Shown here in pieces: positions 1 to 64,000 of a stretch of DNA of 64,000 nucleotides (positions are counted from its first letter, which is position 1; each line of letters opens with the position of its first letter). This stretch comes from Planctomycetota bacterium (lineage in GTDB: Bacteria > Planctomycetota > GCA-002687715 > CAIWVZ01): NCBI GenBank assembly GCA_044222185.1, contig JBGANV010000003.1, forward strand, positions 224,001 to 288,000, written 5' to 3'. Both the position numbers and the translations under genes were made by a program. The notes beneath the pieces were generated by a model. It was not told the origin of the DNA. It saw only the letters and a list, made by a program, of their open reading frames with translations, and ran no database searches.

Positions 1-1
1 G

Positions 2-616
2 GCCCTCCCCGGCATTCCGTCGATCCCCTGCTACGACGTGGAGATCCACCCGCAGATCACGAACTGGCTTTATGTGGGGACCGAACTCGGCGTCCTCACG
101 AGCGAGAACGGTGGCCTCACGTGGTCCGTGCCGAACGACGGGCCGGCGAACACCCCGGTCTATGAATTGTTCTGGAACAACGGCTCGCTGTATGCCGTGA
201 CCTACGGCCGCGGGATTTATCGACAGGCGCCCATTCTGGGCTTCGAGTTGGAGGCCTACACGTCGGGCAACGGGACGGGGGACCTCACGGTCCAGTTGCA
301 CAACATCCCCGCAGGCATGGCCGAGGGATTCGTGCTCGCGAGCTTGACGACGACCACGCCGATCGGCGGCGGAGCCCTCTTCGGGATCACGCTCGACGCG
401 ATCACCCTGAGCCTCGCCTCGACTCCCGCATCGCCGACGAACCCGCTGCACTTCGTTCCACCACTGGTTCCGGGTACGCCGCCGGCCAGCGCGTCGGTCT
501 TCCCTGCCGGCGCGGTGGGGCTGCCAGCGGGCACCACAGTGGACCTGGTCGGCGTGGTGTTCACACCGGGGCTCGTCTTCCTCGACCAGACCGCGGTCGT
601 GCGGCTGACGTTCTGA
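2..616 (+). CDS. Partial (5'-truncated) BNR/Asp-box beta-propeller secreted protein with shared C-terminal domain
   Basis: Frame open from position 2 (ALPGIPSIPCYDV...). LYVGTELGVLTSENGGLTW Asp-box and ATYGRGIY propeller end, then a ~125-aa Gly/Pro-rich C-terminal domain. Confidence 0.7.
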   Translation, partial: ALPGIPSIPCYDVEIHPQITNWLYVGTELGVLTSENGGLTWSVPNDGPANTPVYELFWNNGSLYAVTYGRGIYRQAPILGFELEAYTSGNGTGDLTVQLHNIPAGMAEGFVLASLTTTTPIGGGALFGITLDAITLSLASTPASPTNPLHFVPPLVPGTPPASASVFPAGAVGLPAGTTVDLVGVVFTPGLVFLDQTAVVRLTF

Positions 617-1003
617 CGCGCGAATCCAACCGCCCGGCGGCAGCGCCGCCGCGCGGATCATCGGCGGACGCGGCGCGCCGGTCAGAGGCGAGAAACAAGC
701 GCGGCCAGGCCGACCGGCCGACGTAGAGCGCGCTCGCGCGTCGATGGGATCGGGCGCGCGGCGGCGATCTCGCGGCGCACGGCGCATGATGTTTCGGTGA
801 CCGTTGCGAGACGCGCGGCGATCCGATCGTTTCCCGCCAGACCGGCCGATTCCCCGCGCTCCGCCGCGGCGCGCCCAGTGGCCCCCACCGGCGCGATCGT
901 CATCGCGCGCCACGCTCACGGCGCGACGATCCGCGATCGAGAAAACGAATCGAGCCCGCACCGGCGCGTGGCATCGGAGCGGGCTCGGTCGACTGGGATC
1001 AGA

Positions 1004-2824
1004 TCAGAGCGAGAGGAACGTGCGGTCCGGATTGCTCGGGTCCTGAGCGAGGAAGCCCTGCAGCTGCACGTTCGTGATGAAGTTCACCGTGACGCGCATG
1101 CCGGCATAGGCGGCACCGTTGTGGGCATTCGGCGCGACGCCGGCGCCCGGCGCGTCAGCGAACGCGTCGAACACGAAGTCGTCCGTAGGCCCGTCGAACA
1201 TCGAGCCGCTCAGGTTGAAGTTCCACGCCATCGTCCGGAACGTCCCGGCGTTCGTCCCGACGTTCGTGCCCGTGTAGTAGATGAAGTTCTGCCCGGCCGG
1301 CGGGGCGGGGCTGCAGGTCACGAGCGTATTCGTGGCCGTCGGGACACACCCGGTGACCGCGATGCAGTTCTCGCGATAGGCGGTCGAGCACTGGAGCGTG
1401 CCGCCCGAGTTCGTGACGTTGTTCGTGTAGAACTCGTAGGGAAGCGTCGGGTTGGAATTCACGAAATCGAGTTCGATCGACGAGATCGGGATCGTGCCCG
1501 TGTTCCGCATTCTCCAGAACCCGGTGACCTGGAGGTTGCTGACGCCCTTCGCCTCGAAGCTGAAGTGCTCGCCGGGAATGCCGGGGTCATAGACCAGCTT
1601 GGCGGGGTTCGACGTTCCGGCGTAGAGCGGATAGCCCGGATCCAACGCGATGGACTGCAGGAAGAGGGAATCGCCTGGCGTGAAGAAGGGCGCGGGCACG
1701 GGGATGATCACGCCGGGGCTGGTCCCATAGTTCGCTGCGATGGGGATGTTCACCGCAGCAACACCGATCGACGTCAGGTGAAGCGAATCCGGGAACTCGA
1801 TCGCGGCGCCGATGGGCGTGGAGAAACCGTTGCAGACCTGGAGACCGGCGACGGACTGCCCGCCGAAGCTCGTCGAGCAGGTCGGGCTGAGGCCTCCCTG
1901 GTTGTAGTTCAGGAGCACGCTGTACGGCGATCCAGGCAGCCCTGGCGAGTTCGCGGTCCACGTCACCAGCGTTCCGTCCGTGAAACGCTTCTCGCGCTTG
2001 TCTTCCGGATCGCCGTTGATCGACGTCGTCAGGTTGTGCTGGTTCACGACGCCGTCGAACCGCCCGTAACACTTCTGCGGCAGGTTCGGCGCGGCAAGTT
2101 GCGTGTTGTAGTCCGCGAGGACCTGGGCCGGCGTGCGATACACGGTCCAGAACTGGAACTCGTCGTATTCGCCCGGCATGGCGTTGCTCGATGACCCGTT
2201 GTACCCAGCGAACGTCAGGTTCGTGAGCGAGTGATTGAGGGCCGCCGTCTGCGCGAACGTGCCGTTGAGAACGCCGTTCACGTACACGTAGATGGTTCCG
2301 AACGTGCTTGCCGTCGGGTCATACGCGAACGTGACGTGCGTCGCGACTCCGACCGTCAACACGCCGGGTGCCGTGCTCGCAGCGCCGCCGGGCGTCGGTG
2401 CGGTGAACGGCTGGTTGGGGAATCCCCGGAGGACCAGGTTGTTGTTGTTCGAGTTGTTGCCGTTCGTGAACGTCCGGAACGGACCGTTCGCCGCGTCGAA
2501 GACTGCCGTCGAATCACCCAGCAGGTAAGCCAGTGAGCTGACGGCGAGGGCCGCCGGGCGGATCCAGTACTCCATCGTCCACGGGCCACTCAGCGCGTAC
2601 GCCACACCCGTGTTGATGTAGGAGAGGTTCGCGGACCCGGCCGCACGCGTCAGTGCACCGGCACCGAGAATGGGTGCCGTCGCGTTGGGTGACACGAGCC
2701 CGCCCTGGGTCGTCATGACCTGCAGGTTCGGTGACGTTCCTTCGTTGAAATAGCCCTGCCCGAAGCCGCTCGCGGCCAACAGCACGGCTGCGCTCGAGAG
2801 CACCAGAAGCTTCCTGGTCTTCAT
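1004..2824 (-). CDS. Secreted LamG/concanavalin A-like jelly-roll domain protein
   Basis: Signal peptide MKTRKLLVLSSAAVLLAASGFG. LamG-like motifs WTMEYWIRP, THVTFAYD, YVYVNGVL, GEYDEFQFW. Confidence 0.7.
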   Translation of the reverse strand: MKTRKLLVLSSAAVLLAASGFGQGYFNEGTSPNLQVMTTQGGLVSPNATAPILGAGALTRAAGSANLSYINTGVAYALSGPWTMEYWIRPAALAVSSLAYLLGDSTAVFDAANGPFRTFTNGNNSNNNNLVLRGFPNQPFTAPTPGGAASTAPGVLTVGVATHVTFAYDPTASTFGTIYVYVNGVLNGTFAQTAALNHSLTNLTFAGYNGSSSNAMPGEYDEFQFWTVYRTPAQVLADYNTQLAAPNLPQKCYGRFDGVVNQHNLTTSINGDPEDKREKRFTDGTLVTWTANSPGLPGSPYSVLLNYNQGGLSPTCSTSFGGQSVAGLQVCNGFSTPIGAAIEFPDSLHLTSIGVAAVNIPIAANYGTSPGVIIPVPAPFFTPGDSLFLQSIALDPGYPLYAGTSNPAKLVYDPGIPGEHFSFEAKGVSNLQVTGFWRMRNTGTIPISSIELDFVNSNPTLPYEFYTNNVTNSGGTLQCSTAYRENCIAVTGCVPTATNTLVTCSPAPPAGQNFIYYTGTNVGTNAGTFRTMAWNFNLSGSMFDGPTDDFVFDAFADAPGAGVAPNAHNGAAYAGMRVTVNFITNVQLQGFLAQDPSNPDRTFLSL

Positions 2825-3076
2825 GCTGCGTTCGCTCCTCGGAACGGGATGATGATCCCGCCCGTCGACTCACGTCTCGTTTGCAACACTTGGGCGCGGC
2901 GCGCTCCGCCGCCCCGTCACGGCACGTGACCAGCCGAACACCAAGCCCGGCTGGCCGGAGACAGACCTTAGGCCCGCCTTGGCCGCGATGTCAACGGTTC
3001 TCACTGGAAAGGCGCGGCGGGTCGCAGCGCCCAGGTCCAGCGGGCGAGCCGTCCTGACGTTCCGGCGGCCGCCGGT

Positions 3077-3634
3077 TCAGAACATCCCGAGTTTCAGCTT
3101 CGCCGCGTCGGTCATCATGTCCCGGGTCCAGGCCGGCTCGAACACGACCTCGGCCTTCGCATCCCTGACTCCGGGGATGGATTTCAGCTTCGTCTCCACC
3201 TCTTTCTGGAGGACCCCGCCCATACCGCACCCCGGCGCCGTCAGCGTGAACTTCACGTCGGCGCGAAAGCCCCCACCGTCGACCTCCGCCACCGCGTTCT
3301 GGTAGACGAGTCCGAGCTCGACGATGTTGACTGGGATTTCGGGGTCGTAGCAGGTCCGCAGCTGGTCCCAGGCGGCCTTCTCGACGGCCGCCTTGTCCGT
3401 CAGCGGAACGACGGGGGGCGCGTCCTTCGGCGCGTCGACGTCACCGAGCGCGTCGGCGTCCCGACCCTCGATCCGCACGAGGAGGCCAAGCTCGGTGACG
3501 ACGGTGTAGCTGCCGCCCAACGCCTGGGTGACCGTCACCTTGGAACCGCTCGGGAGCGACGTCAGCCCGCCGTACGGAATCTGCGTCGCCTCGACGGTGC
3601 GTCGGAGTTCGATGCGCTCGTTGAGTTTGATCAT
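3077..3634 (-). CDS. sufT: Fe-S cluster assembly protein SufT (DUF59/PaaD-like)
   Basis: CYDPEIPVNIVELGLVY and TLTAPGCGMG motifs, N-terminal TQALGGSYTV extension; last gene of the suf operon. Alternative GTG start at 3673 overlaps the sufU stop. Confidence 0.9.
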   Translation of the reverse strand: MIKLNERIELRRTVEATQIPYGGLTSLPSGSKVTVTQALGGSYTVVTELGLLVRIEGRDADALGDVDAPKDAPPVVPLTDKAAVEKAAWDQLRTCYDPEIPVNIVELGLVYQNAVAEVDGGGFRADVKFTLTAPGCGMGGVLQKEVETKLKSIPGVRDAKAEVVFEPAWTRDMMTDAAKLKLGMF

Positions 3635-3669
3635 CTTCGTGGCTCTGGATTCGTCACCGACGCGGCCCG

Positions 3670-4113
3670 TCACTCGGTCGACACAGGATCGCTCGCACCA
3701 TCGAGCGCGGCTTTCAGCGTGTGCCACGCGAGGCTCGCACACTTCACGCGCGCCGGATAGTCGGAGACTCCGGCGAACGCCTGCAGCTTGCCCATGTCGT
3801 CACCCGTGACGCCGTGCCCGGTCACCATGGCGTGAAACCGCTCGAACAGCTCCTGGGCGGCGGCGCGGGTCTTCCCCTTCACGGCCGCGGTCATCATCGA
3901 CGCCGACGCCTTCGAGATTGCGCAGCCGTTCCCTTCGAAGCGGACGTCCCCCACGGTCTCGCCATCCATCTTCACGAAGATGGTGAGGTGGTCACCGCAA
4001 AGCGGATTGCGGCCGTCGACGCGACGATCCGCATCGGGAATGCTGCCGTAGTTCCGCGGCCGCTTGTAATGGTCGAGGATCACTTCCTGGTAGAGGTCCG
4101 ACAGGTCCGACAT
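3670..4113 (-). CDS. sufU: SUF system NifU-family Fe-S assembly protein SufU
   Basis: LYQEVILDHYKRPRN, NPLCGD, GCAISKASASMM, RVKCASLAW. TGATG overlap with sufS. Confidence 0.95.
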   Translation of the reverse strand: MSDLSDLYQEVILDHYKRPRNYGSIPDADRRVDGRNPLCGDHLTIFVKMDGETVGDVRFEGNGCAISKASASMMTAAVKGKTRAAAQELFERFHAMVTGHGVTGDDMGKLQAFAGVSDYPARVKCASLAWHTLKAALDGASDPVSTE

Positions 4114-5378
4114 CAGCCAAACACCTCGATTGCCTTCGTCACCGCCGCGGCCAGTGCATCGACGTCCGAACGTGCGTTGTAGAACGCGAACGACGCCCGC
4201 GCCGTGGCCGGAATCCCGAGCCTCGTCATCACCGGCTGCGCGCAGTGATGCCCCGCGCGGATCGCGACGCCGCGATCGTCGAGAATCGTGCCGATGTCGT
4301 GGGGATGGATCCCATCGATCGTGAACGAGAGGACGCTTGCCTTGTGCGAGGCCGTCCCCACCACGCGCACTCCGGGAAGGGCCGAGAGCTGCGCCGTCGC
4401 ATCGCGGAGGAGTTCCGCCTCCCACGCCGCGGCGCGCGGGAGTCCCAGGGACTGGAGGTACTCGATCGCGACTCCGAGGCCGATCGCACCGCTGATGTGC
4501 GGTGTCCCCGCCTCGAACTTGTGTGGGAGCTCGTTGAACTCCGTGTGCTCGAACGAGACGGAGCGGATCATGTCGCCTCCGCCCTGCCAGGGCGGCATCG
4601 ATTCGAGCAGCGCGCGCTTGCCGTAGAGGATCCCGATGCCCGTGGGCGCGTAGAGCTTGTGGCCCGAGAACACGTAGAAGTCCGCGTCCAACGCCTGGAC
4701 GTCCACGGGAATGTGCGCGACCGCCTGGGCCCCATCCACGAGGACGCATGCACCGTGGTGCCGCGCCGCAGCGATGATCCGCGGGAGGTCGTTCACCGTG
4801 CCGAGGGCGTTCGAGACGTGTCCGACGGCGACGAGCTTCGTCCGTGACGTGATGACGCCGTCGAGACCGTCCAGGATGAGTTCGCCCGAGTCGCGCATGG
4901 GGATCACGCGGAGCGTGGCGCCCGTCGCACCACACAGCATCTGCCACGGCACGATGTTGGCGTGATGCTCGAGCGCCGACACGACGATCTCATCGCCGCT
5001 GCGGACGTTCGCTCGCCCCCAGGACTGCGCCACGAGGTTGATGCCCTCGGTGGCGCCGCGGACGTAGATGACCTCGCGAACGTCCTTCGCGTTCAGGAAC
5101 TTCCGCACGGTCTCCCGAGCAGCCTCGTACTTCTCCGTCGCAAGCTGACTCAGATAGTGGACGCCGCGATGGATGTTGGCGTTCTCCGCCTCGTAGTAGT
5201 GCCGAACGGCGTCGATCACGCAGCGCGGCTTCTGAGTCGTGGCGGCGTTGTCGAGATACACGAGCGGGTGCCCGTGGACGCGCGTGGCGAGGATCGGGAA
5301 ATCCGCCCGCGCCTTCGGAAGGTCGAACTCGGGCCGCACGAGCGCCGATCGGCTGCGGTCGTCCTGGACTGTGCTCAT
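4113..5378 (-). CDS. sufS: Cysteine desulfurase SufS
   Basis: YLDNAATTQKP, FSGHKLYAPTG (PLP Lys), RAGHHCAQP (catalytic Cys). ATG 5378 overlaps the sufD stop. Confidence 0.96.
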   Translation of the reverse strand: MSTVQDDRSRSALVRPEFDLPKARADFPILATRVHGHPLVYLDNAATTQKPRCVIDAVRHYYEAENANIHRGVHYLSQLATEKYEAARETVRKFLNAKDVREVIYVRGATEGINLVAQSWGRANVRSGDEIVVSALEHHANIVPWQMLCGATGATLRVIPMRDSGELILDGLDGVITSRTKLVAVGHVSNALGTVNDLPRIIAAARHHGACVLVDGAQAVAHIPVDVQALDADFYVFSGHKLYAPTGIGILYGKRALLESMPPWQGGGDMIRSVSFEHTEFNELPHKFEAGTPHISGAIGLGVAIEYLQSLGLPRAAAWEAELLRDATAQLSALPGVRVVGTASHKASVLSFTIDGIHPHDIGTILDDRGVAIRAGHHCAQPVMTRLGIPATARASFAFYNARSDVDALAAAVTKAIEVFG

Positions 5379-6712
5379 ACGGCACCAGACCCTGCCGGGG
5401 ACGCCGGCACCATCGTGAGCAGACATCCGCCGAGCTGGGCCCGGATCGGATCGAGTTTCACCTGGTCGAGGATCTCGCTCGCGAACGCGTGGATGAGCAG
5501 CCGCCGAGCCTCGTCCTCGGCGATACCGCGCGAGCGCAGGTAGAAGAGCATGTTCATGTCGAGCTGGCCGATCGTCGCACCGTGCTTGCACTTCACGTCG
5601 TCGGCGTAGATCTCGAGTTCGGGCTTGGTGTTGATCGTGGCGGCGTCCGACAAAAGGAGGTTCTTGTTCTCCTGAACGGCATCCGTCTTCTGCGCGCCGG
5701 GGCGGACGACGACCTTCCCGTTGAACACTGCGCGCGCCTCGCCGCCGAGGACGCCCTTGTACGACTGCCGGCTCGTCCCATGCGGCGTCGCATGCTCGAT
5801 GGTCGTGTGCGTATCCGTCAGTTGGTTGCCGGTCACCTCATAAAGGCCGTTGAGCGTGCACTCGGCGCCTTCGCCATTCAGCACGGAGTGGATCTCGTCC
5901 CGTGCGATGGCACCGCCGAAGGCGATCGAGTGCGACTGGAACCGGCTCGATCGGGCCTGGTGAACGTGGAGTGACGCGACGTGGTACGCGGCGTTGCTCT
6001 CGCGCTGGAGCTTGTAGCGGTCGACGGACGCGTCCTGTCCGAGAATGACCTCGGTCACCGCGTTGGTGAAGTAGACGTCGTGACCCGCGCTGACGTAGCT
6101 CTGGACGATGGTCGCCGATGCACCGTCCTCGACGACGACCAACGCGCGCGGATGCGTGACGATCGACTCGCCGGTCGGCGCCGCGATGAAGAGGAGGTGG
6201 ATCGGCTCGGAGCACGTCATGCCCCGGGGGATTCGGATCAACGCTCCGTCACCGAAGAACGCGGTGTTCAACGCGACGAAGGAATTCATGTCGAACCCGG
6301 CATGGCGTCCCAGGTGCTTTGCGAGGAGGGCGGGCTCGGATTCGAGCACGGCGGAGAGATTCTGTGCGCGGGCCCCGTCCGGCAATCCGATGACGCTCGA
6401 CAGCTCGGGAGCGAAACGGCCGTTGACGAACGTGAGCTGGCAGGCGCGGAGAGGTCCGTCCGCGAGCGTCGTGAGCGATCGCGGATCTGGGCGCCGCGTC
6501 GGCAGGTGGAACGAACCCTCGATCAGTCGCGTGATGTCGGTGAATCGCCACTCCTCGTCGTGCGACCAGTCGGGGAAACCGATCTCGCGGAAGCGATCGA
6601 TCGCCGATTCGCGCAACGCCTGGAGCCACGTGAGCGCCGCGCCCGGTGCGTTGTGTCCGGCCTTGATGAAGTCGGCAACGTAAGCGCCGCGGTTGTCGAG
6701 TGCCGTCGTCAT
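5375..6712 (-). CDS. sufD: Fe-S cluster assembly protein SufD
   Basis: [56 protein letters not shown] overlap with sufC. Confidence 0.95.
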
Positions 6713-7482
6713 TTCGCGGCCACCGGTTGTTGGGCCTGCTGCTCGATCCACCCGTAGCCGTGCTTCTCGAGCTCGAGCGCCAATTCCTTGCCGCCGGAAC
6801 GCACGATCCGGCCCTGGAACAGGACGTGGACGACGTCGGGAACGATGTAGTCGAGCAGCCGCTGGTAATGCGTGACGACGATCATCGCGCGATCCTTCGA
6901 CCGCAGCGAGTTCACCCCGCCCGCCACGATGCGGAGGGCGTCGATGTCCAGTCCCGAATCGGTCTCGTCCAGGATCGCAAGCCTGGGTTCCAGGACGGCC
7001 ATCTGGAGAACCTCGTTTCGTTTCTTCTCCCCGCCCGAGAAGCCCTCGTTCACCGGTCGGTTGACGAGCGACTCCTTCATCTCGACGAGCTTGGCCTTCT
7101 CGCGCATGAGCGCAAGGAAGTCGACGGCGTCGAGTTCCTCGAGCCCGCGGTGCTTGCGGATCGAGTTGAGCGCTGCCCGCAGGAAGTACGCGTTGCTGAC
7201 GCCAGGGATCTCGACCGGGTACTGGAATGCGAGGAAGACGCCCTCGCGAGCACGGACCTCGGGCGACATCTCGAGGAGGTTCTTGCCCTGGTACGTCGCC
7301 GATCCGGACGTGACGGCATATCCGTCCTTGCCGGCGAGGACGTTGGCGAGCGTGCTCTTCCCCGATCCGTTCGGGCCCATGATCGCGTGGACCTCTCCGG
7401 CGCGGACGGTGAGATCGAGGCCCTTCAGGATGGGTTTTTGGTCCGCGGTGACGCTCACGTGCAGATTCTTGACTTCGAGCAT
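6709..7482 (-). CDS. sufC: Fe-S cluster assembly ATPase SufC
   Basis: GPNGSGKST Walker [32 protein letters not shown]. Confidence 0.97.
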
Positions 7483-7484
7483 GC

Positions 7485-8930
7485 TCAGCCCACACTCCCT
7501 TCGAGGCTCACCGACAGGAGCTTCTGGGCTTCGACGGCGAACTCCATGGGCAGCTCCTTGAAGACGCGCTTGCAAAATCCGTTCACGATCATCGAGACCG
7601 CATCCTCCGTCGACAGCCCGCGCTGACGCGCATAGAAGAGCTGGTCCTCCCCGATCTTCGACGTCGAGGCTTCGTGCTCCACCTGGGCCGTCGTGTTCTT
7701 CACTTCCAGGTACGGGAACGTGTGAGCTCCGCACTTGTCGCCCATGAGGAGCGAGTCGCATTGGGAGTAGTTCCGCGCACCCTCGGCGCTCTTCATGATC
7801 TTCACGGCGCCCCGGTACGTGTTCTGGCCGTGGCCCGCCGAGATTCCCTTGGAGACGATCGTGGATCGGGTGTTGCGGCCGACGTGGACCATCTTCGTCC
7901 CCGTGTCGGCCTGCTGGCGGTTGTTCGCCAGTGCCACCGAGTAGAACTCGCCGACGGAGTCGTCGCCCTGGAGGATCACGCTCGGGTACTTCCACGTGAT
8001 CGCCGACCCCGTTTCCACCTGCGTCCAGGAGATGCGTGAGTTGCGGCCACGGCAGGCACCGCGCTTCGTGACGAAGTTGTAGATGCCGCCCTTCCCGTCC
8101 TTGTCTCCCGGATACCAGTTCTGGACGGTCGAGTACTTGATCTGGGCGTCGTTCAGGGCCACCAGTTCCACGACGGCGGCGTGAAGCTGGTTCTTGTCGC
8201 GCATGGGCGCCGTGCAGCCTTCGAGGTAGCTGACGTACGCTCCGTCTTCGGCGACGATCAGCGTGCGCTCGAACTGCCCCGTGTCCGCGGCGTTGATGCG
8301 GAAGTACGTCGACAGCTCCATGGGACAGCGGACGCCCTTCGGGATGAAGCAGAACGACCCGTCGCTGAACACGGCCGAGTTCAGCGCGGCGAAGAAGTTG
8401 TCCGTGTAGGGAACGACGCTGCCGAGGTACTGCTTGATCAGCTCGGGATGGTTGTGCACCGCCTCGCTGAACGAACAGAAGATGACGCCCATCTCGGCGA
8501 GCTTGCCCTTGAACGTGGTCGCGACCGACACGCTGTCGAAGACCGCATCGACCGCGACTCCTTGCAGGCGCTTCTGCTCGTCCAGCGAGATGCCGAGCTT
8601 CTCGTAGGTCTTCAGGACCTCCGGGTCGACCTCGTCCAGGCTCTTCGGGCCGTCCTTCTTCGCCTTCGGCGCCGAGTAGTACACGATGTCCTGGTAGTCG
8701 ATGCGCGGGTAATGGACCTTCGCCCAGGTCGGCTCGGTCATCTTCTTCCAATGACGAAACGCCTTCAGGCGCCACTCGAGGAGGAACGGTGGCTCGTTCT
8801 TCTTGGCCGAGATCAGCCTGACGACGTCCTCGTCGAGGCCCTTCGGGATCGCGTCCGCCTCGACCGACGTCACGAACCCGTACTGGTATTCGCGCGTGGT
8901 GAGCTGTTCGAGCGTCTTGTCGTCGTTCAT
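7485..8930 (-). CDS. sufB: Fe-S cluster assembly protein SufB
   Basis: [53 protein letters not shown]. Confidence 0.97.
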
Positions 8931-8944
8931 CGGAGTGCCGTCCG

Positions 8945-9412
8945 TCAGACCGAGAGAGTGCGCGACGCGAGATCCAGCCGGATGGACGTCGCGTCACCGT
9001 CGTGGGGACCCGTGTCGTTGATCATGTCCGCGAGCGTGATCCCATCGAGCGCGACCTCGACCGCCTGGTTGATCCGGCGCCAGGCGGCACTGACCGCGCA
9101 GGACTGCTCGAAATCGCAGGTGCCGGCGTCAGCGCCGCTGCACTCCGTGATCGCGATCGGTCCCTCGAGGGCCCGAAGGATCGAGGTGAGCCGGATTTCC
9201 TCAGGTGGCCGGGTCAGGCAGAACCCCCCTTTCACCCCGCGGTGTGCGCTGAGGAGGCCGTTGCGGGCCAGGAGCTTGAGGACCTTGCTGACGGACGGCA
9301 GGGGCAGCCGGGTCTCCCGCGCCAGGTCCCTGGCGCTGTGCTGTTTGGGGCTGCGGACGAACTGCGCCAGAAGCATCACGGCGTAGTCGGTCAACCGGGT
9401 CATGCGGATCAT
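8945..9412 (-). CDS. Rrf2-family SUF system regulator
   Basis: [11 protein letters not shown] start, RGVKGGF wing, three Cys (ITECS...TCDFEQSC); first gene of the suf operon. Confidence 0.92.
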
Positions 9413-9431
9413 GGATCACCTCGCGCGGACG

Positions 9432-9458
9432 AAAGAGTACAAACGCGGTCCTGATTAT
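9432..9458 (-). promoter_or_regulatory. Putative Rrf2 operator upstream of the suf operon
   Basis: Imperfect AT-rich palindrome, minus strand AATCAGGAC-CGCGTTT-GTACTCTT, about 20 nt upstream of the start. It overlaps a -10-like GATAAT, with TTGATC upstream. Confidence 0.5.
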
Positions 9459-9519
9459 CGGGGATCGTCGGCAGGATCAAGGCTTCGCCATCAATTTTCA
9501 TCCCGCGGATGCGTCGCAA

Positions 9520-10686
9520 CTACGGGGCTGGAGCGAGGACGCGTGTGAGGCCGCGAACGAAGGACGCGGGCTCACAAAGGAGGCTGACGACGCGCCAACC
9601 CGCGTCCGCGAAACCGTACAGCTCGCCGGGATGGACGAGGACGTGGTCGTCTCGCAGAAGCCTGGTGACGGATTCCCAATCCGGGGTCGTTGCCGGAACC
9701 CGAAAGACGGCGTGCCACCCCGCCTGCGGCGCCAGGAGCGTGGCCCACGGGGCCGCAGCGACGAGCCCCCGCAGCGCGTTCAGATTCTCCGAGAGCCGCG
9801 CACGGATGAGTTCACGCACCAGCGCTCCCCGCGCGAGGAGGTCGGCCGCGGCAACCTGCACCGAGGTCGATGCGGAAAGGTACTGGTCGTTGACGAATTC
9901 GAGGCGCTCGACGGCCTGGCCGACGAGCGCCGCAGGCCCCTCGACTGCGCACCAGCCGAGCTTCGCCTGCGGTAGCCCGACCGTCTTGGACAGCCCTCCG
10001 AGCCGGAACCACAACGCCTCCTTCGGCGGACGGCCAGCCCGCTCATGCGCAGGTGTGCGATCGTCGTGGTCGTAGTCGTCGAAGACCTCATCCAGGATGA
10101 CCGCTGCCCCGCTCCGCGCGGCCAACGCGTCGATCCACTGGGCGTCGTCCGGATGAAGCCGCGATCCCGTGGGGTTGTTGGGACTCACGAGAAGCACGGC
10201 GCGGCACCGGGCTGCCTCCAGATCCGGCACGCGCTCCCGAGCGACCATCCACCCACCCAGGCCGTCGAGCCAGAGGTCCACGACCTCCAACCCCTCCAAC
10301 CTCGCGAGGTGGTCGAAGAGCGGGTAGCTCGGCCGCGGCACGAGGACACCGTCGCCCGGGTCCGCCAGCAACTTGAAGAGAAGTGCGTAGGCCTCGCTCG
10401 TGCTCGCAAAGAGGAGGACCCTCTCTGCGTCGACGACGTGACCGCGGCGGGCGTAGTCCGCAGCCACGGCCTCCCGCGCACTCAGGAGCCCGGATGGGTC
10501 GGGAGCGTAGCGGAGCGCACGCGGATCGGACATGCCCGCGAGCAGGTCGGCCGGGTAGTCCAAACCGACCTGAGTTGGGTTCGTGGCCGTGAGATCGTCG
10601 AAGGCGGTGCCGGCGGCAACCAGCCGGCGGCGCACGACCTCCAACGCGTTGGGCGCGAACGATCGGGGTATGCGGTCGGAGAACAC
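9520..10686 (-). CDS. PLP-dependent aminotransferase class I/II
   Basis: PRPSYPLF, VSPNNPTG, ILDEVF, GGLSKT (PLP Lys). Confidence 0.9.
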   Translation of the reverse strand: MFSDRIPRSFAPNALEVVRRRLVAAGTAFDDLTATNPTQVGLDYPADLLAGMSDPRALRYAPDPSGLLSAREAVAADYARRGHVVDAERVLLFASTSEAYALLFKLLADPGDGVLVPRPSYPLFDHLARLEGLEVVDLWLDGLGGWMVARERVPDLEAARCRAVLLVSPNNPTGSRLHPDDAQWIDALAARSGAAVILDEVFDDYDHDDRTPAHERAGRPPKEALWFRLGGLSKTVGLPQAKLGWCAVEGPAALVGQAVERLEFVNDQYLSASTSVQVAAADLLARGALVRELIRARLSENLNALRGLVAAAPWATLLAPQAGWHAVFRVPATTPDWESVTRLLRDDHVLVHPGELYGFADAGWRVVSLLCEPASFVRGLTRVLAPAP

Positions 10687-10772
10687 GCCGCCATCTTCTC
10701 GCCGGCGCTCGTCGGAACAACGGGTCGCGTGATACGCTCGCCCCGCCTCCGCCCAGGCATCGGGAGTCCTCC

Positions 10773-11789
10773 GTGATCGCGATCCTCGCCTTCGTCACGT
10801 TCCTCTGCGCCCCACCGCAAGCACCCCTCGCATCGCCGGCGTGGGAACCGGCGCTTCGCCAGACCATCGCGTTGCCCGACGTGGAGGGGCGAATCGACCA
10901 CATGGCGTTCGACCCGAAGACCAGGCGGCTGTTCATCGCCGCCCTCGGGAACGGCACGCTCGAGGTCGTCGACACCGTGAAGGGCGAACGGATCAGGAGC
11001 ATCCGCGGCTTGAAGGAACCCCAGGGCGCCGTGCTCGTACCGCGTGCCGGACAGGTCGTCATCGCCAGCGGCGGCGACGGCACCCTTCGCGCGTACGACG
11101 TCGAGACGCTGGCCGAGGTCCGCCGCATCGACGTCGGCGACGACGCCGACAACGTCCGCCTGACCGATGACGGGGGCCAGCTCGTCGTCGGAACCGGGAA
11201 GGGAGCGCTCGTCCTCGTGGACGCCCGCGCGTTCCAGAAGATCGGAGAGATCCCGCTGCCGGCTCACCCGGAGTCCTTCCAGCTCGAGCCTGGAACGACC
11301 CGTGTCTTCGTGAACGTCCCCGATCACAAGAACGGAGGCGGTTCCGTGCTCGTCGTCGATCGCGCGGCGCGGCAGATAACGGCGACCTGGACGATCAAGG
11401 ACGCCGAGAGCAACTTCCCCATGGCGTTGGACGCCGCACGAAAGCGCCTCTACGTGGGGTGCCGCAAGCCGGCACGTCTCGGGGTGATCGACACGGCGAC
11501 CGGTGCCACGCTCGGGTCACCGGAGTGCGTCGGAGACCTGGACGACGTCTTCGTCGACACCGCGACGAGCAGCGTGCTCCTCATCGGTGGAGGCGGGGCG
11601 CTCGACGTCTTCGGCGCGGGCGACGCTCCCCGATGGGAGCGGATGGCGTCGGTGGCCACCTCCGATGGGGCGCGCACCGGACTGCTCGTCGAAGCGGCGC
11701 GGACCGTGTTCGTCGCCTGCCCGAAGCGCGGCACGAACGGCGCGGCGATCCGCCAATACTCACTACCCGCCGCCGACTCGCGGCGCTGA
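10773..11789 (+). CDS. Secreted YncE/YVTN-type beta-propeller protein
   Basis: Signal peptide; GRIDHMAFDP, DADNVR, HPESFQLE, NFPMALD repeats. Confidence 0.8.
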   Translation: MIAILAFVTFLCAPPQAPLASPAWEPALRQTIALPDVEGRIDHMAFDPKTRRLFIAALGNGTLEVVDTVKGERIRSIRGLKEPQGAVLVPRAGQVVIASGGDGTLRAYDVETLAEVRRIDVGDDADNVRLTDDGGQLVVGTGKGALVLVDARAFQKIGEIPLPAHPESFQLEPGTTRVFVNVPDHKNGGGSVLVVDRAARQITATWTIKDAESNFPMALDAARKRLYVGCRKPARLGVIDTATGATLGSPECVGDLDDVFVDTATSSVLLIGGGGALDVFGAGDAPRWERMASVATSDGARTGLLVEAARTVFVACPKRGTNGAAIRQYSLPAADSRR

Positions 11790-11794
11790 CCTCC

Positions 11795-13342
11795 TCAGAG
11801 CAGGATCGTCGAGACGGTGATGTTGCTGGCTCCGACGAACTGGCCAGTCGTGTCGCTGATCGTCGCGACCTGCGTGTGGAACACGGTGCCCGCGAATCCG
11901 GGAGGCACCGTCAGGTTCAGTGAACCGACGCCCACGGCGCTCAGGGGACCGCTCACGAGCGGAATGAAGTTCTGCAGAACGTTGAACCCCAGGTACGACA
12001 TCGTCGTTCCGTCGAAGGCGATCACGAGCACGTAGGTGTCGTTGGCGCCGCCGGCGAAGTGGGCGGAGAACGGGCCGTTCGACAGGAGCGTCGCCGTCGC
12101 AGTCAGCAGCGGCGGGTTCACCTCCACGTACGTGAAGCTCGCCGGGGCACTCGTGCCCGTCGGCCCCGTCACGGTGACCGAGTTGCCCCCGAGCGCCTGC
12201 GCCGTCGGCGCGCTGAACGTGATCGTCGTCGGGTTCACGATGGAGAACCCGAGGGGCGCGTTCAGGACGGTCCCACCGAAGTTGACCGACGTTGCTCCGG
12301 CGAAATTCGCGCCCGCCAGCGTCACCACTCCGCCCCCGAACGCGGCGACGGATGACGGCGTGACGGACGTCACGCTGGGTGGAATCTGGTTGAGCGTGAT
12401 GGGGAACGCGTTCGACAGCAGGGCCGATCCGGGCTCCCACACCAGGACGTTCCCGCTGACCGCCGCGGCCGGAATCGTCACGGCGACCGACGTTCCACCT
12501 GCGGACGTGGGTACGTTCGCGACGACGCCTGGGATCGTTCCCGTGTTCGTCGACGTCCGCGCCGTGAACTTCACGTTCACGGTCCCCGCGAAGTGCGCGC
12601 CCGAGATCAACAGTGTCCCGCCCGTGGCGAACGAGCCGCCGAGTCCCGTGATGACGGGCTTGGTCAGCGGAACCGCCCCGTAGACGGCCTGGAGACCCGC
12701 CTGATCGTCCGCGCGGATCACCCGCTGGCTCGACCCGTTTCCACACACGAACGCGCACATCGAGGGCGACGTCGTGCAGCCCGCGGTCGGGCAGTTCACC
12801 GTCTGGCTGTGCCCCAGTCCGAGCGCGTGTCCGAGTTCGTGCGTGAGGACGCCTCGCAAATCGATCTGCGTGCCCGAGGGGGTCCCCGTTCCGCCGTACC
12901 ACACCCACGACGACTCGCAGACGAGGATGCGCCAGCCGTTGTCGACCGGCGTCTCCGTGTAGGCGAGCGTTCCGCCGCTGCAGCCGGTGTTCCCGAAGCT
13001 GATGGTGTTGTCGTCCGGGTTCGAAGCCGTGGCCGAGCCCTGCCAATCGAAGTCGAAGTTGCGAGCGGCCGTGGACGTGTCCGATGCCCAGGCCTTGGCC
13101 CCCTTCCACGCAGCCAGCGCAGCGCCGCTGGCATCAGGGAACGCGGGATCCGTCGCACCGGCCGGGTTCGCGGATGGATCGAGTGCGTTGTTCCAGACGC
13201 GCAGGTCACGTTGGTACCCGTTGCCGCCGGCGGAAACGCCCAGGCTCTGGCCGAGCGTCGTGTAGGCCAGGATGATCCCTGGCGCGGCGACGACGGCGGT
13301 CGCGACGATGAGAGCGGTGACGGAAGTGGTGCGGTGCTTCAT
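11795..13342 (-). CDS. Secreted matrixin (M10-like metzincin) with IPT/TIG domains and shared C-terminal domain
   Basis: HELGHALGLGHS zinc motif, Met-turn PSMCA, DDQAGLQAVYG; IPT repeats (PSVTSVTPSS...VTLAGANF); signal peptide. Confidence 0.88.
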   Translation of the reverse strand: MKHRTTSVTALIVATAVVAAPGIILAYTTLGQSLGVSAGGNGYQRDLRVWNNALDPSANPAGATDPAFPDASGAALAAWKGAKAWASDTSTAARNFDFDWQGSATASNPDDNTISFGNTGCSGGTLAYTETPVDNGWRILVCESSWVWYGGTGTPSGTQIDLRGVLTHELGHALGLGHSQTVNCPTAGCTTSPSMCAFVCGNGSSQRVIRADDQAGLQAVYGAVPLTKPVITGLGGSFATGGTLLISGAHFAGTVNVKFTARTSTNTGTIPGVVANVPTSAGGTSVAVTIPAAAVSGNVLVWEPGSALLSNAFPITLNQIPPSVTSVTPSSVAAFGGGVVTLAGANFAGATSVNFGGTVLNAPLGFSIVNPTTITFSAPTAQALGGNSVTVTGPTGTSAPASFTYVEVNPPLLTATATLLSNGPFSAHFAGGANDTYVLVIAFDGTTMSYLGFNVLQNFIPLVSGPLSAVGVGSLNLTVPPGFAGTVFHTQVATISDTTGQFVGASNITVSTILL

Positions 13343-13346
13343 GGGA

Positions 13347-13928
13347 TCACCGCTTCTTCGTCGTCGCGACGGTTTGGAGGACTTCCTGGCGGGCATCCGC
13401 CAGGCTCTTGTTGTCGGGGAACGCCGCGCCGCCGCCCTGCCCGAGGATCACCTCGCGCGGGCCCGTCCGCGTGTCGACGGATTCGATGCGGTAGACCTCG
13501 GCGAACGACGGAACGAGCCACGGCACGTCGCTCGGAAGATCGACGGTCGCCGGACGCCTGGCCAGGAAGAGGAGTAGTTTCCGCCCCGGCTTCATGTCCT
13601 CGGGCGACGGCGTGATCGACGTGGACCGCGCGCCGGGGCGAACGCCGCCACGCATGGCGACGCGCGTCACTCCGTTCGTGGCGCCCGTGACCAGCGACTC
13701 GGCGACCCGCAGGTCGGCGATCGTCCACGTGAAGGCGTACCCGTCGGGCTCGACGAGGTCCACCTCGCGAACGTCCACGACCGTGGCGATGACGATCTCG
13801 TCGCCGGCCATCCCGACCTGCTCGGAGAGGTTGCGGGGAATGACACACGCAATGGCGACCGGAACCAGAACGGCGATCGCCGCAAGGGCGACGAATGGAC
13901 CAGGCCACATCCTCGATCGACTCTGCAT
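13347..13928 (-). CDS. Secreted hypothetical protein resembling a metalloprotease-associated pro/accessory domain
   Basis: Signal peptide, then LSEQVGMAGDEIVIATV...WTIADLRVAESL...RGG...PGRKLLLFL; stop lies 4 nt before the matrixin start. Confidence 0.6.
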   Translation of the reverse strand: MQSRSRMWPGPFVALAAIAVLVPVAIACVIPRNLSEQVGMAGDEIVIATVVDVREVDLVEPDGYAFTWTIADLRVAESLVTGATNGVTRVAMRGGVRPGARSTSITPSPEDMKPGRKLLLFLARRPATVDLPSDVPWLVPSFAEVYRIESVDTRTGPREVILGQGGGAAFPDNKSLADARQEVLQTVATTKKR

Positions 13929-14230
13929 GGAAGCTTCACCCCGTCGCGTGTTCCGTCCGTGGGCGATGGCGGACGTGGACACAGTGCCGGAAAATCTACC
14001 CGCCTGGCTCGATCCGGGCCAAAAGTGTTTTCGAGCCGGAGCAGAGGCTGTCTCGACGATCCGGCACTCCGAGCGACCACGACGCACGCGGCGGTGTTGC
14101 CGTCGGAGCGCCCGCCGGGCCTTCGGCGAACTTGCAGGTGTCAAATCGGGCTGCACCGACGCGGCGAAGATCCCGAGTGAGACTGCGCGTTTCCCGCGGA
14201 AGTCCGGCGTGGAACGAGTCGCGCCCCGAA

Positions 14231-14246
14231 CGGCATTCCGATTGCA
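14231..14246 (+). promoter_or_regulatory. Putative sigma54 (-24/-12) promoter
   Basis: CGGCATTCCGATTGCA: GG-N10-GC with TTGCA, about 57 nt upstream of ATG 14303. Confidence 0.6.
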
Positions 14247-14302
14247 TCGTGCCTGTCGCTTCGCCCCGCGATCCCCCACGTGAGGACCTCCCAAGGTGAA
14301 CG

Positions 14303-16240
14303 ATGGAAGCCCAGACGAGTTCGCATCCAAATCGCATCCCTCGATCGGCGCTCATGCTCGCCTGCGCCGCGCTGTGCCTCGCACCGAGTCGGGCGCAGTG
14401 CCCAGCCGTCGCGGGGCTGTTCTCCGCATCGGCGTCGACGACGCCCACGCAGTCGGCCACCACCCTCGCGACGGCTGACTTCAACGACGACGGCGTTCCC
14501 GACCTGCTCGTCGGCGGCTTCTCGAACATCTTCCAGGTCCTGCTCGGGACCGGCTCGGGCACGTTCCTCCCCCCCATCAGCGTGCCGTTGCCTGGAGGAA
14601 TCTTCGGGCGATTCGCCGCCGCCGGTGACATCAACGGTGATGGCATCGTGGACCTCGCGGCCGGAGGTGCCGTGTCGACGGTTGGACCGGGCCTCGTCTC
14701 CATCCTCTACGGCGTGGGGTCGAGCGGCGTCGGCACCGGCACGTTCTCCGTCGGCCCCATCATCAACCTCCTCCCCGCGCCCGGGTTCAGCAGCGTGGGG
14801 TCGCCGTATTCCGTCCGGATCGCGGACCTGAACAACGACGGGATCCCCGACATCATCGGCGTCAACACGGGGTCGATCTCCGTGCATCTCGGCCAGGGGA
14901 CGGCAGGGCGCTCGAACGGGACGTACCTCGCGCTTCCGGCGGTCGCACTCGCGGGAGGCGCGTCCTACGACCTCGCGGTTCGCGACTTCAACGGCGACGG
15001 AATTCTCGACGCCGCGATCATCCATGGCGCCGGATCCATGGAGGTACTCATCGGCCAGGGCGCGAACGGCGTAGGAACGGGCGTCCTCGTCTCGACGCAG
15101 GTGATTCCCATCGCCGTCAGCGGGTTGCTCACCATGGTCGCTGCGGATTTCGACGGCGATCAGATCCTCGACCTGGCCGTGCCGGACGGAGCGAGCACCG
15201 GCAGCGTCCTCGTGTTCCGCGGCGCCGGAACGGGCGGAATCGGGAACGGGACCTTCGCGGCCCCGACGGCCTACCCCGTGGGCAATTATCCGTCGTTCGT
15301 GCGAGCGGCCGACTTCAACGGCGACGGCATCGCGGACCTCCTCGTCGACCGGCAGACGGCGATCACGACGGGCGGCAACCACGCCGTGTCCCTGCTCATC
15401 TCCCAGCCGCCGGGCGGGTTCGCGCCATACATCGGACTCGTCGCCGCGGGTGGAGGTCTTCCGTGGGGCAACGTGGCACTCGACCTGAACGGCGACCGTG
15501 CGCCTGACATTTCGATCGCAAAGCAGATCGGGCAGATCGACACGTTGTTCGGCACGTGCGTCCAGACGTCGTCGGCGGTTCCGGGCGTGATCACCCCCGC
15601 GCCGGGCGTGACCTGGGCGGCGGGTTCGAACCAGACGATCTCGTGGACGAAGCCGAGCTTCGTTCCCACGGTCGACGTGGAAGTCTCCCGAGACGGCGGC
15701 GTGAACTGGGAGATGATCGTCGAATCGTCGACGAAGACTTCCTACGTGTGGCACGTCACCAACCCGTCGTCCACGCGCGGGATGATTCGGGTGAGAGACT
15801 CTGCCGCCTGGAGTCGCGCGGGCACGTCGCAGCTCTTCAGCATCGCGGGTGCGTGGACGCCGTCCGCGACGGCTTTCGGGACGGGATGCGGACTGTCGAT
15901 TCCCGCACTTTCGCTCAACACGCCACTCATCGGGTTCCCCGTCATCATCACGCTCTCGGGCGCGACGGCCTCCGCCCCAGCCGCGTTGTTCGCAGGGGTG
16001 CCGGCGAACGTGCCGCAGGTCATCGGACCCGGCTGCAGCCTGGCGTTCGATCCGTCGACGGCCGTGCCCGTGGTCGACTTCGCGACGGACGCCGCCGGCG
16101 GTTGGTCCCTGGCATTCCCTCTGCCGCTCGAACCGCGACTCGTCGGCCTCGACATCGGCCTGCAGGCCGCCGTCATCGCGCCGGCGACGCCCCCGGGATT
16201 CCAGGTGTCTGCGGGCGTGCGCGCGCTCATCGGCTACTGA
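14303..16240 (+). CDS. Secreted FG-GAP/VCBS repeat (adhesin-like) protein with shared C-terminal domain
   Basis: About seven D(F/I/L)(N/D)xDG-type repeats; Ig-like module (QTISW...VSRDGGVNW...YVW); signal peptide. Confidence 0.88.
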   Translation: MEAQTSSHPNRIPRSALMLACAALCLAPSRAQCPAVAGLFSASASTTPTQSATTLATADFNDDGVPDLLVGGFSNIFQVLLGTGSGTFLPPISVPLPGGIFGRFAAAGDINGDGIVDLAAGGAVSTVGPGLVSILYGVGSSGVGTGTFSVGPIINLLPAPGFSSVGSPYSVRIADLNNDGIPDIIGVNTGSISVHLGQGTAGRSNGTYLALPAVALAGGASYDLAVRDFNGDGILDAAIIHGAGSMEVLIGQGANGVGTGVLVSTQVIPIAVSGLLTMVAADFDGDQILDLAVPDGASTGSVLVFRGAGTGGIGNGTFAAPTAYPVGNYPSFVRAADFNGDGIADLLVDRQTAITTGGNHAVSLLISQPPGGFAPYIGLVAAGGGLPWGNVALDLNGDRAPDISIAKQIGQIDTLFGTCVQTSSAVPGVITPAPGVTWAAGSNQTISWTKPSFVPTVDVEVSRDGGVNWEMIVESSTKTSYVWHVTNPSSTRGMIRVRDSAAWSRAGTSQLFSIAGAWTPSATAFGTGCGLSIPALSLNTPLIGFPVIITLSGATASAPAALFAGVPANVPQVIGPGCSLAFDPSTAVPVVDFATDAAGGWSLAFPLPLEPRLVGLDIGLQAAVIAPATPPGFQVSAGVRALIGY

Positions 16241-16334
16241 CGCGGGAGCCGGGCACGCGCCACCGCACGCGAGGACTCTCGGCGAGCGGCAGCTGCCGCG
16301 GCGCAGGCGTCATCGCGCGCAACTGCCGCCAGCC

Positions 16335-16685
16335 CTACTCCCTCTCGTTGGCCCAGGCGAGCAGCCGCCAGCGTCCCTCCGCGTCCTTCACGAACAGGCG
16401 CGCGTTGAGGAATCGGTCCGCCCCGATCGCGACGCGACACGTGACCAGGGCCCGCATCTGGCCGAGAGTCTGGACGTCGATCGATCGCGAGTCACAGGTT
16501 CGCGCACCGCCGGCCTTCAGCGCATCGAGGAATTCTCCGCGCGGGACGACCGAAGCGTTCGCCCGGCGAAAGGCAAAGGCTCCGGCGAGGCGTTCTTCGA
16601 AGAACGTCCGGTTTCCGGCGTTCTCCTCGTCCGTGAATCGCTCGTTCAGCGCCCGCAGGTCGAGTTCGTTTTCAGGATCGGACAT
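16335..16685 (-). CDS. NTF2/SnoaL-like (DUF4440-type) small protein
   Basis: 116 aa from MSDPENEL; helix-helix-beta pattern ending ARLFVKDAEGRWRLLAW; GGAGG RBS upstream. Confidence 0.6.
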   Translation of the reverse strand: MSDPENELDLRALNERFTDEENAGNRTFFEERLAGAFAFRRANASVVPRGEFLDALKAGGARTCDSRSIDVQTLGQMRALVTCRVAIGADRFLNARLFVKDAEGRWRLLAWANERE

Positions 16686-16891
16686 CGAGCCTCCTCTGCG
16701 GCGACGGCGATCGACGAGCCAGGGAGCCCTGACTCGGTGCCCCGTCATCAGACGACGCGCCCCACCGCGCTGGGGGCCGGTGGCCGCCGCACCGTGCCGC
16801 GTCCGTTCGTTCGAGCGTCGATCTTGGCGCGAAGGTGACACGGACGCGGCGAGCCCATGTGTTTCGCGCATCGCGGCGGTGACACCGCGAA

Positions 16892-19800
16892 CTACCGGCG
16901 AGATTCGGTGCTCGGGGCGGCCTCCACCTCTCGAAGCACTGCCGCGTCCGACACGAGTCGCGCAGCCGATCGCAGGTCGTCCATGACGAAGCGGTGGATC
17001 AGGAAGTCGGTGTCGGCGGCGACGCCAGCCGCGATCGGTCGCAGGGCCGCGAGGGCGGCGCGGATTCGCTCCGTTCGGGTCGCGTCGGACAGACCTGGCG
17101 CGAGCGCGGAGTCGGCGATCACGCAGGGGTGACCGGGTGCAGCGGCGAGCGCTCCCGCCTTCGCTCCATCGAAGTCGCTGCGGTACTCCGTCGCGAACCC
17201 CTCGCGCATGGCGAAGGCCTGGCGTCCGTGGACCCACGCGGTCACGGGGTCCGACGACCCGAGGACGAACATAAGGTTGAGGTGCGACTCGGGGAGCGGT
17301 CGCGGACACGTGACGGCTCGCAAGTACGCCGCAGCCGCTTCATCGGCCTCGTCGCGGTGCGCATGGGCGCTGCCCAGGGCGTTCCACGATCGTGGATCGT
17401 TCGGGTCGGCTACGGTCGCCTGCTCCGCCGCCGCGACCGCTTCGCTCGTCTGCCCAGTCGCGTCGAGGAGGGTCGACATGTTGAAGAGCGCGTCGGCCCG
17501 ACCCGGGTGGACCTCCAGCACGCGTTTGTAGAACGCGATCGAGCGCGACGGATCGGTGGGCATGAGCAGCAGCGCGAGGTTGAAGAGCGCGGGCTCCAGC
17601 CGGGGGTTGCTCTCCAGCGCCTCGGCGTAGCGACGCTCGGCGGCCTCGCGCTCGCCGAGCGCGTGGTGGAGCGATCCGAGGATGACGAGCGCATCGGGGA
17701 AATGCGGCTTCAGCTCGAGCGCCCGCTCGGCGGCCGTCCGCGCGCCATCGAAGTCCTTCAGGTTGCGCCGCGCGTTGCCGAGCATGGACCACGCGATCGG
17801 CGAATCGGGCCGCAACGCGACGGCCTCGGTCAGCACGTCGCGGGCATCCGCATCACGAAACAGGCGGATCAGCGCCGCGCCCAGGTTGACGCGCGCGTCG
17901 AACTGTTTGGGCGCGAGTTCGATGGCGCGCCGGCATGCGGCCTCGGCATCGGCGTAGCGGCGCTCTTCCACGAAGACCGTGCCGAGAGAGCTCCACGCTT
18001 CCGGGAAATCGGGTTGGATCTCGATGGCGTGCTGGAGAAGCGCGATCGCCTCGCCCCGGCGTGACTGATCGGCGCGGACGGCGGCGAGTTGCGCCAGCGT
18101 CACGGCCCACTCGCGCGGGCCGCGGTCGCGAGCCATCGCCTCGGCCTCGACGGCGGCCCGCTCCGCCTCCGCCAGGAGCCCGGCCCTGCGCAGGTGCACC
18201 GAGTACCGACCGAGCCGCGCAGGCGTCGAGATGGCGGTCGTCGCGCGGAACCGTCCCGCGAACGCCAACGCTGCGCGGTAGTCCTGCAAGCGCGACGCCT
18301 CCTCGGCGGCGAACCAGGCCAGGCCCGGTGCCAGCTCCTCGCGCTCCATGGCGGACTCGAGCCGCTGGAGCGCTTCGAGGTGCCGGCCGCGGGCCGAGAG
18401 CAGCAGCGCCTGCGCCAGGTCGAACTCGGACGCGAACCCCATCGGGTCCGGCCCCGCGGTGCGAGGACGACTCTCCGCGCGGCTCTCCGGCCGCGACTCG
18501 CTGCCGTCGATGAGGGCCGCGATCGCCGTCCAGGAGTCGTCGGGGACTCGGCGCGAGAAATCGTCGACGACGCTCCGCGCCAGGTCCGTGCGTCCACTCC
18601 GGACGTGGACGCCGATCAAGAGGATCGCCGCGCGGAGGTTCGTCGGGTCCGCGTCCAGGATGGTCTTCAAGGCGTTCGTTGCGAGCCGTCCATCGGGATC
18701 GCTGTCCACGTCGAGCGCCAGCGTCTCCGCGTCGATCTCCGCTTCGAGCCGGACGATCTGCTGCTGAATCATCGGGAATTCGATGTGTCCCTCGGAGACT
18801 TCGGAGACCTCGGCCGCGAGGCGGAGCACGCCGCGCGCGGCACTCGGGTCACGCCGCGCGATCGCCAGCTCGGCTTCCACGAACCGCCGGCCGGTGATTT
18901 CGAGCAGGCGCCGCATGTCCATGACCTGCTGGGTCACGAGGCCCGCGACCGTGGGCAGTCCGATGGCGAGGACGACGGCGAGCGCCGCGACGGCGGGCCG
19001 TCGCCGGACGAACTTCGCGATCTGGCTGAAGACGCTCGGCGCCCGCGCGACGATGGGGCGGATCTCGAGGACGGCGCGTAGATCGTCGGCGAGCGCTCCG
19101 GCGGTCGCGTAACGGCGTGCCGGGCTCTTCTCGAGCGCCGTGGCGACGACGACGGCCAAATCGCGCGGGAGCCGCCGCACGATGCGATTCACGGGAGCGG
19201 GGTCCTCCGTGAGGATCTGCTGATACAGCGCGTCGCGCGTCGGCGCCGTGAACGGATGGCGGCCCGCGATCCCCTCGTAGAGCATGACGCCCAGCGCCCA
19301 CACGTCGATGCGGCGATCGCTTCGCAGGCCGCCGCCGCGAATCTGCTCGGGCGCCATGTACTGTGGCGTGCCCAGCACCTGTCCCGTACGAGTCAGGCTG
19401 GCGCCGACGGCGTCGCGCAGGTCGTGAGCGAGCCCGAAGTCGAGGACGACCGGCGTCCCGTCGGGCGTGACCATGACGTTCGTCGGCTTGAGGTCGCAGT
19501 GGACGACCCCGGCTTCGTGGGCCGCGTGGACCGCTCTCGCCAGCGTCTCGATCCGCTCGACCGGACGTCGCCACGATTCACGGCCGGCCTCCGAGCGCGC
19601 GGACGCGCCGGCCGTGTCCGACGATTCGTGCGCTGCCGCCATCTCGTCGCGGAGCGTACGCCCGGGGACGAATCGCATGGCGATCCACAGTTGGCCGTCC
19701 CATTCGCCGGTGGCGAGCACGCCGCAGAGGTTGGGATGATCGAGACGGGACGCCACTTCCGCCTCGCGCTGGAAGCGCAGGCGCATTTCCGGATCGGCGG

Positions 19801-20110
19801 CGACACCCCGCGGCAGAACCTTGAGGGCGACCTGGCGCCGGAGCGACGAGTCCTCGGCGAGGTAGACGGTGCCCATCCCGCCCGAGCCCAGCTCGCGAAT
19901 CACCCGATAGGGTCCGATGACGACCGGCGCCGGTCCCCGATCGCCGTGGGGCGGTGCGCCCGTGATCTCCGTCGCTGGCGTGGATGCGTCCGCAGGAGTC
20001 GGCGCGTCGACACCCGAGGGGCGCACGACGAGCGTCGGCTCGGCCTGCGAAGGCGACGAGGCGGGCGGCTTTGCGCCGGGGGTGTCCGGGGTTTTCGGAT
20101 CGGGCGCCAT
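16892..20110 (-). CDS. Membrane Ser/Thr protein kinase with C-terminal TPR repeats
   Basis: LGSGGMGTVY, VALKVL, HCDLKPTN, DFGLA, GTPQYMAPE; TM segment; multiple TPRs (PEAWSSLG, PDALVILG, PRSWNALG). Confidence 0.92.
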   Translation of the reverse strand: MAPDPKTPDTPGAKPPASSPSQAEPTLVVRPSGVDAPTPADASTPATEITGAPPHGDRGPAPVVIGPYRVIRELGSGGMGTVYLAEDSSLRRQVALKVLPRGVAADPEMRLRFQREAEVASRLDHPNLCGVLATGEWDGQLWIAMRFVPGRTLRDEMAAAHESSDTAGASARSEAGRESWRRPVERIETLARAVHAAHEAGVVHCDLKPTNVMVTPDGTPVVLDFGLAHDLRDAVGASLTRTGQVLGTPQYMAPEQIRGGGLRSDRRIDVWALGVMLYEGIAGRHPFTAPTRDALYQQILTEDPAPVNRIVRRLPRDLAVVVATALEKSPARRYATAGALADDLRAVLEIRPIVARAPSVFSQIAKFVRRRPAVAALAVVLAIGLPTVAGLVTQQVMDMRRLLEITGRRFVEAELAIARRDPSAARGVLRLAAEVSEVSEGHIEFPMIQQQIVRLEAEIDAETLALDVDSDPDGRLATNALKTILDADPTNLRAAILLIGVHVRSGRTDLARSVVDDFSRRVPDDSWTAIAALIDGSESRPESRAESRPRTAGPDPMGFASEFDLAQALLLSARGRHLEALQRLESAMEREELAPGLAWFAAEEASRLQDYRAALAFAGRFRATTAISTPARLGRYSVHLRRAGLLAEAERAAVEAEAMARDRGPREWAVTLAQLAAVRADQSRRGEAIALLQHAIEIQPDFPEAWSSLGTVFVEERRYADAEAACRRAIELAPKQFDARVNLGAALIRLFRDADARDVLTEAVALRPDSPIAWSMLGNARRNLKDFDGARTAAERALELKPHFPDALVILGSLHHALGEREAAERRYAEALESNPRLEPALFNLALLLMPTDPSRSIAFYKRVLEVHPGRADALFNMSTLLDATGQTSEAVAAAEQATVADPNDPRSWNALGSAHAHRDEADEAAAAYLRAVTCPRPLPESHLNLMFVLGSSDPVTAWVHGRQAFAMREGFATEYRSDFDGAKAGALAAAPGHPCVIADSALAPGLSDATRTERIRAALAALRPIAAGVAADTDFLIHRFVMDDLRSAARLVSDAAVLREVEAAPSTESRR

Positions 20111-20221
20111 GGGATCGAGTCCACTCGAAGCATGGGGACTCTACCCTGCATCGCGCGCCCGGGAGGGGCGCGCCGCATGGCGCCGCGATCGACCCGGTGC
20201 GCCCGGGCCGTCGCAAATCGA

Positions 20222-21964
20222 TCAGCCCAGGCGCTTCACGAGGGCGTCGCGCTGGCGCTTCATCTCTTCCGGGAGGCGCGGCTCGAGCTTGGTGAAGAAC
20301 TCGCTGATGCTCGCGGCCTCGGCCTTCCAGTCGTTGCGATCGATCGTGAGGAGTTCATCCATCGCCGCCGGATCGAGCGAGAGTCCCGTCGTGTCGATGG
20401 CGCCCTTGGCGGGAAGGAGGCCGATGGGGGTTTCCACCGCAGCGCCCTGTCCCTTGCATCGCTCGAGCACCCACCGAAGGACGCGCATGTTCTCGCCGAA
20501 GCCTGGCCAGAGGAACTTGCCCGCGGCGTTCTGGCGGAACCAATTCACGTGGAAGATCTTGGGCGGATTCTTCACCGCCGTGCCCATCTTCACCCAGTGC
20601 GCGAGGTAATCGCCCATGTGGTAGCCGCAGAACGGCAGCATGGCCATGGGATCACGACGCACGACGCCGACGGCACCCGACTGGGCGGCCGTGGTCTCGG
20701 ATGCGACCGACGCACCGACGAACACGCCGTGATTCCAGTCGAACGACTGGAGCACGAGCGGTGCCGTGCGGGCGCGACGCCCACCGAACACGATCGCCGA
20801 GATGGGCACGCCCTGCGGATCGTTGAAGTGCGGCGAGATCGACGGGCACTGGGCAGCCGGCGCCGTGAAGCGCGAGTTCGGGTGCGCAGCCTTCTCCGTC
20901 GACCCCTTCTTCCACGGTTGCCCGCGCCAGTCGGTGAGTGTCTCCGGCACGTCGCCGTCGATCCCTTCCCACCAGGGGCAGTTGTCCGCCGTGAGGGCCA
21001 CGTTGGTGAAGATCGAGTTCTTCTTCACCGTCGCCATGGCGTTGGCGTTGGTCTTGCTGGACGTTCCCGGCGCGACGCCGAAGAAGCCAGCCTCGGGATT
21101 GATCGCCCAAAGCCGACCGTCCGGCCCCTGCTTCATCCAGGCGATGTCGTCGCCAACGGTCCACACCTTCCAGCCTGCCTGCGAAGCCGGGGGGATCAGC
21201 ATGGCCAGGTTCGTCTTCCCACACGCACTCGGGAATGCCGCTGCGACGTAGGTGGTCTCGCCCTGCGGGCTCTGGATCCCCAGGATCAGCATGTGCTCGG
21301 CGAGCCAGCCCTCGTCGCGGCCCTGAACGCCCGCGATGCGCAGCGCGAAGCACTTCTTGCCGAGGAGGGCGTTGCCGCCGTAGCCCGAGCCGACGCTCCA
21401 GATGAGCTTCTCTTCCGGGAAATGGAGGATGAAGCGGCGGTCGGGATTCAGGTCGCCGAGCGAGTGGAGGCCCTTCACGAAGTCCGCGCTCTGCCCCAGC
21501 TGCTTCAGCGCCGGCTCGCCGATGCGCGCCATGATCCGCATGTTCGCGACCACGTACGCGGAGTCGGTCAACTCCACGCCCACCTTGCTGATGGGCGAAC
21601 CGAGGGGCCCCATGACGTACGGGATCACGTACATCGTCCGGCCCTTCATGGCACCGGCGAACAACGCCCCGACCTTGGCCTTCGCCTCGTTGGGCTCCAT
21701 CCAGTTGTTCGTGGGGCCGGCGTCGTCCTTCTTCTTCGAGCAGATGAATGTCAGGTGCTCGGTCCGCGCCACGTCGCTGGGGTCGCTGCGATGGAAGTAC
21801 GAGTTCGGGTACTTCTCCTCGTTCAGCCGTTTGAGAACGCCCTTCTCGGTCATCTCGGTGATCAACCGGGAGTTCTCGGCTTCCGAGCCGTCACACCAGT
21901 GGATCCGATCGGGCTTCGTCAAAGCGGCGACTTCGTCGACCCAGGCCTTGAGCGCTGTGTTCAC
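20222..21964 (-). CDS. pckG: Phosphoenolpyruvate carboxykinase (GTP)
   Basis: [51 protein letters not shown]. Confidence 0.97.
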
Positions 21965-22214
21965 GACAACCTCGTGGGAGAAGGAGACAGGTCCGTCGGG
22001 CTTGACCTGGACAACCGAGTCACGGCCGGGAGACGGGTTCTTGAAAGGTGAATCGCGGCAAAAAAACTCGGCGCATTGTAGTGCGGCGAGGGGCGCGCAC
22101 CAGACGGGTGCGGACCCTCATGGAATCACCGCGCCCCGCCGTGCGTTTTCCCGTAGAATCCCGGCCTCGTTTGACGCCCCCCCGTCCCGCTCGAAGGAAC
22201 AAGAGATCGCACAC

Positions 22215-22841
22215 ATGTCCGAGCCTCAAAATCCCGTCGACCCCGGTCGCGTATCGCGCCGCGGGTTCCTGAAGATCGGTGGCATCACGGTCGCGGCAAC
22301 GGCGGTGCTCGATGGCGCCGCACTCGGCCGCGATGCACGGCGCGAGGACCCACCCATCCTGAAGGGTGAGACCAAGGTCACGTTCACGCTGAACGGGGCG
22401 GAGACGACCGCCGTCGTCGGCACGGGCGTGACGCTCCTCGAGCTGCTCCGCGACCAGCTCGATCTCACAGGTACGAAGATGGTGTGCGATCGCGGCGCGT
22501 GCGGCGCCTGCACGGTCCACCTCGACGGCAAGACGGTCAACTCCTGCCTGCTCCTGGCGGTGGATGCCGCCGGCCGGAAGGTCGACACCGTGGAGGGTCT
22601 GGCCAAGGGCGACAAGCTGCACCCGATCCAGCAGGGGTTCGTCGAAGAGGACGGCCTGCAATGCGGGTTCTGCACGCCGGGCATGCTGATGTCCTGCAAG
22701 TCGCTCCTGGACCGCAACCCGTCGCCGACGCGTGCCGATTGCGCCGAGGCAATCTCGGGCAACATCTGCCGCTGCGGCACCTACTTCAACATCTTCCGCG
22801 CCGTCGACCGGGCCGCGCAGCTCCAAAAGGGAGGGAAGTGA
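22215..22841 (+). CDS. Xanthine dehydrogenase-family 2x[2Fe-2S] subunit with Tat signal (PaoA/YagT-like)
   Basis: VSRRGFLK twin-arginine motif; CDRGACGAC...C and QCGFC...CRC ligands. Confidence 0.9.
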   Translation: MSEPQNPVDPGRVSRRGFLKIGGITVAATAVLDGAALGRDARREDPPILKGETKVTFTLNGAETTAVVGTGVTLLELLRDQLDLTGTKMVCDRGACGACTVHLDGKTVNSCLLLAVDAAGRKVDTVEGLAKGDKLHPIQQGFVEEDGLQCGFCTPGMLMSCKSLLDRNPSPTRADCAEAISGNICRCGTYFNIFRAVDRAAQLQKGGK

Positions 22842-22842
22842 G

Positions 22843-25107
22843 ATGACGAGTCACGACCTTCCCGATCCCGTGAAGATCAAAGTCGGCATGCCCTCGGACC
22901 CCAAGGAGATCACGGTGGAGGTTCCGGCGACGGAGCCGATCCCGTGGCAGCTCGGCGAGGAACACGCGCTCGTCGGCAAGCGCACGCCGCGCATGGACGC
23001 CGTGCTGAAAGTCACGGGCAAGGCCAAGTACACGCACGACATCAACCTGCCGGGGATGCTCTACGCAGTCCTCGTCCGCAGCCCGCACGCGCGCGCGACC
23101 GTCAAATCCGTGGACGTCACGGCGGCGAAGGCCTACCCGGGAGTGAAGATCGCCCGCGAGGCGGGATCGAAGGAGGTTCGATACGCCTGGCAGCACGTGG
23201 CCGTAGTTGCGGCGGCGACGCGCCAGGCGGCGACCGAGGCCGCCCGGCTCGTGAAGGTCGAGTACGAGGTCAAACCGCACGCAGCTCGGATGGAGCAGGC
23301 ACTCGCGGACGGCGCGCCGGCGGTTCTGCGGAACGGGCCGAACAAGCGAAGCGCGTCGCGCGAGGAGACTCCGCCCGAGCGGAAGAAGGAAGTGGACGAC
23401 CTCCTGAAGTCCCTCGGCGAGGATCCCAAGGGGTCGGTGGGACGGGTCGTCTCCGCCACGGCCACGACGCAGGTCCAGACGCACAGTGCGCTCGAGACCC
23501 ACGGCCTCGTCGCGCAATGGGAAGGCGACAGCAAGTTGAAGGTCTGGGCGTCCACGCAGGGGACGTTCTCCGTTCGCGGTGAGCTGGCGGGTCACTTCAA
23601 ACTCAAGGAGTCGGACGTCACCGTCATCGCGCACTTCATGGGTGGCGGTTTCGGCGCGAAGTTCGGAGCCGACTACTTCGGAATCCTCGCAGCCGAGCTC
23701 GCGAAGGAGGCAGGCGCGCCCGTCAAGCTGATGCTCGATCGCAAGGGCGAGCACACGTCCGTGGGAAATCGACCGAACTCGGTCCAGGAGATGACGGTGG
23801 GCGTCAAGGCGGACGGCACGATCGCCGCCTACCGGCTGAACCTCATGGGCACCGGTGGGATCGCCGGCGGCGCCGGTGCGGCGAATCCGCTGATCTACAA
23901 CTTCGGCGTCGTCGATCGGTCTGCGTACGAAGTGGCGACGAACGCCGGGCCCGCCGCCGCGTTCCGGGCACCGGGCCACCCGCAGGGGTCCTTCGGCGTC
24001 GAGACGATCATCGACCTCGCCGCCGAGGCCATCGGCATGGACCCCCTCGAGTTCCGGATGAAGAACGACCCGTTCCCCATCCGCCAGCTCCAGTACAAGG
24101 AAGGCGCCAAGCTGATCGGCTGGGACAAGCGCCAGAAGAACGGGAGCGGATCGGGTCCCATTCGTCGAGGACTGGGCGTCGCCGCGGCGCGCTGGTTCCA
24201 ACTCGGTGGCCGTGGCGCCCGTGTGCTGTGCCGGATCCACAAGGACGGGTCCGTCGAGGTCCGCAACGGTTGCCAGGACATCGGCACCGGCACGCGAACC
24301 ATCATGGCGATGGTGACGGCCGAGGAGCTCGGCGTGCCGCTCGCCGCCGTGACGCCGTTCATCGGCGACACGAACGATCCGGTGGGCCCGGCGTCCGGTG
24401 GAAGCACGACGGCCCCGACGCTCATGCCGGCCGTGCGTACGGCGGCGTACCTCGTGGGTATCGAGCTCAAGAAGGTCGTCGCCGAGCAATGGAAGTGCAA
24501 GCCGGAGGAGATCGCGCTCGCCGGCGGCAAGGTCCAGCACAAGACCGACGCGTCGAAGTCGGTGGCGTGGAAGGATGCGTGCGCCATGATTCCCGGCGAC
24601 GATCTCTCCGCGCAGGGCGAGCGCTCGCGGAACTTCGCGACGTACAAGGACAGCATCGGTGGCGTGCAGTTCGCCGAAGTGGAGGTGGACGTCGAGACGG
24701 GCCAGATCCGCGTCACGCGCTTCGTCGCCATGCAGGACTGCGGGACGGTCGTGAATCCGCTGCTCGCCGAGAGCCAGGTCAACGGCGCCGTGATCCAGGG
24801 CATCTCCTACGCGCTGTTCGAAGAACGTCACCTCGATCGCCAGGTCGGACAAATGGTCAACGCCGACATGGAGATGTACAAGATCGCGGGCGCGAAGGAC
24901 ATGCCGGAGTTGAAGGTCGTCCTGACGGAAGTCGTGAACGGCGGCAACAACGTGGGCCTCGCAGGACTGGGCGAAGCGCCGGCGGTTCCCGTGGCCGCGG
25001 CGATCGCCGGCGCGGTGCACAACGCCATCGGCGTGCGCGTGCTCTCGCTGCCGATGACGCCGGACAAGGTGCTCACCGCACTCGAGGCGAAGGAGAAGGG
25101 CAAATGA
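22843..25107 (+). CDS. Xanthine dehydrogenase-family molybdopterin-binding subunit (PaoC/YagR-like)
   Basis: KVTGKAKYTHD, MGGGFGAK, FRAPGHPQ, QDIGTG, SGGS, GLGEAPAVP. Confidence 0.92.
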   Translation: MTSHDLPDPVKIKVGMPSDPKEITVEVPATEPIPWQLGEEHALVGKRTPRMDAVLKVTGKAKYTHDINLPGMLYAVLVRSPHARATVKSVDVTAAKAYPGVKIAREAGSKEVRYAWQHVAVVAAATRQAATEAARLVKVEYEVKPHAARMEQALADGAPAVLRNGPNKRSASREETPPERKKEVDDLLKSLGEDPKGSVGRVVSATATTQVQTHSALETHGLVAQWEGDSKLKVWASTQGTFSVRGELAGHFKLKESDVTVIAHFMGGGFGAKFGADYFGILAAELAKEAGAPVKLMLDRKGEHTSVGNRPNSVQEMTVGVKADGTIAAYRLNLMGTGGIAGGAGAANPLIYNFGVVDRSAYEVATNAGPAAAFRAPGHPQGSFGVETIIDLAAEAIGMDPLEFRMKNDPFPIRQLQYKEGAKLIGWDKRQKNGSGSGPIRRGLGVAAARWFQLGGRGARVLCRIHKDGSVEVRNGCQDIGTGTRTIMAMVTAEELGVPLAAVTPFIGDTNDPVGPASGGSTTAPTLMPAVRTAAYLVGIELKKVVAEQWKCKPEEIALAGGKVQHKTDASKSVAWKDACAMIPGDDLSAQGERSRNFATYKDSIGGVQFAEVEVDVETGQIRVTRFVAMQDCGTVVNPLLAESQVNGAVIQGISYALFEERHLDRQVGQMVNADMEMYKIAGAKDMPELKVVLTEVVNGGNNVGLAGLGEAPAVPVAAAIAGAVHNAIGVRVLSLPMTPDKVLTALEAKEKGK

Positions 25108-26105
25108 AGAACCACGACTACGTCCTCCCCCGATCCGCCGACGAGGCGGCTCAATGGTCGGCGAAGGCCGGCGCCGCGGTGAAGGGTGCGGGCACGGACC
25201 TCGTCGATCGCCTGAAGGAAGGCGTCGCCGACCCCTCCATGATCATCAACCTGCTCTCCGTGAAGGAGCTGGCTGGGATCCGCGAGGAAGGCGACACGAT
25301 CTGGATCGGCGCGACGACGACGCTCGCCGACATCGCGTCGAGCGAGCTTCTGCGGCGCGTGGCGCCAGGCCTGTGCGAGGCGGCCGAGCAGGCCGCCACG
25401 CCGCAGATCCGCAACCGCGGGACGCTTGGGGGAAACCTCTGCCAGCGTCCGCGCTGCTGGTACTTCCGCAACGACACCTACAAGTGCAGCAAGAAGGGCG
25501 GAGACACCTGCTACAGCATCGAGGGTGAGAACAAGTACCACGCGATCTTCGAGAACGTGACCTGCAACATCGTGCACCCGAGCAACATGGCGCCGCCGTT
25601 GTGGTCGCTCGACGCGGTGATCCACGTCGCCGACGCCGCGGCCGGTGCCGTGCAGAAGAAGGACGTGAAGGTCGCCGACTTCTGGGTCCGCCCCGAGGAG
25701 GACATCTCCCGAGAGAACGTGCTGAAGCCCGGCCAGATCATCACGGGAGTGAGTTTCCAGAAGCCCGCTGCGGGAAGCGGTTCGGCGTACCTCGAGACCC
25801 GGGAGAAGGAGTCCTTCGACTGGGCGCTCACCGCCTGCGCAGCCAGGGTCACCATCGACGGAGGCAAGATCACCGACGCGCGCGTCGTCATCTCAGCGGT
25901 GGCGCCGATCCCCATGCGCCTCGCCACCGTCGAGGAGATGTTGAAGGGCAAGGCGTTCACCGAGGATCTGGCACGCGCTGCCGGACAGAAGTCCGTCGAG
26001 GGTGCGACCCCCATGCGGGACAACGGCTACAAGACGAAGCTCCTCGCCGTCAACGTGGCCCGCGCGTTGAAGTCCGCCGCTGCGCGCGCAGGAGGTGCCA
26101 AATGA
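25104..26105 (+). CDS. Xanthine dehydrogenase-family FAD subunit with [4Fe-4S] insert (PaoB/YagS-like)
   Basis: GAGTDL, ATPQIRNRGTLGGNL, Cys insert RPRCWYFR...KC...TC...TC; ATGA overlap. Confidence 0.92.
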   Translation: MKNHDYVLPRSADEAAQWSAKAGAAVKGAGTDLVDRLKEGVADPSMIINLLSVKELAGIREEGDTIWIGATTTLADIASSELLRRVAPGLCEAAEQAATPQIRNRGTLGGNLCQRPRCWYFRNDTYKCSKKGGDTCYSIEGENKYHAIFENVTCNIVHPSNMAPPLWSLDAVIHVADAAAGAVQKKDVKVADFWVRPEEDISRENVLKPGQIITGVSFQKPAAGSGSAYLETREKESFDWALTACAARVTIDGGKITDARVVISAVAPIPMRLATVEEMLKGKAFTEDLARAAGQKSVEGATPMRDNGYKTKLLAVNVARALKSAAARAGGAK

Positions 26106-26374
26106 ACTCACCGGAACCGACGTCGGGGCCCGCGCACGGCGACATCCCCATGCCCGTGCGCTCGCTCGGCGCGCACGTCTGCCCGAAACTCCGCACGAAG
26201 ACCATGTACCTGAACATCGAGCACCGGCGCGCCGCCGACGAGCCGGAGAGTTTCGGAACGGCAGTGTTCCGCTGCCTGAAGACCATGTCACCGCTCGGGC
26301 CTGACGAGGCGCCGGCCTCGCCGGAAGACTGCGTACGCGGTCGCGGTTGCTGCGACCTGCCGCCGCTCGCCTGA
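26102..26374 (+). CDS. Small Cys-rich hypothetical protein coupled to the molybdoenzyme operon
   Basis: GGAGG RBS, ATGA overlap; CPKLRTKTMY...FRCLKT...GPD...C...GCC. Confidence 0.65.
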   Translation: MNSPEPTSGPAHGDIPMPVRSLGAHVCPKLRTKTMYLNIEHRRAADEPESFGTAVFRCLKTMSPLGPDEAPASPEDCVRGRGCCDLPPLA

Positions 26375-26386
26375 TCTCCCTCCCCC

Positions 26387-26421
26387 GCGGCGCCGCGCCC
26401 CTCGTCGCGAGGCGGCGCCGC
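26387..26421. terminator. GC-rich hairpin between convergent genes
   Basis: GCGGCGCCGC...GCGGCGCCGC arms with an inner CTCG/CGAG stem; no clear U-tract. Confidence 0.3.
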
Positions 26422-26422
26422 T

Positions 26423-29257
26423 TCAGTTGCTGCCGGGCGCGAGGATCTCGGCCTTGCGGATGAGGATGTCGGTCTTGGGCAGATGCTGCAGCTTGCCGAC
26501 GGAACGCACCTCGCCTGCCGCAATCTGGGTCACGACGGCCTCGCTCTCACCCGCGACGCGCCCGAAGACCGTCGACGTGATCGCCGAGAGTGTCACCTTC
26601 TCCTGAAGGTAGATCATGAGCTCGGCGCTCCCGACCATCGCCACGGTGAAGCGCGCGTTCTTTTGCCGCTTCGTCCCCTGCGTTTCGGCGGCAGGGGTCC
26701 CAGCGGCGACCTTCTTGGGCTCGCCGCGCGTGGTGAGGATCCCGCCGCGAATCGATTGATCGCGCTTCACCTCGTGGAGGATCGTCCCGTCGTAATCGCC
26801 GGCCTTCACGTGATCGAGAAATGCCTCGACGACGATCGGCGCCCACGTCGGCTCGACTTCGATGACGACGCTGCCGACGTTCGTCGTGAGCTTCACCCTG
26901 GGTCTCATCGCCGACCGGTCGACGACGAACACCCTCTCCGGTACGGGCTGGACCAGCTTGCGATTCAGCGCGTCGACGACCAGCAGTTCGGCCGTCATGT
27001 CCACGCCGGCCGGCAGGAGCGTCCCGGGGATGGTGGTGGTGAGGAGCGCCGCATCCGCGGGACGCGACGTCGCGAAGATCGAATCCGCGCGGAGCGGGAG
27101 CCACGAACAGAGGGCCGCGCCATCCTTCGACACGAAGCGCAGGCTCCACGCAAGCTGGAGCGTCGGCATCTCGTTGCGGAAGGTCACGACGTTCGCATCA
27201 CCTTTCAGGACGGATTTCTCGTTGGGGAGGAACTTCGTCTGCCCGCTCACGAGCCACGGAGTGGCCCAGGCCGGCGGGAGCGTGCGCGAGATCGTGATCG
27301 TGCGGCGCGCGAGAGTATCGCTGGCACGACGCAGCTGGATGTCGACCGGGACCTCGAGCACGTTGGTCGGTACCGGGAGCGTGAGCTCCTGGACGCTCCT
27401 CGACGATGCGTACGTCTCTTCGTCCCCCGTCCCGACGCGAACGGTCACGACCGCGTCGGCGGCCTCCTGGTCCCGCTCGATCTCCAGGGCGACTTCGCGC
27501 ACCGCATCGGGGATCGCGATCTGCTGATCCGCCGCGACCCACGCAATCTTGCCCGGCGCCGTCGACCACGCGATGGCCGGCCGCAGGCCCGCCGGCTTCG
27601 GCGGTCGGGATTCGGTGGGGCGACTGCCCGTACGGCTGGCCGGCTGCGCGATGCGCGCTTCGAACCGGCGTTCGGTCGCGTTTCCGGCCCCATCGCGCGC
27701 GCGCAACGTCCGGGTCCACCGCTCCGCGCCCGCGATGTCGATCGTCACCGGGCCGTCCACTCCCAACCGCATCGTCGATCCGTCGCCCGCCACGTCCTCG
27801 ATGACGACCGGAGTCGTCGGATCGCTCGCCGTGACTGAGAGGGTCGTGCCGGGCTCGACCTCCACGACCTCGTCCCGCAGCCACTCCCGAGTGACTGCGC
27901 CGGACACGAGTCGCGCGGAGATCCGGGGAGGAGTCCAGTCGAACACGAGCTGGGCTGCGGTCCCCGCAAAGGGCACGCGCGTGCCGTTCGCGAGACAGGC
28001 CAGCGAGGCACGCATGCCCTCACGCTGCTTTTCCAGGGGAATCGCCAGGAGCGCTTCGAAGAGGTCACCCGCTGGATTCAACGCCATGCGCGCGACGTCA
28101 GAGCCGTCACCGCCGACGAGCACGAGCTCGCACGTCACGCCCCTGGGCAAGCCGTCGAGCACGACGCCGAGCGTGGTCTGGAAGCCAGGCACTGGAACCT
28201 CGGGCTCGGCGCCGGAGATCACGCGCCCGCCGACCCGACGGAGTACGGGGCGCAGGCCGGAGACGTCCGCCTTGCCGTCGAACCAATGCCAGGGCCGCGC
28301 GATGACGACGATCAGCGCGAGGACGGACGTGATCGCGAGCATTCGAGAGCGGAGCTTCCGTGATCGCTCGTTGCGTCGCGCCACGTCCAACGCCGATTCC
28401 AATCGCTGTCGCAGATCCTCCACCGATTGCGGACGCTTGTGGGGGTCCTTCTCCAGGCACTCGAGGACGATGGCCTCCAGAGCGGGGGGGATGTCCGGGT
28501 TGAGCTTCGTCGGCGCGATCGGGCTGCCGTGCACGACCTGGTACGTGACGGACGCGAGGCTCTGCCCACGGAACGGGCGTTCGCGGGTCAGCGCCGCGTA
28601 GAGAATCGTGCCGAGGGCCCACACGTCGATCAGGTGTTCCTTCACGATCAACTGGGGCTCGAACTGCTCGGGCGCCATGTACGAAGGCGTGCCCGGGGAC
28701 GTGGTCCCGCCCGTGAGCGTGGTGTCGTCCTGATGCTTGGAGATGCCGAAGTCCAGGATGAGCGGCTCACCGTCTTCGCGAACGAGGATGTTCTGCGGCT
28801 TCAGGTCGCGATGGACCATGCCGTTGCGGTGCGCGTGCGCCACACCCTCGCAGACCTTCATCACGAGGTCCACGATGGCGCGGATCCGCTGGGGCTCGGC
28901 CAGTGAACCCACTTCCCCGAGCCACCGGGTGAATTCGCGACCCGGGACGTACTCCATCACGAAGTACGGGTGCCCTTCGTGCTCGCCGGCGTAGAGGACC
29001 TGGACGATGTTCGGGTGCCGGAGCTTCCCGAGGTTCTTCACCTCGCGCTTGAACCGGTCGATCATCTCGATCCCCGCCCCGTGGGTATCGAGGATGACCT
29101 TCAGTGCGACCTGGCGATCACCGATCGCCGTATCCTCGCACAAGAAGACCGCTCCCATTCCGCCGCGCCCGATCTCGCGCAGGATGCGATAGGGACCGAC
29201 CATCTGGCCCGGTACGAAGGCAGCGATCGGCGGAACGTTCCTCAGCGTGTCGTCCAT
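26423..29257 (-). CDS. Membrane Ser/Thr kinase with C-terminal degenerate cyclophilin-like domain
   Basis: IGRGGMGAV, HRDLKPQN, DFGISK, GTPSYMAPE; TM; beta-rich periplasmic part; C-terminus PRVKLTTNVG...AP...YDGTILHEV...VFGRV. Confidence 0.88.
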   Translation of the reverse strand: MDDTLRNVPPIAAFVPGQMVGPYRILREIGRGGMGAVFLCEDTAIGDRQVALKVILDTHGAGIEMIDRFKREVKNLGKLRHPNIVQVLYAGEHEGHPYFVMEYVPGREFTRWLGEVGSLAEPQRIRAIVDLVMKVCEGVAHAHRNGMVHRDLKPQNILVREDGEPLILDFGISKHQDDTTLTGGTTSPGTPSYMAPEQFEPQLIVKEHLIDVWALGTILYAALTRERPFRGQSLASVTYQVVHGSPIAPTKLNPDIPPALEAIVLECLEKDPHKRPQSVEDLRQRLESALDVARRNERSRKLRSRMLAITSVLALIVVIARPWHWFDGKADVSGLRPVLRRVGGRVISGAEPEVPVPGFQTTLGVVLDGLPRGVTCELVLVGGDGSDVARMALNPAGDLFEALLAIPLEKQREGMRASLACLANGTRVPFAGTAAQLVFDWTPPRISARLVSGAVTREWLRDEVVEVEPGTTLSVTASDPTTPVVIEDVAGDGSTMRLGVDGPVTIDIAGAERWTRTLRARDGAGNATERRFEARIAQPASRTGSRPTESRPPKPAGLRPAIAWSTAPGKIAWVAADQQIAIPDAVREVALEIERDQEAADAVVTVRVGTGDEETYASSRSVQELTLPVPTNVLEVPVDIQLRRASDTLARRTITISRTLPPAWATPWLVSGQTKFLPNEKSVLKGDANVVTFRNEMPTLQLAWSLRFVSKDGAALCSWLPLRADSIFATSRPADAALLTTTIPGTLLPAGVDMTAELLVVDALNRKLVQPVPERVFVVDRSAMRPRVKLTTNVGSVVIEVEPTWAPIVVEAFLDHVKAGDYDGTILHEVKRDQSIRGGILTTRGEPKKVAAGTPAAETQGTKRQKNARFTVAMVGSAELMIYLQEKVTLSAITSTVFGRVAGESEAVVTQIAAGEVRSVGKLQHLPKTDILIRKAEILAPGSN

Positions 29258-29358
29258 GCGAGCGACGCCGGCCTGCGGCGCGCGCGGATGGTAGCAGCCA
29301 CCTCCACCGGCCGAATCGCATGGGCGGCGTGCCGATCAGTCACACCGCGCGCGGCGGA

Positions 29359-30807
29359 TCACTTGAAGGCCTGCATGAACTCCTTGATCCGGTTGCGGAC
29401 GATCTTGTCGTCGGCGTAGAGCGGCTGGAGCAGCTTCATGACTCCGAACCGTCCCCCGGCCCCGCCGGCACCGCGCCGGCCGCCGCCACCGCCGCCGGGC
29501 GGGGGCTCGGGCGCGCCCGTCAGGCGGGCCTTCGCGAACTCGCCGACGCGCTTCACCTGGGCATTGTTCTCGTCTTTCAGAAGATCATCGATGATCGATG
29601 CCGACGTCGGCGATTCCGACATCGTGAGTCCCCACAGGATCGCCGTCTTGATCTTCAGCGAGCCGTCCTTCGCCCACTTCGCCTTCAGGTCCTTCACGAC
29701 GGCAGGCCGGCTCACCGCGAAGTAACCGAGCGAGAGACACGCGGCGACGCGTACGTTCTCGGCCGAGCTGGAAAGCTCGTGGACGAGCGCGTTGGCGATC
29801 TCCTCGCGCCCGCCGCCCGTGGGGCCGAGAGCGCGAACGATGTCCTTGCGCACTTCGGGGTCCTTCTCACCCTTGAGGACCTCGAGGAGTTTCATGCCGG
29901 TGTCCGTGTTGGCCATCTCCTCCAACGTGACGACGGCACAGTTGCGGAGGTAAGTGTCCTTTTCGGCCAGGAGCGCCGTGAGCCCGACGGCCGACGCGGA
30001 GCACTCGGGATAGCCCCCGCCGCGCACGGTGTCGCCCCGGTCTTTCGAGCCCTTCATGTCCTTCAGCGTCGCGAGGAACGCCTCGACGCGTTCCGCACCT
30101 TCGACGCGCAGGAGTTCCTTGGTCGCGGCATCGCGGTCGGCCGGCTCGCCGTGGGCGATCCTCTGGCAGAGCGCCTCGACCGCCGGCGACCACGCCTTCC
30201 GCCCGGCGGCGTCGGGCGCTGCGCCCGCGACGGCCGGCTTGGACTCCGGTGGTTCGCCGCGGAACGCCGCCAGGCCGCGGTCGAGGAACTCGACGAAGCC
30301 CGCGGCCTTCATTTCGTACGGCTTGCGCTCGAGCACGCGCCCCTCGGCGTCACACATGATGTGCTGAGGCGCGATCACCGTTTCGGACTCCTGGAATCGG
30401 GTCCGCATCTCGCGCTCGCACGACTGGTGCTCGGCACAGCTCACGCCGGGGAACTGTGGGCACCCGGCCACGAGCTTGCCGTCGCTGTTGATCTCGGGCG
30501 TCACGTGCATGTAGGTGCTGCACGGAACGAGGACGAACTGGGCGAGCTTCTCGCGGACCTTGGCATCGCGGTACGCGGTGTCGAGCATGCGGCGGCAGCC
30601 GATCTCCTTGTCCTTCATGATGCAGAACAGGACGGGCCGCTTCTTTTCCGCGGCCGTCTTGAACGCCTCGGTCGTGGAGTGTGCCCAGGTGAGCCCATCT
30701 CCGGCCGATCCCGGCGGTCCGTTGGACCCGGGCTTGTTGTCCTGTGCGCGGATGGGTCCGAGGAGCAACGCAACAGCAACGTAGACAGCCAGCGCGCGTC
30801 CCGTCAT
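29359..30807 (-). CDS. Secreted thioredoxin-like fold + HEAT repeat protein
   Basis: Signal peptide; W...EAFKTAAEKKRPVLF thioredoxin-like start; HEAT repeats (DPEVRKDIVRALG, ENVRVAACLSLG). Confidence 0.7.
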   Translation of the reverse strand: MTGRALAVYVAVALLLGPIRAQDNKPGSNGPPGSAGDGLTWAHSTTEAFKTAAEKKRPVLFCIMKDKEIGCRRMLDTAYRDAKVREKLAQFVLVPCSTYMHVTPEINSDGKLVAGCPQFPGVSCAEHQSCEREMRTRFQESETVIAPQHIMCDAEGRVLERKPYEMKAAGFVEFLDRGLAAFRGEPPESKPAVAGAAPDAAGRKAWSPAVEALCQRIAHGEPADRDAATKELLRVEGAERVEAFLATLKDMKGSKDRGDTVRGGGYPECSASAVGLTALLAEKDTYLRNCAVVTLEEMANTDTGMKLLEVLKGEKDPEVRKDIVRALGPTGGGREEIANALVHELSSSAENVRVAACLSLGYFAVSRPAVVKDLKAKWAKDGSLKIKTAILWGLTMSESPTSASIIDDLLKDENNAQVKRVGEFAKARLTGAPEPPPGGGGGGRRGAGGAGGRFGVMKLLQPLYADDKIVRNRIKEFMQAFK

Positions 30808-31201
30808 GGGATCTCCGGGGTCTGATCGGTTTGGGCAACCTCTGCCGGGCCCGACCGGGCGTACGGCTCGCCGGGACCATGCTCTTCCCGGGACGGTGGC
30901 GCCGGATGTTAACCGTCGGCCCGCACCGATCTTTCGGGCCTTCCGTCTGGAGAGACGCCCGGATTGGGCCCACCGTTCCGGCACGTTCGGGGCGCCGCGC
31001 GAAAGGAGGCCGGACACTCAGTTTTCCTCAGGTGGCAGCTGCGGAGCCGGTCGGTGCCCCGCTTCCAGTCGTTGCCCCCTGGCGCGGATCACTTTGGATG
31101 CGGCCTGGACGAGCCTACCATCGCCGGACTTCCGCCGGCCTGACGCCCGTGCCCGAACCGGCACCCCCCCCACCACTGCCCGTTTTTCTGGAGTTCCCAC
31201 C

Positions 31202-32245
31202 ATGCGAGCCAACCGCTCGATGCTGATCCCCGCGCTGGCCTTTCTGGCACTCGCGGCCGCCCCAGCCACAGCCCAGTATCCCTTCCTCGTCATCAACGAG
31301 CTGGACGCCGACACGCCGGCCCCGCCCGCCGCAGCCACGAACGACGACCTCGAGTTCATCGAGATCTACGACGGCGGAATCGGCAACCTGCCGCTGACGG
31401 GCTACTCCCTCGTCTTCTTCAACGGCGGCGCCGGGACCGGCACGCTCTCCTACTTCGCACTGGATCTGACCGGCTCGACGGACGCGAACGGCTACTACGT
31501 CGTCGGCAACCCCCTCATCGCCGGCGCGGCGCAGACCTGGCCGCCGAACACCCTCCAGAATGGATCGGACGCCGTGGGTTTGTACTTCGGGCCGGCAGCG
31601 GCCTTCCCGAACAACACGGGAGTCACCGCGCCCGTGCTGGCGACGACCCTCGTGGACGCCGTCGTCTACCACACGTCCGACGCGCCGGCGACGGGACTGA
31701 TCGCGGCACTCACCCCAGGCCAGCCGCAAGTGAACGAGAACGCCAACAACATCAGCGCCACCGAGAGCATCGGTCGCTGTCCCAACGGCCTGGGCGGCCC
31801 GTTCACGACGAACGGATGGCTCACGTTCTCGCCGACGCCTGGCGGCCCGAATGCCTGCCCGACGGGTCCGATCTTCGGCATCTCGATCACGCAGAACCCG
31901 CCGTGCGGCGGACCGATCATCATCCAGGTGTCCGGTGCGACCCCCGGTGCGGAGATCTTCAACCTGATCTCGCTGCAATGCTCGGCGCCGGCCGGCAGCG
32001 GCGGGCTCTTCGGGCTGAGCTTCGGACCGGGATCGGGTGACCCGCTCTCGCAGTTGTTCCTGCCGATCAACTTCCCGCCGTTCCACGTCAACGCGGACTC
32101 GGGCGGTTCCTACAACCTCGGAATCCCGACGTCGGGCATCTGCCCGGGCGTATCGCTGTCGGTCGAGGCCGTGACGATCGCGGTGACCGGTACGACCATC
32201 AACGGGGTCACGCCCACCTCGGGATGCGTGCCGCTGAATCTGTGA
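31202..32245 (+). CDS. Secreted lamin-tail-like (LTD) domain protein with shared C-terminal domain
   Basis: LVINELDAD...EFIEIY...LTGYSLVFFNG...LQNGSDAVGLY...PTPGGPN; signal peptide. Confidence 0.75.
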   Translation: MRANRSMLIPALAFLALAAAPATAQYPFLVINELDADTPAPPAAATNDDLEFIEIYDGGIGNLPLTGYSLVFFNGGAGTGTLSYFALDLTGSTDANGYYVVGNPLIAGAAQTWPPNTLQNGSDAVGLYFGPAAAFPNNTGVTAPVLATTLVDAVVYHTSDAPATGLIAALTPGQPQVNENANNISATESIGRCPNGLGGPFTTNGWLTFSPTPGGPNACPTGPIFGISITQNPPCGGPIIIQVSGATPGAEIFNLISLQCSAPAGSGGLFGLSFGPGSGDPLSQLFLPINFPPFHVNADSGGSYNLGIPTSGICPGVSLSVEAVTIAVTGTTINGVTPTSGCVPLNL

Positions 32246-32286
32246 TGAAGCGGTAAGCCCGCTCCTCACGTTTCAATGATCGCCGG

Positions 32287-32320
32287 ACGGCCGCCCTCCT
32301 CGGGGCGGCCGTTTTCGTTT
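32287..32320 (+). terminator. Rho-independent terminator
   Basis: Perfect 10-bp stem ACGGCCGCCC/GGGCGGCCGT, 6-nt loop, followed by TTTCGTTT; between convergent genes. Confidence 0.75.
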
Positions 32321-32331
32321 CGCCGGGGCGT

Positions 32332-32796
32332 TCACTGCACGAGCATCTGGCGAATGAAGATCTGCTCCACGCGCCCGGTCTTCTCCGGGAACACGGTGGA
32401 CTGGACGTGGTCGAGGATCTCGTGTTTCAAGAGGAGGAGGTTCTCCTTGCCCTCGATCTCGCGCTGGGTCTTGTTCGACAGCAGCATCGTCAGTTCGTCC
32501 TTCAGGGCCATCTCGGCCTTGGTGAAGGGCGCCTTGGGATCGGGTTCCTCGGCGCCGACCTGGTATCCGATGCCGATGCCGATGACGAGGTAGCGCTGGC
32601 CCTCGGTCCCCTTCAGGTTGACCGTCAGATCCTTCAGCTCGTACTGCTGGATTCCGGACGTGTAATACGCGTCCGTTCCACGCTTCGACTTCCAGTCGAC
32701 GTGCTCTTCGTGGTGGCCGGCCTTGCCCGCGACGACGACCGCCGCCAGACCGAGAACGACGACGGCTGCGCCGCCGATGATGATCATCTTCTTCAT
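32332..32796 (-). CDS. fliL: Flagellar basal body-associated protein FliL
   Basis: N-terminal TM; LTVNL...RYL...LKDEL...LLSNKT...EGKENL..LKHEI...VEQIFIRQMLVQ matches the FliL pattern. Confidence 0.82.
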   Translation of the reverse strand: MKKMIIIGGAAVVVLGLAAVVVAGKAGHHEEHVDWKSKRGTDAYYTSGIQQYELKDLTVNLKGTEGQRYLVIGIGIGYQVGAEEPDPKAPFTKAEMALKDELTMLLSNKTQREIEGKENLLLLKHEILDHVQSTVFPEKTGRVEQIFIRQMLVQ

Positions 32797-32977
32797 GTCA
32801 CGCCCTTGCACTCACCGCGAAACCGGGACGCCTGCCGGAAAAAGTCCTCATCCTCCCTATCGCCTAAATTGCGTGCGTCGGTGAAGGCGCGAGCCCGCCC
32901 GGTTGGCCAGCGGGGTCCGGAGAAGCCGCTGCAGACGATTCCTTCTTCACGACGCGCCTCAGGCGCGGGTGGGCCGA

Positions 32978-35900
32978 TCAGGGAATCCGCACGCGAATGA
33001 GGGACGGTTCATGGGCGGGGACTTCGACCTGCGCGTCGGCCCACGTCGCGCTGCCATGGGTCACCACCACGCGCCAGGACCCCGGGATCGCGGGCAGCGT
33101 GAGCTTCGTTGGGCACTCCATGCCGGCGAAGCGGATGAGCGGCTGGTCGTGCCACACGACGCCGGCTGCGTCTTCGACCCGCATGCGGACCCCGGGGAAC
33201 CGCGCGCGCAGGATCGGATCGGTAGCGCTCAGGAGCGTTCCGTCGGCGTTGCTCCGATACTCGAACGCCAGCGCCATGGGCGTCGTCGCGAGGATCCGGA
33301 GCTCGACGCTCCGCGCGCCCACCGCGTCGACCGTGATCCGCGAGGGTGCCGAGACCCGGAACTCCGTTCGGCTGACCGCCCGCGCCATCACCCACCAGTC
33401 GCCCGGCTCCAGCCCGCGGACGGAGAACGCGCCGTCGGCCGCCACGGCGACCTCCGTCGACCGCCCCTCGACGGCTGCGCGACGGACGACGACCGACACC
33501 GTGCCTCCGGGGACCGCTCCGTCGGCATCGAGCACGTGGCCTGCGAGCGATCCACCGACTCCCAGCCTGACGGCCACGTCGATGATGGGGCGCGAGCCAT
33601 CGACGACGATCCCGTCTCGTGCCACGCGCATGGCGTGCGGCGCCCACACATGAACCGTCCACGTCCCGACGGGCGTGCCTCGGAACTCCACGATGCCAGG
33701 CCCGGTCACCTGCCCGACGCGGCCGCCCCCCGACCCGGAGACGAGTTCCGCTTCCAGCCCCGCGAGAACGGGATCGCCCGTCGTTCCATCCGTGACCGTC
33801 ACCCTCACCGTCGCGGTCGGCGTTGCCGTCGCACCAATCGTGAGCACGATCGGCGCCGAACTCGGAGAGATCTCGAACGTCTTCCACGCTGGCCCGACCC
33901 CATCCGCTTGCGCGCAGAGCTCGATGGGACCCGGCGCGAGGTCCTCGATGCGAAACTGCCCACGGGCATCGCTGGCCAGGTATCGCAGTCCCATCCGACG
34001 GCCCGTCTCAGCTTCGGCCTTCGGCGAACCGCGCGCCATCACGACGGCTCCCGCCACGGGCTCCCCCGCCGCCGTGACCACGGACCCGGAGACGACGAGC
34101 CCCCGCGACAGCACGATCCGCAAAGGAGCGCCCGCGGCGCCCATGGGAACGTCCGTCGTCACGAACCCGCTGGCACTCGCCCGCACGGTGTCGGCCGCGA
34201 CGGCCTCGCCGCTCGTCGTTCCGCTGATGGATGCGGATGCGCGGTGCCCGCGATCGACCACGATGGTGAATCCGCCGGCCGCGTCCGTCAGCACCGTGGA
34301 GGGCCACGACTGCGCTTCGATGCGAGCGCCGGCGATCGGCGTCCCCGCCTCGTCGACGACCGCTCCGCTGACGCGATCACGCCCCATGGTGAAGACGAGA
34401 TCGGGGGCCTCGATGTCGCGTCCCGTCGCTGGAACGAGGAGTTTCGGGTGGCCGGGCAGGGACGTATCGCAGCCGCAGGCCGTCAGGCGAATGCTGGTCG
34501 ACGAGGCGCGCGGAACCGCGACGGTCGCGTGTTCGTAACGACCCTCCGCATCCGTGACCGCGGCACCGCCGAGGGGCCCGCCTTCGCCGGGAACGATCCG
34601 GCCCTCGTCACCATCCGCCTCGTCGTCGGGGGCGGCGAACACGCGGACGCCGGCCACCGGTCGGCCGTCGGGATCGACCACGCGACCCGTGATCCGCAGG
34701 CAGGCGCCCAATGCGATCGACACCTGCTGCACCTCCCGCTCGCCATCCGGCATCACCACGGGACACGAACGCGGCGCGTGCCCTGGCGCGATGGCGGCGA
34801 CGCCTCCGATGACGCGTCGGCCATTGACGAACCGTGAGCTGAGCGCGGGCAGCTTGATGCCCGCCACCTCGACCGGGATCCGATCGAACCGGTACCGGCC
34901 GTCGGCGTCGGCCCGGGTCCGCTGTGCGATCCGACTGCCGAACGCGTTGCGGACTCCGACGCCGCGGATGTACCGGGTCCCTTGCGGGCCGTCCGCCATC
35001 CAGAAAACCACGTCGGCGCCCCCGATCGGTCGACCCGACGTGCGATCGAAGACGACGCCCTCCACGACGCCTCCCCGCGCGAGCACCACGTCGAGCGTCA
35101 CGACGCCCGAAGAATGCGCGGGCTGGGGCCGGAGCGGCCGGGCTTGTGGCGCGAACCCCGGCGCATCGAACGCGACGTGCGCGTCGCCGGTCGGCTCGAG
35201 GGCCGTCGCCGGCACTCCGTCCACCGAGTAGGTCCCGTCCGCGGCCGTCGTCGTGCGCGACGTGACCGGGGTCCATCCCACCATCGTCCGGTAGGTGACG
35301 GTCGCGTCGGCGATCGGGTGCCCGCCCAGGTCGGAAACGACCCCGCGGATCCGGAATGCGGCCTGGAGCACGATCGTCGTCTCGATCCCATCGGCGCGCA
35401 CGAGATCCTTGATCCCCACGGCGAACCCATCGGCCGTCGCGAGCACGTCGAACGCTCGCGCCGCAGACGGCGCCGTGATGACGAATCGCCCCGAGGCGTC
35501 CGTCACGGCGGTCGCGAGAGGAGGCGACGGCTCGCGCTCGGCGGCGCCGATCGCCACGGGAGGCCGCCGACCGGAAGCGAAGACCGAGAGCCGCGCGCCG
35601 GAGATCGGTGCGCCCCTGAGGTCGACCACTCGACCGAGGATCGCGCCCCGCTCGTCGAGCGTCGCCGCGGTCACGGAGACCGGGCGCACGACCGGTCCGT
35701 CCGGCGCCGCCGGAGTCGTCGCGGGGCTCGGCGGCATCGCCGCGTCATCGGCCGCGTCATCGGCCGCGTCGGCCGTCCGTCCGACGAGCGGCGACGGCGT
35801 CGGCGAAGCCATGAGGCCCCACCAGGCCGTGAGTCCGAGCAAGACGACCCCGAACAGCACGAGGAGCTTCTTCATCGTCACGACTCCGGCCGTTCCGGCC

Positions 35901-36511
35901 GCGGCCAGCGAAATCCCTCCGTCGACGGACGCCGACGTGAGCACGTCGACGGCGCGACCCGTGGTCCGTCCGAGCGCTGGAAGGAACGCGAGCGCCAGCG
36001 GCACGCGCTCGGATCCGCCGATGCGATCGAGCGTGGCGCCGAGCCGCCGTCGCGCTTCGTGCACGCGCCGTCCGATCGTGCCCACCTTGCAGTCGAGGAC
36101 CCGCGCCACGGCGGCGTGATCCAGGCCCTCGTCGTACACGAGGTGGAGCAGCGCCCGATCGGCCGGTGACGACCGAGCGAGGCCGGCCTCGATCCACTCG
36201 CGGAGGTCCCTCAGCCTCGACGGGTCGGGGCCGGCGACGTCGAGGAACCCGTCCTGGTCCCCCAGGCTCAGGGCGGCGGGCCGCCGCGAGTCATCGACGA
36301 TCCTGTGCCAGGCGATCCTCAGCGCGTAGGCGACGGGGCGATCCGGCGCCATGCCGTCCCGGCATTTCTCCAACAGAGCGAGCACGACCGCGGACGTCAG
36401 ATCCTCGACACGATCCGGGCCGACGAGCCGCCGCACGAACCGCCGCACGGGATCGCGCACGGCCAAGAGGACCTGATCCACGCGCGGGTCTGCTGTCGGG
36501 GTTCGCGCCAT
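32978..36511 (-). CDS. ECF sigma-70 factor fused to TM and carboxypeptidase-regulatory-like repeats
   Basis: sigma2 (VEDLTSAV, YALRIA) and sigma4 (EGLDHAAVARVL..KVGTIGRRVHEARRRL); TM; repeated GRVVDxxGxPIxGA modules. Confidence 0.85.
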   Translation of the reverse strand: MARTPTADPRVDQVLLAVRDPVRRFVRRLVGPDRVEDLTSAVVLALLEKCRDGMAPDRPVAYALRIAWHRIVDDSRRPAALSLGDQDGFLDVAGPDPSRLRDLREWIEAGLARSSPADRALLHLVYDEGLDHAAVARVLDCKVGTIGRRVHEARRRLGATLDRIGGSERVPLALAFLPALGRTTGRAVDVLTSASVDGGISLAAAGTAGVVTMKKLLVLFGVVLLGLTAWWGLMASPTPSPLVGRTADAADDAADDAAMPPSPATTPAAPDGPVVRPVSVTAATLDERGAILGRVVDLRGAPISGARLSVFASGRRPPVAIGAAEREPSPPLATAVTDASGRFVITAPSAARAFDVLATADGFAVGIKDLVRADGIETTIVLQAAFRIRGVVSDLGGHPIADATVTYRTMVGWTPVTSRTTTAADGTYSVDGVPATALEPTGDAHVAFDAPGFAPQARPLRPQPAHSSGVVTLDVVLARGGVVEGVVFDRTSGRPIGGADVVFWMADGPQGTRYIRGVGVRNAFGSRIAQRTRADADGRYRFDRIPVEVAGIKLPALSSRFVNGRRVIGGVAAIAPGHAPRSCPVVMPDGEREVQQVSIALGACLRITGRVVDPDGRPVAGVRVFAAPDDEADGDEGRIVPGEGGPLGGAAVTDAEGRYEHATVAVPRASSTSIRLTACGCDTSLPGHPKLLVPATGRDIEAPDLVFTMGRDRVSGAVVDEAGTPIAGARIEAQSWPSTVLTDAAGGFTIVVDRGHRASASISGTTSGEAVAADTVRASASGFVTTDVPMGAAGAPLRIVLSRGLVVSGSVVTAAGEPVAGAVVMARGSPKAEAETGRRMGLRYLASDARGQFRIEDLAPGPIELCAQADGVGPAWKTFEISPSSAPIVLTIGATATPTATVRVTVTDGTTGDPVLAGLEAELVSGSGGGRVGQVTGPGIVEFRGTPVGTWTVHVWAPHAMRVARDGIVVDGSRPIIDVAVRLGVGGSLAGHVLDADGAVPGGTVSVVVRRAAVEGRSTEVAVAADGAFSVRGLEPGDWWVMARAVSRTEFRVSAPSRITVDAVGARSVELRILATTPMALAFEYRSNADGTLLSATDPILRARFPGVRMRVEDAAGVVWHDQPLIRFAGMECPTKLTLPAIPGSWRVVVTHGSATWADAQVEVPAHEPSLIRVRIP

Positions 36512-36646
36512 GTGCTCGACTCATCCTACAGACGGTCGGCGCGGCGGATCCTTCGCTCGGCTCGCCGAAAACCGACGACCCGTCCGCTCTCGATCAGCTT
36601 TCGGTGAGCGACGTCGTTCCGCCCGATGACTCCGCCGGGGCGGCGC

Positions 36647-37399
36647 TCAACGCACCGCGAGCCAGTACACGCTGGACGCGCTCACGTGGCCGCCCGGTAG
36701 GCCGATCACGACGCCCACCGGCGAACCGCCCGCCGGGGCGAGCCCATCGCCAGCAGGCAAGGGCATCCACAGCCGGCTCACGCGGTAGCTCCCGTTGGGC
36801 GCACCGATGTCCTCCTCCGTGACGAGGCACCCATCGACCCCGTCGGTCGCCGCGAACGTGCCGAGCGGCGTCCCGTCCTTGTCCACGAAGGTGATGCGCG
36901 CCGAGCGGATCGCCGGCGGCAGCAACGCGAGGACCCCACGGGGCCGCGCCTCGAACGGGCCGGCGGGCTCCAGGCACACGGGCGTCCCGCCCGCGAGCGT
37001 CACGCGCCACAACTCGGTCTGCGCCGTGCGATCGCCGTCCGTGCCGGTCGTGCGCCGCGGCATGAAGGCCATGATGCCGAGCGCCGCGATGCCGCAGAGG
37101 AAGAGGATCCGCTTGTTGCGCGCCTTGACGTAGGCAGGGTCCAGGCGGCGTACGGGCTGCGACGCCTCCGGCTCCGCTTCGACGCTCGGTTCGTCCATCG
37201 GATCGACGGACTCGGGGCGCACCCATTCGGCGGCGTGGCCGTGCTCGCCCCGACCGGGCTTCCACGACTCGGCGAGTTCGCGGAAGGCCGTGCGGCAGTC
37301 AGGGCACCCCCGGACGTGGGCGAGTGTCCGCGACGCGGCGCGATCCTCGACCTCGCCGCGGATCACCTTCCGAATGGTCCCTCGTTGCGGACACGACAT
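36647..37399 (-). CDS. Membrane protein with N-terminal zf-HC2 (anti-sigma-like) motif
   Basis: MSC...HVRGCPDC ZAS-type HxxxCxxC; TM (ILFLCGIAALGIMAF). Confidence 0.6.
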   Translation of the reverse strand: MSCPQRGTIRKVIRGEVEDRAASRTLAHVRGCPDCRTAFRELAESWKPGRGEHGHAAEWVRPESVDPMDEPSVEAEPEASQPVRRLDPAYVKARNKRILFLCGIAALGIMAFMPRRTTGTDGDRTAQTELWRVTLAGGTPVCLEPAGPFEARPRGVLALLPPAIRSARITFVDKDGTPLGTFAATDGVDGCLVTEEDIGAPNGSYRVSRLWMPLPAGDGLAPAGGSPVGVVIGLPGGHVSASSVYWLAVR

Positions 37400-37540
37400 G
37401 CTCCGACTTTCGGCAGGAAGCGGAGTCAAATCGGAGCCAGCGTGCGGGAAACCCGCCGCGCGGCCCTGGCGGAGCGCCGCCCCCCACCAGCCGTGTCCGA
37501 GGATGCATGCGGCGTCGCTCGGAAGTGCGGGCCCGCGGGA

Positions 37541-39028
37541 CTACTGCACGTGCGCCTTGAACTGAGCGGCCATCTCCTTGTCGATCCGCTTCACGAGATC
37601 CGGGGTCATCATGCTGCCGTGGTCGCCGGGCACGATCTCGACGACGGCGTCGGCGGAGATGTCGGCGAGGTCCTTCTTGAGCAGCTTCACGGCGCCCTCG
37701 AGATAGAAGGTGTCCATGTCGCCCATGTAGACGTGGATCTTGCCGTTGAGCTTGGGAGCGAGCGACTTCCACTGGGTCCGCAGCGTGAGACCGATGTCGA
37801 ACTTCTTCCAGGTCTCGGCCGTTGCTGTGTCGACCTCGCCCGTGTCCCGGTTCCAAAGCCGTCGCGGCTTGCCGTCCGCCATCTTCGGACTGAACACCAT
37901 CTCGAACGATTCGAGCTGTTCGCCGCGCAGCGGACGTTCCATGTCGCTGAACTGGCGGTAGGTCACCATGACTCGATCGCCCTGGCGTGCCAGCGGGCGC
38001 GGCTGGCCCGAGCCGTCGACGAACATGTTCGACCCCTTGGTGTAGAGGTCGATGCGCTGGAAGTCGCGGAAGTCCACGGGATCGGGGCTCGTGGACCAGC
38101 AGCCGCCGAAGACGTTCGGGTAGGTGACCTGCAACCACAGGCTCGACCAGCCGCCGCTCGAGTGGCCCGTGACGAAGCGAGCCTCGGGCCGGCCGATCCC
38201 GCGGAACTGCGCCTCCACGTGCGGGATGAGCTCGGTCGTCAATGCCGCGCCCCACGGCCCGTTGTTCTCGCTGTCGGCAAACACGCAGTGCCCGCCGGGA
38301 CACGACGGGTCGAGCAGCACGCGAATGAAGGGCTGTCCGTCACGCACCGTCCGCATGTCGCCCGAGCTCCCGCCCGCGCGCGAGTGATCGCCGCCGAATC
38401 CCGGGATCTCGTAGATCACGGGGAACTTCTGTTCGGGGCTCGCGAGCGACGCCTTCGGCAGGATCACGGCGCAGTTGATGGTCGTCGGTCGTCCGTAGAA
38501 AGCCGACAGGAGCTTCGACTCGAGGCGAACTTCCTTCGTTCGATCCGAGTCCTTGAACGGTCGGCGCACGATCGTTTGATCGCAGACGATCGCGACGACG
38601 CCGGACTTCGCGGGATCGAGGTCGAGTGACACGGTCTTGGAGTAGACGTTCCCCGCCGTCGCCCCGATGGACCGGCCTCCGAGGTTGCGATCGACGACGG
38701 CCTGGACGTTCCACTTGCCGGGCTTCAACGCCGACGGCTTGCCGGGAAACCCGATGGCGTTGCGATCGTCGATGATCATCGCCGCGCCTGGCGCGACGGC
38801 GGCGAAGTCTGCCGCATACATGGGCTCGGGACGAAACCAGTTCGGACCCCGCCGTGGCTCATCCGCCTGTTGTGAGAGGAACACGACGACGCGACCGGTG
38901 AACGGCGTCGAGAGCGCCGCGGTGGGCACGGTCACCGAGAACCCGAATGCCGGTCGCGACTCCTGCGCGATCGATCCGGCCACGACGACGGCGAGGGCGA
39001 AGAGGATGCGACGAATGGCTGCTGGCAT
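37541..39028 (-). CDS. Secreted alpha/beta hydrolase (esterase family, Fes-like)
   Basis: GHSSGG nucleophile, FADSENNGPWG, GDMDTFYL, GDHGS; signal peptide. Confidence 0.82.
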   Translation of the reverse strand: MPAAIRRILFALAVVVAGSIAQESRPAFGFSVTVPTAALSTPFTGRVVVFLSQQADEPRRGPNWFRPEPMYAADFAAVAPGAAMIIDDRNAIGFPGKPSALKPGKWNVQAVVDRNLGGRSIGATAGNVYSKTVSLDLDPAKSGVVAIVCDQTIVRRPFKDSDRTKEVRLESKLLSAFYGRPTTINCAVILPKASLASPEQKFPVIYEIPGFGGDHSRAGGSSGDMRTVRDGQPFIRVLLDPSCPGGHCVFADSENNGPWGAALTTELIPHVEAQFRGIGRPEARFVTGHSSGGWSSLWLQVTYPNVFGGCWSTSPDPVDFRDFQRIDLYTKGSNMFVDGSGQPRPLARQGDRVMVTYRQFSDMERPLRGEQLESFEMVFSPKMADGKPRRLWNRDTGEVDTATAETWKKFDIGLTLRTQWKSLAPKLNGKIHVYMGDMDTFYLEGAVKLLKKDLADISADAVVEIVPGDHGSMMTPDLVKRIDKEMAAQFKAHVQ

Positions 39029-39100
39029 GGGAGGTACCTCGGGCGAGGTCGCCGTTGTAGCTCCGTTTCCGGCGCTCCCCATTCACGACGGGTGGCGGTT

Positions 39101-39500
39101 CTACCAGAGGACGATGCGTCGCGCGGGAGTGAGGCCGTAGCCGAGGGGCACCGCGGAGTCGAAGACGCCCACGTGGGCGAAGACCATCACGCCGAACAGG
39201 GCGGGCAGGTTCGGCAGCGGAATCGGGAAGGTCGCCGCGCCCAGGGCATCGATGGTTGACTGCATCGCGAGCACCAGCGCCGACGAGCCTGGATCCAAGG
39301 GGACGCCGGCGGGCGCCGCGCTTCTTGGGCCGGCGTTCACAGGCCCACCGTCGGCGACGCGCGACTCCCGTCGCGCCCGTTCGAATCGCCGCCCTTACTC
39401 TGCACGCCAAGCGAGAGCGCGGTCCGTGGATGGACCGTCTCGGAAGTGCGTCGAGGTCCAGGCCCGACGAGGTCGAGGGGCAACCGTTTCCTGGCTGGCT
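39101..39500 (-). pseudogene. Frameshifted remnant of a secreted protein (shared C-terminal domain only)
   Basis: Domain pieces in different frames: PGNGCPSTSSGLDL / TALSLGVQ / LDPGSSALV...DALGAATFPIPLPNLPALFG...RRIVLW*; no signal peptide or N-terminal domain. Confidence 0.5.
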
Positions 39501-39651
39501 TGCGATGGCGCGCCAATCCGGGAGTGCCAGACGGCCGTGATGCAGGGCGTCGATCCCGACGCGAAAACGCGAGGACGGGCGCGTCGACAACGGTCCACCC
39601 CACGCTCCGCGACGACGTTGCCGCCGTCGCACCGCCACCCCGCGCCGCGAC

Positions 39652-40572
39652 TCAGGGCAGGAACGTGATCACGACGGCTCGGCGACCCCAACGGTTCTGA
39701 GCGAGCGGAGGTGCACCCGCGCGGGTCGCCGCGCCGAGCGTCAACATGCCATGGGCGACGCAGCGTATACGCTTCTTGTTCACGCCACCGCGGACCAGGT
39801 AGTCCCGCACCGCCACGGCGCGAGCCTCCGAAATGTCCCAGCCGTCGTCGGGGCTCGCGCCTTCCTCGAACGCGTACCCGTCGATGCGGACCTCGAACGA
39901 CGCCGCGGAGATCCCGCGCGCCAGTTCGTCGAGGAACGACGCGTGTCCGCTCGTCAGCGCCGTCGAATCCTGGTCGAAGATCAGCGGAGCGGGCAGCGTA
40001 GACGAACCCTTCTTCGCCATGGCGTCGACGATCACCTTCCGCATGGTGTCGCGGTTCGAATCGAGGATGCGCCCGTCAGGCTCGGCGAGCGTCTTCGTGT
40101 TGATCGAGGCTCCAGGGCGATACACGACGCGCCCCGCGTGAAACTGCACCGGCACGTGCGCGCCCTTCATGCTCCCGAGCGACCCGATCGGAGAGATCCC
40201 CCGCTGGATGGACCCGAGGCCGTCCTCGAGGAGGATCCCCTGCTGCTTGGACGCGAAGGCCGTCAGCAGGATGAAGAAGCACATGAGATTCGTCATGGTG
40301 TCGGCGAACGACAGCAGCCACAGCGGAGCGCTCGGGCCGAAGTCGGGGTGGTGCTCGGCGTGCTTCTTGTGGTGGCCGTGGCCGCCGTGTCCCCCACCGT
40401 GCTCGCCACCATGCCCACCGTCGCCTCCATGTCCGCCGCCGTGACCGTCACCATGCCCGCCACCGCCGTGTTTCTCGGCGCCGTCCTTGTGCCCGGCATC
40501 GTGCTTGGCGGCGTGCCCGTCCTTCGGCTTGGCCGGCGCATGCTCCTTGGGGCTTGCGGGCGCAGCGCTCAC
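39652..40572 (-). CDS. motB: Flagellar stator MotB paralog 2 (His/Gly-rich N-terminus)
   Basis: WLLSFADTMTNLMCFFILL TM with conserved Asp; OmpA-like WDISEARAVAVRDYL. Confidence 0.85.
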   Translation of the reverse strand: MSAAPASPKEHAPAKPKDGHAAKHDAGHKDGAEKHGGGGHGDGHGGGHGGDGGHGGEHGGGHGGHGHHKKHAEHHPDFGPSAPLWLLSFADTMTNLMCFFILLTAFASKQQGILLEDGLGSIQRGISPIGSLGSMKGAHVPVQFHAGRVVYRPGASINTKTLAEPDGRILDSNRDTMRKVIVDAMAKKGSSTLPAPLIFDQDSTALTSGHASFLDELARGISAASFEVRIDGYAFEEGASPDDGWDISEARAVAVRDYLVRGGVNKKRIRCVAHGMLTLGAATRAGAPPLAQNRWGRRAVVITFLP

Positions 40573-41291
40573 TGGACCTGCCTGACGATCACGTCCACGC
40601 GACGGTTCTTGGCGCGACCCGCCGCCGTTTCATTCGACGCGATCGGATACGCAGAGCCCAGCGCCGTGAATCCGATCCTCGCCGGCTCGATGTCCGACGC
40701 CTTCGAGAGGAGCACGGAGACCTTCTGCGCCAGCGCCCGCGTGAGAGCGACGTCGTTGTCGTAGCTCGAGAACTTCCACGTGCGATCATCCGTGTGGGCC
40801 TCCACGATGAACTCGCACGGTTCGCCTCGGAAGAAGTTCCCGATCTCCTCGAGCACGATGGAGGCATCGGGACCGAGTTCGTCGCTACCGGGAACGAAGA
40901 GGGCGGGCTCGGCCAAGCTGACGTGCAAGCCGTCGGCGAGACGCTTCAGGTCGGGCTTCACGGAGTACTCGGCCGATTGGACCTTCTTCGACATCGCTTC
41001 GTCGAACTCCTTCTCGCGACGCTGCGAGCGCTCTTCGGGTCCAACGATGTCACGGGTCCCGTCCTGACCTGGGCGCCTCGCGACGAGCGCCGGGACTTCG
41101 CGGGTCGACTCGGATCCGAAGATGCCCGGATTGCCGGGCCGGAGGTTGCGCCCTCCGTCCGCCGCCGAGCCGGAACTCGAGGATGAGTATGTCGCCATGA
41201 GAATGAAGAAGATGACCAGGTTCGCGATCATGTCGGCGAACGAGATCACCCACAGCGGACAGCCCGGCCCATCACCACCGCCACCGCACAT
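40569..41291 (-). CDS. motB: Flagellar stator MotB paralog 1
   Basis: WVISFADMIANLVIFFILM; OmpA-like EAHTDD...SNETAAGRAKNRRVDV. Confidence 0.88.
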   Translation of the reverse strand: MCGGGGDGPGCPLWVISFADMIANLVIFFILMATYSSSSSGSAADGGRNLRPGNPGIFGSESTREVPALVARRPGQDGTRDIVGPEERSQRREKEFDEAMSKKVQSAEYSVKPDLKRLADGLHVSLAEPALFVPGSDELGPDASIVLEEIGNFFRGEPCEFIVEAHTDDRTWKFSSYDNDVALTRALAQKVSVLLSKASDIEPARIGFTALGSAYPIASNETAAGRAKNRRVDVIVRQVQ

Positions 41292-41294
41292 GGT

Positions 41295-42098
41295 TCACTT
41301 CTCCGCGGCTGCGCCTTCGGCCTTGGGCGACGCCGACTGGAGGCGACGGCGGGCCTTCGGGTTCAGGAACGCCTTCAGACGCTCTTTCAGCACCTGCGGC
41401 TTGTCACCGCGTTGGATCGCAAGCACTCCCTCGATCATGAGCGTGCGGATGAGTGCCTCCTCCTTCGCACGCGTATCGAGCTTGCTGGCGAGCGGCATGA
41501 AGATGACGTTCGCGAGCATGGCGCCGTAGAACGTCGCGAGCAGCGAAACGGCCATGGATCCACCGATCGACGAGGGATCGGACAGCTTCGCGAGCATGCC
41601 GACGAGGCCCAGCAGGGTTCCGACCATTCCGTACCCCGGCGCCATGGCGGCTCCGTTGTCGATGATCTTCTTCACCGTGCCGTGGCGCTCCTTCATCGTG
41701 TGCACGTCGGCCTCCAGGATCTCGCGAACCGAGTCGGCCTGGAACCCGTCGACCACGAGCATGATCGCCTTCTGCAGGAACGGGTCCTTGACGTTCTTGA
41801 TCTTCTCCTCGAGCCCAAGGAGGCCTTCGCGCCGTGCGACGGTCGCGTAGTCCGCGAGTCGGTCGATCTCCTCGGGCGGAGACGGCAGCGGGTAGATGAA
41901 GCACTTCTTGATGGACGAGGGAACCGCTGCGCAGAGGTTCATGGGGAACGCGAGCAGCGTCGCCGCCAGCGTGCCACCGAACACGAGGATGATTCCCGGC
42001 AGGTTGATGAAGAGTTCGAAACCGCCTTCGTGGTGCATCATCCAGGCGATGATGCCCAAACCCATGGTCGCACCGATGACGCTCGCGAGATCCATCAC
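41295..42098 (-). CDS. motA: Flagellar stator MotA
   Basis: VFGGT, ARREGLLGLE, APGYGMVGTLLGLVGML, ATFYG, EGVLAIQ. Confidence 0.95.
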   Translation of the reverse strand: MMDLASVIGATMGLGIIAWMMHHEGGFELFINLPGIILVFGGTLAATLLAFPMNLCAAVPSSIKKCFIYPLPSPPEEIDRLADYATVARREGLLGLEEKIKNVKDPFLQKAIMLVVDGFQADSVREILEADVHTMKERHGTVKKIIDNGAAMAPGYGMVGTLLGLVGMLAKLSDPSSIGGSMAVSLLATFYGAMLANVIFMPLASKLDTRAKEEALIRTLMIEGVLAIQRGDKPQVLKERLKAFLNPKARRRLQSASPKAEGAAAEK

Positions 42099-42251
42099 AC
42101 TCTCCTCAGACCAAACGCCTGCGGATCCCCGAGATCGAGGAACTCCGCGCCCGGTGCATCATCGACCGCTGGCTCGCCCGGAGCTGAATCGGATGTCGCC
42201 GAGGCGATAGATGCCCGCAGGCGAACGTTCGCGAGTGCGAGCCGTCCCGCG

Positions 42252-42989
42252 CTACTTCGCGGCGGTGGGGGTCTCTGGGTGGCGCTCGTCGGTCGTCAGC
42301 GTCTGCAGCCGCTTGGTGATTGCGACCGCTTCCGGCGTCTTCATGGCGCCGAGGATCTTGCCGGCCTTGCGCTCCGTCATGCGCGAGATGAGCTTCGCCG
42401 CCATGTCCGGATCCAGGTCCTTGAGCTTGGCGGCCGCGTCCTCGGCCGCCATGCCTTCATAGATGCTCGCGAGGCTCTTGAAGTTCTTCACCTCGGTCTT
42501 CTCGACGAAGACGCGTTGTCGGTCCAGTTCGTCCAGCGCGCTCTTCACTTCCTCCCAGTCCTTGTCGAGCTTCGAGCGCGATCGCGCGATCTCCTCGCGT
42601 TGAGCGTCCAGTTCCGCCTTCGCGCGATCGATCTCGCCTCGCTGTTCCAACAGACGCGTCTCGAGCGACTCGGCACGGGATCGAGCCTCCTTCAACTCCA
42701 TCACCATGGTCTTGATCTGATCCACGGTGTAGGGCTCGGGAAGCTTGAAGTCGTGGCGGCTCTCTTCGAGCCACCTGGCCGCCTCGCGGTCGCGGATTTC
42801 CTCCTGCGTCGGCGGCGGGGTCTCCGGAACGTACTTCGGGAAGAACCCACCGATGACGGGCCAATCATGGAAGACGCCCATGGCCTCCGGCTTGTGGTTC
42901 CCCTTGATCATCAGTGCGCCGTGGACCATCCCCGCGAACAAGAGCAGTGCAACCAGGAGTGCACCGAAGACCTTCATCACAAGTCCCAT
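42252..42989 (-). CDS. MotE/FlbB/FlgY-like flagellar protein (TM, coiled coil, MgtE_N-like)
   Basis: LASIYEGMAAEDAAAKL...LISRMTERKAGKILGAM; follows fliJ. Confidence 0.8.
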   Translation of the reverse strand: MGLVMKVFGALLVALLLFAGMVHGALMIKGNHKPEAMGVFHDWPVIGGFFPKYVPETPPPTQEEIRDREAARWLEESRHDFKLPEPYTVDQIKTMVMELKEARSRAESLETRLLEQRGEIDRAKAELDAQREEIARSRSKLDKDWEEVKSALDELDRQRVFVEKTEVKNFKSLASIYEGMAAEDAAAKLKDLDPDMAAKLISRMTERKAGKILGAMKTPEAVAITKRLQTLTTDERHPETPTAAK

Positions 42990-42992
42990 GGA

Positions 42993-43445
42993 TCACCTCG
43001 TTCGGTTGGCGAAGCGCGTGCCGGCGACTTCGTCGAGGAATGCGTTCTCTTCGCGCCGCGACTCTTCGGCCCAGGCCGCCCGCTCCTTCTCTTCCAGTTG
43101 CTCGAACGCCCGGCGCGCGGCCTTGCGCTTCTGCAACTCCTGTTGGGCCGTTCGTACCGCCTGCGCCGCGTCGTCGCGCTCGCGCTCGGCAGCGCGAACG
43201 AGCCGCTCGATTCGACCAGCATGAAGTCCCGTCTGCACGGGAGCCGCAGGATCGGTCGTTCCCCGCGCGAGCAAGACCCCGAGGTCCCGGTAGAGCGTCT
43301 GGTGCTCCGCGCGCAGGCCCATGATCCGCTCCTCGATCGCGCCGAGCGTCTGCATGGCGCGCCGCAAAGCGAGCGCGGCCTGATCCTCTTCGATCCGGCG
43401 TACGTCCAACAGTCGTTTCAGGCGGAAGCGGAAGCGTTTCATCAC
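42993..43445 (-). CDS. fliJ: Flagellar export protein FliJ
   Basis: FRFRLKRLLDVR start, EENAFLDE end; coiled coil after fliI. Confidence 0.88.
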   Translation of the reverse strand: MMKRFRFRLKRLLDVRRIEEDQAALALRRAMQTLGAIEERIMGLRAEHQTLYRDLGVLLARGTTDPAAPVQTGLHAGRIERLVRAAERERDDAAQAVRTAQQELQKRKAARRAFEQLEEKERAAWAEESRREENAFLDEVAGTRFANRTR

Positions 43446-44755
43446 TCGACCTTCTGGCCGATTTCGGTCAGCCGGCGAACCGTGTCGGCGAATGCCCGGC
43501 CATCGCCGGTCTTCTGGGACAGCAGACCGTCAATCTCTTGGATCGAACGAACCGCCTTGTCGACTTTTGGGTCGGCGCCTGGCCGATATGCGCCGACCGC
43601 AATCAGATCGCGAGCATCCTCGTATGTGGCCATGGAGCGCCGGACGCGTGCCGCCGCCTCGAGATGCTCCTTCGCGACGACGCGGGGCATGATGCGCGAG
43701 ACCGACCCTGCGACGTCGACGGCCGGGTACCGGCTGCGGGCGATTGCGCGCGAGAGCACGATGTGCCCATCCAGCAATCCACGCATGGTGTCGGCGACCG
43801 GGTCGTTCATGTCGTCGCCATCGACGAGGACGGTGAACAGGCCCGTGATGCTTCCCGACAGCGTGCGACCCAGCCGCTCCACCAGCTTGGGAACCGTGCT
43901 GAAGAACGACGGCGGATAGCCCTTCACGGTCGGAGGCTCGCCGAGAGCCAGTCCCACCTCGCGACTCGCAGCCGCGAAACGGGTGACCGAATCCAGCATC
44001 AGCATGACGTCCGCGCCCTGGTCGCGGAACCACTCGGCGATGGCCACGGCCGTGTACGCAGCCTTGATGCGGATCAACGGAGGTGTGTCGCTCGTGGCGG
44101 CGACCACCACCGAGCGTCGCAGGCCGTCCTCGCCGAGCGTCTCCTCGATGAACGCGCCGACCTCGCGACCGCGCTCACCCACCAGGGCGATCACGTTCAC
44201 GTCTGCGAGCGTTTCACGTGCGATGTCGCCGAGGAGCGTGCTCTTGCCGACGCCCGAGCCGGCGAAGATGCCCACGCGCTGCCCGCGTCCGAGGGTGAGG
44301 AACCCGTCGATGACGGACACGCCGGTCTCGAGCGGCTGATCGATGTTGCGGCGGTGCAGCGGGGACGGCGCGTCCTTCACGAGAGCAACGGCCTCCCCCC
44401 GCGGCAGCGGCCCCTTGTCGTCGATGGGGCGACCCAGGCCGTCGAGGATGCGCCCGAGGATCTGCTGGCTGACGGTGACCGTGGGTCGTTGGTGCATGGG
44501 GGTGACGAGGGCACCAGCAACGAGACCGTCCGCGTCCCCGAGCGGCATGAGAAGCGAGTGTCCCTCTTCGAATCCGACGACCTCACAGAGCAGCGGCGAC
44601 ATCGCGCCGCGATCGATCGAGCAAAGCTCGCCGAGCGGCACGGTGACGCCGCGGCAGGCGATCGTCAGCCCGACCATCCGGGTGACGCGCCCGGTCTGGC
44701 GAATCGATGGGACGCGGCTCGCGGCCGCGAGGTACGTCGCGACGTCACGCATCAT
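43442..44755 (-). CDS. fliI: Flagellar export ATPase FliI
   Basis: GIFAGSGVGKSTL, VGERGREV, DSVTRFA, GEPPTVKGYPPS, LDGHIVLSR. Confidence 0.96.
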   Translation of the reverse strand: MMRDVATYLAAASRVPSIRQTGRVTRMVGLTIACRGVTVPLGELCSIDRGAMSPLLCEVVGFEEGHSLLMPLGDADGLVAGALVTPMHQRPTVTVSQQILGRILDGLGRPIDDKGPLPRGEAVALVKDAPSPLHRRNIDQPLETGVSVIDGFLTLGRGQRVGIFAGSGVGKSTLLGDIARETLADVNVIALVGERGREVGAFIEETLGEDGLRRSVVVAATSDTPPLIRIKAAYTAVAIAEWFRDQGADVMLMLDSVTRFAAASREVGLALGEPPTVKGYPPSFFSTVPKLVERLGRTLSGSITGLFTVLVDGDDMNDPVADTMRGLLDGHIVLSRAIARSRYPAVDVAGSVSRIMPRVVAKEHLEAAARVRRSMATYEDARDLIAVGAYRPGADPKVDKAVRSIQEIDGLLSQKTGDGRAFADTVRRLTEIGQKVE

Positions 44756-45437
44756 CCCGGTCCTCCAACGCCATGGCGCGCAGCCGCTCGCCGATCACTG
44801 AAAGCCGTGCATGGACGTCCGTCGAGAGCTCGGCGCCGCCCGCTCGTACCTGGCATCCCGCCCGCGGAACGCCTGCGTCCGCATGCAAGCGCACGCGCGA
44901 CCACGAGTCGGACAGCGCGTTGGCGGCCTCGCCGCCCGACGCACGACTTTGCGCCCGGACGACCTCGAGTTCTGCGAGGTCTGCGGGGTTCAGTGCCACG
45001 ATCACGGCCTGGTCGCCGATCGATGGCACCGCCTCATGGAGCACCGTGTCCACCATCTTCTTCACGTCGTGCGCGGACTGGCGAACGGCATTCCCCACGA
45101 GGATTTCTGCGACGCCGAGGGCGACCTCCACGGCGAACTGGGCCGTCAGCTTCCGCTCGTCCTCACGTTGGTGAGCCAACGCCTCGGCGGCGCGCTCGAG
45201 GTCCACGATCATGGCGTTGAAGCGTGAATCCAGGTTCTTGCGTTCGAACTCACACCCTCGCTCGAACGCGCGCCGCTGGAGGTCCTTGAGTTCGGCGACG
45301 GACAGGCCAGGCGCCGGAGGCGCGACGGCGGAGGGCGCGGCGGCCGGTTGAGCCCCCGCCGCCGGCGCCGGCACTGACGTCGGCGCCGCGCGGAACGAAA
45401 CGAGCCCTCGCGGGAGGATCAGCCGCTCATGTGACAT
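44745..45437 (-). CDS. fliH: Flagellar assembly protein FliH
   Basis: Lies between fliG and fliI; ALNPADL and DAGVPRAGC C-terminal pattern. Confidence 0.82.
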   Translation of the reverse strand: MSHERLILPRGLVSFRAAPTSVPAPAAGAQPAAAPSAVAPPAPGLSVAELKDLQRRAFERGCEFERKNLDSRFNAMIVDLERAAEALAHQREDERKLTAQFAVEVALGVAEILVGNAVRQSAHDVKKMVDTVLHEAVPSIGDQAVIVALNPADLAELEVVRAQSRASGGEAANALSDSWSRVRLHADAGVPRAGCQVRAGGAELSTDVHARLSVIGERLRAMALEDRDDA

Positions 45438-46452
45438 AGACGGCGTCCTTCCCACGGGCGATGGAGATCTCGCCCTTCGAGATCAGATCGCGGATCGAAT
45501 TCAGGATCTGGTTGCGTGCGTCGAGCACGTCCTTCAGCGGAACACTGCCCAACAGCTCGCGCTCGTCCTTGATCATGTCCGCCGTGCGCGACGAGACGGC
45601 GGAGAGGACCTTGGCTCCCACACCGGATTCGTCCGAGCCCTTGAGCGACATGGCGAGGAGCCGCGTGTCCGTGTCGGCGAGCACGCGCTGCATCGTCCGC
45701 TTGTCGAGTGACAGGAGATCGGTCCACTCGAACATCTTCTCGCGGATCTTCTTCGCCAGATCTTCGTTCTTCGTCGTGAGGCTGTCGAGCACGAGCTTGT
45801 CGTTGCCCGGCTGCGCCGACAACAGGATGCGCGCCACGGTCTCGAGCCGCGGGTCGGTGGCATTCGGATCCTTCTCTCCCCCGCGCTTGAGTCCGCGGGT
45901 GCGTTCGATGACTTCGTGAGCGACGGTCTTGACGAGACGCGCTGGAGGCTCCTCCGTCGCTGCGATCCGAGCGACGAGGGCCGGGCGCAGGTCCTCGGGG
46001 ATCTCGTCCAGCACGGACGCGGCGAGATCGTGATCGAGGTGCATGAGCACCAAAGCCTGCACCTGCGGATGTTCCGTCAGGAGGACCTTCGCCAGGTCGC
46101 CACCCTTCAGGCCCCGAAGCGCCCGGAACGGATGTGAGGTCTTGGACTCCTCGCGAAGCTGCGTGATCCGCTTGCGCGCCTCCTCGGGCCCGTGGACGTG
46201 TGCGAGCAGCTCGTTCAACGTCTTCTCGATGTTCGTGATGGCCGATCCGCCTTCCTTCAGGAGCTTGCGGAACTCGTCCACGATGGACGTGATGCTGGAC
46301 TCGTCGAGATCCAGGTTCTCGAGCTCGAGCAGCGCCTGGGTGATCATCTGCTGCTCGTCCTCTTCGAACGTCTTGAGCAGCTTGACGGCCGTCTCGCGAT
46401 TCACCACCGCGAGCACCACCGCGATCTTCTGGATTCCACTCAGCTTGGCCAT
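45427..46452 (-). CDS. fliG: Flagellar motor switch protein FliG
   Basis: LSGIQKIAV, PF, EHPQ, MFEWTDL, SSRTADMIKDE. Confidence 0.92.
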   Translation of the reverse strand: MAKLSGIQKIAVVLAVVNRETAVKLLKTFEEDEQQMITQALLELENLDLDESSITSIVDEFRKLLKEGGSAITNIEKTLNELLAHVHGPEEARKRITQLREESKTSHPFRALRGLKGGDLAKVLLTEHPQVQALVLMHLDHDLAASVLDEIPEDLRPALVARIAATEEPPARLVKTVAHEVIERTRGLKRGGEKDPNATDPRLETVARILLSAQPGNDKLVLDSLTTKNEDLAKKIREKMFEWTDLLSLDKRTMQRVLADTDTRLLAMSLKGSDESGVGAKVLSAVSSRTADMIKDERELLGSVPLKDVLDARNQILNSIRDLISKGEISIARGKDAVYVT

Positions 46453-46462
46453 CTGTCGTCCA

Positions 46463-47947
46463 TCAACCCTTCGCCGTCTCGTACAGCCAGTTGCGCAGGA
46501 GCTTGCTCACGGCCTGGGCATCCCGATCGATGACCTGGGAGATCTCGACCGTGGGATCGGAGCGCCGGGACTCTTCCTTCGGCTCGGATTGAGCATCCTC
46601 GAACGCGGTCCTCATGGTGGCGCGCGCCGCCTTCACCGACTTCAACACCATCAGTCCGATGATGATCGACGCGATGCCCGTGACGCCCCACTTGATCATC
46701 TCGATCACGGAGGGAAGCTCCAGGCCCGCGATCCCTCCCGGTGCCGCCGGCTCGACGGGCTTGGGCGGCTCGGCAAACGGAACGACCGCGAGCTCGATGT
46801 AGTCCTTGCGGGCCTCGTCGAAGCCCACCGCGCCCTTGACGATTCCCTTCACCTGGTCCTGGCTCGCCTCGAAGGACTTGTCGAGGAGCACGCTGACGGT
46901 GAGCCGCTTCACGATCCCGATCCGCTCCGTGGTCGTGTGGGTCGTCTCGCGCGTGTACTCGAACTTGCTCTCGATCTCCTCCGACTTCCCGCCAGAGGAT
47001 GCGGCGGTCGCACCTTCGGTCTCCGCGCGCGTTCCGACGGGACCGGCGGGCTTCGAGCCTCCCCCATCGGCCGAGTTCGTGACCTTCTCCGACATCGTGA
47101 CCTTCGAGTCCGGCTTGATCGCCGAGGTCGTGTTGTCGGTCGTCTCGCTCTCGACGACGGCATCGACCCGAACGACGGCGTGGTTGGGCCCGAGCGCCGC
47201 ATCCAACGCGGACTGGGCCTTGTTCGCCAGGTAGATCTCCCGCGCGCGGGCTTGGGTGAGCATGCCGGCACCATCCGAGTCACGCCCTGGCACCGAGAGC
47301 GCCGTTCCGCGTGTATCGGTGATGACGACGTTCGAGCGGGTCAGCCCCGGAGCCGCGTTCGCGACGACGAGCGTCATCGCTTCGACCGTGCTCGGGTCGA
47401 ACACGTGCCCGGGCTTCGTCTTGATCACGACCGAAGCCTTGGCCGGGAGCGCGTCCTTGCGGCTGAACCCTCGCTCACTCGGGACGAGGTGGACCTTCAC
47501 GGAGTCCACGCCCTCGAACTGCTTCAGCGAGCGCGCGATCTCCTCCTCCTGCGCGATGCGGACCCGGAGCTTCTGCTGCTCCTCCGTCAGTCCGAAGCTC
47601 ATGTTGGTGATCCCGCGATAACCCAGCAGATCACCATCCACGGGAAAGAGTTGCTGCTGGACCGCCACGGTCTGCGCGCGCTCGAAATCGCGGACGTCGA
47701 CCATGATCTCGCGCCCGTCGTTCTCCAGGCGGTAGCGGATGCCGGCCTCGTCCAGGCGCGTCAGCGCCTTCGATGCCGTCTCGCGATCGAGGTTGCCGCG
47801 CAAGAGCCGGAACGACGGACTGCCGCCCCAGAACGCCGCGGCGATCATCCCACCCACGCACAACGCGATGACTCCGATCATGAGGGCGCGTTGCGCGCCG
47901 TTCATTCGGGCCCAGATCTTCTTCAGGTTTTGGATGATGGCTGGCAT
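46463..47947 (-). CDS. fliF: Flagellar MS-ring protein FliF
   Basis: Two TM segments; FGLTEEQQ, AKASVV, RLTVSVL, GAVGFDEARKD, LLRNWL. Confidence 0.92.
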   Translation of the reverse strand: MPAIIQNLKKIWARMNGAQRALMIGVIALCVGGMIAAAFWGGSPSFRLLRGNLDRETASKALTRLDEAGIRYRLENDGREIMVDVRDFERAQTVAVQQQLFPVDGDLLGYRGITNMSFGLTEEQQKLRVRIAQEEEIARSLKQFEGVDSVKVHLVPSERGFSRKDALPAKASVVIKTKPGHVFDPSTVEAMTLVVANAAPGLTRSNVVITDTRGTALSVPGRDSDGAGMLTQARAREIYLANKAQSALDAALGPNHAVVRVDAVVESETTDNTTSAIKPDSKVTMSEKVTNSADGGGSKPAGPVGTRAETEGATAASSGGKSEEIESKFEYTRETTHTTTERIGIVKRLTVSVLLDKSFEASQDQVKGIVKGAVGFDEARKDYIELAVVPFAEPPKPVEPAAPGGIAGLELPSVIEMIKWGVTGIASIIIGLMVLKSVKAARATMRTAFEDAQSEPKEESRRSDPTVEISQVIDRDAQAVSKLLRNWLYETAKG

Positions 47948-47969
47948 GTGTCTTCAATTCGTTGGAGCA

Positions 47970-48284
47970 CTACACCTGCATGCGCATGACTTCCTGGTAT
48001 GCATCCAGGAGCTTGTTGCGGACCTCGAGCATCATGCGGAACGAGAGGTCGGCGCGGTTCATCGCCAGCATCACCTGGTGGACGTCGCCGATCTCGCCTG
48101 TCCCGAGTTTCGTGACCATCTCGTCCGCTTCCGTCTGGAGGCGGTTCGTCTCGCCGACGGCGTTCTTGATCGCCGTCGAGAATCCGGCGCCCTTGTCGCC
48201 CGGCTCCTGGGTCTTGCCCGCGGCCTTGAACGCGGCCTCGTAGGCCTGACCTCCGCCGGATCCGATGACGCTGAGTGGGTTCAT
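47970..48284 (-). CDS. fliE: Hook-basal body protein FliE
   Basis: DVHQVMLA...EVRNKLLDAYQEVMRMQV. Confidence 0.95.
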   Translation of the reverse strand: MNPLSVIGSGGGQAYEAAFKAAGKTQEPGDKGAGFSTAIKNAVGETNRLQTEADEMVTKLGTGEIGDVHQVMLAMNRADLSFRMMLEVRNKLLDAYQEVMRMQV

Positions 48285-48290
48285 CTCTCA

Positions 48291-48704
48291 TCACCTCCCG
48301 AGCTGCAGGGCCTGCTCGATCATGCTCTTGAACTGGCGTGAGGCCTGGAGGTTCGCTTCGTACGCCCGCGAGGCCGAGAGCATGTCGACCATCTCGAAGA
48401 CCGGCGTCACGTTCGGCATCGTGACGTTGCCGTCCTTGTCGGCGTACGGGCTGTCGGGCCGGTGCACGACCGGAAGCGGCGTCTTGTCGTCCTCGACGAC
48501 GCCGCGGGCGTGGACCATCCCGTTCTGCACCTTGTCGAGAAGCGTCTCGAAGACCACTTCCTTGCGGCGGTACGGCTTGCCGTCGCCGCGGTTCATGTCT
48601 TCCGCGTGGGCGATGTTCTCCGCGACGACGTCCATGCGAACGCGTTGCGCGGTCATCCCCGAGCCCGTGATGGCGAGTGCTCCGAACATTCGGTCGAAGT
48701 TCAT
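48291..48704 (-). CDS. flgC: Basal-body rod protein FlgC
   Basis: SGMTAQRVRMDVVAENIA, PYRRK, MPNV...EMVDMLSASRAYEAN. Confidence 0.95.
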   Translation of the reverse strand: MNFDRMFGALAITGSGMTAQRVRMDVVAENIAHAEDMNRGDGKPYRRKEVVFETLLDKVQNGMVHARGVVEDDKTPLPVVHRPDSPYADKDGNVTMPNVTPVFEMVDMLSASRAYEANLQASRQFKSMIEQALQLGR

Positions 48705-48715
48705 GGATCAGGTCC

Positions 48716-49078
48716 TCAGAGGCTGCGACCCGCGATGGCGCTGCGCATTTCGTGGGTCTTGAGATTGACGATTGCGAGTGCGGTCTGGTGGATCAGGGCG
48801 TTCTTGCCTGCTTCGGCGACCTCCTGCTCGAGGTCGACGTCGTTGCCGTTCGGCTTCGCGGGCCCACCCCGACCGACGACCGTGAATTCCGCTTCCGGGA
48901 CGTTGTCGGCGTCCGGATTCATCAGAGCCGTGTCGAGTGCCTTGCCGAAGTCCAGGTCTTTCGCCTTGTAGTTCGGCGTGTCGGCGTTGGCGATGTTCTG
49001 CGCGATGAGACGCTGCCGGCTCGCAGTCGCGTCGAGCATCACGCGGAGGAGGGGTTCGTTTCGACCGAGTGGGTTCAT
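48716..49078 (-). CDS. flgB: Basal-body rod protein FlgB
   Basis: RQRLIAQNIANADTPNYKAKD, NGNDVDLEQE. Confidence 0.95.
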   Translation of the reverse strand: MNPLGRNEPLLRVMLDATASRQRLIAQNIANADTPNYKAKDLDFGKALDTALMNPDADNVPEAEFTVVGRGGPAKPNGNDVDLEQEVAEAGKNALIHQTALAIVNLKTHEMRSAIAGRSL

Positions 49079-49080
49079 GG

Positions 49081-50454
49081 TCAGGCACTCACGACCTGGG
49101 ACAGGAGTCCCTGGCTCCGATAAAGGCGCAGCTTGTTGCTCAGCGTCCGCGTCGTGACGCCCAGGACCCGAGCCGCCTCCGTGCGGTTCCAGCCGGTCAT
49201 GTCGAGGGTGCGCAGGATCAGATGGCGCTCCGTCTCGTCGATGGTGAGCCCGAGCGGAACGACGACGGCGCGCGGTGCCGCGCCCTGGGCCGGCAGTCCC
49301 AGGTCCTCCGCGAGGATCGTGTCCCCGCCGGCGCGGAGGATCCCTCGCTGGACGACGTTCACGAGCTCACGCACGTTCCCGGGCCAGTCGTAGGCCGCCA
49401 TCGTCATGAGCGCGCGGTCGTCGAACTTGCGCGCGGATCCACCGAGCTCGCGGCGGAACTGATCGAGGAAGTGCGCGGCGAGCGGGGCGAGATCGTCGCG
49501 ACGATCGCGCAGCGGCGGCAGCGTGACCGGGAACACGTTGAGGCGATAGAAGAGGTCTTCGCGGAACCGGCCTTCACCGATCGCCGCCTCGAGGTCTCGG
49601 TTCGTCGCAGCGACGATGCGGACGTCGGCTTTCATCGTCCGCGTCCCACCGACGCGCTCGAACTCGCCCACCTCGAGAACGCGCAGGAGCTTGGATTGGA
49701 CCTCCGGAGCCACCTCGCCGATCTCGTCGAGGAACAACGTGCCGCCTTGGGCGAGCTCGAAGCGGCCCTCCTTGCGCTGGTGCGCGCCCGTGAACGCCCC
49801 CTTCTCGTGCCCGAAGAGCTCGGAGGTGAGCAGCGTTTCCGTCAAGGCCGCGCAGTTCACGCGGACGAAGGGTCCGCTCGCGCGCTGTGAGTTCTCGTGG
49901 ATGAGGCTCGCGACCAGTTCCTTGCCGGTGCCGCTTTCGCCGCGGATCAGCACGGTCGCGTTCGTGCGGGCGACGCGTTCGGCGAGCGTGAGGGCGTCAC
50001 GGAAGCCGCGGTTGCGACCGATGAGGCGCGTCCGCGTCGGTCGCGACGGCTCGAGGCAAGCCTTCAACGTGCGGTTCTCGCGTTCGAGACGAGCTTGTCC
50101 CTGCACGCGGCGCAGGACCAGGTCGAGCTGATCCGGCGACAGCGGCTTCAGGAGGAAGTCGGCGGCGCCGTCGCGCATGGCTTCGACGGCGGTTTCCACG
50201 GCGCCGAACGCCGTCAGGACGACCACCGGCCGGGCAGGGGCTCGCTCGCGCGACGCCCTCAGGACGGCGAGTCCGTCGGCCCCCGGCAGCCGCAGGTCGG
50301 TGATGACGAGATCGAACTCCTCGCGCTCGATGAGGGCGATGCCCGCGCTTCCGTCGGCGGCGGCGCGCGTCTCCAGGCCATTGGCCTCGATCGCTTCCAC
50401 CAGGAACTCGCGAGACAGGGCGTCGTCGTCGACGATCAGTACGCGTTGAATCAC
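49081..50454 (-). CDS. Sigma54-dependent response regulator (FleR/FlgR-like)
   Basis: Canonical REC (VDDD, ITDLRL, K), [17 protein letters not shown]; coupled to flgB. Confidence 0.92.
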
Positions 50455-51743
50455 GTCATCCCTCCGGCGGCGAGCGCAGCGGGCTCAGCCGCCGTTCGCG
50501 AAGCCGCCACGCAACGATCGGGCAGGGTGACGAGGAAACCAGCGCCTCCGAGCCGCCCGTCGACGAGTTGGAGCTCGCCGCCGTGCACCTCGATGAGCTT
50601 GCGGGCGACGGCGAGGCCGAGCCCGGTTCCCGACGCCTTGCCGGTGATGAACGGACGGAAGAGCTTGCGGCGCAGATCGGACGGCACACCCGGGCCGGTG
50701 TCGTCGACGCGGATGCTCAGGCCCGTCGACGAGCGGTCGATCGCGACGACGACCCGACCGTCGGGTCCCGTCGCTTCCAGAGCGTTCTTGAGCAGGTTCG
50801 AGAGCACGATCTTCAGCTTGACGCGATCCGCCAAGAGGTTCGTGACCTCACGAATCCCCGTGCATTCGATGGCGGCGTGCCGTTGCGCGCCCGCGAGCAC
50901 GGGCGCATCGCCGATGACTTCCCCGACGAGCTCCGGGAGGCCGAAGGTCGAGCGCGCGAGGCGCTCCGGCCGAGCCCAAAGCAGAAGGTTCGTCACGATC
51001 TCGTTCACCTCGCCGACACCCCGGCGCACGCGATCGACGTAACGCTGCGCCTGCACTCGGTCGATGCCCTCGGCGGAGGCGAGCATGCGAGCGAGCAGCC
51101 CGGCAAAACCCTCGATGCCGTTCAGCGGGTTGCGGATCTCGTGCGCGATTCCGGCCGCCATTTCTCCCAGAGCCGCAAGCGTGTCCAGACGGTTCAACTG
51201 CGTGCGCAGGTGAGACACCTCAGTGAGGTCGGAGATGACCTCGATGCGACCGCCGTCTTCGAGCGTGGCGACGACCGATGACACGCGACGCCGCGACCCG
51301 TCGAACGACTCGACGTCGCGCTCGACCGGGCCCTGTCCACCGCCGAGCAAGGCGAGAAGCGGCGTTCCGTCGCGTGCCGAGACCGCGCGCGCATCGCGCC
51401 CGATCAACTCGAAGGCCGCACGTCCGAGAATGCGCTCGGCGGCCCGATTCATGCTGACGATGCTGCCGTCCCGATCGCAGGCGATCACACCGCACGGGAT
51501 CGCATCCAGCACGCCGTGAAGGTGCCCGGTCACCTGCTCGAGCTCGACGACCTTCTCACGGAGCTGGCCGTTGGCCTCACGCAGGCGCTGGTCCACGCTC
51601 TCGGCACGCATGCGAAGCCGGCCATACGCGGCCTCGAGGTCTCGCGTCACGCGGGTGAAGACGTGGAAGCTCTCCGTGAGCTTCGAGATGTCCTCGACCT
51701 GCGGAGCCGCAGCGGCAGCGCTTTCGATTTCGAGTCCACTCAC
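50451..51743 (-). CDS. PAS-domain sensor histidine kinase (FleS/FlgS-like, soluble)
   Basis: AHEIRNPL H-box, NLLKNA, DTGPG, GTGLGL; PAS ([10 protein letters not shown]); GTG start overlaps upstream stop. Confidence 0.9.
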
Positions 51744-52615
51744 TGTTGTTTCTCTCCGGTCTGCTTGACCCTGTCGATGCGCTTCTTCACGGCGTCGTCC
51801 ACACCCTTCCGGCCGCCTCCGATGCGGAGCATCCAGGAAGCCTGGCGTCCCCAGTGTCCTTCCGGGTCTGCCTTCGCGAGCGCCTCGTAGGCGGCCTTGG
51901 CCTCCGTCCAGCGGTCGAGGCGGTCGAGGGAACGGGCGATGCGGTAGCGATCCTCCGACGTGCGCGCGTCCTCGGGTATCTGGTTCGCGGCTTCCAAGGC
52001 GCCGCTGAAATCCTCCGCCGCGTAGAGCGCCCGGCTCAGGCCCTTGGGGTCGAGCGCCATTGCCCGCGGCGCCGGTTTGGACTCCGCGGCCCGCGGCGCA
52101 GTCACCGGGACGTCGAGATCGACCGCGAGGAGCGCGCTGCCGATCGCCGTCGCCCGGGTCGGTTTGGGAGGTGTCTCCGCCTCGGTGCGCGTGGGCGCAG
52201 CGACGGGCGCGCGCTTCATCTCGTTTGCGAGCGCGAGACGTGAGCGAAGCTCCTCCACGCGCCGGACGTTCTCGGCCCGCGCGGCCTCGGTCGCGTCTTC
52301 CATCGACCGCCCCGTGCCAGGAGCGTCGACGAGGAGCCCGCCTTGCACGCGGGTCAGAAGACCGTTCAAGAGGCGAAGCTCGACTTCCGTCTCCGAGAGT
52401 CGCGCCGAGATCGCCTTGGCCGAGCGGCGGTCGACCCATTGGAGGTGATGCAATGCGTCGCCGACCAGTTCGTCGACGGTCGGCGGGGACTCGCCGTCGC
52501 CGCCACGGGGCTTGGCGGCGTCGTCCTGACTTCCCCCGGAGCGCGTCTGGGACCATGCCGCGAGCGGCAGGAGCACCAGAGCGATCAACACGGCGTTGGA
52601 ATCCAAGCGCCTCAT
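51740..52615 (-). CDS. Exported hypothetical protein, coiled coil + TPR-like C-terminus
   Basis: Signal peptide (VLIALVLLPLAAWSQ); YRIARSLDRLDRWTEAKAAYEAL...PEGHWG TPR-like; ATGA overlap. Confidence 0.65.
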   Translation of the reverse strand: MRRLDSNAVLIALVLLPLAAWSQTRSGGSQDDAAKPRGGDGESPPTVDELVGDALHHLQWVDRRSAKAISARLSETEVELRLLNGLLTRVQGGLLVDAPGTGRSMEDATEAARAENVRRVEELRSRLALANEMKRAPVAAPTRTEAETPPKPTRATAIGSALLAVDLDVPVTAPRAAESKPAPRAMALDPKGLSRALYAAEDFSGALEAANQIPEDARTSEDRYRIARSLDRLDRWTEAKAAYEALAKADPEGHWGRQASWMLRIGGGRKGVDDAVKKRIDRVKQTGEKQQ

Positions 52616-54141
52616 CTCTTTTCCTCCTCGCGACCTTCGAACACGCGAGCCGCCTCGAGCGGCCGCCCCAGCTCGAGCAGAAGCTCGCCGCGAAGCGTCG
52701 TGACCTCCGCCTTCGACGGCGTCGGGTCGATGAAGTCGGCAGCTTTCAGGCGGTCGATGGCCGCGAGCGCGGCACTCTTGTTGCCGGCCCGCCGCTCCGT
52801 GCGTGCGAGGTGGACGAGTGCCGCCGCCCGATACCGCGGCACCGTCGTGAGCGCTTCCAGGGCGCGCGCCGCCTCGTCGTGGCGGTCCGTGTTTCCCAGG
52901 GATCGCGCGAGGACGGCGAGCGCCCGCTCGGCCGTCTGTGAGGCGTCCGGCGTCGCCGCCAGGGTCTCGGTCGCCGAGACGACGGCCTGCTCGAACAGGC
53001 CAAGCCGTTCCTCGAGCTCGGCCTTCATGAGCAACGCGCGACGCTTCTGCAGTCCCTCGGGTCCCAGCGCGAGACAACGCTGGACTGCGACCAGGCCCGT
53101 GACCAGGTCATCCAGCGCCACGAACGCAACCGCCACGGACTCGGCCGCTCGGATCTGCGCCGACTTCTCGTCGACGTTCCGCTGCGCGATGCGCAGCTGG
53201 AGGAGCGCCGATCGGAAGTCCCCCTTCAGCATCAGGCCGATCCCGACGGCGAGTGGAACGTGCTTGGCCAGGTCGGGAAACTCCCGCCGGGCCTCCGAGC
53301 GGAATTCGGCGAGCGCCACGAAGGCGTCGTCGACTCGCTTCGAGTCGAGCTCGAGCTCCGTCAGGAGCAGGCTCGCGACGGCACGAGCGCGCGGCGACGA
53401 TCCCTCGCGAACGACACGCCGCAGCCGGATGCCGGCCGCCTCATCGTCGCCCGCGGCCCGGTGGATCACGGCGGGCACGAGTTCGGCGTTCGCGAGGTCC
53501 GGCAACCCGGCGTCGCTCGCCTCGAGCTGATCGATCGCCTTCTTCGCCGCCGGGAGGTCGCCCGACTTGTAGTACGCGTAGCCCGCGAGCAGCCGCGCCA
53601 TGGGGACCCGTGAGTCCTTGGGGAACTCGGACGTGAACGACTCGAAGCTCACGCCGGCCTCGTGCATCCGCGTGAGGCGGTAGAGCAGATCGGCGCGTGC
53701 GTATCGCACGTCGGCCGCAAGCCGCGGTTCCGCGTGTACGAGGATCGTGTGATCGAGATGATGCATCGCCGCGTCCGCCAACGCCGTCTCCGGATCGCTG
53801 GCCGCGGGCCTCACCTGAAGCCGGTTCTCCTTCACGTCGACGATGAAGCCGGTGCTCGCGCTGATCAGGATCGCGAGCTCGTCGAGCGTGATCCGGGCGC
53901 GGTCGATGGAAATCGTCCGCTGGACCAGATCCGCCATGAGCGCCGGCTCCACACGCAGCTCGACGCCGAACGCCGCGCAGGCGCGAGCGAGCAGGTCCAC
54001 CACCGAGGTGTCGCTGGCATGGATCTCGAGGAGGCGGCTCTGGCTCGCCCCGTTCGCCGCCACGACCGCCCTGCGTTGGCCGGCCACCGGGGACGCCGCC
54101 AACACGAGCAGGAGAACGAGGAGGGCGCCGTTTCGGCTCAT
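52612..54141 (-). CDS. Exported protein with STN/secretin-N-like domain and TPR repeats
   Basis: Signal peptide; IHASDTSVVDLL...ELRV...ISID...TLDELA...VKENRLQV (STN-like); TPRs (FPKDSRVPMARLLAG). Confidence 0.65.
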   Translation of the reverse strand: MSRNGALLVLLLVLAASPVAGQRRAVVAANGASQSRLLEIHASDTSVVDLLARACAAFGVELRVEPALMADLVQRTISIDRARITLDELAILISASTGFIVDVKENRLQVRPAASDPETALADAAMHHLDHTILVHAEPRLAADVRYARADLLYRLTRMHEAGVSFESFTSEFPKDSRVPMARLLAGYAYYKSGDLPAAKKAIDQLEASDAGLPDLANAELVPAVIHRAAGDDEAAGIRLRRVVREGSSPRARAVASLLLTELELDSKRVDDAFVALAEFRSEARREFPDLAKHVPLAVGIGLMLKGDFRSALLQLRIAQRNVDEKSAQIRAAESVAVAFVALDDLVTGLVAVQRCLALGPEGLQKRRALLMKAELEERLGLFEQAVVSATETLAATPDASQTAERALAVLARSLGNTDRHDEAARALEALTTVPRYRAAALVHLARTERRAGNKSAALAAIDRLKAADFIDPTPSKAEVTTLRGELLLELGRPLEAARVFEGREEEKR

Positions 54142-55202
54142 GGCTCCTTCCCCGCGAACGTGACCTTGGGCTCTGGGATCTCGACGCTCGCCGCCTTGTC
54201 ACGCCAGATCGCCGCGACTGCGATCGCCATGCGTCCGTGCGCCCACGCGATGAGGGCCTCCTCGTCGGCTCCCAGGTCACCGGCGCTCATGAGGAACGCC
54301 AGGTACTTCTCGCGGGCGTCCTGCATCCGTCCCGCGACGAAATCAGCATCGGCGGCAGCGAGCCGCGCGGTGCGAGCGGGACCGGGCTCTGCTGACGCAT
54401 CGTCCTGCCCGGAGCCGGCCTCGTCTTGTGGCGTCGGCCTGCCGGCAGCTGCGAGGATCCGCTCGTAGCGGAGCCGCAGCTCCGACTCCCCCTTCGGAAG
54501 GAGGGGCCTGATCCTGACGGCCATCTTCCGCGCGTCGGCGAGTCGGCCGCCGCGAACCGCCGCCTCGGCCAGGACGAGAAGCTCGGTGAGATCGAGGCGG
54601 TCGTGCCCGGATCCAGGACGCGCCGTCGCGGCGACCCCCTCCTGTGCGTGCCCCGAAGCCTCGGCGGAAGGAGAGTGTTCGTCCGTTCCCTCATGCGGCC
54701 TGGCCGCAGGGGCGTGGGGGTCGTGGGCGCCGTCCGCGCCGTCCGCCGTCCCCTCGCCCGCCTCGTGTTCCGACTCGGCAACCGCGTGCGCTGCGTTGCG
54801 GAGCATCAACCACGCGGCCAGCCCGATGATCGTCAGGAGTGCGCCCGCGGCCCCCATGAGCACGAGCTTCCGCCGCTTGGACCGCACCGCGGGGCTCGCC
54901 GTCGGAGCCGGCGCTGCCGGAGCGTTCGCGACAGTCGCGGGCCGTGCTACGGTCGTGCGGGGCGGCGCCGCGCCCGTCTGCGACGGCGGACGTGCCCCCG
55001 TCGCCGGGCGCTGGGCCGTCATCGGCCGCGGCGTCGGCTTGGGTTTCGCCGCGGAGTCGCCGTGCGTCGCCGGACCCGAGACCGTCGCGGGACGCACCGT
55101 CTCTGCGGCCGGCGGTCCTGCGTGCGGAGTGCTGGTGGTCGTCGTGTGGCGGGGTGGACCCGCCACGGCGTCGTGATCAGCGTTGGGTGGCTCGGACGTC
55201 AT
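54138..55202 (-). CDS. Single-pass membrane hypothetical protein (Pro/Ala-rich N-terminus, TPR-like helical C-terminus)
   Basis: KRRK followed by TM (LVLMGAAGALLTIIGLAAWLML); first gene after the sigma54 promoter; its stop overlaps the next gene's start (ATGA). Confidence 0.6.
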   Translation of the reverse strand: MTSEPPNADHDAVAGPPRHTTTTSTPHAGPPAAETVRPATVSGPATHGDSAAKPKPTPRPMTAQRPATGARPPSQTGAAPPRTTVARPATVANAPAAPAPTASPAVRSKRRKLVLMGAAGALLTIIGLAAWLMLRNAAHAVAESEHEAGEGTADGADGAHDPHAPAARPHEGTDEHSPSAEASGHAQEGVAATARPGSGHDRLDLTELLVLAEAAVRGGRLADARKMAVRIRPLLPKGESELRLRYERILAAAGRPTPQDEAGSGQDDASAEPGPARTARLAAADADFVAGRMQDAREKYLAFLMSAGDLGADEEALIAWAHGRMAIAVAAIWRDKAASVEIPEPKVTFAGKEP

Positions 55203-55219
55203 GGCTTCGTTTGCGCTTC

Positions 55220-55235
55220 AGCAAGCGGCGTTCCT
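55220..55235 (-). promoter_or_regulatory. Putative sigma54 promoter of the basal-body operon
   Basis: Minus strand AGGAACGCCGCTTGCT = GG-N10-GC with TTGCT, 17 nt upstream of ATG 55202, directly downstream of a sigma54 activator gene. Confidence 0.62.
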
Positions 55236-55357
55236 GCGCGCTTCAGGGCGTTTTCCTCGTGTTTCGTGACGGACCGTGTGCGTGGCATGTTCGAAAAGTC
55301 GGCCGCTGCGGCCGACGACGTCGCGAAGTGCGACAGCGGCGCGCGAGCGTCGGAGAA

Positions 55358-56779
55358 TCAGACGGTGCGTCGGAGGAACAGTCGTTCGTTCCCCTCGAGG
55401 CCCAGGCTCTTCATCTTGTGATAGAGCGTGCTGCGGTTGATGCCGAGCATCTTCGCAGCTCGCGTGATGTTGAAGCGCGTCTCGCCGAGAACGAGGCGGA
55501 TCAGGTCCTCTTCCACGGAGCGGAGCGTTCGATCGCGCAACGGCAGGACGTCGGCCGACGTCTCCGAATCGGGTGTGGACTCGATCGCCGTCGGCTCGGA
55601 ATGCTCGGAGAACGCCAGGTGGCGAGGCTCGATCTCGGCTCCGTCGCAGACGATGACGGCGTATTCACAGACGTTGCGGAGCTCACGGACGTTGCCAGGC
55701 CATTCGTGCTCGAGCAGAGTCCGAAGCGAGGTCTCGCTGAAACCGGAGACGGGCTTGCGCAGGTCCTGTGCGAAGCGGTCGAGGAAGTGTGCGGCGAGGA
55801 CCGGAATGTCCGACTTGCGCTCGCGGAGCGCCGGCACGCGGATCGGCATGACGTTCAGCCGGAAGAAGAGGTCCTTGCGGAAGGAACCGGTGCGAACGTC
55901 GTCCCACAGCTCCCGGTTGGTCGCCGCGATGATGCGCACGTCCACTCGGGTGTCCTTCGTTCCACCGACGCGCTTGAACGAGTTCTCCTGAAGGAACCGG
56001 AGGAGTTTCGCCTGGAGCGACGGCGCCATCTCCCCGATCTCGTCGAGGAAGACCGTGCCGCCATCGGCGGCCTCCAGGAGTCCCACCTTGCCATTCGGGC
56101 TCGCACCCGTGAACGCGCCGCGCTCGTAGCCGAACAGCTCGGCCTCGAGGATGTTCTCGTTGAGCGCCGCGCAGTTGATCGCCATGAACGGGCGCGCGCT
56201 GCGGCGACCGTCGAAATGGATCGCGCGGGCGACGAGTTCCTTGCCCGTGCCGCTCTCGCCCTGGATCAGCACCGTGGTGCTGGGGGTCGACGCGACTCGT
56301 GCGATGTGATCGCGCAGGCGAGCGACGGCGTCGCTGTCACCGATGATGGGCGGCCGCGAAAGATCGGTCGGCGTGGGCCCCTTCCGGTGGGATGCGCGCC
56401 GCGTCGCCGCCTGATCCTCGAGCGCCGGCGTGAGGACGTTCAAGAGGCGCTCGGCGAAGAGCGGCTTCTCGAGGACGTCGAGCGCGCCCTCGCGCACGGC
56501 TTCGACGACGACGCGAACGTCCGGATACAGCGCGGTCATCAGGATCACGGGGGCATCTGGAAGCCGGTGCAGCTCGCGGACGAGGTCGATGCCGAGCCCG
56601 TCCGACAAGCGGTGCTCGACGAGCACGGCGTCCGGCATGGTCTCGGCGATCGCACGGCGAGCCGCGGCGAGATCCGCAGCGCCACGGACCTGCACCGCCT
56701 CGATCCCCAGCGCATGCGTCAGTTCGCTGACGAGGCCGGGATCCGAATCGACGACCAACAATTGAAAACGCACCGTCAT
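55358..56779 (-). CDS. Sigma54 enhancer-binding protein with atypical receiver (FleQ/FlrA-like candidate)
   Basis: [26 protein letters not shown]; REC has VDSD and Glu at the phosphoacceptor site (AVLVEHRL). Confidence 0.88.
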   Translation of the reverse strand: MTVRFQLLVVDSDPGLVSELTHALGIEAVQVRGAADLAAARRAIAETMPDAVLVEHRLSDGLGIDLVRELHRLPDAPVILMTALYPDVRVVVEAVREGALDVLEKPLFAERLLNVLTPALEDQAATRRASHRKGPTPTDLSRPPIIGDSDAVARLRDHIARVASTPSTTVLIQGESGTGKELVARAIHFDGRRSARPFMAINCAALNENILEAELFGYERGAFTGASPNGKVGLLEAADGGTVFLDEIGEMAPSLQAKLLRFLQENSFKRVGGTKDTRVDVRIIAATNRELWDDVRTGSFRKDLFFRLNVMPIRVPALRERKSDIPVLAAHFLDRFAQDLRKPVSGFSETSLRTLLEHEWPGNVRELRNVCEYAVIVCDGAEIEPRHLAFSEHSEPTAIESTPDSETSADVLPLRDRTLRSVEEDLIRLVLGETRFNITRAAKMLGINRSTLYHKMKSLGLEGNERLFLRRTV

Positions 56780-56949
56780 GTCGTGTTCTCGAACAAACTG
56801 GGAGAGTCGCCTCTCCTGGGCCAAAGACCGACGTCGATGCATCTATCGGCGTTTGCGACACCCCTCTGAAAGATATTCCTGCCGTCGGATAGCCCGACAG
56901 GGTGCCCGAAACCGCGCCGGCCGCGCAGATTTCGCATCTTCAAGCATCC

Positions 56950-56978
56950 TCAACAGTCCTGCGCGCGAGGGCCGAAAA
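56950..56978 (+). promoter_or_regulatory. Possible sigma28-like promoter of the fliD operon
   Basis: TCAA-N17-GCCGAAAA about 40 nt upstream of the fliD start; spacer 2 nt longer than canonical. Confidence 0.35.
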
Positions 56979-57017
56979 CACCAGGGGGGAGGGCCTTGCG
57001 TCCGCCTTCGAACAACC

Positions 57018-58361
57018 ATGGCAACGACATCATCAACGCCCATCGCCCAGTTCCAGGGGTTTGCTACGGGCCTCGACACGGCGTCGATCATCTCGGCGCT
57101 CTCTCAGGTCAAGCGAGCACCCATCGACCGACTCGACGCCACGAAGGCGAAGCTCCAGAAGCAGCAGACGCAGTTCACGACCCTCAAGGCGAAGGTCGAC
57201 GCGCTCACGGCGAAGCTGAAGGAGCTCGATACCAGTGCCGAGTTCTCGGCGTTCACGACGACGTCGACGGACACGGCGGCGATCGCGGCCACGGCGAACG
57301 GGTCGGCAAACGAGGGGACGTATCAGATCGCGGTCTCACGCTTGGCTGCGGCCGAGAGCCATTCGTCCCAGGGATTCGCCTCCAAGACGACCCTCCTCGG
57401 ACACGGCGCCATCGGGTTCACCGTCGACGATGTCGACTTCACGGTCAACATCAGCAGCGACGCGACGCTCGAGCAGGTGCGGGATGCGATCAACAACAGC
57501 ACCGCCCCCGTGACGGCGACCATCATCAACGACGGAACGGCGACCAGTCCCTACAAGCTCGTCGTCACGAGCGAGAAGACCGGCGCGAAGAACGCCTTCA
57601 CGGTCGACTTCAACAACTTCACGGCCGCCTCCTCCGCCCCGTCGGTGTTGAACCTCAGCAATCAACTGAAAGCCGGCACTGATGCTTCGTTCACGATCAA
57701 CAGCGTGCAGGTGAGTTCCCCGACGAACGTCGTCGACCAGACGATCGACGGAGTCACTTTCACGCTGACGAAGGAGAACTCGACCGCCACCGTGACCGTC
57801 GCGCGCGACAATGCGGCGGTCAAGACGAAGGTGAAGAGCGTCATCACGGCGTTCAACGACGTCATCAACGAGCTGAAGTCGCAGGAAGACCCGGCGCTGA
57901 AGGACACCAAGGCCGTCCTCTACGGTGACTCGACGATCACGGCCCTCGATCGGCAGATCCAGAATCTGATCCGCACGCAGGTGACGGGATCGTCGTCGTC
58001 GTTCCGCACGCTCGCGTCGATCGGCGTCGAAACGACCTCCAACGGCAAGATCCAACTGGACGAGACGGCCTTCGACCGCGCGATCGCGGCGGACCCCGAC
58101 GGCATCGCGCGAATCTTCACCGATGCCACCACCGGGATCGCGCAGAAGGTGAAGACGTCCGGAGAAGCGATCAACAAGACGATCAACAGCCGAACGTCGA
58201 CGATCCGCGATCGGATTCGACAGGGCGACCAGCGAGCTGCCGATCTCCAGGTCCAGCTCGACCGCTACATCGACGGGCTTCGCACCAAATTCGGAAACTT
58301 GGAACAGGTCGTGGGTCAACTCCAGTCGCAGGGCGCAAGCCTGTCTGGGATCCTCGGCTGA
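57018..58361 (+). CDS. fliD: Flagellar filament cap FliD
   Basis: GFATGLDTASII, GTYQIAVSRLA, TLEQVRDAIN, IDGVTF, LYGDS, KF..LE...QLQSQ. Confidence 0.93.
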   Translation: MATTSSTPIAQFQGFATGLDTASIISALSQVKRAPIDRLDATKAKLQKQQTQFTTLKAKVDALTAKLKELDTSAEFSAFTTTSTDTAAIAATANGSANEGTYQIAVSRLAAAESHSSQGFASKTTLLGHGAIGFTVDDVDFTVNISSDATLEQVRDAINNSTAPVTATIINDGTATSPYKLVVTSEKTGAKNAFTVDFNNFTAASSAPSVLNLSNQLKAGTDASFTINSVQVSSPTNVVDQTIDGVTFTLTKENSTATVTVARDNAAVKTKVKSVITAFNDVINELKSQEDPALKDTKAVLYGDSTITALDRQIQNLIRTQVTGSSSSFRTLASIGVETTSNGKIQLDETAFDRAIAADPDGIARIFTDATTGIAQKVKTSGEAINKTINSRTSTIRDRIRQGDQRAADLQVQLDRYIDGLRTKFGNLEQVVGQLQSQGASLSGILG

Positions 58362-58380
58362 GTAGGAGTGGAGGGAATCC

Positions 58381-58773
58381 GTGACGTCGACACCGCAGAA
58401 GCAGTTCCGCAGCGCCAGCATGGAGTACCTGACGAACGCCGTCATGACGGCGACGCCGGAGAAGCTCGTCGTCCTCCTGTACGACGGTGCGATCCAATCG
58501 CTCGACGCAGCGGCTGACGCGTTCGACCGAAAACGCCGAGCAGAGGCGGGCACCCAGGTGAGCCGCGCTCTCTCGATCGTCGGTGAGCTGCGAGCCTCGT
58601 TGAACCTGGAGGAAGGCAAGGAGGTCGCGCGGGACCTCTTTGCGCTCTACGGCTTCATCACGAACCGAATCACTCGCGGAAACGCCGAGAAGAACAGCGC
58701 GCTCGTTCGCGAGGCACGACAGGTGATGTCGACTCTCCGGGAAGGGTGGGATGGAATTGCCCGTCGCAACTGA
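58381..58773 (+). CDS. fliS: Flagellin chaperone FliS
   Basis: VMTATPEKLVVLLYDGA, GKEVARDLFALY, LREGW. Confidence 0.95.
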   Translation: MTSTPQKQFRSASMEYLTNAVMTATPEKLVVLLYDGAIQSLDAAADAFDRKRRAEAGTQVSRALSIVGELRASLNLEEGKEVARDLFALYGFITNRITRGNAEKNSALVREARQVMSTLREGWDGIARRN

Positions 58774-59119
58774 CAGACGTGCCACGCTGGGGACGCTTCG
58801 CCGTCTGCGCGACGTCTCCCAACTGATCCTCGTTGCGATCGAGCACGACGACACCGTCGAGATCGAGCGGCTTGCGAACGAAAGCGAGCGGCTCATCGAC
58901 ACCGTGCGTCCGGCGTTCGAGGGCACCGGGGCCGAAGCGGCGTCCACCGACCTGATTGACGAGATCGCGGCGATGAACCGAATGATCGTCCGTCGCCTCC
59001 AGGAACGCCGCGCCGAGGTCGCTGCCGAACTGTGCGCGGCATCGCAACTTCGAACGCAGTTGCGCGCGATTCGAGGTGATGGCCCGTGCGAGGGCGACGA
59101 GCTCGATCGAGAGACATAG
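58751..59119 (+). CDS. Small helical hypothetical protein (FliT-like by position)
   Basis: All-helical 122 aa directly after fliD-fliS. Confidence 0.45.
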   Translation: MELPVATDRRATLGTLRRLRDVSQLILVAIEHDDTVEIERLANESERLIDTVRPAFEGTGAEAASTDLIDEIAAMNRMIVRRLQERRAEVAAELCAASQLRTQLRAIRGDGPCEGDELDRET

Positions 59120-59383
59120 GTGAGCACCATGATCCCATCCGTCACTCAGTCCGGATACCAGACGATCCAAGACGGCGTGAACCGCCTCGACGCGGCGGCG
59201 AAGCGCATCGCGCGCGGAACGCTCCCCGAGGATGGAGCGAAGCCACCCGCCGACGCGGATTCGACGGACACCATCGGTGACGTCGTCGACATGATCGAGG
59301 CGAAGCACCAGGTGGAATTGGGTGCCGCCATCGTCAAGAAGGCCGCGCAAACGCACCAGTCACTGATCGACCTGCTCGCCTGA
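59120..59383 (+). CDS. Small protein with flagellar rod/hook C-terminal (Flg_bbr_C-like) helices
   Basis: RLDAAAKRIA...DVVDMIEAKHQVELGAAIVKKAAQTHQSLIDLLA resembles axial-protein D0 helices. Confidence 0.65.
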   Translation: MSTMIPSVTQSGYQTIQDGVNRLDAAAKRIARGTLPEDGAKPPADADSTDTIGDVVDMIEAKHQVELGAAIVKKAAQTHQSLIDLLA

Positions 59384-59417
59384 ACCGGGCTTCGGCGAGG
59401 GCCGGGAGAAGAGAGAG

Positions 59418-61031
59418 ATGAAGAAGGGACCCAGGGTCAGCCTCTGCATGATCGCGCGTGACGAGGCGGCCACGATCGCCCGCGCACTCGATGCCGCTCG
59501 TCCATTCGTCGACGAGATGATCGTCGTCGACACCGGATCGGCCGACGACACACGCGCCATCGCGATGGCGCACGGCGCACGAGTCATCGACGAGCCGTGG
59601 GCGGACGACTTCGCCAAGGCCCGAAATAAATCCCTGGACGCGGCGACGGGCGACTTCGCGCTCGTTCTCGACGCGGACGAGTTCATGGATGCGCGGAGCG
59701 GCCGGGAGATGCGCGAGGCCGTCCGCCGGCACAAGACCTACGGCGTGTTCCTACCGATCATCAACCGGTTCGAGGACGGCCGGGTGATCCCCACGCTCAT
59801 CATGCGTTGCTTCGTCCTGCGGAAGGATCTGCGTTTCAAGAACCGGATCCACGAGCAGGTGATCGACGCGCTCAACGAGATCGCCGTCGCCGAGGGCGGC
59901 AAGCTGATCAAGGTCGAGGGCGAAGTGACGCACGTCGGCTACCGCAAGGAGATCGTCGCAAGCCGGCAGAAGAACGAGCGGAACCGCCGGATCTTCGAAC
60001 TTGCGGTCGCAGACGACCCGACCAACGTGTACCTGGCCTACAAGTTCGCCGACTTCCTCCGGCAGTTCCCCGAAGAATCGGAGCGGGCCCGCGCGATCCT
60101 GCAGAAGGCCGCCGAGGACGTCGCCGCGTTGCCGAAGGCCAAGGCCCGAGATCTTCCGTTCGCCGGAGAGATCTTCGCATTGCTCGCGCAGTTGACGCGC
60201 GATGCCGGTGACCCGCGCCGCGGGCTGGAGATCGCGGAGCAGGGGTTTGCCGTGACCGACGTCACGACGAACCTGCGCTTCATCCGAGCGTCGCTCGCCG
60301 TCGATCTCGGGGACGCGCGCACTGCCGCCCGTGAGTTCCGCAACTGTCGCGAGGCACATGGCAAGGTGCTCGTGATCCCCGCTCAGCCCGGCGTGACGAG
60401 CACGCTCTCCGGCGCCGGGCTGGCGCGTGCCCTCCAGATGCTGGAGGAGCACGACGCAGCTCGAGCGGCGATCGAGACCGTCATGGCCGAGGTCGATGAT
60501 CGGAACGAGGCGCTGGACTTCTGGCTCGAGTGTTCCCGCCGATCGGGGCAGTTGAACGCGGCCTTCGGCTTCATCACTGGCTGGCTGACGAAGAACCCGT
60601 CGGACTCGCATGCCTGGTTCGTCGGCGGTCAGCTGCTCTTCGCCGCGCAGATGTTCGCGGAAGCACGCAAGTGGCTTGCCCGCGCGGCAGCGGACCCCAA
60701 CGAACGCGACGCCGCGCGTGGCTGGATCGCCGAGTCGTTCGTGCACGAGTGCAACCTGGACGAGGCGCTGGCAGCGGCCGCCGCGGCGCCTTCCGATCCA
60801 CGGGCGCAGGCCGTCATTGCGGCCGTCAGCGTGGCCGCCGACGTGGAAGTCCCGAGCCTCGTACACCATTGCGACGTCCGCGTGAAGGACGCCTTCCGGA
60901 CGATGGTCCGCAACCTGCAGATGACGGCCGGGGCGCCTGTCGCCGCTCGCCTCGATCGGGCGCGGACGGAGATGAAGGTCTTCGATCCCGCGGGGATGGA
61001 GCTGGTCGTCGACGCATTCGCCGTGGCGTGA
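59418..61031 (+). CDS. GT2 glycosyltransferase with TPR repeats (candidate flagellin glycosyltransferase)
   Basis: VSLCMIARDE, VVDTGSADDT, WADDFAKARN, LDADE, IHEQ, HVGY. Confidence 0.85.
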   Translation: MKKGPRVSLCMIARDEAATIARALDAARPFVDEMIVVDTGSADDTRAIAMAHGARVIDEPWADDFAKARNKSLDAATGDFALVLDADEFMDARSGREMREAVRRHKTYGVFLPIINRFEDGRVIPTLIMRCFVLRKDLRFKNRIHEQVIDALNEIAVAEGGKLIKVEGEVTHVGYRKEIVASRQKNERNRRIFELAVADDPTNVYLAYKFADFLRQFPEESERARAILQKAAEDVAALPKAKARDLPFAGEIFALLAQLTRDAGDPRRGLEIAEQGFAVTDVTTNLRFIRASLAVDLGDARTAAREFRNCREAHGKVLVIPAQPGVTSTLSGAGLARALQMLEEHDAARAAIETVMAEVDDRNEALDFWLECSRRSGQLNAAFGFITGWLTKNPSDSHAWFVGGQLLFAAQMFAEARKWLARAAADPNERDAARGWIAESFVHECNLDEALAAAAAAPSDPRAQAVIAAVSVAADVEVPSLVHHCDVRVKDAFRTMVRNLQMTAGAPVAARLDRARTEMKVFDPAGMELVVDAFAVA

Positions 61032-61050
61032 CGCGACGCCCACCGGCGGA

Positions 61051-62307
61051 TCAGTCGCCAGTCGGTCTCACGCGGCCGCTCGGCGTGAGCCTCTCGCTCA
61101 CGCGTGCGGCCTCCTCCGCGAGCTCGCCGCCGAACGCCGCTGCACGCAGGCGGAAGAAGAACCACGAGTCCTGGAAGTAGTCGCGGTGCGAAAGCTGCGA
61201 GAGCATCTGCTTGCGGCGCGGCGTCTCAGGCTGACGTTTGAAGAGGCGGCGCTGCGACAGCATGACCTGGCGGACGCGATAGGCATCGCGGCGTGCCATA
61301 CGCAGTCGCTGTGCGATGTCCGTCAAGCCGTCGACCGTCGACAACGACGGAGGGGCGTTCCCCCCGGATTCGATCTCCTCCTCGTACAGCGGCGAGAACA
61401 GCACGGCGAAGATCCGGGCGTTCGTCACGGCCTCGCCATCGCGGACGGCGTCGTCGAAGGCCCGAAGCATACGCCAGTAGCCCTGAAACGCCGCGGCATC
61501 CGGCCGCGATGCGAGGTCATCGAGTGCCGCATGAAGCTCGGGCAGCATCACCTCGAGCAACCCGGTGCGGAAGAGGAGACGCACGGCGTCGTGACCGCCG
61601 CCGAGGTTCATCAGCCGCAAGATCTCCTCGAGCACGCGCGGCTGCGCGGCACGCTCCACTTCCCGGCGGCAGTCGACGATCGCTTCGTAGACGTCGTCGG
61701 CGAGACGGAACCCGAGCCGCCCTGCGAATTTCACGGCCCTCAGCATGCGGACCGGATCCTCGCGGAAGCGGATCCAGGGATCACCGATCGTCTCGATGAC
61801 GCGGCGGTCGAGATCGGCCATGCCGCCCACGTAATCGATGACGCACGCCGTCTGGGTGTCGTAGAAGAGCCCGTTGATCGTGAAGTCGCGCCGGCGCGCA
61901 TCCTCCTCGGGTGTGCCGAAGGTGTTGTCTTGTTGGATGAGGAGATCCGTTCCGTCGGCGGGAGGCTCGGCGGCGCTGCGGAACGTGGAAACCTCCAGGA
62001 TCTTGTCGGCGAACGTCACCTGAACGAGGCGGAACCGGCGCCCGATGATCCGGCTGTTGCGGAAGAGCCGTTTGACCTGGCGCGGGGTGGCGTCGGTCGC
62101 GATGTCGAAGTCCTTCGGGCGGAGATCCAGGAGCAGGTCCCGCACGCTGCCGCCGCACAGAAAGCTCTTGAAGCCGTACCGGTTCAGCCGGTTCAGCACC
62201 TTGACCGCGTCTGGGCAGATGGCGTTGACGCGGTCGAGGACGTGGGGCTCATGCCCCGTGGTTTCCGGGTTCCGCACGCCGCCGCCGTTCCGTGTCGCGA
62301 CTGTCAA
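61051..62307 (-). CDS. pcnB: Poly(A) polymerase I
   Basis: GGSVRD...PKDFDIAT, PAP signature IIGRRFRLVQV, RRDFTIN, EDPVRMLRA; start uncertain. Confidence 0.88.
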   Translation of the reverse strand: MTVATRNGGGVRNPETTGHEPHVLDRVNAICPDAVKVLNRLNRYGFKSFLCGGSVRDLLLDLRPKDFDIATDATPRQVKRLFRNSRIIGRRFRLVQVTFADKILEVSTFRSAAEPPADGTDLLIQQDNTFGTPEEDARRRDFTINGLFYDTQTACVIDYVGGMADLDRRVIETIGDPWIRFREDPVRMLRAVKFAGRLGFRLADDVYEAIVDCRREVERAAQPRVLEEILRLMNLGGGHDAVRLLFRTGLLEVMLPELHAALDDLASRPDAAAFQGYWRMLRAFDDAVRDGEAVTNARIFAVLFSPLYEEEIESGGNAPPSLSTVDGLTDIAQRLRMARRDAYRVRQVMLSQRRLFKRQPETPRRKQMLSQLSHRDYFQDSWFFFRLRAAAFGGELAEEAARVSERLTPSGRVRPTGD

Positions 62308-62489
62308 GCTCGTGGTGGGTGGCCGGGTTCGTCACCGGCCCTGGGATTCACGTGTCATCCGCCGTCATCGGTGGGTCACGGACTCGGTGCGCATGATACT
62401 GCCGAGACAAGCGGCTGCCAGTCGGCGGCCGGCGCCCTGAAGTCGCAAGGAGTTCGGCTATGATCCCGCGCTTCTGGAAAGGCGCGACG

Positions 62490-64000
62490 ATGCAGCATGC
62501 AAAGTGTCCGGCCTGCGGGGCCGGTTTCGAGGTCGACTTTGAGCCGGGGACCGAGTTCACCTGCGGCGGGTGCGGCGGAACCGTCGTGGTCCCTGCACCC
62601 GAGGCGCCGAGGGCGCCGGCAGCGGCACGACCGCCGGTCGGCCGACCGCCAGTAGGGCGCCCCGCTCAACCGGCGCGGTCGGCGCCACGACCGGGCGCTG
62701 CGGCCCCCCGCCCTGCACGAGCCGCCGCAGGCGCACGGGACCCGGCCCCCGCGAAGAAGCCCCCGAACATGCTTCTCATCGGCGGCGCAGGCGCGGCCCT
62801 CGTGATCGGCGTCGTGCTCTTCATCGTCCTCGGCGGCGGTGACAAGTCGCCGAAGCAGTCGCCCGCGACCTCGGGCAACTCGGGAACCACCGGCACGGCG
62901 GCGCAGAAGCCCGAGACGGTGCCCGCCAAGGTGCCGGACCCTCCGAAGAAGCCCCGCCCGACCGAACCCCTCGCTGCGGCGCGCTACGACGCCGAGCAGC
63001 CCAACGCCGGAGCCACGGAATTCCTGGCACTCGCGAACATGCTGTGGTCCGAGATGACGACGGCTCAGGGCGCTGGAGACAACGACAAGGTCAAGTCGCT
63101 TCGGGAGGAGGCGCTGAAGGCCTACGAGAGCGTGCTCCGCATCGAGAAGTCCCAGCCGACCGCACGGGAGCGGCTCGGGTTCGTGCCCTTCGTCCTCGCC
63201 GACGCTGAGGGATACGCCAAGGCCGAGTACCTCCCGCGGAAGCTCCGACAGGACATCTCCGACACCATCGACCAGATGAAGAGCGACGCCGGGGGCAAGG
63301 ATCTCCCGGCGACGATCTGGCTCAATCCCCGCTCGGAGAGGCAGAAAGACCTGGCGAACGACTGGCGCAAGGTGCTTCGCGAGGCCGAGCGGCGCACGAA
63401 GGTGGAGCGAGAGAAGGCGACGGATCCGTTCTACAAGCGCAGCGAGAGCCTCGTCGCGGGCGTCGAGAAGGACGTCGGCGACTTCCTCAAGCGGCGAGGC
63501 GTCGAGGGCAACTGCTTCGTCGGCTTTCCGTTCAAGCCGTTCGTGATCATCGTCCAACGAGACAAGAACTACGACCCCGAGGCCGTCGCCATGCGTTGGG
63601 GCGAGACTCTCGAGCAGTTGCGGGACACGTTCTTCGAGCGCTTCGGCAAGAAGTTCAACCTCGCCGAGATGGATCGGCCGACGCCGGTGCTCGTGCTCCG
63701 TTACGACTCGGATTACTCCAAGTACCTCCGCAAGTCGGACAGCCGAGCGCAGATCAGCAGCGCTGCCCACTTCGAGCCGTGGTCGAAGCGGCTCGTCACC
63801 TGGGCCGAGGTCGACAACACGGACAGCAAGACGCAGAAGGGAATCAGCGAGGACGAGGTCCGAACGACCCTGTTCCACGAGGGAACGCACCAGCTGATGG
63901 ACTTCTACACCACGCAGCGCCTCACCAACTCGGGCGAGTCGCTGTGGTTCTCCGAAGGAATCGCGGACTACTTCGGAGGTCACGGACGTGCGTGGGACAC
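62490..64000 (+). CDS. Partial (3'-truncated) zinc-ribbon / TM / DUF1570-like zincin protein
   Basis: Not in the ORF track because it runs off the end. MQHAKCPACG...TCGGCG zinc ribbon, Pro-rich linker, TM, then LFHEGTHQL...WFSEGIADYF. Confidence 0.8.
   Translation, partial: MQHAKCPACGAGFEVDFEPGTEFTCGGCGGTVVVPAPEAPRAPAAARPPVGRPPVGRPAQPARSAPRPGAAAPRPARAAAGARDPAPAKKPPNMLLIGGAGAALVIGVVLFIVLGGGDKSPKQSPATSGNSGTTGTAAQKPETVPAKVPDPPKKPRPTEPLAAARYDAEQPNAGATEFLALANMLWSEMTTAQGAGDNDKVKSLREEALKAYESVLRIEKSQPTARERLGFVPFVLADAEGYAKAEYLPRKLRQDISDTIDQMKSDAGGKDLPATIWLNPRSERQKDLANDWRKVLREAERRTKVEREKATDPFYKRSESLVAGVEKDVGDFLKRRGVEGNCFVGFPFKPFVIIVQRDKNYDPEAVAMRWGETLEQLRDTFFERFGKKFNLAEMDRPTPVLVLRYDSDYSKYLRKSDSRAQISSAAHFEPWSKRLVTWAEVDNTDSKTQKGISEDEVRTTLFHEGTHQLMDFYTTQRLTNSGESLWFSEGIADYFGGHGRAWD

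Follow-up and report, generated by a model that had tools for sequence, protein, structure and literature searches.

The window, i.e., the whole 64-kb stretch of planctomycete DNA (64,000 nt) that was analyzed, carries a flagellar basal-body operon on its minus strand. The operon runs from three genes, here named A, B, and C, through a PAS kinase and a sigma54 regulator to flgB-fliJ-motE-motA-motB-motB. The features of this region are:

55358..56779, minus strand: upstream sigma54 activator, FleQ/FlrA-like, with an Asp-to-Glu receiver site
55221..55235, minus strand: sigma54 -24/-12 promoter (GG-N10-GC) at the operon head; GG..C.....TTGC conserved upstream of near-group homologs
54138..55202, minus strand: gene A, 354 aa
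52612..54141, minus strand: gene B, 509 aa
51740..52615, minus strand: gene C, 291 aa
50451..51743, minus strand: soluble PAS-HisKA-HATPase kinase, FleS/FlrB-type (Pfam)
49081..50454, minus strand: FleR/FlrC-type response regulator, sigma54-dependent, with intact phospho-Asp and GAFTGA
42993..49078, minus strand: flgB flgC fliE fliF fliG fliH fliI fliJ (NCBIfam)
42252..42989, minus strand: gene for a MotE/FlgY/FlbB-like E-ring protein
39652..42098, minus strand: motA, motB1 (41291-40569), and motB2 (40572-39652)

Adjacent reading frames overlap by 4 nt at A/B and B/C (ATGA) and at C/kinase and kinase/regulator (GTGA), and flgB starts (49078) 2 nt past the regulator stop. This agreed with the initial annotation, which had described A, B, and C as three coupled genes behind a sigma54 promoter, and the coupling of the three genes suggests a fixed stoichiometry. 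The fliL gene (32811-32332) is located outside the basal-body operon stretch. Rfam gave no match anywhere in the 64-kb window. Within 48000-57200 no sigma70 promoter was found, and the number of terminator-like matches (6 versus 4.1 expected) was not above chance.

The sequence AGGAACGCCGCTTGC at 55235-55221 is a sigma54-like site with 2 mismatches to the consensus. The site alone says little, since 44 matches to such a pattern were counted in the window and 46.8 were expected. GG-N2-C-N5-TTGC was, however, unchanged in 8/8 upstream regions of the near group, while GG-N8-TTGC was contained in 0.3-9% of the shuffled controls per region. This conservation supported the annotated sigma54 promoter in front of gene A. 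The GG..C.....TTGC pattern was absent from the scanned regions of two distant loci, L009 and L012. The FleQ/FlrA-like activator (55358..56779), which has the receiver-site Glu in 6 of the 7 copies examined, likely drives this promoter.

The alignment of B had no stretch conserved enough for a genome scan, and loci were retrieved via FliG. This returned 14 loci, nine of them extending far enough upstream for A-B-C; unlinked or non-flagellar homologs are invisible in a sample retrieved in this way. The order A-B-C-kinase-regulator-flgB was kept in all nine of these Planctomycetota loci, which range down to 32% FliG identity, and overlaps of 4 nt were present for A/B in 9/9, for B/C in 8/9, and for C/kinase in 9/9. 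L009 and L012 have kept the position of the cassette and the 4-nt overlaps although the upstream regulator and promoter differ. The main FliG clades were recovered in the gene trees of A, B, and C, and in the near group C was about as conserved as FliF (34-44% versus 32-48% identity). Homology of gene A in the distant group was weak (E 0.004 for L012, no match for L009, hhalign probability 62%). About 20 full-length homologs of B were found by an HMMER scan of 1.84 billion representatives, and only 4/20 had a close relative among the loci (53-99.8% identity). Word-based homolog searches with B returned B itself alone or generic TPR proteins. In the B family tree (29 rows, midpoint root), B proteins from flagellar loci fell into 4 clades, which lay to either side of the root.

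The A protein begins with a cytoplasmic tail of low complexity. Its one hydrophobic segment starts at residue 113 and corresponds to an N-in TM helix (about aa 113-131), which is followed by a periplasmic linker, 1-2 TPR-like hairpins, and a C-terminal [LI]PEPxxxF tail. The TM helix was present in 9/9 A homologs, with the more positive side N-terminal in all of them. Protein length ranged from 180 to 354 aa including the window protein, with 122-223 aa in the periplasmic part, while the cytoplasmic tail (21-148 aa) was of low complexity, unalignable, and unconserved. Pfam and NCBIfam gave no match for the window protein, TPR matches were obtained for 2 of the 9 A proteins scanned, and the A profile found no specific relative in the PDB. 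The description of A as inner-membrane-anchored and helical was right about the anchor and too modest about the rest, as homologs have TPR motifs.

Gene B encodes a protein with a Sec signal peptide, a secretin-N0/STN domain (aa about 26-111), and a TPR superhelix of about 10 hairpins. B and its homologs share a hydrophobic N-terminus ending in A-x-A/G-Q, a pattern-based assignment, and like PflA would be exported by a signal peptide. In the AF2 model (mean pLDDT 88.6), residues 117-508 are all helical, and the N-domain (pLDDT 87.9) shows the order beta-alpha-beta-alpha-beta-alpha-beta-beta. When compared with 48,161 chains, the N-domain had 12 matches at Z >=8, nearly all of them N0/STN. The matches to anti-sigma STN, DotD, FecA, VirB7, and the N0 domains of EscC/GspD/PilQ had Z values of 8.1-9.3 and an rmsd of 2.2-4.2 over 75-82 residues; those of the signaling type (4m0h, Z 9.3; 1zzv, Z 8.7; 6ovm, Z 8.4) were tied with secretin N0. 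Foldseek also placed N0/STN folds in the top rows (E about 0.01), and the best PDB sequence match was PilQ N0 (E 0.042). The Pfam STN model itself matched the B family weakly (3/10 members, best E 0.011), and Pfam on B gave TPR families only. The earlier assignment of B as an STN-like plus TPR protein thus held at the level of fold, including the proposed Foldseek comparison with STN domains.

No AMIN domain and no PflA or PflD chain was among the best 50 fold matches listed for the N-domain, and full-length B retrieved generic TPR superhelices only. The proposed structural comparison with the C. jejuni scaffold gave no specific match, its chain 9hmf_K ranking 36th (TMq 0.30, rmsd 23.5). FlcA_CTERM gave weak generic matches (3/27 members, best E 6e-4). 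We rejected B as a CpoB/YbgF protein (38 bits versus a cut-off of 90, and a flagellar rather than a tol-pal context) and also as a secretin or TonB-dependent receptor, as it lacks an outer-membrane beta-barrel.

The C protein comprises a Sec signal peptide, a helical region containing two beta-type motifs that are conserved (G[IV][LI]VD[LV]P and LDVxLDVP), and 2-3 C-terminal TPRs. It had been annotated as coiled coil plus TPR; the TPRs were confirmed, and a simple heptad score reduced the coiled coil to a short heptad-like stretch at residues 59-100. The C profile found no specific relative in the PDB, the CpoB/YbgF model matched weakly (2/10 members), and no homolog of C was found in 72,556 plasmid records. 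No fused B+C protein was present among 160 stored TPR matches, a set chosen for another purpose, and profiles of the B N-domain and the C N-terminal half matched no long protein of this set. A lipobox was found in none of the A, B, or C homologs. Through the sigma54 promoter and the chain of coupled frames, A, B, and C are tied to the genes for the MS-ring, C-ring, export ATPase, MotE, and stators; they are flagellum-linked, inherited together, and sent to the envelope.

The protein encoded at 42989-42252 has an N-terminal hydrophobic segment, a coiled coil, and an MgtE_N-like head (MgtE_N E 2.2e-5, just under the cut-off; FlbB model E 0.0018). With this architecture and its position 3' of fliJ across loci, it probably belongs to the MotE/FlgY/FlbB proteins, as had been proposed, and a homolog was present in 10/10 loci reaching this position. 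The two MotB proteins, described earlier as having weakened peptidoglycan motifs, indeed each miss a different residue: the Arg of 'LS..RA' was lost in 6/7 copies of MotB1 and the Asp of 'GHTD' in 7/7 copies of MotB2. We take both to be residues of the peptidoglycan pocket. In L006 and L009, A-B-C are present, yet no motA/motB follows motE in the sequence covered; these genes may be elsewhere. A cassette without adjacent motA/motB counts against a role as stator scaffold.

Our analysis favors, with a probability of about 0.55, that A-B-C form an early-expressed periplasmic spoke or rim scaffold bracing the stators, similar to PflA/PflB, MotK, and FlcA-E, together with the MotE E-ring. This reading is the best one because of the tight flagellar linkage, the co-inheritance, the envelope targeting, and the TM+TPR and beta-domain+TPR architectures resembling PflB and PflA. 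The three proteins would belong to the motor as structural accessories made early (class II). A would act as a minimal rim that anchors the spoke to the inner membrane, and the N0/STN domain of B could be the docking module for the C-terminal strand of A, the beta motifs of C, or neighboring B copies, with C as a third subunit or assembly partner. Such a scaffold would recruit and brace MotA/MotB1/MotB2 stators that may be unable to grip peptidoglycan normally. Functionally it would resemble PflA/PflB, MotK/MotC, or the TPR proteins of the Borrelia collar, although membership of these families is not demonstrable. Cultured 'Saltatorellota' strains may be similar to the distant-group loci, and such a similarity would make the scaffold reading testable. 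Against the scaffold counts that flagella were rare or never observed in cultured related strains, according to the part of the source used here (10.1101/817700).

Instead of permanent motor parts, A, B, and C may be flagellum-dedicated assembly factors or chaperones, i.e., pilotin-, MotC-, or CpoB-like TPR adaptors that stabilize MotE or stators or help the rod and L/P rings to pass the unusual envelope of planctomycetes. We consider this unlikely, but B and C do generically resemble the TPR models of YbgF/CpoB, BamD, PilW, and SycD, none of which reached its cut-off in the window protein, L006 and L009 retain the cassette with no adjacent motAB, and MotE was originally reported to be a MotC chaperone (PMC13023049, in part). 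The fixed stoichiometry suggested by the coupling of all three genes speaks against it, a membrane anchor plus a 400-residue superhelix fits a spoke better, and the TPR proteins tested in other phyla were structural, as far as the parts of PMC11870540 and 10.64898/2026.05.29.728556 used here report. An envelope function apart from the flagellum, in outer-membrane or cell-pole organization with a merely shared promoter, is improbable: STN+TPR and YbgF-like architectures are common across many envelope systems and the linkage sample is biased to flagellar loci, but position and 4-nt overlaps were kept across 32% FliG identity even with altered regulator and promoter (L009, L012), the B family tree is nested around flagellar members, and the plasmid records held no homolog of C.

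The initial annotation had also raised a periplasmic checkpoint feeding the soluble kinase. In such a checkpoint, the STN domain of B (FecA/FecR-like signaling) and the helix of A would relay envelope progress to the kinase and on to sigma54 class III genes. The direct C/kinase overlap in 9/9 loci and the anti-sigma and TonB-receptor signaling domains among the top matches of B, tied with secretin N0, are in line with such a relay. It is nevertheless very improbable, since A, the sole membrane-spanning member, has an unconserved cytoplasmic tail. A hydrophobic-segment check of the kinase sequence found no TM segment, and the kinase has no periplasmic part; FleS/FlrB/FlgS-type kinases are known to detect the MS/C-ring at its cytoplasmic side, and fleQ-fleS-fleR-fliE-type adjacency is ordinary.

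Returning to the scaffold, PflA/PflB of Campylobacter jejuni and Helicobacter pylori likewise combine an exported beta-domain+TPR protein, a TM-anchored TPR protein, and a MotE/FlgY homolog with a MotB apparently uncoupled from peptidoglycan; in C. jejuni the scaffold shields MotB from peptidoglycan (PMC11870540, in part). PflA, however, has AMIN and 17 TPRs, whereas B has N0/STN and about 10. A shares with PflB the N-terminal TM anchor and periplasmic TPRs, but with 180-354 aa and 1-2 TPRs it is too short for PflB (820 aa) and its internal antiparallel beta-pair ('hook and loop'). The third gene C and the position of all three genes inside the basal-body operon are further differences. No sequence or structure match specific to PflA or PflB was found, as the PflB match (E 7.6e-7) was due to generic TPRs only, and many unrelated TPR proteins ranked above it. 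Periplasmic TPR partners of an E-ring protein and stators are also known from Cereibacter and Sinorhizobium (MotK/MotC with MotE) and from the Borrelia collar (FlcA-FlcE with FlbB). The Borrelia collar has several small TPR subunits, with FlcE encoded upstream of the flgB operon like the cassette, but FlcE is a lipoprotein, and MotK, unlike B, has AMIN. Secretin N0/STN domains (GspD, EscC, PilQ, DotD, VirB7, FecA, PupR) share the fold of B residues 26-111 (Z 8-9.3), but in B a soluble TPR superhelix follows and not a secretin or TonB barrel.

Feng et al. (PMC11870540, in the parts used here) defined a potential PflA by at least three TPRs, a distance of at most five genes from a flagellar cluster, FlgY in the genome, and no enzyme domain. 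Of 1,365 flagellated species, about 52% had such potential spokes, with cultured planctomycetes among those listed. B falls into this class, with about 10 hairpins, a position 4 genes upstream of flgB, a motE-like gene in the operon, and TPR-only Pfam matches. A periplasmic scaffold remains the best reading, but calling it novel goes too far, as TPR proteins near flagellar clusters had already been surveyed. In the parts used of Suppl. Table 5, single potential PflA proteins of 690-870 aa (Planctomycetia, Phycisphaerae, Nitrospirota, Geobacter) apparently occupy the same operon slot: candidates of Nitrospira, Brocadia, Blastopirellula, and Uabimicrobium are 10-12 accession numbers from FlgY, as inferred from accession spacing, and C and B are 11 and 12 genes from motE. 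B+C total 800 aa. By table listing rather than sequence, this class is mostly one protein versus three here, with a 498-aa entry in Uabimicrobium and adjacent 611- and 312-aa entries in Kuenenia.

It is possible, though doubtful, that deep-branching planctomycetes have a three-subunit scaffold with a ring-forming secretin-N0 domain instead of AMIN, which fully replaces the wall anchoring of a heterodimeric MotB1/MotB2 stator without peptidoglycan pocket; this would be a separate architectural route to stator bracing where the wall is plastic and remodeled. Our literature search found no paper on flagellar motors with STN domain and TPR together and nothing on genes A, B, and C in planctomycete motors. 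Periplasmic TPR spokes were proposed to be ancestral to flagellar motors, and outside Campylobacterota, spirochaetes, and alphaproteobacteria this claim rests on flagellar-gene proximity alone. The locus adds a version that is defined, conserved, and made of three genes, in which the N-terminal module differs and the stators show a matching peculiarity; it thereby predicts specific motor densities and contacts. In a kind of system that is already known, only the arrangement as three genes and the use of N0/STN instead of AMIN appear to be new, so that the locus refines a known theme and does not open a new one.

The three uncharacterized envelope genes that head the flagellar basal-body operon (the A-B-C cassette) were placed as follows:

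55202–54138, minus strand, gene A
54141–52612, minus strand, gene B
52615–51740, minus strand, gene C

In the window, 4-nt overlaps link A, B, C, and the kinase and regulator genes, and flgB starts 2 nt past the end of the regulator gene, which agrees throughout with the position and coupling proposed in the initial annotation. The kinase has a PAS-HisKA-HATPase architecture without a membrane segment; the regulator is a sigma54 activator, as is the product of the gene upstream of A. Downstream of the regulator gene follow flgB, flgC, fliE, fliF, fliG, fliH, fliI, fliJ, a motE-like gene, motA, and two motB genes, while fliL lies some 7 kb beyond these and fliD-fliS are divergent.

The A-B-C cassette is a genuine flagellar module with vertical inheritance. 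A homology search found no close relatives of B. The full HMMER scan with B gave 163 matches at E-values up to 0.001; among the 150 listed, 20 aligned from the N-terminus (18 full-length, two truncated) and were kept (18–39% identity), while generic TPR matches and three fragments were left out. B is too divergent to serve as the query of a genome scan, so GTDB was scanned with an alignment built from 21 of 25 FliG matches. This returned 14 loci, all labelled as Planctomycetota MAGs; five stop short of the kinase gene, and the gene-order counts rest on the other nine, all with the order A-B-C-kinase-regulator-flgB. When the in-frame start closest to the preceding stop was taken, 4-nt overlaps were present for A/B (9/9), B/C (8/9), C/kinase (9/9), and kinase/regulator (7/9). 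Since these loci were retrieved by way of a flagellar gene, unlinked homologs are invisible in them.

Two of these loci, L009 and L012, are distant (FliG identity 32–33%). Profiles built from the near group only recovered, among 242 ORFs, their B proteins (E-values 5e-15 and 1e-22; N-domain 3e-6 and 7e-5) and C proteins (4e-4 and 7e-4; hhalign 96%). For A, the profile gave an E-value of 0.004 in one locus and hhalign 62%, and its identity there rests mainly on position and architecture. Rapidly built trees of the three proteins reproduced the main FliG clades. The larger tree of B (29 rows) includes database homologs of no known genomic context (P0010, P0011, P0066, and the P0023/P0024/P0052 clade); its members from flagellar loci are spread over four clades, found to either side of the midpoint root. 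Locus L003 bears the label Ca. Kuenenia stuttgartiensis, which looks doubtful: the flagellar genes there cluster with L001, L002, and the window.

The sigma54 promoter of the initial annotation is ordinary within the window alone (44 two-mismatch matches versus 46.8 by chance), but gains support from the comparison: GG-N2-C-N5-TTGC is invariant in 8/8 near-group upstream regions, and such a site occurred in only 0.3–9% of shuffles per region. It was not detected upstream of the cassette in L009 and L012, where a receiver/anti-sigma-like gene (receiver plus RsbW-like) takes the place of the sigma54 activator. Among the copies of this upstream activator in the window (55358–56779), L002–L006, and L008, the receiver phospho-Asp is changed to Glu in 6/7; the activator resembles the FleQ/FlrA master regulators.

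B was predicted with confidence (pLDDT 88.6) as a mixed alpha/beta domain (residues 26–111) followed by about 21 helices. The N-domain predicted alone (pLDDT 87.9) matched the secretin-N0/STN fold, with 4m0h as top hit (Z 9.3, rmsd 3.4, 80 aligned), then DotD (Z 9.1, rmsd 2.4, 79 aligned), FecA (8.7), EscC (8.6), and the N0 domains of GspD and PilQ (both 8.4). Foldseek concurred. The domain is thus STN-like, as proposed, and not the AMIN sandwich of PflA. No specific match to PflA/PflB emerged: searches with full-length B returned only generic TPR superhelices, and the C. jejuni scaffold chain 9hmf_K ranked 36 (TMq 0.30).

In the window protein and in 9/9 homologs, A carries a single membrane helix, with the more positive charge on its N-side. 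Its periplasmic part (122–223 residues) is closed by a conserved hairpin, with an [LI]PEPxxxF tail in most near-group copies; TPR models matched 2/9 A proteins scanned. The cytoplasmic tail is variable and of low complexity (21–148 aa); acidic "EDLF(D/S)FP" motifs occur in it in the distant A proteins (L009 1801–2583, L012 1515–2384). C has a signal peptide and 2–3 TPRs, as well as a heptad-like helix and a pair of conserved beta-type motifs. A lipobox was not found in any homolog of A, B, or C. Look-alikes in the ESM Atlas, for B (0.97, 0.95) as for C (0.93, recognition score under the tool threshold), belong to unnamed, mostly Planctomycetota clusters.

Both MotB proteins retain the membrane Asp. 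MotB1 keeps HxD and has lost the Arg of LS..RA in 6/7 copies, MotB2 keeps RA and has lost the Asp in 7/7, which confirms the weakened peptidoglycan motifs noted initially. These two residues bind diaminopimelate in OmpA-like domains, so neither MotB domain should show normal peptidoglycan binding. The scaffold of C. jejuni is described to hold MotB apart from the wall (PMC11870540).

Tandem motB paralogs with complementary pocket losses lie beside a single motA in the window (39652–41291), L001–L004, L008, and L012, and their products are possibly an obligate heterodimer; the MotB2 cytoplasmic N-tail is His/Gly-rich in the window, L001, and L003. Within the locus DNA, motE is not followed by motA/motB in L006 (13406–15288; two fliL genes follow directly), L009, L011 (a fliM-like gene follows), and L013. 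Tandem fliL paralogs, the second divergent, occur in L004 (16575–17506), L006 (14351–15288), and L008 (16508–17478). The window has a single fliL (32811–32332), separated from motB2 by unrelated genes; a thioredoxin-like/HEAT-repeat protein is encoded soon after fliL (29359–31017, minus strand; L001 17762–19021). At 32978–37429 (minus strand), a small anti-sigma-like gene of the zinc-finger type comes before an ECF sigma factor fused to a membrane helix and a long beta-repeat periplasmic region (1177 aa). A GT2 glycosyltransferase with TPRs (59418–61031, plus strand), behind the fliD-fliS-fliT-like genes, is a probable flagellin glycosyltransferase.

We favor, with a probability of roughly 55%, a flagellar scaffold in which B is the spoke, A its anchor, and C completes or assembles it. 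The FleQ-like activator would switch on A, B, and C and, with them, the genes for the MS-ring, C-ring, E-ring, and stators. As a TPR spoke, B may then bridge the MotE ring and the stators, pinned in the inner membrane by A, and its N0 domain could be the docking edge for the A tail or C strands. The analysis established gene order, targeting, and folds; we infer every contact and the motor location.

A strict link to the stators is disfavored by the retention of A-B-C in L006 and L009, where motE is not followed by motAB in the locus DNA. Among the alternatives, it is unlikely that the three proteins act as chaperones or in assembly, and an envelope role unrelated to flagella is improbable. 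A checkpoint relayed to the kinase is more improbable still: N0/STN domains are used in signalling at the cell surface, but the cytoplasmic tail of A is unconserved, which weakens this explanation.

The scaffold most likely works like those of the PflA/PflB type. FlgY homologs were reported in 66% of 1,365 flagellated species, and TPR proteins near flagellar genes, mostly single-copy and PflA-like, in about 52% (PMC11870540). Our comparison with Supplementary Table 5 of that study covers 60 of 215 PVC rows and a few more; strain names of the "Saltatorellota" isolates, which have two conserved flagellar clusters, yet few or no flagella (10.1101/817700), were not found in it. In the part covered, many cultured planctomycetes have one TPR protein of 700–940 aa. 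It lies 10–11 accession numbers from FlgY in Blastopirellula retiformator, Ca. Brocadia, Ca. Uabimicrobium, and two Nitrospira. C and B lie 11 and 12 genes from motE in the window, and this similar distance suggests, by accession spacing rather than gene order, that the single TPR proteins occupy the same operon slot. With 800 aa in total, B and C are possibly a split of one such protein. In the literature covered, no N0/STN-TPR flagellar protein and no such cassette were found, although the supplement of 10.1101/817700 (figure, tables) and Extended Data Figure 12 of PMC11870540 may show these genes. The three-gene N0/STN form appears undescribed, but the cassette falls under the loose published definition of a "potential PflA" (PMC11870540). 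It differs from PflA/PflB proper in lacking the AMIN feature and their size. Elsewhere, MotC, MotK, and FlcA-E are described as TPR proteins that partner E-rings and stators (PMC13023049, PMC10954123, 10.64898/2026.05.29.728556).
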